Positions 1 to 24,000 of a stretch of 24,000 nucleotides of DNA are shown here, in pieces. The stretch covers positions 4,211,398-4,235,397 of the forward strand of contig NZ_CP012266.1 of the NCBI RefSeq assembly GCF_001277235.1, given 5' to 3'. Below the pieces are notes generated by a model. It worked only from the letters and a program-made list of their open reading frames with translations, was not told where the DNA came from and made no database searches. The DNA is from Cronobacter dublinensis subsp. dublinensis LMG 23823. Lineage in GTDB: Bacteria; Pseudomonadota; Gammaproteobacteria; Enterobacterales; Enterobacteriaceae. A program made the position numbers and the translations under genes. Within the stretch, counting starts at the first letter, position 1. Each line of letters begins with the position of its first letter.

Positions 1-164
1 CGCTTGCGATGATAACGACCCTGCTGACGCTCGGCATGCTGGTTTTCAGCGCCACACAGGCGATCAGTGGTTTCGGCACCGTACTGTGCTGCGGCATTTT
101 CGTCGCCTTTTTACTCTCTCCTCTGGCCATGCCGGAACGTCGCAAAACGAGAAAATCACGATGA
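1..164 (+). CDS. 3' end (partial) of a membrane transporter gene, consistent with the MMPL/RND-like exporter of aryl-polyene clusters (ApeM-like)
   Basis: The frame starting at nt 3 is open from the window edge to TGA 162-164. It translates to LAMITTLLTLGMLVFSATQAISGFGTVLCCGIFVAFLLSPLAMPERRKTRKSR, a hydrophobic helical segment plus a basic tail. The stop overlaps the next start (ATGA at 161-164). The family call rests on gene context only. Confidence 0.5.
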   Translation, partial: LAMITTLLTLGMLVFSATQAISGFGTVLCCGIFVAFLLSPLAMPERRKTRKSR

Positions 165-745
165 GAAACTCTCTCTGGCATGCGGGCCTGCTGCTCGCGC
201 TCACGCTGTCGGTTGGCTGTACGTCGCATACCCACGGGCAGAACGATCCGCATCCGCAGGCCTGGCTCAAACCTGGCGTGCGCGTAACGCTGCCACCGCC
301 GGGGATTACGCCTGCGGTGAACAGCCAACAATTGCTGACCGGCGAATTCAACGGGCAAAAGCAGTCACTGCTGGTGATGCTGAACGCCGATCGCGAAAAA
401 ATCACGCTGGCGGGGCTCTCGTCGGTGGGTATCCGGCTGTTTCTCGCAACCTACGACAGCCGCGGCATTCATACGGAGCAGTCCATCGTCGTCCCGCAGC
501 TGCCGCCCGCAAGCCAGGTGCTGGCCGATATCATGCTCAGCCACTGGCCGGTTGACGCCTGGCGGGCGCATTTACCGGCAGGCTGGACGCTGACAGACCA
601 TCTCGATCGCCGCGAACTGCGCGACAGCGACGGCAAGCTGGTCACGCGGATCACCTATCTGGAGCGCGGGGCGTTGCGCCAGCCCATCAGCATTGAGCAG
701 GCGGTGTTCCACTACCACATCACGATTCAATATCTGGACGACTGA
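161..745 (+). CDS. Small exported protein or putative lipoprotein (DUF3261-like, ApeN-like position in APE clusters)
   Basis: An internal ATG at 161 of the 86-745 ORF gives MRNSLWHAGLLLALTLSVGCTS, a signal peptide with a lipobox-like SVGC. The start is coupled to the upstream stop by ATGA. It sits between the exporter and the KS gene, as in APE clusters. The 86 start was rejected because it would overlap the upstream gene by 79 nt. Confidence 0.6.
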   Translation: MRNSLWHAGLLLALTLSVGCTSHTHGQNDPHPQAWLKPGVRVTLPPPGITPAVNSQQLLTGEFNGQKQSLLVMLNADREKITLAGLSSVGIRLFLATYDSRGIHTEQSIVVPQLPPASQVLADIMLSHWPVDAWRAHLPAGWTLTDHLDRRELRDSDGKLVTRITYLERGALRQPISIEQAVFHYHITIQYLDD

Positions 746-746
746 G

Positions 747-1916
747 ATGATTTACGTTTCCGCCATGGGGATGGTCAGCGCGCTCGGCACCACGCTTGAT
801 GATACCGCCGCCAGCCTGCAAAGCGGCGTCGTGCCGGGCATGAAGCTGCGCAGCGGCTGGTTGCAACAGGGGCAGGACGCCATGCTGGGCGGCGTTGAAG
901 GCCCGCTCCCGGCGATCCCGGACGCCTTCCGGGCGCACCGTTCCCGAAATAATCAGCTCCTGCTGGCCGCCCTTGCGCAAATACAGCCGCAGGTTGATGC
1001 CGCCATTGCGCAGTATGGCCGCGATCGGGTGGCCGTGGTGCTGGGCACCAGCACGTCGGGCCTTGATGAAAGCGACCGGCACCTCGAAGCGCACTTTAAT
1101 AACGACGACGCGACCGACTGGCACTACTACCAGCAGGAGTTAGGCGATCCTTCGCGTTTTCTTGCCGCGTGGCTGCAATTACAGGGCCCGGCCTTCACGC
1201 TGTCGACCGCCTGCTCCTCCAGCGCCAGGGCGGTTATCAGCGGGAAACGCCTGATTGAAGCGGGCCTTGCGGATGTCGCGATTGTCGGCGGGGCCGACAC
1301 GTTAAGCCGGATGCCGGTCAATGGTTTTGACAGCCTTGAGTCGTTCTCCTCTCGCCTGTGCGAGCCCTTTGGTCGCGACCGTTGCGGCATTACCATCGGC
1401 GAAGGAGCCGGGCTAATGCTGCTGACCTCGCAGCCGCAGGCCATCGCGCTGCTCGGTACGGGCGAGTCCAGCGACGCGTACCATATTTCTGCGCCGCATC
1501 CGGAAGGCGAAGGCGCTATCCGGGCTATTACACAGGCGCTGCGCGAAGCGAGCCTTGCGCCGGAAGATATCGGTTATATCAACCTGCACGGCACCGCCAC
1601 CCCGCTTAACGATAAAATCGAGTCGCAGGTGGTGCATACGCTGTTTGGCAATCGCGTGCCGTGCAGTTCCACCAAACACCTCACCGGACATACGCTCGGC
1701 GCGGCCGGGATTTGCGAAGCGATTATCAGCGCGCTCATTCTTGCACGCGCGCTGCCCCTGCCTGCGCAAGATTTTGCGCGTTATTCGCCCGATGAAACCC
1801 TGCCGGATTGCGGCATTCTGCACGCCCCGACGCCGCTGCGTCGGCCTTACGTGCTTTCTAATTCATTCGCTTTTGGCGGCAACAATACCAGCCTGTTATT
1901 CGGGAGGATGTCGTGA
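747..1916 (+). CDS. Beta-ketoacyl-ACP synthase family protein (ApeO-like KS)
   Basis: The KS motifs are visible: active-site Cys in LSTACSSS, His in AYHISAP and NLHGTATPLND, KHLTGHTLGAAG, and C-terminal NSFAFGGNNTSLL. I chose the ATG at 747 (MIYVSAMGMVSALG), one nt after the upstream TGA (743-745), rather than the 693 ORF start. Confidence 0.85.
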   Translation: MIYVSAMGMVSALGTTLDDTAASLQSGVVPGMKLRSGWLQQGQDAMLGGVEGPLPAIPDAFRAHRSRNNQLLLAALAQIQPQVDAAIAQYGRDRVAVVLGTSTSGLDESDRHLEAHFNNDDATDWHYYQQELGDPSRFLAAWLQLQGPAFTLSTACSSSARAVISGKRLIEAGLADVAIVGGADTLSRMPVNGFDSLESFSSRLCEPFGRDRCGITIGEGAGLMLLTSQPQAIALLGTGESSDAYHISAPHPEGEGAIRAITQALREASLAPEDIGYINLHGTATPLNDKIESQVVHTLFGNRVPCSSTKHLTGHTLGAAGICEAIISALILARALPLPAQDFARYSPDETLPDCGILHAPTPLRRPYVLSNSFAFGGNNTSLLFGRMS

Positions 1917-2389
1917 CCCCTTATCTGGCGCCTGGCGCTTATTTACCGCATGAAACCCCGATGCTGCTTCTGGAAAGCGTCCTGACGATAAGCGACAACA
2001 GCGCGCGGTGTCGCGTCACCGTGTCGCCGCAGGGCGTGCTGGCACCGTTTCTGACCGCCGAAGGCGACCTTCCCGCCTGGTACGCGATGGAGCTGATGGC
2101 GCAGACAGTGGGCGTCTGGTCCGGCTGGCACCGCACGACGCGCGGTGAGCCGGGCATCGCGCTCGGCATGATTTTGGGCGTGCGCGACCTGCAATGTCAG
2201 CACAGCGTTTTTGCGCGCGGCAGCGTGCTGGACATCGACGTGACCCTGCTGTTGCAGGATGAAAAATTCGGCAGTTTCGACGCCGTTCTCCACGCCGACG
2301 GGGCGAGCCTCGCCCGTGGACGCATTAATACCTTTCAGCCGGATAACGCCGAGCTGAATCAGCTTTTTTCTCAGGGAGCCTCTACATGA
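1913..2389 (+). CDS. Hotdog-fold 3-hydroxyacyl-ACP dehydratase (FabA/FabZ-like, ApeP-like)
   Basis: A GTG start at 1913 overlaps the KS stop (GTGA), with GGGAGG 5 nt upstream. The N-terminal LPHETPMLLLESVL motif is typical of these dehydratases. Its size (158 aa) and position between the KS and KR genes also fit. Confidence 0.8.
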   Translation: MTPYLAPGAYLPHETPMLLLESVLTISDNSARCRVTVSPQGVLAPFLTAEGDLPAWYAMELMAQTVGVWSGWHRTTRGEPGIALGMILGVRDLQCQHSVFARGSVLDIDVTLLLQDEKFGSFDAVLHADGASLARGRINTFQPDNAELNQLFSQGAST

Positions 2390-3117
2390 GTCGATCAGTT
2401 CTGGTTACCGGAGCCAGCAAAGGCATTGGCCGGGCGATTGCTCGTCAGCTGGCTGCCGACGGTTTTACCGTCGGGGTACATTATCATCGCGACGAAAACG
2501 GCGCGCAGGAGACGCTACGCGCCATCACCGACGCCGGCGGCACGGGGCGTCTGCTCTGTTTCGACGTCAGCCAGCGTGACGCGTGCCGTGCCACGCTTGA
2601 AGCCGATATTGAACGCCACGGCGCCTGGTATGGCCTCGTCAGTAACGCGGGCATCACCCGGGACGGCGCGTTTCCGGCGCTCAGCGACGATGACTGGGAC
2701 GCGGTTATCCATACCAATCTCGACAGTTTTTATAACGTGGTGCAGCCCTGCATTATGCCGATGATCGCCGCCCGTCAGGGGGGAAGGATTGTGACGGTCT
2801 CTTCCGTCTCCGGGATCATGGGCAATCGCGGGCAGGTTAACTACAGCGCGGCCAAAGCGGGCATTATCGGCGCGACGAAAGCGCTGGCGATCGAGCTTGC
2901 GAAGCGCAAAATCACCGTCAACTGCATCGCGCCTGGCCTGATTGACACCGGCATGATTGACATGGAAGAAGCGGCCTTAAAAGAAGCGATGAGCATTATC
3001 CCGATGAAACGCATGGGCCAGGCCGACGAAGTCGCGGGCCTCGCCAGCTATCTGATGTCCGATATCGCGGGCTACGTTACCCGCCAGGTCATCTCCATCA
3101 ACGGGGGAATGCTATGA
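2386..3117 (+). CDS. 3-oxoacyl-ACP reductase, FabG-like SDR (ApeQ-like)
   Basis: It carries TGASKGIGRAIA (the Rossmann TGxxxGxG motif), NAGI, S...YSAAK catalytic residues and a C-terminal INGGM. The start has an ATGA overlap with the upstream gene. Confidence 0.9.
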   Translation: MSRSVLVTGASKGIGRAIARQLAADGFTVGVHYHRDENGAQETLRAITDAGGTGRLLCFDVSQRDACRATLEADIERHGAWYGLVSNAGITRDGAFPALSDDDWDAVIHTNLDSFYNVVQPCIMPMIAARQGGRIVTVSSVSGIMGNRGQVNYSAAKAGIIGATKALAIELAKRKITVNCIAPGLIDTGMIDMEEAALKEAMSIIPMKRMGQADEVAGLASYLMSDIAGYVTRQVISINGGML

Positions 3118-4343
3118 TGCGCCGCGTTGTTATTACCGGAATGGCGGGCGTCACAGCCTTTGGTGAGACCTGGCAGGCGGTGGCCGCGCGTCTGAAAGCG
3201 GGCGAAAACGCCGTGCGCAAAATGCCGGAATGGCAGGTCTACGACGGGCTGCATACCCTGCTGGGCGCGCCCGTCGATGATTTCGTGACGCCGGATCACT
3301 ACACCCGTAAACGCATCCGCTCGATGGGCAGAGTGTCGCTGATGTCTACCCGCGCGACGGAGCTGGCGCTGGAGATGGCGGGCCTTATCGACGACCCCGT
3401 GCTGACCAGCGGCGAAACGGGCATCGCCTACGGCTCATCGACCGGCAGCACCGGCCCGGTGAGCGAATTCGCGACTATGCTGACGGAGAAACACACCAAC
3501 AATATTACCGGCACCACGTATGTCCAGATGATGCCGCACACCACCGCCGTGAATACCGGGCTTTTCTTCGGGCTGAAAGGACGCGTGATCCCCACCTCCA
3601 GCGCCTGTACCTCCGGCAGCCAGGCCATCGGTTACGCCTGGGAGGCTATCCGCCACGGTTATCAGACTGTCATGGTGGCGGGCGGCGCAGAAGAGTTATG
3701 CCCTTCCGAAGCGGCGGTCTTCGACACCCTCTTCGCCACCAGCCAGCGCAACGAGGCCCCGAAAACCACGCCCGCGCCGTTCGATAAAGACCGCGACGGC
3801 CTGGTCATTGGCGAAGGCGCCGGAACGTTAATTCTGGAAGAGCTGGAGCACGCGAAAGCGCGCGGCGCCACTATTTACGGGGAGATCGTCAGCTTTTACA
3901 CCAACTGCGACGCCGCGCATATTACGCAGCCGCAGCGCGAAACGATGCAGATTTGCATTGAACGTGCGTTATCGATGGCGGCGCTTACGCCACAGGACAT
4001 CGGGTATATCTGCGCTCACGGCACCGCCACCGACCGGGGCGATATCGCCGAAACGCAGGCCACCGCCGCTGTATTCGGCGAGCACACGCCAATTTCTTCG
4101 CTGAAAAGCTATTTCGGCCACACGCTTGGCGCGTGCGGCGCGCTGGAGGCGTGGATGAGCCTCGAAATGATGCGTGAAGGCGCGTTCGCGCCGACGCTTA
4201 ACCTGCGTCAGCCGGATGACCAGTGCGGCGCGCTCGATTACATCATGCATGCGCCGCGCGCTATCGACTGCGAATTTATTCAGACGAACAACTTCGCGTT
4301 TGGCGGTATTAACACCTCGCTGGTGTTGCGTCGCTGGCCTTAA
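3114..4343 (+). CDS. Beta-ketoacyl-ACP synthase, FabB/FabF-like (ApeR-like KS)
   Basis: The motifs are active-site Cys in TSSACTSGSQA, His in AAHITQP and CAHGTATDRGD, KSYFGHTLGACG, and NNFAFGGINTSLV. The start has an ATGA overlap with the reductase stop. Confidence 0.9.
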   Translation: MMRRVVITGMAGVTAFGETWQAVAARLKAGENAVRKMPEWQVYDGLHTLLGAPVDDFVTPDHYTRKRIRSMGRVSLMSTRATELALEMAGLIDDPVLTSGETGIAYGSSTGSTGPVSEFATMLTEKHTNNITGTTYVQMMPHTTAVNTGLFFGLKGRVIPTSSACTSGSQAIGYAWEAIRHGYQTVMVAGGAEELCPSEAAVFDTLFATSQRNEAPKTTPAPFDKDRDGLVIGEGAGTLILEELEHAKARGATIYGEIVSFYTNCDAAHITQPQRETMQICIERALSMAALTPQDIGYICAHGTATDRGDIAETQATAAVFGEHTPISSLKSYFGHTLGACGALEAWMSLEMMREGAFAPTLNLRQPDDQCGALDYIMHAPRAIDCEFIQTNNFAFGGINTSLVLRRWP

Positions 4344-4345
4344 CC

Positions 4346-4963
4346 GTGCTGCGTGTCGTTATCGGCGAGACCGCCTCGCTGTGCTCGCCGCAGGCGGCGG
4401 CGCGCTGGCTTTCGCCCGCATTGCTGGCGCAACAACCGACGGGCCCGCGTCAGGCGAGCTGGCTTGCCGGGCGCATTATGCTGGCCTGGGCTATCGGTAC
4501 GCCTGCCCTGCCGCCGCTTGGGGAAAACCAGAACGGTAAGCCCTGTTTAGCGCACGATTCTGGGCTGGCCTTTAATCTCAGCCATAGTGACGGCGTGGTG
4601 GCGCTGGCATTAAGTGACGCCGGCGAGGTGGGCTGTGATATTGAAAGGATCCGGGCGCGCCGACGCGTGCAGCCCCTCGCGCAGGCGATTTTCAGCGACG
4701 AGGAGCAGGCAATGCTGTCTGCGCTGCCCGCTGAAGCCAGGCTGCCCGCGTTCTGGCAGTGCTGGACCCGGCGCGAGGCGCTTATCAAGCAACGCGCAGG
4801 CACCGTCTGGGAACTCCTGCAGACGCCGCAAAGCGTCACGGCGTCTGACACCGTTTTTATCAGCGACTGTCGCTGGCGGGATCTGCACATCGCCGTTTGC
4901 GCATCCGCGCCGTATGCCCCTCTTGAGCGGCATCTGGAATACCTGACGCCCACCTCGCTGTAG
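4346..4963 (+). CDS. acpT: 4'-phosphopantetheinyl transferase AcpT
   Basis: A GTG start lies 2 nt after the KS stop. The product aligns by eye with my recollection of E. coli AcpT: MLRVVIGE... versus MYRIVLGK..., then WLAGR, FNLSHS, LSDAGEVGCDIE and WTRREALIKQRAG. Confidence 0.85.
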   Translation: MLRVVIGETASLCSPQAAARWLSPALLAQQPTGPRQASWLAGRIMLAWAIGTPALPPLGENQNGKPCLAHDSGLAFNLSHSDGVVALALSDAGEVGCDIERIRARRRVQPLAQAIFSDEEQAMLSALPAEARLPAFWQCWTRREALIKQRAGTVWELLQTPQSVTASDTVFISDCRWRDLHIAVCASAPYAPLERHLEYLTPTSL

Positions 4964-4967
4964 ACGG

Positions 4968-5474
4968 TCACACCACGCGGCGCGCGGCGAGATAACGGAC
5001 GCGCCAGTAGCGGTTGCTCAGGCTGGAAATGGTCACGCCTTTCTCTTTCGAGGCGTGGATAAACTGGTCGTCGCCGATATACACGCCCACATGGCGCTGG
5101 CGCGGGCCGGTGTTGAAAAACACCAGATCGCCCGGCTGCAGCGCCGTTTTTCTTACCGCTCTGCCCTCCCTGATCTGCGCCTGCGTGGTGCGCGGCAGCG
5201 CGACGCTCGCCGATTCGGCAAACAGGTGCTGCATCAGCGCCGAGCAGTCGACGCCGCGGCGGGTCGTGCCGCCTAAGTGATAGCGGGTGCCTTTCCAGCT
5301 GCCGTAGCGGCTTAGCAGCGCGCTTTTCAGCCGCGGCGGCGGCGCATCGTGATGAAAGTGGTATGAGACATCCGTGTTTGTGCCCTGGTCATGCCAGGCG
5401 TTCGGTAGCGCCGCGCTGAACGCCGGCGCAGAGAGCAAAGCGGCAAAAGAAAAAATCATCAATAAAAAACGCAT
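4968..5474 (-). CDS. Secreted NlpC/P60-family peptidoglycan endopeptidase
   Basis: An internal ATG at 5474 gives MRFLLMIFSFAALLSAPAFSA, a Sec signal peptide with no lipobox Cys. The catalytic Cys is in RRGVDCSALM, with His in RHVGVYIG and FIHAS, and the C-terminus is NlpC-like (YWRVRYLAARRV). I rejected the 40-codon N-terminal extension to 5594 because it is not signal-like. Confidence 0.85.
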   Translation of the reverse strand: MRFLLMIFSFAALLSAPAFSAALPNAWHDQGTNTDVSYHFHHDAPPPRLKSALLSRYGSWKGTRYHLGGTTRRGVDCSALMQHLFAESASVALPRTTQAQIREGRAVRKTALQPGDLVFFNTGPRQRHVGVYIGDDQFIHASKEKGVTISSLSNRYWRVRYLAARRVV

Positions 5475-5865
5475 CGTGGTCACTAACGTTGTGTGTTGCT
5501 GTTCCCTACCCGGCAGGAAACCCGCTCCTGATGGGCTTCCTGTTACGGGGCGCAACGTTAACGACTGGCGATAAATTAGACTATCGACTCTCACTACATT
5601 CGCTTGTTACTCCACTTTCATTGCCCGCCGCACGGCGCGCATAAGCCCTTCATCCGCCAGCGCATAAACGCCTTTTTTACGCGCCAGGCCCTTCTTTTTA
5701 TGGGATTTTTACACCGACGCCCCCCTGAAAACGCTAGCCTTTGACCATCGCCCGAGCGGCTCTGAAGAAGCGTAACCTATGTTTTCCTTTGCTCTTACTC
5801 CCTGGTTCAAACCCCGCAGCCCGAGCCTCTCCTCCGGCCGCGTCTCATCCACGCAGGAACCGATC

Positions 5866-7206
5866 ATGTTCTCCACGTTGCTGAATACCTGGATGCTGGC
5901 GGGTACGCCTGACGGCGTCGGCGTACCGTTTCGCCAGGAGGCCGAGGCGTATTTGCGGGACTACCCGCACACCCGCCACGTCGATATTTACCTGCACGAT
6001 CTCAACGGCTGCCGTCGCGGTAAGCGCGTCAGCGTGGAGAGCCTGCGCGCGCTGGCGCAGGGCTGCTATTTCCCGCAGTCCGTCTATGAAATGGATAACG
6101 AAGGACAGGTGATTGCGGGCGCCGCGGCGCAACGCGAGCCTGACCGGCTCTGCCTGCCGGTCAGCGGCACGCTGCGCCCGTGCGCGGGCGATCCTGAGCA
6201 TCACGCCCAGCTGCTGCTCTCCATGCAAAGCCCGGACGGCGCAGGCTGCCCGCTGGAGCCGCGCGTGGTGCTGGAGCGGCTGCTGGCGACGTTTCACGCC
6301 CGTGGTTTGTACCCGGTCATGGCGCCGGAAGTGGAGTTCTATTTGCAGGCCGCAGACGGCGCCGCGCCGACATCGCGCTGTTTTGATGTCGACATGCCCG
6401 GGCGCGACAACGCGCTGCTGGAGGCGATGGAAACCGAAGCCCGCCGTCAGGGCCTGCCGCTGTGCGGCATCGTCGCGGAGGCCGAGGCGGGCCAGTTTGA
6501 GCTGAATTTTCGCCACAGCAGTCGCGTGGTGGCGCTCTGCGATAGGGTACTGGCGGCCCGACGGCTGGTGCATCAGGTGGCGGAAAAACAGGGCTACTAC
6601 GCCAGCTTTATGGCCAAGCCCCGGTCGGCGCTCGCGGGCAGCGGCCTGCACTTTCATATCAGCCTGAACGACGCGCAGGGCAATAATCTGTTCGCAAGCG
6701 AAGAGGGCCAGCCGAACGTCATGATGCGCCGCAGCCTGAGCGGCCTGCTGGCGCTGATGCCGGCAAGCGTCGCGCTGGTGACGCCCGGCGCTAACGCCTT
6801 CCGGCGGCTGCGCAAGAGCCTGAACGAACCGCTGTTCTCCTCCTGGGGCTATAACGACCGCTCGGCGGCGCTGCGTCTGCCGTGCGCCGATGCCGCGAGT
6901 CAGCGCATCGAATATCGGCTCGCGAGCGCGGACGCCAACCCGTATCTCGTGGCGGCGGCGGTGCTGGCGGGCGTGCTCTATGGGCTCGATCACCCGCTTA
7001 CGCTGCCGCAGGCCGGCTCAGTGGCCGGTCTGCCCGCCCTGCCGCTGTTCTGGCCGGACGCGCTGGCGCGTTTTCAGGAGGCCGACTGGCTGCGCAAACA
7101 ACTGGGCGCGCCGTTCAGCGACGCCTGGATCGCCTGCAAGCGTCAGGAGCTGGCCCGGTTCGAAAGTGAAGTCACCGACGCGGAAAAACGCGCGCATCGT
7201 CATTAA
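5866..7206 (+). CDS. Glutamine synthetase family protein (PuuA-like gamma-glutamyl ligase type)
   Basis: The GS catalytic-domain motifs appear intact: PEVEFYL, GSGLHFHISL, NAFRRL, WGYNDRSAALRLP and RIEYRLASADANPYL. I preferred the ATG at 5866 (AGGAA 7 nt upstream) over the 5779 ORF start. Confidence 0.85.
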   Translation: MFSTLLNTWMLAGTPDGVGVPFRQEAEAYLRDYPHTRHVDIYLHDLNGCRRGKRVSVESLRALAQGCYFPQSVYEMDNEGQVIAGAAAQREPDRLCLPVSGTLRPCAGDPEHHAQLLLSMQSPDGAGCPLEPRVVLERLLATFHARGLYPVMAPEVEFYLQAADGAAPTSRCFDVDMPGRDNALLEAMETEARRQGLPLCGIVAEAEAGQFELNFRHSSRVVALCDRVLAARRLVHQVAEKQGYYASFMAKPRSALAGSGLHFHISLNDAQGNNLFASEEGQPNVMMRRSLSGLLALMPASVALVTPGANAFRRLRKSLNEPLFSSWGYNDRSAALRLPCADAASQRIEYRLASADANPYLVAAAVLAGVLYGLDHPLTLPQAGSVAGLPALPLFWPDALARFQEADWLRKQLGAPFSDAWIACKRQELARFESEVTDAEKRAHRH

Positions 7207-7227
7207 TCACGCAAAAAGAGGTGAGTC

Positions 7228-8625
7228 ATGTCTCGCTTAGTCATGATATCCAGCCGCTGCGGCGTACCGCACGGCGCCGACGCGCAGGCGGAAGCCCTGC
7301 ACGACATTATGCGCCAGCGCGGCGGCCTGTGGATGGGCTGGAGCGGCGCTATCGGCCTCGCGGGCGCGCCGCGCCAGGTCAGCGTGCGGGACACCGCCGG
7401 TTATACGCGCCAGCGCTGGTCGATGTCGCCCACGGAGTACGCCGACTACTATCACGGCTATGTGCACCAGGCGTTGTGGCCGGTGTTTCATAACCGGCCC
7501 GATCTCGCCACCCACCCGAAGCGCGCGTTTTGCGCCTATAAAGCCTGGAACGAGGCGGTGGCGGAGATGGCGACGGATGAGATCTGCCCGGATGACGTGG
7601 TCTGGGTGCAGGATTACCATCTCATTCCTCTCGGGCGCTGCCTGAAGGAGGCAGGTCTGCTGAACCCGTGCGGCTTCTTTTTGCATCAGCCGTTTCCGCC
7701 AGGCGACGTCTTCAGAACGCTGCCGGAGCATGACTGGCTGATGCGCTCGCTCTTTTTCTACGATCTGATTGGCTTTCAGTCGGGCAGCGATGTGAACAAC
7801 TTTTTGCTCTGCGTCATGCGCCACTACCGCACGGAGCGGCTCTCCGCCACCACGCTTCGCGTTAACGGCCATATCATTAACGTCGGCGTCTTTCCCTGCG
7901 GCGTGGCGACGGCGCGCCCGGCCCGCCACGCGCCGCTGACCGGCAAATATCCGCGCCAGCTTATCGTCAGCGACGATGTGATAAACGACATCAGCGGCAT
8001 TCATTACCGCATCGACGCCATGCGCAGCCTGCTGAATAACCATCCGCACTATCTGCGCGACGTGACGCTGCTGCAAATGAGCGATCCGGCCAAAGAGTAC
8101 CCGCATTTTTCACCGCGGCTGGAGCAGCAGCTGGCGCGCTTTTGCAGCGAGGTAAACGGCGCTTTCGGCGATCTCAGCTGGTTTCCGGTTAATTATCTGC
8201 ATAACGACGCGCTGAACCGCCGCGCCGTCGCCGGGATTTACGGCCGCGCCAGAGTGGGACTGTTTACGCCGCTGTCAGAAGGCGTGAGCCTGAGCGCTAA
8301 AGCGTATGTGCTGGCGCAGGACCCGGCCGATCCGGGCGTGCTGATCCTCTCCCAGTTCACCGGCACGGCAGAGCAGCTTAAAGGCGCGATCATCGTGAAC
8401 CCGTATGACGCGCACGAGCTTAGCGAGGCGCTGCACTCGGCGCTCGCCATGCCGCTTGCGGAGCGCAGACAGCGACATGCCGCGCTGCTGATGCAGGTGC
8501 GCCAGTATGATAGTCAGTGGTGGGCGGGCGCGTTTCTCGACGCGCTGGAGGGCGAGCCTGGCGCGGGCGCGTCACATCGGCTGACGCGCCAGTACGGCAT
8601 TTTCACGCCGCAGAATCTCTACTGA
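7228..8625 (+). CDS. Glycosyltransferase family 20 (OtsA / trehalose-6-phosphate synthase-like) protein, divergent
   Basis: It is collinear along its full length with E. coli OtsA as I recall it: MSRLV..S.R, GGLW.GWSG, LWP.FH, QDYHL, GFFLH.PFP, YDL.GFQ, TPL..G..L.AK.YV.AQDP..PGVL.LSQF.G and IVNPYD. GAGG precedes the ATG. The gene starts 22 nt after the GS-like stop, so the two probably form an operon. Confidence 0.85.
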   Translation: MSRLVMISSRCGVPHGADAQAEALHDIMRQRGGLWMGWSGAIGLAGAPRQVSVRDTAGYTRQRWSMSPTEYADYYHGYVHQALWPVFHNRPDLATHPKRAFCAYKAWNEAVAEMATDEICPDDVVWVQDYHLIPLGRCLKEAGLLNPCGFFLHQPFPPGDVFRTLPEHDWLMRSLFFYDLIGFQSGSDVNNFLLCVMRHYRTERLSATTLRVNGHIINVGVFPCGVATARPARHAPLTGKYPRQLIVSDDVINDISGIHYRIDAMRSLLNNHPHYLRDVTLLQMSDPAKEYPHFSPRLEQQLARFCSEVNGAFGDLSWFPVNYLHNDALNRRAVAGIYGRARVGLFTPLSEGVSLSAKAYVLAQDPADPGVLILSQFTGTAEQLKGAIIVNPYDAHELSEALHSALAMPLAERRQRHAALLMQVRQYDSQWWAGAFLDALEGEPGAGASHRLTRQYGIFTPQNLY

Positions 8626-8631
8626 AGGGCG

Positions 8632-9822
8632 TTATTCGGCGAGCGCCTGGGCGCAGGCCCAGGCGGAGCTCCAGGCCCACTGGAAGTTATAGCCGCCAAG
8701 CCAGCCGGTCACATCCACTACTTCGCCGATAAAATAGAGCCCCGGCACGTTGCGCGCCTCCATCGTGCGGGAGGAGAGCGCATGCGTATCCACCCCGCCG
8801 AGCGTGACTTCCGCGGTGCGGTAGCCTTCGGTGCCGTTGGGCTGGACGCGCCAGCCGTGCAGCGTCTCCAGCAGCTCCTGCTGCTGGCGGCTGTTGAGCT
8901 GTTTCAGCGTGACGTCCGGCAGTTGTCCGAGGCTTTGCAGGCACTCCACCAGCCGCTTTGGCAGCAGCATCGCGAGCGTGTTTTTCAGGCTCTGGTTCGG
9001 GTGCGCGGCGCGCTGTTCGTCGATAAACGCGCCCGCGTCGACATCCGGCAGCAGGTTGACCGCCACCCACTCGCCCGGTTGCCAGTAGCTGGAGATCTGC
9101 AAAATCGCCGGGCCGGAGAGCCCGCGATGGGTAAAAAGGATGCTTTCGCGAAACACCGTGCCGTCGTCGGCAGTGACCACGGTGGGCACCGAGACGCCGG
9201 AGAGCGTCTGGATCTGTTCAAGCAACGGCTTATGCAGCGTAAACGGCACCAGGCCCGCGCGGGTCGGCAGCACGTTCAGGCCAAACTGCTCCGCGACTTT
9301 ATAGCCGAACGGCGTCGCGCCGAGGCCGGGCATCGACAGGCCGCCGCTCGCGATAACCAGCTTCGGCGTTTGTACCGCGCCGCCGTTAAGCGTCAGGGTA
9401 TAGCCGTTCTCGTCGCGCGCGATGCCCAGCACTTCGCTGCGCAGCCGCACGGTGACGCCGCCTTTCTCGCACTCCGCCATCAGCATCGTGACAATCTGTT
9501 CCGCCGAGTCGTCGCAGAAAAGCTGTCCGAGCGTTTTCTCATGCCAGGTGATGCCGTGCTTGCCCACCAGATCGATAAAATCCCACTGGGTGTAGCGCGC
9601 CAGTGCCGATTTGCAGAAGTGCGGGTTGGCGCTGAGGTAGGCCGAAGGCTCAACGTAAAGGTTGGTGAAATTGCAGCGTCCGCCGCCGGACATCAGGATT
9701 TTACGCCCCGGTTTTTTGCCGTTATCCAGCACTAACACCCGGCGCCCTGCCTGTCCTGCCAGCGCTGCGCAGAATAATCCTGCCGCGCCCGCCCCTACGA
9801 TGATGGCATCAAACTGTTCCAC
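8632..9822 (-). CDS. yhiN: NAD(P)/FAD-dependent oxidoreductase YhiN (BaiN/RdsA family)
   Basis: There is an N-terminal FAD fingerprint (DAIIVGAGAAGLFCA) followed by GRKILMSGGGRCNFTN. It is syntenic with pitA as in E. coli. A GTG start at 9822 has GAGGAAGG upstream. Confidence 0.9.
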   Translation of the reverse strand: MEQFDAIIVGAGAAGLFCAALAGQAGRRVLVLDNGKKPGRKILMSGGGRCNFTNLYVEPSAYLSANPHFCKSALARYTQWDFIDLVGKHGITWHEKTLGQLFCDDSAEQIVTMLMAECEKGGVTVRLRSEVLGIARDENGYTLTLNGGAVQTPKLVIASGGLSMPGLGATPFGYKVAEQFGLNVLPTRAGLVPFTLHKPLLEQIQTLSGVSVPTVVTADDGTVFRESILFTHRGLSGPAILQISSYWQPGEWVAVNLLPDVDAGAFIDEQRAAHPNQSLKNTLAMLLPKRLVECLQSLGQLPDVTLKQLNSRQQQELLETLHGWRVQPNGTEGYRTAEVTLGGVDTHALSSRTMEARNVPGLYFIGEVVDVTGWLGGYNFQWAWSSAWACAQALAE

Positions 9823-9985
9823 AACCCTTCCTCATTGCCGTTAAGGCCGCGAATTGTAAAGTTTCCGCTCTGGTCGCACCAGACAAAACCCTGTTACAAA
9901 TTCTAATAAATTGAATTTAAAAGGTAATCTCTTTAGTGAAATTGACATTAGGACGACACCGATTAAAAAAAGTCTATATTTCACT

Positions 9986-10014
9986 TTGCCCATGCCGCCG
10001 TTGTCTTAGATAAT
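9986..10014 (+). promoter_or_regulatory. Candidate sigma70 promoter for pitA
   Basis: TTGCCC (9986-9991), a 17-nt spacer, then GATAAT (10009-10014), about 38 nt upstream of the pitA ATG in an AT-rich intergenic region. This is a motif match only. Confidence 0.35.
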
Positions 10015-10051
10015 GCGCCGCGTTCATGTCCTCAAAATGGCGTAACGTCCT

Positions 10052-11554
10052 ATGCTACATTTGTTTGCCGGGCTTGATTTACACACTGGCCTGTTACTAT
10101 TGCTTGCTCTGGGATTTGTACTGTTTTATGAAGCTATTAACGGCTTCCATGATACGGCAAACGCAGTCGCAACGGTTATCTATACACGCGCTATGCGATC
10201 GCAACTTGCGGTGGCTATGGCGGCTCTCTTTAACTTCCTCGGTGTTCTGCTTGGCGGCTTAAGCGTAGCTTATGCGATTGTGCATATGCTGCCGACCGAT
10301 CTGCTGCTGAACGTGGGCTCCGCTCATGGCCTGGCGATGGTGTTCTCCATGCTGCTGGCCGCTATCATCTGGAACCTCGGCACCTGGTATCTTGGCTTGC
10401 CGGCGTCCAGCTCCCATACGCTGATTGGCGCTATCATCGGGATTGGCCTGACCAACGCCCTGATGACCGGCACCTCCGTGGTGGATGCGCTGAACATCCC
10501 GAAAGTGCTCAACATTTTCGGTTCGCTTATCGTATCTCCGATTGTCGGCCTGGTATTCGCAGGCGGGCTGGTGTTTTTGCTGCGTCGCTACTGGAGCGGC
10601 ACCAAAAAACGCGCTCGTATCCACCTGACGCCAGCCGAGCGTGAAAAGAAAGACGGCAAGAAAAAGCCGCCGTTCTGGACCCGCATTGCGCTGATCCTGT
10701 CGGCTATCGGCGTGAGTTTTTCTCACGGCGCGAACGACGGCCAGAAAGGCATCGGCCTGATTATGCTGGTGCTGATCGGCGTGGCCCCTGCGGGCTTCGT
10801 GGTGAATATGAATGCCTCCGGCTATGACATCACCCGCACCCGCGACGCGGTCAACAACGTGGAAACGTATTTCCAGCAGCATCCGGCCGCGCTGCGTCAG
10901 GTCGCGGGCGTTGACCCGGTTATCCCGACCCCGGAGCAGGTGAACCCGACGGGCAACACGAAAGAGTTCCACTGCGACGCCAGCCGCGCCGTTCTGGCGC
11001 TGGATCGCGCGAAAGCCATGCTGAACAACATCGACAGCTACGACAAGCTGAGCGTGGATCAGCGCAGCCAGCTGCGCCGCATTATGCTGTGCATCTCTGA
11101 TACCACCGATAAAGTGGCGAAGCTGAAAGAGACCAGCGCGGGAGATCAGCGTCTGTTGAAAAACCTGAAGGCGGATATGCTCAGCACCATCGAGTATGCC
11201 CCGGTCTGGATAATCATGGCCGTCGCGCTGGCGCTTGGCGTGGGGACGATGATCGGCTGGCGCCGTGTGGCAACCACCATCGGCGAGAAGATCGGTAAGA
11301 AAGGTATGACCTACGCGCAGGGCATGTCGGCGCAGATGACAGCAGCCGTTTCTATCGGCATCGCGAGCTATACCGGTATGCCGGTGTCCACGACGCACGT
11401 GCTGTCGTCGTCGGTCGCGGGCACGATGCTGGTCGATGGCGGCGGTCTGCAACGCAAAACCGTCACCAGCATCCTGATGGCATGGGTGTTCACCCTGCCA
11501 GCGTCCATCGCGCTCTCAGGCGTGCTGTACTGGATAGCGCTGCGTTTCGTGTAA
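10052..11554 (+). CDS. pitA: Low-affinity inorganic phosphate transporter PitA
   Basis: The N-terminus [48 protein letters not shown] is near-identical to E. coli PitA. There is a second GANDGQKG motif, the length is 500 aa, and synteny agrees. Confidence 0.95.
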
Positions 11555-11572
11555 GCGAATTCGCGGGGCGTG

Positions 11573-11606
11573 AAAAAGCGGGTCAGGCAGCTGACCCGCT
11601 TTTTTA
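11573..11606. terminator. Bidirectional rho-independent terminator shared by pitA and uspB
   Basis: A perfect 14-bp stem pairs AAAAAGCGGGTCAG (11573-11586) with CTGACCCGCTTTTT (11591-11604) around a GCAG loop. An A-run lies on one side and a T-run on the other. It overlaps the uspB stop codon. Confidence 0.8.
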
Positions 11607-11939
11607 ATGGCAAATCATCAGCCCAATCAGGCTGATAATCACTAACCCGCAAAGTGAACTGGTGAGAATAAACTGGCGGCGCACGCGTTCGCAGCGGCGA
11701 ATAAACTCGTCGTCATGATGATCGAGATAACGCTGCCAGTAGATATACCAGACAAGGCGAATCTGTTTGCTGGGCTGACCATGCGCGGTAAAAAAGCCGC
11801 CGCCGTCCACATACTGATAAAGCAGCGGATCGCACCCACGGAGCACCACTAAAAGCGCGCGTAATGATGAGAAATAACGCGCCATATTAATAACGCAAAC
11901 CAAAAACAAAGCCCAAAACAGCGCGACGGTGCTGATCAT
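11604..11939 (-). CDS. uspB: Universal stress protein B
   Basis: An internal ATG at 11939 gives [50 protein letters not shown]..., 111 aa and near-identical to E. coli UspB. GGGGGGAAGG precedes the start. Confidence 0.95.
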
Positions 11940-12065
11940 ACCTTCCCCCCGACGACTCGCCTGGAAAGCAATGGCTCTCCAATACCTGAAAGACTGTTCT
12001 GTGAAAGCGTGCATGCGTGAAAGTCGATCAGGTTCACATTTATTCACCCGAGCGGCTTTTTTAAT

Positions 12066-12072
12066 AGTGTAG
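12066..12072 (-). promoter_or_regulatory. Candidate sigmaS-type -10 element for uspB
   Basis: The minus strand reads CCTACACTATTAA. The core CTACACT fits the sigmaS extended -10 pattern CTAYRCT, including the -13 C, about 125 nt upstream of the uspB ATG. uspB is known to be sigmaS-dependent in E. coli. The -35 region is weak. Confidence 0.35.
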
Positions 12073-12160
12073 GAGATCCGGTAATTTTTTTACCACATCG
12101 TTAATCCTTATCAACGCTCGCGGACATATTTTTAGCTTGAATGTATGCGACCCCGGCGGA

Positions 12161-12189
12161 TTGACGGATGTACCGGGGCGCTATAAGGT
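12161..12189 (+). promoter_or_regulatory. Candidate sigma70 promoter for uspA
   Basis: TTGACG (12161-12166) is followed by TATAAG at a 15-nt spacer or TAAGGT at a 17-nt spacer, about 145 nt upstream of the uspA ATG. A CCCCGG/CCGGGG dyad (12151-12178) flanks it. The spacing is not ideal. Confidence 0.3.
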
Positions 12190-12334
12190 AAAATTAGCTT
12201 TAGCGCTAAGTCTTTACGCTGGAATGAGTTCCCGCGATTGTGGTACGCAGGACGCGGGCACGGGGATGACGTCGCAGGCAGCAATCCGTCATCCAGTCCA
12301 CTGGTCATCGACATCTTATGGAAGGAGTAACACT

Positions 12335-12772
12335 ATGGCTTACAAACATATTCTCATCGCGGTCGATCTGTCTCCTGAAAGCAAAGTGCTGGTAGATAAA
12401 GCGGTATCTATGGCGCGTCCCTATAACGCGAAGATTTCCCTGATTCATGTCGATGTGAATTATTCCGACCTCTACACCGGGTTAATTGACGTTAACCTGG
12501 GCGATATGCAAAAGCGTATCTCCGAAGAAACGCACCATGCGCTGACCGAGCTTTCCACCAACGCAGGCTATCCGATCACCGAAACCCTGAGCGGCAGCGG
12601 CGATCTGGGCCAGGTGCTGGTCGACGCCATCAAGAAATATGATGTGGATCTGGTGGTATGCGGTCACCATCAGGATTTCTGGAGCAAGCTGATGTCTTCT
12701 GCGCGCCAGCTTATCAACACCGTTCATATCGATATGTTGATTGTTCCGCTGCGCGACGACGAAGAAGCGTAA
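12335..12772 (+). CDS. uspA: Universal stress protein A
   Basis: An ATG at 12335 follows [82 protein letters not shown] is near-identical to E. coli UspA. I rejected the upstream in-frame extension to 12137. Confidence 0.95.
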
Positions 12773-12779
12773 TGGCGAT

Positions 12780-12808
12780 GGCGGGTGCGCGATGCTTACC
12801 CGCCCTAC
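12780..12808 (+). repeat. REP-like palindromic unit
   Basis: GGCGGGTGCGCGATGCTTACCCGCCCTAC has a stem pairing GGCGGGT with ACCCGCC and a CTAC tail. The same family recurs at 20632-20659 and 20700-20726. It lies between the convergent uspA and rsmJ genes. Confidence 0.6.
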
Positions 12809-12845
12809 AATTTCCCTTTACGTGTGAGACGGCGGGCGCAGAGAT

Positions 12846-13598
12846 TTACGCTGGCGTACCGGCGTAGATATCAAACCGGTGGCCTTTTGTGACCACGGCA
12901 TTCGGGGTAGGAACGTCGCCAAGCGGCGGCGCGTAGTCGGGGCGTTTGACCACCACACGCTTCGTGGCGAGCGCGCGCGCAGGCGCCAGCAGCCCGTCGG
13001 CGTCGAGATCCGGCCCCACCAGCGACTGAAACACCCGCATCTCCTTTTTCACCAGCGCGCTCTTCTGCTTGTGCGGAAACATCGGGTCGAGGTACACCAC
13101 CTCCGGGCGCGGCGTAATCTCATCCAGTGCTGTGAGGCTGGAGGCATGGATCAGCTGTAACCGCTCGCGCAGCCACGGCCCGATTTCCGCGTCCTGATAG
13201 CCGCGCGCCAGCCCGTCATCCAGCAGCGCCGCGACAACCGGGTTACGCTCCAGCATCCGCACATGGCAACCTACCGATGCCAGCACGAACGCATCGCGTC
13301 CAAGTCCCGCCGTCGCGTCCACCACCTGCGGCAGATAGCTGCCCTTCACGCCGACCGCTTTGGCCACCGCCTCGCCGCGACCGCCGCCGAATTTCCGCCG
13401 GTGCGCCATCGCGCCCTCGACGAAATCGACAAAAATCCCGCCAAGCTTCGGTTCGTCGCGCTTGCGCAGTTCAAGATGCGCAGGGGTCATCACCAGCGCC
13501 ATCGGGTTATCGGCGTCGTGCGTCAGTCCCCAGCGGGCCGCCAGAACAGATAAGGCGCCGTCTCCGGCGCCTGTTTCATCAATCAGACAAATATTCAC
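12846..13598 (-). CDS. rsmJ: 16S rRNA (guanine1516-N2)-methyltransferase RsmJ (YhiQ)
   Basis: [25 protein letters not shown]...[20 protein letters not shown]...[23 protein letters not shown] matches E. coli RsmJ closely. It has a GTG start and lies 8 nt downstream of prlC, so the two probably form an operon. Confidence 0.95.
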
Positions 13599-13606
13599 GC
13601 GTAAGG

Positions 13607-15649
13607 TCAGCCCTGAATGCCATAGTGTTCCAGCATCGCGTCGAGCTGCGGTTCGCGGCCACGGAAGCGTTTGAACAGCTCCATCGGCTCTTCGGAGCCG
13701 CCGCGCGTCAGGATGTTATCGAGGAACGACTGACCGGTATCGCGGTTGAAAATCCCCTCTTCTTCGAAGCGGGAATAGGCGTCCGCCGCCAGCACGTCGG
13801 CCCACAGATAGCTGTAGTAACCCGCCGCGTAGCCGCCCGCGAAAATATGGCTAAAGGCATGCGGGAAGCGGCCCCAGGTCGGGCCCGGCACCACGGCGAC
13901 CTGCTTTTTGATCTCCGCGAGGGTTTCCAGCACTTTCGCGCCCTGCTCCGGGCTGAACTGCGCGTGCAGGCGGAAGTCGAACAGGCCGAACTCCAGCTGG
14001 CGCAGGATAAACATCGCCGCCTGATAGTTTTTCGCCGCCAGCATTTTATCCAGCAGCTCCTGCGGCAGCGGCTCGCCGGTTTCAAAATGACCGGAGATAA
14101 ACGCCAGCGCGTCCGGCTCCCAGCACCAGTTTTCCATAAACTGGCTCGGCAGCTCGACCGCATCCCACGGCACGCCGCTGATGCCCGCGACCCCTGGGGT
14201 TTCGATGCGGGTCAGCATATGGTGCAGGCCGTGACCGAACTCATGGAACAGCGTGATCACTTCGTCATGGGTAAACAGCGCCGGTTTGCCGCTCACCGGG
14301 CGGTTAAAGTTACAGGTGAGGTACGCCACCGGTTTTTGCAGCGAGCCGTCCGCTTTACGCATCTGGCCGACGCAGTCATCCATCCACGCCCCGCCGCGCT
14401 TGTTTTCCCGTGCGTAGAGGTCAAGGTAGAAGCTGCCGCGCAGCTCGCCGCTCTCGTCATAAAGCTCGAAGAAGCGCACGTCCGGGTGCCAGACGTCGAT
14501 ATCTTTGCGCTCTTTAGCGCTGATGCCGTAAATGCGTTTAACCACTTCGAACAGGCCGTTAACGGCTTTGTTTTCCGGGAAATAGGGGCGCAGCTGTTCA
14601 TCGCTAATGCTGTAGAGATGCTGCTTCTGTTTTTCGCTGTAATACGCGATATCCCAGGGTTGCAGCTCGTCGACGCTAAAATGTTCTTTTGCGTAGGCGC
14701 GCAGCTGGGCGAGCTCTTTTTCACCCTGCGGCCGGGCGCGTTTGGCCAGATCGGTTAAGAATTCCAGCACCTGCTGCGGGTTTTCCGCCATTTTGGTGGC
14801 GAGCGATTTTTCCGCGTAACTGTCAAAGCCCAGCAGTTGCGCCAGTTCGTGGCGCAGCGCCAGGATCTCTTCCATCACCGGCGTGTTATCCCATTTGCCA
14901 GCGTTCGGCCCCTGGTCGGAGGCGCGGGTGCTGTAGGCGCGGTACATCTCTTCACGCAACGCCTGGTTGTCGCAGTAGGTCATCACCGGCAGATAGCTTG
15001 GGATATCCAGCGTCAGCAGATAACCCTCTTGCTCTTTGGCTTCGGCCATGGCTTTAGCCGCCGCCAGCGCGCTTTCCGGCATGCCGGAGAGTTCAGACTC
15101 ATCGGTCACGAGCTTCGTCCAGCCCTGCGTCGCGTCCAGCACGTTATTGCTGTAGAGCGAGCCCAGCTCGGAGAGACGCGCCGCGATTTCGCCGTAACGT
15201 TTCTGTTTGTCTTTCGGCAGACCGATGCCGGAAAGCTCGAAGTCGCGCAGCGCGTTATCGACCGCTTTTTTCTGGGCGGTGTCGAGTTTCGCGTAGTTGT
15301 CGCCGTCGCGTAAATCGCGATACGCCTGGTAAAGCCCTTCGTGCTGGCCCACCCAGGTGCTGTATTCAGAGAGCAGCGGCAGCGTCTGCTCATAGGCTTC
15401 GCGAAGCTCAGGGCTGTTTTTCACGGAATTCAGATGGCTTACCGGAGAGAAAATACGGCCCAGTCGGTCGTCGGTCTCCGCAAGCGGCTGGCAAAGCGAT
15501 TCCCAGCTGTAAGGCGCGCCGCGGCTGACGACCGCCTCCACCTGCGCCCGGCACGCTTCCAGCGCTTTCGTCACGGCTGGCACCACGTGCTCGGGTTTAA
15601 GGGAGGAAAACGGCGGCAGTTCAAAAGGCGTCAGTAATGGATTGGTCAT
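13607..15649 (-). CDS. prlC: Oligopeptidase A (M3 zinc metallopeptidase)
   Basis: An internal ATG at 15649 gives [15 protein letters not shown]..., 680 aa as in E. coli PrlC, with the zinc motif HEFGHGLHH. Confidence 0.95.
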
Positions 15650-15706
15650 AAGCGCGTCCTGATTAGTGTTGGTTAAGCGCATCTTGCAGCGACAATGTCT
15701 TGTAGC

Positions 15707-15733
15707 ATGGGGTTTAGTGTAGTTAATTTCAAT
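15707..15733 (-). promoter_or_regulatory. Sigma32 (heat-shock) promoter of prlC-rsmJ
   Basis: The minus strand reads ATTGAAA, then the 14-nt spacer TTAACTACACTAAA, then CCCCATGC. The consensus is CTTGAAA-N13-15-CCCCATNT. The -10 element ends about 57 nt upstream of the prlC ATG. prlC belongs to the E. coli sigma32 regulon. Confidence 0.65.
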
Positions 15734-15842
15734 GCCCCGCGCTGGGCTTTACCCGTTGAGCGCACGCATCCCGTAAGCGGTCACTTTCCGGTATACTGTT
15801 CAAAATCGATGTTCATTTACGCCTTTTGGAAACCCATCCCGC

Positions 15843-16685
15843 ATGCTCAGTTATCGCCACAGCTTCCACGCCGGAAACCACGCCGACGTCCTCAAACACA
15901 CCGTCCAGAGCCTGATCATTGAGTCGCTCAAAGAGAAGGACAAACCGTTTCTGTATCTGGACACCCATGCGGGCGCCGGGCGCTATCAGCTGAGCGGCGA
16001 GCACGCCGAGCGCACGGGCGAATATCTGGACGGCATCGCGCGTATCTGGCAGCGGGATGACCTGCCCGCCGAGCTTGAGCCCTACATCAGCGCGGTGTCG
16101 CATTTCAACCGCAGCGGCCAGTTGCGCTACTACCCTGGCTCACCGCTTATCGCGCGCCAGCTGCTGCGCCCGCAGGACAGCCTGCAACTCACCGAGCTGC
16201 ACCCAAGCGACTTCCCACTGCTGCGCGGCGAATTTCAGAAAGACGACCGCGCCCGCGTTGAGCGCGCCGACGGCTATCAGCAGCTGAAATCCAAACTGCC
16301 GCCCGCCTCACGCCGCGGCCTGATCCTTATCGACCCGCCCTATGAAATCAAAACCGACTACCAGGCGGTGGTTCAGGGCATCAACGAAGGCTATAAGCGC
16401 TTTGCGACCGGCATTTACGCGCTCTGGTATCCGGTAGTGTTGCGTAATCAGATCAAGCGTATGCTGAATGACCTGGAAGCCACCGGCATCCGCCGTATTC
16501 TGCAAATCGAGCTGGCGGTGCGTCCTGACAGCGATCAGCGCGGCATGACCGCCTCCGGCATGATTGTTATCAACCCGCCGTGGAAGCTGGAGCAGCAGAT
16601 GGCGAACGTTCTGCCTTGGCTGCATCAGGCGCTGGTGCCGGCGGGCATCGGCCACACCACGCTGAAGTGGGTCGTGCCGGAGTAA
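15843..16685 (+). CDS. rlmJ: 23S rRNA (adenine2030-N6)-methyltransferase RlmJ (YhiR)
   Basis: MLSYRHSFHAGNHADVLKHTVQSLIIESLKEKDKPFLYLDTHAGAGRYQL and the IDPPYE motif match E. coli RlmJ. Synteny agrees: it is divergent from prlC and upstream of gor. Confidence 0.95.
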   Translation: MLSYRHSFHAGNHADVLKHTVQSLIIESLKEKDKPFLYLDTHAGAGRYQLSGEHAERTGEYLDGIARIWQRDDLPAELEPYISAVSHFNRSGQLRYYPGSPLIARQLLRPQDSLQLTELHPSDFPLLRGEFQKDDRARVERADGYQQLKSKLPPASRRGLILIDPPYEIKTDYQAVVQGINEGYKRFATGIYALWYPVVLRNQIKRMLNDLEATGIRRILQIELAVRPDSDQRGMTASGMIVINPPWKLEQQMANVLPWLHQALVPAGIGHTTLKWVVPE

Positions 16686-16759
16686 TCGCAGCCATAGATG
16701 GACCCTTTTTCCGTCAGCACTACAATTGCGTTAATTCGAATCATTAAAAGGTAACAGCC

Positions 16760-18112
16760 ATGACCAGACACTACGACTACCTCGCCATCGGCGGCGGCAG
16801 TGGCGGTATCGCTTCTGTCAACCGCGCCGCTATGTACGGCCAGAAATGCGCCCTGATTGAAGCCAAAGCGCTGGGCGGCACCTGCGTCAATGTCGGCTGC
16901 GTACCGAAAAAAATCATGTGGCACGCCGCGCAAATCGCCGAGGCTATCCACCTTTACGGCCCGGATTACGGCTTTGACACCACGGTGAACCATTTCGACT
17001 GGCAGAAGCTGGTGGCGAGCCGCACCGCCTATATCGACCGTATCCACACCTCATACGACAACGTGCTCGGCAAAAATAATGTCGATGTGATTCAGGGGTT
17101 CGCCCGCTTTGTGGACGCGCATACCGTTGAAGTGAACGGCGAGCGGATCACGGCCGATCATATCCTGATCGCGACCGGCGGTCGTCCGAGTCACCCGGAT
17201 ATTCCAGGCGCGGAATATGGCATCGATTCTGACGGATTCTTCGCGCTGTCGGCGATGCCGCAACGCGTGGCGGTGGTAGGCGCGGGGTATATCGCCGTTG
17301 AGCTTGCGGGCGTTATTAACGCGCTGGGCGCGCAAACGCACCTGTTCGTGCGCAAGCACGCGCCGCTGCGCACGTTCGATCCGATGCTTTCTGAAACGCT
17401 GGTGGAAGTGATGCAGGCCGAAGGCCCGCAGCTGCACACCCACGCGACGCCGACATCAGTGGTGAAAAACAGCGACGGTAGCCTGACGCTGACGCTGGAA
17501 GACGGGCGTGCTGAAACCGTGGACGCGCTGATCTGGGCGATTGGCCGCGAGCCGGAAACCGACAACTTCAACCTGTCGGCAACGGGCGTCAAAACCAACG
17601 AAAAAGGCTACATCATCGTTGATAAATACCAGAATACGAACGTGCCGGGGATTTATGCGGTGGGCGACAACACCGGCGCGGTCGAACTGACGCCGGTCGC
17701 GGTCGCCGCGGGCCGTCGTCTCTCCGAGCGTCTGTTTAACAACAAGCCGGATGAACATCTCGATTACAGCAATATTCCGACCGTGGTGTTCAGCCATCCG
17801 CCGATCGGCACCGTCGGGCTGACCGAGCCGCAGGCGCGCGAGCAGTATGGCGACGCGGAGGTCAAAATCTATAAGTCGTCGTTTACCGCGATGTACACCG
17901 CCGTCACCTCGCACCGCCAGCCGTGCCGTATGAAGCTGGTGTGCGTCGGGCCGGAGGAGAAAATCGTCGGCATCCACGGCATCGGTTTCGGTATGGACGA
18001 AATGCTGCAGGGCTTCGCGGTGGCGCTGAAGATGGGCGCGACCAAAAAAGACTTCGACAACACGGTCGCCATCCACCCGACAGCGGCGGAAGAATTTGTG
18101 ACCATGCGTTAA
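16760..18112 (+). CDS. gor: Glutathione-disulfide reductase
   Basis: The motifs are [15 protein letters not shown], the redox-active [13 protein letters not shown], and a C-terminal [12 protein letters not shown]. The length is 450 aa. Confidence 0.95.
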
Positions 18113-18132
18113 TCGCGAGTCTGCGTTGTACT

Positions 18133-18165
18133 AAAAATCAGGGGAGGCATCAGCCTCCCCTTTTT
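18133..18165. terminator. Bidirectional rho-independent terminator between gor and the convergent 534-aa gene
   Basis: A stem pairs AGGGGAGGC (18140-18148) with GCCTCCCCT (18153-18161) around an ATCA loop. TTTTT lies downstream and AAAAA upstream. Confidence 0.8.
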
Positions 18166-18177
18166 ACTGCCCTGCGC

Positions 18178-19782
18178 TTAGCGGATCGTCTGGTAAATCG
18201 CCTCGCGGATTTTCACCCACTTTTTCGTCTCTTCGCCGGGGTTCGCCTGGGCGCGCAGCTGCGCCTGTTCAAGCTCATATTTCTGGCGCTGCACCACCAC
18301 CGGCACAGTACAAAACGCCTGCAAATATTGCTTACGCATCGACGTCATCTTTTCGCCCTGCGACAGCGCGTGGCTGAGCGTCGTTATCATGCGCCGACAC
18401 GGTTTAAGCTCATCCATCTGCAGGCGATAACGCAGCAGGGTTTCCAGCGTCGCTTCATGATTTTTGGCGAGCGCCTGCTCGGTCCAGGCCACCTTCCAGT
18501 TCATCCCGGCTTCTAAAAAGAGGCGCGTCACCACGGCGTCATCACGATCGATAGCGGCGCGCAGGTTCCCTTGATCCCAGGTAATGCCCATATTGCTGAG
18601 CTTATGGCGCGGGCTGTCGTCGCTATTTTCCGGCTCGGCGGCCATCGCGGTGGCGACCGGCATTGTCGCGTTACGCTCCGCCGCGGGCGGGTTGAGGGAA
18701 TCGCTGGCGATAAACAACCCGCCGACCACCAGCGCGATAGCGCCGAGGCCCACCGCGCCCCACACCGCGCTCATCACCAGCTGGCGGGTCTCCTGCTTTT
18801 TGCCGTCCTGGCGTCGGCTCGGGCTTTCGATGGCGTCGCGCACGTCAAAAATATCGCCGCCGACCACGCTGTTTTTCTTCGCCGCATGGTCGAAAAACGT
18901 TTTCAGCTGCGCGTCGTCAGCTTTCATCAGCGCGGCAGGGTTAACGCGCGTGCGCCCCTCGCCGCAGGCTTTATGCAGCGGTGCGCTGATGGCGTTGAAA
19001 TAGTTATCCAGCATCACTTCCTGCGCGCCGGAGAGCGGTTTGCCGAGCGCGGCGGTATTACGGATATCGCGGATGTCATCCAGCAGCGTTTGCAGGGTTT
19101 TACGCGGCTCGACGAACAGCGTCAGCGAGGTCGCGCCCTGGAAAAGCCGGTCGTAGTGGCGGGCGAAGAGTTTTTTGTCCACCACCAGCATCGCCAGCTC
19201 GCTGAACAGCATGCCGCTCAGCACGTCGCCCTTGTCGCCCATTTTCAGCCAGCGACGCACTTTATCGCCGCCGCACAGCTGCTTCAGCTCATTGACGCGC
19301 TGCTGTTCGTCGGGCCATGTTTCACGCACCATGCCGCGCAGCGTCAGATCCAGCGCGCGCAGCTGGCGCAGCGCTTCTCCCTGCTTCGCGTCTTTATTCA
19401 CGTCCATATCGGTGGAGTAACCGAGCTTCGGCTGCTGGTTGCGCACCTTCTCAAGGCAGGTCACGAAGCGCAGCGCGGCGAGAAGCTGGTTCTCAGTCAC
19501 ATCCTGACCGCTCTCATATTGCGGCACCAGCTGCTGTAAATGACGCAGTTGCAGGGTGAACTGCGACATGTCGGCGTCGTTGAGGTTAAGGCGTCGGGCG
19601 ACGGTCGCCCAGTTGCCGAGATTCAGGCGCGCCTGGTCGAGCTGTTGTAAAAACCACTGCGGATCTTTTCCTTCCGCGACGTTAACGCCTAGCAAAACCA
19701 GGATCTCAACCGACGCCTGACGAATCACCGTCAGCGCAGTTTCAAACGTTTCTCTTACCAGAGGCTGTGTGGAGCGGGCCAT
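18178..19782 (-). CDS. Membrane-anchored protein of unknown function with an N-terminal Swt1-like HEPN-type domain (degenerate Rx4-6H motif), one TM helix and a C-terminal ankyrin-like region
   Basis: This is a 534-aa ORF with AAGGA 7 nt upstream of the ATG. Residues ~140-270 follow the Swt1-like HEPN pattern and end in IRNTAALGKPLS. A single hydrophobic helix spans residues 335-359, preceded by SRRQDGKKQETRQ. Residues ~400-455 look ankyrin-repeat-like. The domain calls come from by-eye pattern recognition only. Confidence 0.75.
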   Translation of the reverse strand: MARSTQPLVRETFETALTVIRQASVEILVLLGVNVAEGKDPQWFLQQLDQARLNLGNWATVARRLNLNDADMSQFTLQLRHLQQLVPQYESGQDVTENQLLAALRFVTCLEKVRNQQPKLGYSTDMDVNKDAKQGEALRQLRALDLTLRGMVRETWPDEQQRVNELKQLCGGDKVRRWLKMGDKGDVLSGMLFSELAMLVVDKKLFARHYDRLFQGATSLTLFVEPRKTLQTLLDDIRDIRNTAALGKPLSGAQEVMLDNYFNAISAPLHKACGEGRTRVNPAALMKADDAQLKTFFDHAAKKNSVVGGDIFDVRDAIESPSRRQDGKKQETRQLVMSAVWGAVGLGAIALVVGGLFIASDSLNPPAAERNATMPVATAMAAEPENSDDSPRHKLSNMGITWDQGNLRAAIDRDDAVVTRLFLEAGMNWKVAWTEQALAKNHEATLETLLRYRLQMDELKPCRRMITTLSHALSQGEKMTSMRKQYLQAFCTVPVVVQRQKYELEQAQLRAQANPGEETKKWVKIREAIYQTIR

Positions 19783-20052
19783 GTTGCATCCTTTTCACGC
19801 TCAACGCCCCGCAAAAAACGCGAACAGGGCGGGCGAAATTTCACTTAAGTATATTGTTATTTCTGAATTTTTTGTCTGCGCTGACAGGCAGTGAAACAAC
19901 ATAACCCAAAATGGCCGGAAAAAAAGCGACAGCGCGGTTTTCGCGTGAAAAATCGTCGTTTCCTGCCTGAATTAGCAGGGAACGGACGCGACGGGTGACA
20001 GCGGCGCGTTTTTCGGGCAAGACTGTTTTTCTATTCCCCCGACGGAGCCACT

Positions 20053-20625
20053 ATGCACCCCGAGACGCCTTTTCATGACGCCCTGCTGACGTTCGGGTCA
20101 GCCAGCCTCAGTTACCGGCCCATTACGCCCGACGACTGGCCGTTCTTTTTAAGCCTGCAACGCGACGACAACGTCATGCGTTTTGTAACCGACCCGCGCA
20201 CTGACGCGCAGCGAATGCAGGATTTCGCCGCGCGCCTGCCGCCCTGGACGCCGCAAAGCACCCGCTGGCTCTGTTTGCTGATCCGCGAGACGCACAGCGG
20301 TCTGCCGGTGGGCGTAACGGGGTTTGTGATGCGCGGCGACGGCATTGCGGAGGTCGGGTTTCTGCTCAGCAGCGCCTTTCAGGGGCGCGGCTATGGCTAT
20401 GAGTCGCTGCGCGCGGTTTGTCGCTTAGCGTTTGAGACGTGCGGGCTGCGTCGGCTGGTCGCGACCGTGACCGGCGGCAATATCGCCTCGAAGAAAACGC
20501 TGGAGAAAGCCGGGTTTATCCAGGAAGGCACGCTGCGGGAGAGCTATTACCTCGGCGGGCGCTGGCACGACGACTGGCTGTTCGGCCTGCTGGCGCGCGA
20601 CTATTTACCGGAAAGTGAATTCTGA
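20053..20625 (+). CDS. GNAT family N-acetyltransferase (RimJ/RimL-like)
   Basis: The acetyl-CoA binding region is FQGRGYGYESLRAVCRLAFE. The RimJ/L-like tail is LRRLVATVTGGNIASKKTLEKAGFIQEGTLRESYYLGGRWHDDWLFGLL. GGAG lies upstream of the ATG. Confidence 0.85.
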   Translation: MHPETPFHDALLTFGSASLSYRPITPDDWPFFLSLQRDDNVMRFVTDPRTDAQRMQDFAARLPPWTPQSTRWLCLLIRETHSGLPVGVTGFVMRGDGIAEVGFLLSSAFQGRGYGYESLRAVCRLAFETCGLRRLVATVTGGNIASKKTLEKAGFIQEGTLRESYYLGGRWHDDWLFGLLARDYLPESEF

Positions 20626-20631
20626 CGCAAA

Positions 20632-20659
20632 GGTGGGTGCGTTGCGCTTACCCACCCTA
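20632..20659 (+). repeat. REP-like palindromic unit (first of an inverted pair)
   Basis: GGTGGGTGCGTTGCGCTTACCCACCCTA starts 7 nt after the GNAT stop. It is related to the unit at 12780-12808. Confidence 0.6.
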
Positions 20660-20699
20660 AACAAGACGAGATACGCCAGCTTCATTTTCGCAGTTTTCC

Positions 20700-20726
20700 A
20701 GGGTGGGTAAGCGAAGCGCACCCGCC
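20700..20726 (-). repeat. REP-like palindromic unit (second of the pair, opposite orientation)
   Basis: The plus strand reads AGGGTGGGTAAGCGAAGCGCACCCGCC. Its reverse complement, GGCGGGTGCGCTTCGCTTACCCACCCT, aligns with the unit at 20632. The arrangement is BIME-like. Confidence 0.6.
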
Positions 20727-20822
20727 GCCTGCCGCCTCACACGCCACCGCCCCTGAAAAGACGTTTTTGCTTCCTTGTGCCAGGCTTAAAGGACATTCAC
20801 CTGAAACGACACAGGGAGACGT

Positions 20823-21221
20823 ATGAAAAAAACAGTGATTATCGCAACGCTTTCCGCGTTACTGACGCTGCCTGCGCTGGCGGAAGAGAAAGGCGGTTTC
20901 AAAAACGATGAAGCGCCGCCGCCGCCGCACCAGCTAAAAGATGGCTATCGCGGCATCACGGACGCCCGCTCGATCGACGTGAAGCAGGCCAAAGAGATGC
21001 ACGACGGCGGAACGGTGACGCTGCGTGGTTATCTGATCAAGAAAAAAGGCGACGATCTCTATCAGTTCCGCGATAAAGGCGGCGATATCGACGTCATGAT
21101 CCCGCATGCGGTGTTCCAGGGCAAAGACGTCAGCCCGGATGAGCTGGTGGGGATTAGCGGCACGCTCGATAAAAAACAGAAGCCGTACCGCATCCGCGTG
21201 TCTCACTTCCAGAAAGAGTAG
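20823..21221 (+). CDS. YgiW/YdeI-family periplasmic OB-fold (BOF) stress protein
   Basis: The signal peptide is MKKTVIIATLSALLTLPALA. The mature part parallels E. coli YgiW as I recall it: EEKGGF versus AEQGGF, V..AK...D...VTLRG.I..K..DDLY.F.D..G.I.V.I. Confidence 0.8.
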   Translation: MKKTVIIATLSALLTLPALAEEKGGFKNDEAPPPPHQLKDGYRGITDARSIDVKQAKEMHDGGTVTLRGYLIKKKGDDLYQFRDKGGDIDVMIPHAVFQGKDVSPDELVGISGTLDKKQKPYRIRVSHFQKE

Positions 21222-21232
21222 CCCGTCTGACG

Positions 21233-21266
21233 CCTTGCCCGGTCATGCCGGGCAAGGTCATCTTTT
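21233..21266 (+). terminator. Rho-independent terminator after the ygiW-like gene
   Basis: A perfect 10-bp stem pairs CCTTGCCCGG (21233-21242) with CCGGGCAAGG (21248-21257) around a TCATG loop, followed by TCATCTTTT. It overlaps the stop of the convergent SDR gene. Confidence 0.7.
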
Positions 21267-22023
21267 ACAGGAACATCCCGCCGGAAACCTCAATACGCTG
21301 CGCGTTCGCCCAGCCAAGCTCATCACTAACAATCGCCGCCATCGCCGCGCCGATATCGTCCGGCAGGCCTACACGGCCAAGCGCCGTCTGCGAGGCGATA
21401 AAGCGATTAAGCTCGTCATTGTCGCGCACCTGCCCGCCGCCGAAGTCCGTTTCAATCGCGCCTGGCGCAATGATATTAACCGCAATCTTGCGGCTGCCCA
21501 GCTCTTTGGCCTGATAGCGGGTCAGCACTTCCATCGCGCCCTTCATCGACGCATAGGCGGAGTAGCCAGGCAGCGCGAAGCGTGTCAGCCCGCTCGACAC
21601 ATTCAGGATGCGCCCGCCGTCGTTAATCAGCGGCAACAGCTGCTGAGTCAGGAAGAACGGCCCTTTGAAGTGAATGTTCACTAACTCATCAAACTGCGCC
21701 TCGCTGAATTCGCTGAACGGCGCATAAATGCCGACACCCGCGTTGTTGATTAAATAATCAAACCGGTCGCGCTGCCAGGTCTGTTGCAGCTGCGCCTTAA
21801 CCTGCTCTGCAAAGGCCGGGAAGCTGGCGCTATCGGCGACGTTTAGCGCAAGAGCCGCGGCTTTTCCGCCTTTTTGTTCAATTTCATGCACGACGGCATC
21901 GGCGTCCTCGCGTCGGCGCTGATACGTCAGCAGAACGCCAATTCCACGCTCTGCGAGCTTCAGCGCTGCGTTTTTACCGAGCCCGCGGCTGCCGCCAGTG
22001 ATAATTGCGATACGTTGCGTCAT
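21265..22023 (-). CDS. Classical short-chain dehydrogenase/reductase (SDR) family oxidoreductase
   Basis: The motifs are ITGGSRGLGKNAA (TGxxxGxG), NNAG, the S...YASMK catalytic motif, PGAIETDF and a C-terminal SGGMFL. The length is 252 aa. Confidence 0.9.
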   Translation of the reverse strand: MTQRIAIITGGSRGLGKNAALKLAERGIGVLLTYQRRREDADAVVHEIEQKGGKAAALALNVADSASFPAFAEQVKAQLQQTWQRDRFDYLINNAGVGIYAPFSEFSEAQFDELVNIHFKGPFFLTQQLLPLINDGGRILNVSSGLTRFALPGYSAYASMKGAMEVLTRYQAKELGSRKIAVNIIAPGAIETDFGGGQVRDNDELNRFIASQTALGRVGLPDDIGAAMAAIVSDELGWANAQRIEVSGGMFL

Positions 22024-22114
22024 AAATACCTCTTTTGGGTCAGGGTGGTCGTTGAGAAAAAGCTTATTAGCTGCTACAAAAACGATAAAGAGCGCCAGTT
22101 ACGCTTCACTGTTC

Positions 22115-22131
22115 CATTGATAACAACAATG
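22115..22131. promoter_or_regulatory. Candidate LysR-type (T-N11-A) dyad in the SDR/yhjC divergent region
   Basis: CATTG-ATAACAA-CAATG is a perfect 5-bp inverted repeat and contains T-N11-A. It lies ~92 nt upstream of the SDR start and 11 nt upstream of the yhjC ATG. This is a motif match only. Confidence 0.25.
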
Positions 22132-22141
22132 AGCCCAAACG

Positions 22142-23041
22142 ATGGATAAAATTCACGCAATGCGTTTATTCGTGCGCGTGGCCGAGCTGGAGAGTTTTAC
22201 CCGCGCCGCCGAAACCCTGAGCCTGCCGAAGGGCAGCGTTTCTCGCCAGATCCAGGCGCTGGAGAGCGCGCTTGGCACACGCCTGCTGCACCGCACCACG
22301 CGACGGGTGCATCTCACTCAGGACGGCCAGGTCTATTACGAGCGCGCCCGCGATCTGCTCGCCAACCTTGATGAACTCGACGGCCTGTTCCTGCACGATC
22401 CGGCGAGCGTCAGCGGGCGGCTGCGGGTCGACATGCCGGTGGCGGTGGCGCAAAACGTGGTGATCCCCCGCCTGCCGGAGTTCCTTCATCACTACCCCGG
22501 CATCGCGCTGGAGCTCAGCAGCAGCGACCGGCTGGTGGATGTGGTGCGTGAAGGCTTCGACTGCGTGGTGCGCGTCGGCCAGCTGAAGGACTCCGGGCTG
22601 GTGGCGAGGCCGCTTGGCAGACTGAGCCAGGTGAACTGCGCGAGCCCGGATTATCTGGCGCGCTTCGGCTGCCCGGAAACGCTCGACGATCTCGCCTCGC
22701 ACGCGATGGTGCACTACACCCCGACGCTCGGCACCCGGCCTTTGGGCTTTGAAATCGGGCATGAGAGCGAAAGTGAGTGGATACAAACCGGCGGCGTGCT
22801 GACGGTGAACAGCACCGAAACCTATCAGGCCGCCTGCTTCGCCGGGCTGGGGATTATTCAGGTGCCGCGCATCGGCGTGCGCGAGGCGCTGCGCAGCGGA
22901 AAGCTGGTGGAAGTGCTACCGCAGTATCGCGCGGCCCCGATGCCGGTATCGCTTATTTACCCGCACCGGCGGCATCTGTCGCGCCGCGTGCATCTGTTTA
23001 TGGAGTGGCTGGCGTCGGTGATGAAAAGTTACGTTGACTAG
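22142..23041 (+). CDS. yhjC: LysR-family transcriptional regulator YhjC
   Basis: MDKIHAMRLFVRVAELESFTRAAETLSLPKGSVSRQIQALE and later blocks (LTVNS.E.Y, GLGIIQ.PRI.VREALR.G.L.EVLP.YRA, LSRRV.LFM.WLA.VMK.Y.D) match E. coli YhjC as I recall it. It is followed by yhjD as in E. coli. Confidence 0.85.
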   Translation: MDKIHAMRLFVRVAELESFTRAAETLSLPKGSVSRQIQALESALGTRLLHRTTRRVHLTQDGQVYYERARDLLANLDELDGLFLHDPASVSGRLRVDMPVAVAQNVVIPRLPEFLHHYPGIALELSSSDRLVDVVREGFDCVVRVGQLKDSGLVARPLGRLSQVNCASPDYLARFGCPETLDDLASHAMVHYTPTLGTRPLGFEIGHESESEWIQTGGVLTVNSTETYQAACFAGLGIIQVPRIGVREALRSGKLVEVLPQYRAAPMPVSLIYPHRRHLSRRVHLFMEWLASVMKSYVD

Positions 23042-23093
23042 CGGCGGGCTATACTTTGAAGCAAGTTGTAAAAAATAAAAGGAATCAACGCTA

Positions 23094-24000
23094 ATGACCA
23101 CGCCGGAGCAGCCTGCAAAACGCCCGACTGAAGATTTGAAATATCAGCCTGTCCCGCAGCTGGACACCCGCCCGCAAGAGAAGAAAACCGACGACAAACC
23201 CGCAGAGGGCGTTATCGGCACGGTGAAAGAGAAAGTGGAACAAGTGGAGCGTCGTCCGGCGGTCGCCCATCTGCTCCGCGCTTTTGAGCGTTTTAACGAG
23301 CGCATGGGCAACCAGTTTGGGGCCGCCATTACCTATTTTTCGTTTTTATCGATGATCCCGGTGCTGATGGTGACTTTCGCGGTAGCGGGCTTTATCCTCG
23401 CCTCGCACCCGACGCTGCTGCAGGATCTCTTCAATAAAATCCTGCAAAGCGTGAGCGATCCGACGCTTGCCAAAACGCTCAGCAGCAGTATTAACGCGGC
23501 GGTGGAGCAGCGCACCACGGTCGGCATCGTCGGGTTCGCCGTCGCGCTCTATTCCGGCGTTAACTGGATGGGCTATCTGCGCGAGGCGATCCGCGCCCAG
23601 TTTCGTGACGACTGGGAACGCGGCGCCGTTGAGGATAAAGAAAAGTTCTGGGTGAAGTACCTGCGCGATTTTATCTCGCTGATTGGGCTGCTGGTGGCGC
23701 TGGCCATTACGATGTCGATTACGTCCGTGGCGGGCTCGGCGCAGGAAACCATCATTCGCCTGCTGCATCTGGACGCCATCGGCTGGCTGAAGCCGGTCTG
23801 GCATCTGATTGGCCTTGCCGTCTCCTTCTGCGCTAACTATTTGCTGTTCTTTTGGATCTTCTGGCGTCTGCCGCGCCATCGCCCGCGTAAAAAAGCGCTG
23901 CTGCGTGGCACCGTGATCGCCGCTATCGGCTTTGAGGTTATCAAAATCATCATGACCTACACTCTGCCGTCGCTGGTGAAATCGCCGTCCGGCGCGGCAT
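23094..24000 (+). CDS. yhjD: Inner membrane protein YhjD (YihY/BrkB family), 5' portion running off the window
   Basis: This is absent from the ORF track because there is no stop in the window. The ATG at 23094 opens a frame that stays open to nt 24000. LRAFERFNERMGNQFGAAITYFSFLSMIPVLMV...FWVKYLRDFISLIGLL...NYLLFFWIFWRLPRHRPRKKALLRGT...GFEVIKIIMTYTLPSLVKSPSGAA matches E. coli YhjD closely. Confidence 0.9.
   Translation, partial: MTTPEQPAKRPTEDLKYQPVPQLDTRPQEKKTDDKPAEGVIGTVKEKVEQVERRPAVAHLLRAFERFNERMGNQFGAAITYFSFLSMIPVLMVTFAVAGFILASHPTLLQDLFNKILQSVSDPTLAKTLSSSINAAVEQRTTVGIVGFAVALYSGVNWMGYLREAIRAQFRDDWERGAVEDKEKFWVKYLRDFISLIGLLVALAITMSITSVAGSAQETIIRLLHLDAIGWLKPVWHLIGLAVSFCANYLLFFWIFWRLPRHRPRKKALLRGTVIAAIGFEVIKIIMTYTLPSLVKSPSGAA

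Follow-up and report, generated by a model that had tools for sequence, protein, structure and literature searches.

A conserved mobile operon encoding a PuuA-type ligase and a pseudo-OtsA in Cronobacter dublinensis and relatives: probably an undescribed part of the potassium/osmotic stress response

The window analyzed here is a 24,000-nt stretch of Cronobacter dublinensis subsp. dublinensis LMG 23823 (NZ_CP012266.1, positions 4,211,398 to 4,235,397). It contains a putative two-gene operon with the following features.

5676-5681, plus strand: distal TTTAY half-site TTTACG, 32 bp upstream of the proximal S2 half-site
5695-5715, plus strand: KdpE-operator-like direct repeat TTTTTATGGGATTTTTACACC, with half-sites TTTATG and TTTACA in an 11-bp register
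5735-5740, plus strand: possible -10 hexamer TAGCCT, placed by alignment only
5748-5761, plus strand: leader or promoter element TCGCCCGAGCGGCT (family consensus TCGCCGNNAGGCAT)
5779-5865, plus strand: in-frame upstream extension of 29 codons, an alternative ligase start or a leader peptide
5866-7206, plus strand: ligase gene (446 aa), predicted PuuA-type glutamine-synthetase-family ATP-dependent glutamate-amine ligase (Pfam Gln-synt_C, E=1e-72)
7217-7224, plus strand: AGAGGTGA, the Shine-Dalgarno sequence for GT20 translation, recognized by inspection of the sequence
7228-8625, plus strand: GT20 gene (465 aa), putative pseudo-OtsA (Pfam Glyco_transf_20 nearly end to end, E=3.5e-91)

Both genes were found on the plus strand where the initial annotation had placed them, and the GT20 gene has its own Shine-Dalgarno sequence, as claimed there; the intergenic spacer, given as 22 nt, measures 21 nt (7207-7227). 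The description of the pair as an insert between acpT and yhiN is correct in location but had omitted an NlpC/P60 gene in the same interval (4968-5594, minus strand). On the other side, yhiN is convergent with the GT20 gene, with a stop-to-stop distance of only 6 nt. A Pfam scan of 24 window ORFs, including most of the longest ones, bore out the reported lack of an otsB-like or puu-type neighbor. A sensitive Rfam scan of positions 5400-8800 identified no riboswitch or leader RNA, and a scan for consensus promoters and terminators gave no useful hit upstream of the operon and no convincing terminator. A role in defense was dropped because neither protein matches a PADLOC defense-system model.

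The ligase gene has two candidate starts. The ATG at 5779 is in frame with the ligase and would yield a product of 475 aa; the public record of the identical protein (P0001, 475 aa) starts there, and the distance from this ATG to the promoter elements is conserved across homologous loci. In Pluralibacter (L009), a separate ORF of 16 codons begins at the equivalent ATG. The better Shine-Dalgarno sequence belongs to the ATG at 5866 (AGGA, 5855-5858).

The ligase translation contains all five of the motifs previously quoted as evidence of an intact catalytic domain (EVEFYL, HFHISL, NAFRRL, NDRSAALRLP, and RIEYRLASADANPYL) and shares 44% identity with E. coli PuuA along its entire length (residues 19-440), N-terminal domain included. 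According to the residue numbering of S. typhimurium GlnA, the six metal ligands (E129, E131, E212, E220, H269, and E357) are invariant in 104 family members, with the E212 equivalent shifted by an indel to the column labelled 207. The residues for ATP and glutamate (H271, S273, R321, R339, R344, R355, R359, and G265) are invariant both in this ligase and throughout the family. PuuA has the same residues for metal, ATP, and glutamate. The ammonium-site residues D50, S53, Y179, and E327 of true glutamine synthetases are replaced by A, a gap, C, and N in the window ligase and by E, G, V, and Y in PuuA. Replacement of this site suggests that the ligase attaches an amine, not ammonia, to glutamate. 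As judged from its residues, the first gene encodes a catalytically intact PuuA-family ATP-dependent ligase, in agreement with the initial annotation, and its PuuA-like chemistry is predicted from the 44% identity. Unlike PuuA itself, the window ligase falls in a separate sister clade of the ligase tree, is far below the cut-off for gamma-glutamylputrescine synthetase (NF045547; 164 bits vs. 650) and below every other NCBIfam equivalog cut-off, and has no puuBCDEPR genes nearby. The dN/dS ratios of the ligase in three closely related locus pairs are 0.08-0.15.

The GT20 protein is 34% identical to E. coli OtsA and is matched by Pfam PF00982 over residues 18-441, with no fused TPP-like domain. 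It is comparable in length to OtsA, and an AF2 model (pLDDT 84) adopts the same GT-B fold, with Foldseek TM scores of 0.85-0.88 to 5tvg, 1gz5, 1uqu, and 2wtx. However, its scores are far below the OtsA equivalog cut-offs (353 bits vs. 565 for TIGR02400 and 306 vs. 759 for NF007513). Both proteins thus fall outside the curated equivalog families. For residue comparison, we used 82 canonical OtsAs (81 database homologues and E. coli OtsA), in which the UDP-glucose residues Gly22, Arg262, Lys267, Asp361, and Glu369 are invariant; in the window protein they are replaced by A, V, S, E, and A, respectively. In its clade, G21G22 is replaced by D plus A, P, or L, R262 by V, I, A, or T, K267 by S without exception, and D361 by E, and E369 is mostly lost. 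The roles of these residues have been described (PMC1769515; PMC3441724); G21G22, R262, K267, and E369 bind the UDP diphosphate and ribose. The N-terminal sugar/acceptor-side residues R9, Y76, W85, D130, H154, and Q185 are retained, as are both Trp residues of the motif GGLW(F/M)GWSG. Of the glucose-6-phosphate-binding positions of OtsA (Arg9, Trp40, Tyr76, Trp85, and Arg300), position 300 is K in the window protein and is variable among clade members (K, Q, R, H, C, G, or L). The clade also has invariant residues of its own (R164, R199, R202, C225, and D297). A decaying pseudogene was rejected on the basis of the dN/dS ratios of 0.10-0.15 in the same three locus pairs.

By its residues, the GT20 protein is an OtsA-like fold that has lost the UDP-sugar site and kept the sugar side. 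Loss of the UDP-binding residues predicts that it cannot be a UDP-glucose-dependent trehalose-6-phosphate synthase, and the public labels to that effect appear to be systematic mis-annotation. The initial annotation was correct in calling the protein full-length, but not in treating it as a functional OtsA-like glycosyltransferase. A redundant pair, with a second, divergent but active OtsA whose trehalose-6-phosphate is dephosphorylated by the OtsB of the host and a spare PuuA, is what the public annotations (trehalose-6-phosphate synthase; glutamine synthetase or PuuA) and the complete GT20 fold would lead one to expect. It is nonetheless highly improbable, given the loss of residues that every canonical OtsA retains, the low equivalog scores, and the lack of any nearby puu gene or PuuR-type context. 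The retention of D130 and H154, together with the new invariant residues, leaves room for an unforeseen catalytic activity.

Among GT20 proteins with unusual functions, the pseudo-glycosyltransferase VldE of the validamycin pathway shares the fold and has non-canonical chemistry (weak sequence match, E=4e-10), but it retains the Arg/Lys/Glu nucleotide-binding set that the window protein has lost and uses GDP-valienol. Yeast Tsl1/Tps3 and plant class II TPS are parallels in having lost substrate-binding residues under purifying selection, and these non-catalytic eukaryotic proteins serve as regulatory or scaffold subunits (PMC1769515). They differ in being fused to TPP-like domains and acting in the trehalose synthase complex or in SnRK1 signaling, whereas the window protein is bacterial, has a single domain, and is partnered with a glutamine-synthetase-family ligase. 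We found no description of a bacterial counterpart of such regulators in the literature.

We found the pair in at least six genera, on plasmids as well as in several chromosomal contexts (including those of Cronobacter and Franconibacter) that are unrelated to one another. The ligase gene is the adjacent upstream neighbor in every examined locus of the window GT20 clade, so that the proposed check of co-occurrence and neighborhood came out in favor of a conserved pairing. A metagenome scan queried with the clade alignment yielded 79 loci of canonical otsA and a single locus of the clade, and served only as a negative control: a ligase adjoined the GT20 gene in the clade locus (1/1) and in none of the canonical otsA loci (0/79). 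Chance adjacency was rejected on the basis of this conservation. Canonical OtsA also differs from the window clade in lacking an upstream ligase, and the clade lacks an otsB partner. A scan of genome contigs with the single GT20 protein gave two useful loci (both Franconibacter), the remainder being Hydrogenophaga otsA. In E. coli genomes, only similarity at the level of puuA was found, and the pair was not present. Our literature search gave no account of the pair, of a catalytically dead OtsA in bacteria, or of a module of these two families linked to kdp.

The two genes also occur separately: lone ligase genes were found in E. cloacae, Dickeya, and Acinetobacter, and lone pseudo-OtsA genes without an adjacent ligase in Pantoea. 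One further sequence labelled Pantoea agglomerans (P0050) has an E. cloacae gene context and is uninformative on Pantoea. In the ligase tree, paired and unpaired ligases are intermixed, and the ligase and GT20 trees are partly incongruent, which indicates that partners have been reshuffled.

These distributions bear on a two-step biosynthesis, in which a GT20 enzyme with a non-nucleotide or novel donor and the ligase would together make a gamma-glutamyl sugar or sugar-phosphate conjugate, e.g., a new compatible solute under K+ or osmotic stress. The operon layout, the strict co-occurrence in the window GT20 clade, the retained Y76, W85, D130, H154, and Q185 with the clade-specific invariant polar residues, and the strong purifying selection are all consistent with this scheme, and a stress-type promoter (see below) would suit a compatible solute. 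We nevertheless consider it quite unlikely, since the residues that stabilize the leaving diphosphate are all gone (even VldE keeps the Arg/Lys pair), an Asp stands in place of the phosphate-binding Gly loop, many lineages have the ligase without the GT20 protein, and in Pantoea the pseudo-OtsA lacks an adjacent ligase. Moreover, no HAD phosphatase was found near the pair in any examined locus, and no phosphatase or exporter is consistently linked to it. The role that the initial annotation favored, synthesis of a gamma-glutamylated sugar from a nucleotide sugar, appears unlikely for the same loss of UDP diphosphate and ribose residues across the clade.

KdpD/KdpE is among the most widespread two-component systems. 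The direct repeat upstream of the operon, TTTTTATGGGATTTTTACACC, has no mismatch to the E. coli kdpFABC operator TTTTTATACTTTTTTTACACC at the 17 specified bases, the flanking ACACC included, and positions 5697-5713 read TTTATG-N5-TTTACA. The published half-sites of KdpE, TTTATA and TTTACA, are separated by 5 bp and depend on an essential TTTA (PMC3264566); the window repeat agrees with them in half-site sequence and spacing. The window repeat is the sole match to TTTAY-N6-TTTAY in the 24-kb window, where 0.01-0.03 would be expected by chance. Among homologous genes, this strict motif occurs within 200 nt upstream of 12 of the 15 ligase genes (5.7 per kb vs. 0.04 per kb elsewhere), and it is absent upstream of E. 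coli puuA, which thus lacks the KdpE-type promoter of the window ligase. Phased TTTAY half-sites are common to the paired operons, the lone ligase genes, and the lone Pantoea pseudo-OtsA genes. In a gap-free alignment of 16 promoters, the distal half-site is at the 32-bp register, or within 1 nt of it, in most. The strict motif is missing from three plasmid-type promoters (L012, L018, and L019), of which L012 and L019 have their proximal half-sites spaced by 12 bp. Compared with the kdpFABC promoter, where the operator TTTTTAT-N4-TTTTTACACC likewise has two TTTAYA half-sites in an 11-bp register, the window promoter differs in its additional half-site 32 bp upstream and may differ in its spacing to the core promoter.

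The pair also adjoins kdpFABC on plasmids of Klebsiella, Pluralibacter, Raoultella, and Salmonella and on one Salmonella contig. Most of these loci include kdpDE as well, and the Raoultella plasmid locus also has trkH. In another genome, a related GT20 gene adjoins kdp, and the window itself contains no kdp genes. Spread of one ancestral island by transfer could be a partial cause of the plasmid linkage. The KdpE-operator-like element and the recurrent kdp linkage, both absent from the initial annotation, are the most informative features of the locus.

Sites of OmpR-family regulators are degenerate T-rich direct repeats. The window repeat may thus be bound by OmpR or another OmpR/PhoB-family protein, or be an A/T tract resembling an UP element, in which case the operon would not be K+-regulated. 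The distal third half-site at -32, which the E. coli kdp operator does not have, agrees with this reading, as does a genomic SELEX study of E. coli K-12 in which activated KdpE bound only kdpFABC and was described as a single-target regulator (PMC5934670). The operon is absent from E. coli K-12, and the SELEX result therefore says nothing about it. Another regulator is unlikely in view of the 11-bp register, the agreement at 17/17 operator bases, and the recurrent physical linkage to kdp operons, most of them with kdpDE.

A slightly less unlikely alternative is that the dead OtsA is an independent pseudoenzyme acting on OtsA/OtsB or on Kdp signaling, like Tsl1/Tps3 or the "prozymes" of trypanosomatids, and that the ligase has an unrelated job within the same regulon. 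The same promoter type at lone pseudo-OtsA and lone ligase genes, the interspersed and reshuffled partners in the two trees, and the precedent of non-catalytic GT20 subunits (PMC1769515) would all fit. However, the ligase is always the upstream neighbor in the window GT20 clade, which argues for more than shared regulation.

Overall, we regard the conserved mobile operon as a probable, hitherto undescribed component of the response to potassium and osmotic stress rather than a pathway for sugar conjugates. Specifically, we propose, with a probability of roughly 0.5, a self-contained and horizontally mobile stress operon, most likely activated by KdpE or by a regulator of identical specificity, that comprises the ligase and a non-catalytic pseudo-OtsA. 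Under K+ scarcity or rising osmolarity, phospho-KdpE would turn on the operon together with kdpFABC. The ligase would then convert glutamate and an amine, with a putrescine-type polyamine as the leading candidate, to a gamma-glutamyl amide, and this may re-balance the pools of glutamate and organic cations that normally accompany K+. The pseudo-OtsA would be a non-catalytic accessory that binds a sugar or sugar phosphate, and it could sense for or modulate the ligase or the trehalose pathway. This is close to the third and least favored of the roles in the initial annotation, a GT20 fold acting as a ligand-sensing regulatory subunit: a non-catalytic ligand-binding partner fits best, but the idea of an obligate complex is weakened by the occurrence of each gene alone. 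Since other lineages have each gene by itself behind this type of promoter, the pseudo-OtsA is probably not an obligatory subunit, and the two proteins may act without any interaction.

If this reading is correct, a second conserved KdpE target, in Enterobacterales and Acinetobacter, would change the view of the response to K+ limitation. In the literature we found no earlier bacterial counterpart of the non-catalytic trehalose-synthase-like regulators of eukaryotes, so that this catalytically dead yet strongly conserved paralogue of OtsA would be the first. More speculatively, KdpE may control both the Kdp pump and a gamma-glutamyl-amine ligase gated by this first bacterial GT20 pseudoenzyme, which would sense trehalose or a sugar phosphate and so couple K+ to the glutamate, polyamine, and trehalose pools. 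Such a module would be carried along with kdpFABCDE (and trkH) by conjugative plasmids in Klebsiella, Salmonella, and related bacteria, forming a transferable island for tolerance of stress or desiccation; we rate this fuller version as rather unlikely. Cronobacter and Franconibacter are associated with dry foods and powders. Since the module is chromosomal in these two genera and is carried next to kdp on Klebsiella, Salmonella, Raoultella, and Pluralibacter plasmids, it may be relevant to how bacteria persist in dry foods and to how stress tolerance spreads.

In the KdpE regulon, the operator is expected at approximately -72 to -50 from the transcription start, and two candidate -10 elements put the operator-like repeat at differing distances. 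A scan for consensus sigma-70 promoters returned nothing at the candidate TAGCCT, which aligns with TATACT, TATAAT, or TAATCT of homologous promoters and lies 7 nt before a conserved TCGCC element. The spacing between the box and the -10 element may be unlike that of E. coli kdpFABC. A GNRA hairpin seen by eye at TCGCCGNNAGGCAT was rejected, as RNAalifold predicts no consensus structure. The element itself, TCGCCCGAGCGGCT in the window, lies at a constant distance from the long-form ATG in 12 loci.

The two genes of the operon belong to known families, and our literature search found no paper on the pair, on a bacterial non-catalytic OtsA, or on a KdpE regulon extended in the way described here. 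The two open reading frames (ORFs) are separated by a 21-nt spacer that holds the Shine-Dalgarno sequence AGAGGTGA, and they lie among the following genes:

4346-4963, acpT, phosphopantetheinyl transferase AcpT, upstream flank
4968-5594, minus strand, NlpC/P60 gene, flank of the pair
5866-7206, plus strand, ligase ORF, 446 aa (475 aa from the in-frame ATG at 5779)
7228-8625, plus strand, GT20 ORF, 465 aa
8632-9822, minus strand, yhiN, convergent with the GT20 gene
pitA, flank of the pair

The stops of the GT20 gene (8625) and of yhiN (8632) are 6 nt apart, so an intrinsic terminator for either gene has no room. The G+C content of the pair (64-68%) is slightly above that of the flanks (about 60%). 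The ligase is 100% identical to database protein P0001, in line with Cronobacter dublinensis as the source. The same arrangement was found in another Cronobacter (locus L024, reached through the C. turicensis-labelled GT20 protein P0121), which indicates that the pair is old within this genus.

For the ligase, Pfam Gln-synt_C matched with E=1e-72. Every NCBIfam equivalog cut-off lies far above the score obtained, namely, 177 vs. 470 for GlnT/GmaS, 164 vs. 650 for gamma-glutamylputrescine synthetase, and 141 vs. 429 for GlnA. The identity to PuuA from the annotated Escherichia coli genome is 44% across residues 19-440, N-terminal domain included (BLASTP). In an alignment with Salmonella typhimurium GlnA (sequence checked against PDB 1f1h) and 104 family members, the metal ligands and the ATP- and glutamate-binding residues are all invariant, whereas the ammonium-site positions D50, S53, Y179, and E327 of GlnA are substituted, likewise in PuuA. 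The initial annotation had called this protein an active PuuA-type ligase; the five glutamine synthetase motifs that it quoted are all present in the translation, and an intact ligase of this type remains the prediction from sequence. E. coli PuuA falls in a separate clade, sister to the paired and unpaired ligases, in a neighbor-joining tree.

The Pfam GT20 domain spans nearly the whole second protein, but its scores fall well short of the OtsA equivalog cut-offs (353 vs. 565 and 306 vs. 759). We aligned it with E. coli OtsA (verified against PDB 2wtx, numbering checked) and 120 database homologs. Among the 82 canonical sequences (81 OtsA homologs and E. coli OtsA), residues R9, G21, G22, Y76, W85, D130, H154, Q185, R262, K267, R300, D361, N364, V366, and E369 are invariant. 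The clade of the window protein, about 20 sequences that are 47-88% identical, departs from this pattern at several positions.

Residues at OtsA active-site positions (E. coli OtsA numbering) in canonical sequences and in the window clade
Position 9: canonical R; window clade mostly R
Positions 21-22: canonical G-G; window clade D plus A/P/L
Positions 76, 85, 130, 154, 185: canonical Y, W, D, H, Q; retained in window clade
Position 262: canonical R; window clade V, I, A, or T
Position 267: canonical K; window clade S (invariant)
Position 300: canonical R; window clade variable
Position 361: canonical D; window clade E
Position 369: canonical E; window clade A, E, or K

In OtsA, UDP-glucose is bound by Gly22, Arg262, Asp361, and Glu369 (PMC1769515), and the ribose and phosphates are held by Arg262, Lys267, Leu365, and Glu369 (PMC3441724). 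Because the substitutions fall on these residues, the active site has lost its nucleotide-binding side but has largely retained the side for sugar and acceptor. A decaying gene was ruled out by three observations. First, three pairs of closely related loci give dN/dS values of 0.10-0.15, the same range as for the ligase (0.08-0.15). Second, the clade has invariant residues of its own (E71, H81, P92, R164, R199, R202, N214, C225, S259, S267, V290, D297, N333, N337, and F356). Third, the AlphaFold2 model (pLDDT 84, pTM 0.85) has an OtsA-like fold (TM 0.85-0.88 to OtsA structures) and is least confident near the former donor site. The pairing and the ligase reading of the initial annotation thus stand, but its functional OtsA-like enzyme is replaced by a predicted pseudoenzyme under purifying selection, hereafter pseudo-OtsA. 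A "gamma-glutamyl sugar" pathway of the kind that it suggested is unlikely in a nucleotide-sugar-dependent form, as the UDP site is lost.

A second, more degenerate GT20 clade has N9, S21, T22, H262, A267, A300, A361, and M369. Its genes stand alone, with no ligase beside them, on Pantoea LPP-type megaplasmids (L021 8001-9425 and L022 7947-9374), where the public annotation is trehalose-6-phosphate synthase. Related proteins labelled Duffyella and Erwinia share these substitutions.

In all examined loci of the window GT20 clade, the ligase gene lies directly upstream of the GT20 gene, including the only member from metagenomes; no glutamine synthetase-family gene was found within 4 kb of any of the 79 canonical otsA loci in a metagenome control. 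Pairs occur in Cronobacter (window and L024), Franconibacter pulveris and F. helveticus, Pluralibacter lignolyticus, and Cedecea davisae, and a further pair is on a Salmonella contig. Plasmid-borne pairs were found in Klebsiella pneumoniae, Pluralibacter gergoviae, Salmonella enterica, and Raoultella, often flanked by IS elements. The neighboring genes vary among the chromosomal loci, and the unit is thus a self-contained, conserved two-gene cassette.

The dependence does not run both ways, as each gene is found without the other in other lineages. Stand-alone orthologous ligases (52-57% identical) occur in Dickeya, Enterobacter cloacae, and Acinetobacter, and paired and unpaired ligases are intermixed in the neighbor-joining tree. 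Furthermore, the ligase and GT20 distance matrices conflict for some loci: plasmids L018 and L019 are 74% identical in the ligase and only 56% in GT20, and the values for L018 and L020 are 67 and 71%. These incongruent relationships imply that partners recombined between cassettes, with adjacency and gene order nevertheless kept. Between L018 and the P. lignolyticus locus L009, the identities are 53% (ligase) and 64% (GT20). One ligase labelled "Pantoea agglomerans" (P0050; L110/L111) lies in a cdd-sanA/mglCAB context typical of E. cloacae (cf. L015), and its genome or bin is probably mislabelled.

Alignment of the upstream regions revealed a common T-rich pattern. Window positions 5695-5715 read TTTTTATGGGATTTTTACACC, and the kdpFABC promoter of the annotated E. 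coli genome reads TTTTTATACTTTTTTTACACC; the two agree at 17/17 specified bases of the operator. The 24-kb window has a single match to this 17-base pattern (0.01 expected), and the looser TTTAY-N6-TTTAY has its sole occurrence at the same place (0.03 expected). The KdpE site consists of TTTATA and TTTACA with 5 bp between them, and TTTA is essential in each half-site (PMC3264566). The strict motif is present within 200 nt upstream of the ligase gene in 12 of 15 loci, at a density of 5.7 per kb vs. 0.04 per kb elsewhere, and is absent upstream of E. coli puuA. With the proximal half-site as anchor, a gap-free alignment of 16 promoters was obtained, and most of them have three phased half-sites (TTTAY-N16-TTTAY-N6-TTTAY), the distal one at or within 1 nt of register. 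This KdpE-operator-like layout is common to paired operons, lone ligase genes, and lone Pantoea pseudo-OtsA genes. Three plasmid-type promoters lack the strict motif; in two of them, that of L019 and that of L012 (the Salmonella contig), the spacing of the proximal half-sites is 12 bp. The operator distance depends on which of two candidate -10 elements is taken. Given the degenerate nature of OmpR-family sites, a regulator other than KdpE may act at the T-rich box. In genomic SELEX with E. coli K-12, a strain that has no ligase/GT20 operon, activated KdpE had a single target, kdpFABC (PMC5934670).

A conserved element, TCGCCGNNAGGCAT, separates the T-rich boxes from the long-form ATG at window 5748-5761 and at the corresponding place in 11 further loci. 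A GCC-tetraloop-GGC hairpin seen in it by eye was discarded, as RNAalifold yielded no consensus structure. The ligase start is ambiguous: the spacing of ATG 5779 to the promoter elements is conserved, but this ATG has no good Shine-Dalgarno sequence, and ATG 5866 has AGGA upstream. In P. lignolyticus (L009 8585-8635), the equivalent upstream ATG starts a separate 16-codon ORF (MNPILRSSFLKNTPRV). This ORF is similar to the N-terminal extensions (MNSxLRSSLLQN...) that the ligase carries at other loci, and it may encode a leader peptide.

The pair is also recurrently linked to kdp genes, as it adjoins kdpFABC, mostly with kdpDE, on four plasmid types and the Salmonella contig. The Raoultella plasmid additionally has trkH. 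In plasmids L018, L019, L020, and L109 and in L012, a complete kdpFABC(DE) operon adjoins the pair, with IS110, IS5, IS3, or ISNCY elements as boundaries. The Klebsiella, Pluralibacter, Salmonella, and Raoultella plasmids are conjugative or mobilizable, and in Raoultella the pair is present twice. This segment looks like a transferable potassium-homeostasis island, and its linkage may in part reflect common descent of one island. In a further genome, another GT20 variant (P0139; contig of GCA_015689235.1 and L026) lies beside kdp. It has G21, T22, R262, T267, and S361; its gene is preceded by a 101-aa ORF, is convergent to kdpFABC, and has no strict KdpE box upstream. The adjacent kdpFABC has kdpE immediately after kdpC; kdpD does not separate the two.

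These patterns suggest a regulatory hypothesis that is concrete and testable. Under K+ limitation or osmotic stress, phosphorylated KdpE would induce the operon, and the ligase would use up glutamate and an amine, adjusting the pools of ions and osmolytes that go with K+. Kinship of the ligase with PuuA makes a polyamine the most economical guess for the amine. The pseudo-OtsA would bind a sugar or sugar phosphate and modulate the ligase or the trehalose pathway. On this hypothesis, the promoter motif would be limited to genomes that have kdp. Since either gene also works on its own downstream of this type of promoter, an obligate complex of the two proteins is no more than a possibility.

Elsewhere in the window, region 693-4343, together with 86-745 and acpT, resembles part of an aryl-polyene-type lipid cluster; the products are two beta-ketoacyl synthases, an ApeP-like dehydratase, a FabG2-type reductase, and a DUF3261 protein, followed by AcpT. 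At 18178-19782 (minus strand), a 534-aa protein with an N-terminal STY4199-like HEPN domain (Pfam E=1e-129) could represent a nuclease or defense-type gene amid housekeeping genes.

Follow-up and report, generated by a model that had tools for sequence, protein, structure and literature searches.

In the KEN-domain proteins Ire1 and RNase L, a sensor, a transmembrane (TM) segment and a kinase domain are followed by a HEPN RNase. The HEPN survey of Anantharaman (2013; PMC3710099) compared TM-bearing HEPN proteins with the Ire1-type arrangement, and its Swt1-like row includes the entry 'Fusions to TM (STY4199)', which is labelled 'active'. The same survey describes the HEPN domains of Swt1 and MtlR as catalytically inactive, and proposes for them RNA binding or sensing, or a regulatory role. 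Two further systems combine a HEPN domain with membrane-type segments, namely Csx28 of type VI-B CRISPR, in which hydrophobic segments accompany a divergent HEPN (bioRxiv 10.1101/092577), and a HEPN-TM immune system reported on PICIs (PMC12948488). In the literature on STY4199, STM3604 and PF18729 we found only the 2013 survey and one transcript list.

We compared these systems with a gene of Cronobacter dublinensis that lies in a 24,000-nt stretch of DNA (hereafter the window, by which we mean the whole of the stretch that was analysed). A sequence-only reading had described this gene as a monocistronic orphan, bounded by a bidirectional terminator and a 270-bp divergent region and encoding a membrane-tethered, Swt1-like HEPN protein of 534 aa with a degenerate catalytic motif. 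The features needed for the comparison are listed here, with the basis of each call in brackets.

18140-18161, no strand assigned: bidirectional intrinsic-terminator-like hairpin, common to the convergent gor gene (terminator scan)
18178-19782, minus strand: coding sequence of the 534-aa STY4199-family HEPN membrane protein (ORF list, Pfam, near-identical named protein)
18181-18597, minus strand: C-terminal all-helical domain, residues 396-534, predicted to be periplasmic (model, conservation)
18598-18705, minus strand: low-complexity linker, residues 360-395, predicted to be periplasmic (pLDDT below 50; dN/dS)
18706-18780, minus strand: single transmembrane helix, residues 335-359 (hydropathy)
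18781-18825, minus strand: basic juxtamembrane stretch SPSRRQDGKKQETRQ, residues 320-334 (K/R counts)
18928-19407, minus strand: HEPN core, residues 126-285, predicted to be cytoplasmic (conservation, dN/dS)
19039-19071, minus strand: degenerate motif R238-D-I-R241-N242-T-A-A-L246-G-K248 (gap-free alignment, ~100 representatives)
19045-19047, minus strand: codon CTC for Leu246, which stands where the catalytic His would be (sequence read)
19408-19782, minus strand: N-terminal helical region, residues 1-125 (Pfam, model, dN/dS)
19783-20052, no strand assigned: divergent intergenic region of 270 bp, towards the GNAT gene (sequence)
20053-20625, plus strand: divergent neighbour, a GNAT (Acetyltransf_3) acetyltransferase (Pfam; context only)

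The 534-aa ORF, which starts with ATG and ends in a stop codon at 18178-18180, was borne out both by the ORF list and by a Pfam match far above cut-off, and a Shine-Dalgarno sequence (AAGGA, 19789-19793) is located 6 nt upstream of it. Its flanks were also as described: the hairpin on the side of gor has a 9-bp stem with 7 GC pairs and T-runs on both strands, and 270 bp separate the ORF from the divergent GNAT gene. A scan of this intergenic region called no consensus sigma-70 site, and alignment of the upstream regions from 8 genera showed a semi-conserved TGTCAC...TATGTT element at ~19898-19933. No Rfam families were found in the window.

The protein matched the Pfam family PF18729 (HEPN_STY4199) with an E-value of 1.1e-129 and a score of 432.3 bits against a cut-off of 25, and the match ran from end to end of the model (residues 1-282 on model positions 1-282 of 282). 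No NCBIfam model matched it; a C. dublinensis protein that is 99% identical carries the NCBI name 'STY4199 family HEPN domain-containing protein'. The HEPN call is correct, and the family had already been catalogued in the 2013 survey (PMC3710099). The impression of an unknown protein had to be corrected, as the named Pfam family and the NCBI protein name both apply to it. Full-length orthologues of 526-546 aa, covering ~100% of the window protein, were present in at least 160 species representatives. PF18729 was matched by 64/64 diverse relatives, two of which also touched PF18731 (HEPN_Swt1), which, with the Swt1-like row of the survey, agrees with the Swt1-like assignment. The window protein shares its HEPN-plus-TM architecture with the PF18729/STY4199 family and falls in one clade with its Salmonella orthologue, STM3604, which occupies the same chromosomal site in that genus. 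STM3604 has been filed under chemotaxis or motility in one microarray table (PMC11000858) that holds no functional data on it, and we rejected such a role. Among 5,426 complete genomes of E. coli, none had a DNA-level match to the gene.

We then considered the layout of the protein. Residues 1-125, which were predicted to be structured (pLDDT ~85-94), fall within the Pfam model here and are missing or variable in distant relatives, whose Pfam match begins near model position 95. In the HEPN core that follows, R142, L188, G190, R238, R241 and N242 are kept family-wide; nearly all relatives have Glu at position 145, where the window protein has Asp, and about half of the Enterobacteriaceae clade carries Lys in place of R149. 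Residues 335-359 form the only strong hydrophobic peak (Kyte-Doolittle 2.27), so that the protein has the HEPN domain and TM segment of the 'Fusions to TM (STY4199)' entry, and W341 and G345 within this helix are conserved. Five K/R residues flank the helix on its N-terminal side versus one on its C-terminal side. The hydropathy profile and this charge bias, read by the positive-inside rule, support the single-pass, N-in/C-out topology that had been proposed. Beyond the linker, residues 385-534 were modelled with high confidence (pLDDT 95, pTM 0.84). Cys462 (18397-18399) and Cys491 (18310-18312) are invariant and, together with G426, M427 and W429, are conserved in both His-bearing and His-less relatives; the two cysteines may form a periplasmic disulfide. 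A Foldseek search of the full model against PDB gave no significant match and no HEPN structure, and profile HMMs of the whole family and of the HEPN core returned only coiled-coil or TM noise from PDB sequences.

The C-terminal region had also been credited with two ankyrin-like repeats. Although the quoted strings are present in the sequence, the label was supported by neither Pfam nor Foldseek. Ank models at E<=10 matched neither the window protein nor its C-terminal fragment nor 18 orthologues. When the model of the C-terminal domain was compared with PDB by Foldseek, nothing was found at E<=0.001 and no ankyrin was among the top 50 matches listed, the best of which, designed helical repeats and TPRs, had TM-scores <=0.36. 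With hhalign, the 65-residue repeat region of this domain was compared with a real, Pfam-verified ANK region, where LRAAIDRDDAVVTRLFLEAGMN aligned on LHEAVSRSNVVLARILLEAGAD, and with an approximate consensus ANK sequence, where ALAKNHEATLETLLR aligned on AAREGHLEIVEVLLK. These alignments were in register but not significant (E-values 0.06 and 0.03, probability <2%). The repeats of the window protein are ~27-30 residues long, and the ankyrin consensus repeat is ~33. In some distant family members the TM helix is followed by true ANK or TPR repeats, and in two distant relatives sub-threshold matches to Ank_2 were located just after this helix.

Estimation of dN/dS (NG86, 60 pairs) gave 0.068 overall, with 0.042 for the N-terminal segment, 0.079 for the HEPN core, 0.067 for the C-terminal domain and 0.17, the highest value of any segment, for the linker (residues 360-395). 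Across 81 sequences, 127 columns were >=95% conserved, including the Cys pair. The gene order orf177-LysR-SDR-(BOF)-GNAT<>HEPN-...-gor was found in 78/80 species loci, and in 66 of the 80 the GNAT gene adjoined the HEPN gene. In other genera, treF is among the neighbours. Apart from L065, for which a shortened reconstruction of 491 aa was obtained, these 80 loci had a full-length HEPN gene with unchanged start and stop, and no frameshifted copies were seen among them. Identity between genera was 50-57% for the HEPN protein, versus 88% for the nearby gor. The neighbourhood survey revealed no conserved operon partner at the species loci, in agreement with the description of the gene as an orphan. 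Carriage on plasmids or phages was considered and rejected, as the matches in those collections appear to be chromosome pieces filed there (a 607-kb 'plasmid', Salmonella whole-genome contigs and unannotated 'phage' fragments of 1.5-3.8 kb), and no relative was found in IMG/VR.

The central difference from the described family lies in the catalytic motif, whose family consensus is R-x-I-R-N-x-x-A-H-[HN]-K. Reading of the sequence confirmed R241-N-T-A-A-L246 and the CTC codon at 19045-19047. L246 aligned without gaps on the His of IRNxxAH[HN]K in ~100 distant relatives as well as in the named relatives, which establishes that Leu stands in the canonical His position, as had been claimed. Of the ~100 distant representatives whose alignment covers the motif, one has Arg in this column (P0201) and all others have His, as do 14/14 of the long-form relatives discussed below. 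The window protein has no His 4-6 residues after R238 or R241, again as the sequence-only reading had stated. By the Rx4-6H test, the Arg is present and the His absent; the description 'active' does not fit this protein, and its membership in the sequence family is unaffected.

Alignment of the homologues, which had been suggested as a check, showed that the change is not specific to the strain. The His is lost throughout the genus Cronobacter and in nearly the whole Enterobacteriaceae clade, where it was missing in 79/80 species loci; only 3 of the 124 closest sequences kept it. In Salmonella, every recovered cluster, one of which has 2,692 member sequences, carried Ala in this column. STY4199 is labelled 'active' in the literature, whereas the window protein, nearly all Enterobacteriaceae orthologues and all recovered Salmonella clusters lack the His of Rx4-6H. 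In an NJ tree (distance-based and without support values), His was confined to a Dryocola/Cedecea-like subclade, scattered there among Q, E, M and A, which suggests that it was lost repeatedly within the Enterobacteriaceae.

One alternative is that the protein is still an active RNase or a toxin, in which the conserved arginines, the asparagine and other residues replace the lost His. R238 and R241 were each found in 124/124 of the closest sequences and N242 in 120/124, purifying selection on the HEPN core is strong (dN/dS 0.079), and the 2013 survey, besides labelling the STY4199 TM fusion 'active', allows alternative active-site residues in some motif-less HEPN families (PMC3710099). Because R238, R241 and N242 stay conserved, some residual or altered catalysis may be possible. 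However, the His column of the same 124 sequences is hypervariable, with hydrophobic residues in the majority (V 65, A 37, L 5, plus others), and the H/N and K that follow it in the motif are likewise unconstrained, so that positions 246-248 are all variable in the Enterobacteriaceae clade. No other conserved His was found in the cytoplasmic part, N242 too has been lost in Phytobacter, Kosakonia and Yokenella, which have S, A, T, L or G there, and no antitoxin-like or immunity-like gene is adjacent. We consider it unlikely that an RNase or toxin activity has been retained.

Relatives with an intact motif provide a second comparison. Long-form STY4199-family proteins of 619-664 aa, found in Paraburkholderia, Pseudoduganella, Kosakonia sp. 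R1.Fl and metagenomes, have RNxxAH[HN]K, with H246, H247 and K248 invariant or nearly so. Like the window protein, they have a HEPN domain, a TM segment and then a helical domain at the C-terminus that contains GMxW and two Cys, and their identity to it is 33-40% for the HEPN core and 20-35% for the C-terminal domain. They differ from it by keeping H-H/N-K, by a C-terminal extension of ~85 aa and by almost always adjoining a partner gene of ~700 aa, all of which the window gene lacks. A homologue of this partner (695-725 aa, with a hydrophobic C-terminal membrane anchor) adjoined the His-bearing HEPN in 7/8 of the contexts that were looked up, and at 6/6 close metagenomic partner loci the neighbour was a HEPN gene, with an intact IRNRLAHH in five and the motif off the contig in the sixth. 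With three partner proteins as tblastn queries, no homologue was detected in the 24-kb window or within +/-8 kb of the gene in 81 His-less loci. The partner had no match in Pfam, NCBIfam or PADLOC, its profile found no relative among PDB sequences, and we found no published description of a two-gene module consisting of a HEPN gene and a ~700-aa partner.

These relatives also bear on the possibility that the gene encodes a single-gene anti-phage protein of the abortive-infection type, acting through the membrane and not by RNA cleavage. HEPN domains are typical of Abi, TA and CRISPR-associated effectors (PMC3710099), the His-bearing relatives weakly match AbiD, PD-T4-5 and Cas13a models, and a Paraburkholderia relative (L082) adjoins a transposase gene, an NTase-conflict gene and a KAP NTPase gene. 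Csx28 and the PICI HEPN-TM system, like the window protein, pair a HEPN domain with hydrophobic or TM segments. However, those two proteins are small and their genes lie in CRISPR loci or on mobile islands, whereas the window gene is chromosomal and syntenic and its product is much larger, with a predicted periplasmic domain. None of the families in PADLOC-DB 2.0 matched the window protein at E<=10, the gene occupies one conserved, housekeeping-flanked site in 78/80 species and not a variable defence island, and searches revealed no copies on true plasmids, on phages or in IMG/VR. Its vertical inheritance and low dN/dS are unlike those of typical fast-turnover defence genes, and most contexts of the His-bearing relatives other than L082 consist of ordinary metabolic genes. 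A present anti-phage function thus appears quite improbable.

That the gene is an evolutionary relic, left without present function by a decaying defence or toxin module, is highly improbable: both the catalytic His and the adjacent partner gene are indeed lost, identity between genera is well below that of gor and E. coli has no DNA-level match to the gene, but the values of dN/dS (0.04-0.08 in all structured segments) largely refute this reading. Also against it are the full length and constant start and stop at every one of the 80 loci except L065, the lack of frameshifts among them and the 127 near-invariant columns with their periplasmic Cys pair. The earlier suggestion of a 'decayed or repurposed defence module' consequently stands in part: 'decayed' is wrong, because dN/dS is ~0.07 and the gene is full-length and syntenic, and 'repurposed' fits, with a defence origin weakly suggested.

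The reading that we prefer, with a probability of roughly 0.6, is that the window protein is a bitopic inner-membrane STY4199 HEPN protein with a periplasmic domain, a catalytically dead pseudo-RNase that has been repurposed for a non-cleaving role. It is probably no longer an RNase, because the His and the usual partner gene have been lost and yet selection preserves the gene. The N-terminal ~330 residues, comprising the helical region and the Swt1-like HEPN core, would lie on the cytoplasmic side, the helix of residues 335-359 would cross the membrane once, and an all-helical domain of ~140 residues with two invariant cysteines would be exposed in the periplasm. The ancestral form would have had RNxxAH[HN]K, surviving today in Burkholderiales and in sporadic Kosakonia-like strains, and would have been encoded beside the membrane-anchored partner of ~700 aa. 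In the Enterobacteriaceae lineage from which Cronobacter, Enterobacter, Citrobacter and Salmonella descend, the gene would have become fixed in the gor/treF region, on its LysR-SDR-GNAT side, with the partner no longer adjacent, and the constraint on His-His-Lys would then have been lost, apparently several times, with the two arginines remaining invariant and Asn242 nearly so.

As to what the protein does now, we infer a sensing or RNA-binding role. The HEPN domain may bind RNA or a phosphate-bearing ligand, or it may instead serve as a dimerising scaffold at the inner membrane face that is controlled by the periplasmic domain; either would amount to an Ire1-like sensor-TM-HEPN arrangement from which the nuclease step is missing. 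A more specific proposal, which is tentative and which we regard as possible and not as probable, is that the protein is a domesticated pseudo-RNase derived from an undescribed two-gene membrane module. This module would consist of a HEPN-TM-periplasmic RNase and the C-terminally anchored partner of ~700 aa, and would still be active in a conflict or stress response in Burkholderiales and a few enterobacteria. After loss of the partner and the His, the protein would have acquired a new conserved role in which a periplasmic cue is converted to a cytoplasmic output through binding of RNA or another ligand.

The preferred reading, that of a repurposed pseudo-RNase, can be set beside two of the kinds of system with which we began. 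The Swt1 and MtlR HEPN domains resemble the window protein in that the motif was lost and the domain kept, but they are soluble, whereas it is membrane-anchored with a predicted periplasmic domain. Swt1 also carries a fused PIN domain, and MtlR has a link to the mannitol operon, whereas no operon is linked to the window gene. The likeness to Ire1 is one of logic, in which an extracytoplasmic domain would be joined through one TM helix to a dimeric cytoplasmic HEPN, and it is an analogy only, as there is no sequence relationship beyond the superfamily. Ire1 and RNase L have a kinase domain and carry HEPN at the C-terminus, whereas the window protein has no kinase match in Pfam, its HEPN is N-terminal and its catalytic His is absent.

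The gene is conserved in important enterobacteria, including Salmonella (STM3604), Enterobacter, Citrobacter and Cronobacter, and the sole description in the literature treats the STY4199 form as an active membrane-bound RNase. Because the canonical His is gone almost clade-wide while selection remains strong, our analysis recasts this protein as a probable pseudo-enzyme. The Dryocola/Cedecea-like lineage, which varies between His and other residues at this position, offers a natural experiment, and the conserved, unannotated partner of ~700 aa in the intact relatives defines a concrete two-gene module for testing. No major paradigm is changed by these findings, which would instead open a family so far present only in annotation to direct and cheap experiments.

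We assigned the 534-aa window protein to the STY4199-like HEPN family of Pfam, PF18729, which covered residues 1-282 over its whole 282-position model (E=1.1e-129, 432 bits, cut-off 25 bits); a C. dublinensis protein with 99% identity carries the NCBI name 'STY4199 family HEPN domain-containing protein'. Support for the HEPN assignment comes from this curated family, from the RN...H motif kept in relatives, from weak matches of two relatives to PF18731 (HEPN_Swt1), and from weak matches of His-bearing relatives to AbiD, PD-T4-5 and Cas13a models. The HEPN call made from the sequence alone was therefore right, as was its Swt1-like flavour, since the Swt1-like row in the table of the 2013 HEPN survey (Anantharaman 2013, PMC3710099) reads 'Fusions to TM (STY4199), active'. 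The suggestion of an unknown family was mistaken, as the family is catalogued, named by NCBI and included in that survey, its sole mention in the literature searched. PADLOC and NCBIfam gave no match for the window protein. Full-length orthologues of 526-546 aa were found in Enterobacter, Leclercia, Lelliottia, Siccibacter, Atlantibacter, Buttiauxella, Citrobacter, Salmonella, Kosakonia and others, the Salmonella orthologue being STM3604 according to an annotated Salmonella record. The window protein is an ordinary member of a catalogued, experimentally untouched family. A non-significant match to the Pfam Death domain PF00531 (E=0.88) was seen in its N-terminal helical region (residues 57-105, window 19468-19614, minus strand), and recurred in 3/19 orthologues (best E=0.055).

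Features of the gene and its flanks (window coordinates)
18140-18161: 9-bp G+C-rich hairpin with T-runs on both strands, 3' of the HEPN gene
18178-19782, minus strand: 534-aa ORF, ATG start
19805-19835, minus strand: imperfect G+C-rich inverted repeat, CGCCCGC ... T6 ... GCGGGGCG
19898-19933, minus strand: semi-conserved element TGTC(A/G)C...N~22...TATGTT

The peptide strings quoted in the sequence-only reading were all found in this ORF, which is preceded at 6 nt by a Shine-Dalgarno sequence (AAGGA). The hairpin lies between the gene and gor, the convergent gene for glutathione reductase, and on the upstream side a GNAT acetyltransferase gene runs divergently, 270 bp away. The inverted repeat lies in the presumed 5' leader, immediately 5' of the Shine-Dalgarno sequence. 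The TGTC(A/G)C...TATGTT element, ~115 nt 5' of the start codon and common to Cronobacter, Siccibacter, Enterobacter, Leclercia and Pseudescherichia, may be a promoter or operator; a scan for consensus sigma-70 promoters did not pick it out.

To evaluate the catalytic motif, 1.84 billion cluster representatives were searched exhaustively; this yielded 199 related clusters, 107 of which entered the motif alignment. The motif region aligned without gaps, and essentially all distant members carried IRNxxAH[HN]K. In the window protein the motif is IRNTAALGK, with Leu246 exactly at the conserved His column, confirming the degenerate motif R241-N-T-A-A-L246, its CTC codon at 19045-19047, and the lack of any His 4-6 residues after R238 or R241.

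Residues at and around the catalytic His column
124 closest sequences, His column: V 65, A 37, Q 6, L 5, S 5, G 3, H 3
Same 124 sequences: R238 and R241 conserved in 124/124, N242 in 120/124
80 species-representative genomes: 79/80 without His, which is kept only in one Dryocola genome
Four Cronobacter clusters: Leu in all
Salmonella enterica clusters (one with 2,692 sequences): Ala in all

As all four Cronobacter clusters carry Leu, the loss of His is genus-wide and not a strain mutation. H246, H/N247 and K248 are all fixed in His-bearing relatives and all unconstrained in the Enterobacteriaceae clade, so that His, His and Lys have been lost while Arg, Arg and Asn are kept; N242 itself is altered in Phytobacter, Kosakonia and Yokenella. 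Judged by clade orthologues, a set without the STY4199 sequence itself, the canonical motif in STY4199's own clade does not bear out the 'active' label of PMC3710099.

In a neighbor-joining tree the His-bearing proteins of 619-664 aa (from Paraburkholderia, Burkholderia, Pseudoduganella, metagenomes and a Kosakonia sp./Erwinia sp. group) fell outside the Enterobacteriaceae clade of 526-546-aa proteins. Within that clade a Dryocola/Cedecea-like subclade was alone in retaining His, there mixed with Q, E, M and A, and the Cronobacter-Enterobacter-Citrobacter-Salmonella subclade had none. This tree, which carries no support values, suggests an initial relaxation of constraint on the His, followed by loss of the residue on several occasions. 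Selection clearly maintains the protein: at least 95% conservation was seen at 127 columns (81 sequences), and pairwise dN/dS was low.

Pairwise Nei-Gojobori dN/dS by region (60 orthologue pairs)
Overall: 0.068
N-terminal region: 0.042
HEPN core: 0.079
Juxtamembrane segment: 0.051
TM helix: 0.075
Disordered periplasmic linker: 0.17
C-terminal domain: 0.067

An overall value of 0.068 and 127 near-invariant columns showed that 'decayed', one of two descriptions offered earlier, was wrong; the other, 'repurposed', we judged to be apt.

The sole hydrophobic segment comprises residues 335-359, with five K/R on its N-terminal flank vs one on its C-terminal flank, in agreement with the earlier topology claim; this single hydropathy peak and charge bias would place the protein in a single-pass, N-in/C-out orientation. 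Residues 385-534 were confidently modeled as nine helices (pLDDT 95, pTM 0.84). G426-M427-x-W429, C462 and C491 are conserved in both His-less and His-bearing relatives, indicating that the C-terminal domain is ancestral, and C462 and C491 could form a disulfide provided that the domain is periplasmic. Its ankyrin label was unsupported by direct tests: Ank profiles gave no match at E<=10 in the window protein, its C-terminal fragment or 18 orthologues, and no ankyrin structure was among the top 50 Foldseek matches listed against the PDB, the top ones listed being weak and to TPR and designed helical repeats. By hhalign, the two strings previously taken for ankyrin repeats were in register with ankyrin helices, not significantly. 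The region past the TM helix varies in the wider family, some members carrying bona fide ANK (Ank_2, E=4.5e-61) or TPR repeats, SH3 or CsgG domains, and two members had sub-threshold Ank_2 matches in the segment aligned to residues ~400-429 of the window protein. The domain can be described at most as a repeat of helical hairpins that may be a highly diverged ankyrin.

Characterised HEPN RNases use the His of Rx4-6H for catalysis (PMC3710099), from which we infer that the window protein no longer cleaves RNA. The main rival explanation is residual catalysis via alternative residues; no conserved His occurs elsewhere in the cytoplasmic part. A non-catalytic protein would bind RNA or a phosphate-bearing ligand, or serve as a dimerising scaffold, with the periplasmic domain setting this state via the TM helix. 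Functionally, the closest analogies are with the inactive HEPN domains found in Swt1 and MtlR (PMC3710099), together with the sensor-TM-HEPN layout of Ire1-like type. Among membrane-associated HEPN proteins, Csx28 (10.1101/092577) and the PICI HEPN-TM system (PMC12948488) resemble it in architecture without being detectable relatives.

The gene is not mobile. The upstream order of orf177, a LysR regulator, an SDR and sometimes a BOF protein was the same in 78/80 species loci, and the GNAT gene was on the upstream side in 66/80. Downstream, 0-7 kb of variable DNA, including treF in Enterobacter and Salmonella, precedes gor-rlmJ-prlC-rsmJ, making the HEPN-gor interval a variable insertion point. 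No co-directional neighbour is conserved, so the description 'monocistronic orphan' was fair. We rejected plasmid or phage carriage, as tblastn matches in both collections appear to be filed chromosome pieces; IMG/VR contained no relative. Three unannotated Salmonella/Escherichia 'phage' records of 1.5-3.8 kb (OR851471.1, OR851716.1 and OR845302.1) include fragments of the STM3604-type chromosomal gene and probably represent chromosomal DNA that was transduced or is a contaminant; one is assigned an E. coli O157:H7 host, yet complete E. coli genomes gave no DNA match to the gene.

Several neighbouring genes were also observed. A short lysozyme-like ORF (STM3605) and the LuxR-type yhjB lie directly 5' of the HEPN gene in Enterobacter and Salmonella (L013:6903-7241 and L087:6364-6720, both minus strand), and are missing there in Cronobacter. 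The 177-aa ORF at 23346-23879 (minus strand), syntenic in 78/80 species loci at 41-58% identity, had no Pfam match at E<=0.001. At 693-4963 (plus strand) lies the final part of an aryl-polyene-type cluster for lipid or pigment biosynthesis, with two ketosynthases, an ApeP-like dehydratase, a ketoreductase and a phosphopantetheinyl transferase. NlpC/P60, glutamine-synthetase-like and glycosyltransferase-20 genes come after it (4968-8625).

Among eight His-bearing relatives whose contexts were looked up, seven adjoin a homologous gene encoding 695-725 aa, immediately downstream of HEPN in six cases, sometimes overlapping its stop codon, and convergent in one.

Partner genes beside His-bearing relatives (further partner loci: L091-L096)
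L081:10124-12211, minus strand
L082:9935-12112, plus strand
L083:9875-12025, plus strand
L086:4980-7094, plus strand
L088:3264-5405, plus strand
L089:3432-5546, plus strand
L090:6905-9016, plus strand

The partners are 38-55% identical among themselves, have hydrophobic segments at the C-terminus, and had no Pfam, NCBIfam, PADLOC or PDB relative. Searching metagenome contigs with the partner alignment found an STY4199-family gene at all six close partner loci, with IRNRLAHH intact at five and the motif off the contig at the sixth. Adjacency held in nearly every context examined, and the partner was found neither in the 24-kb window nor at any of 81 His-less loci. The His-bearing HEPN gene and its ~700-aa partner look like an undescribed two-gene module. 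Only the Paraburkholderia context (L082) was defence-island-like, the others being ordinary metabolic neighbourhoods, and a defence role for the module is therefore only a possibility. The L082 surroundings (4344-7810 and 14700-17920) encode a DDE transposase, a DUF7669/NucS_C protein, an 'NTase-conflict' protein and a KAP NTPase.

What is new here is that the catalytic His was lost clade-wide under continued selection, and that a conserved partner accompanies the intact relatives. The Dryocola/Cedecea-like subclade (L044:8001-9629 of Dryocola sp. BD626; proteins P0116, P0118, P0315-P0318, P0324 and P0339-P0348), which occupies the syntenic locus and varies among H, Q, M and E at the catalytic position, provides a natural series for asking whether the His still matters.
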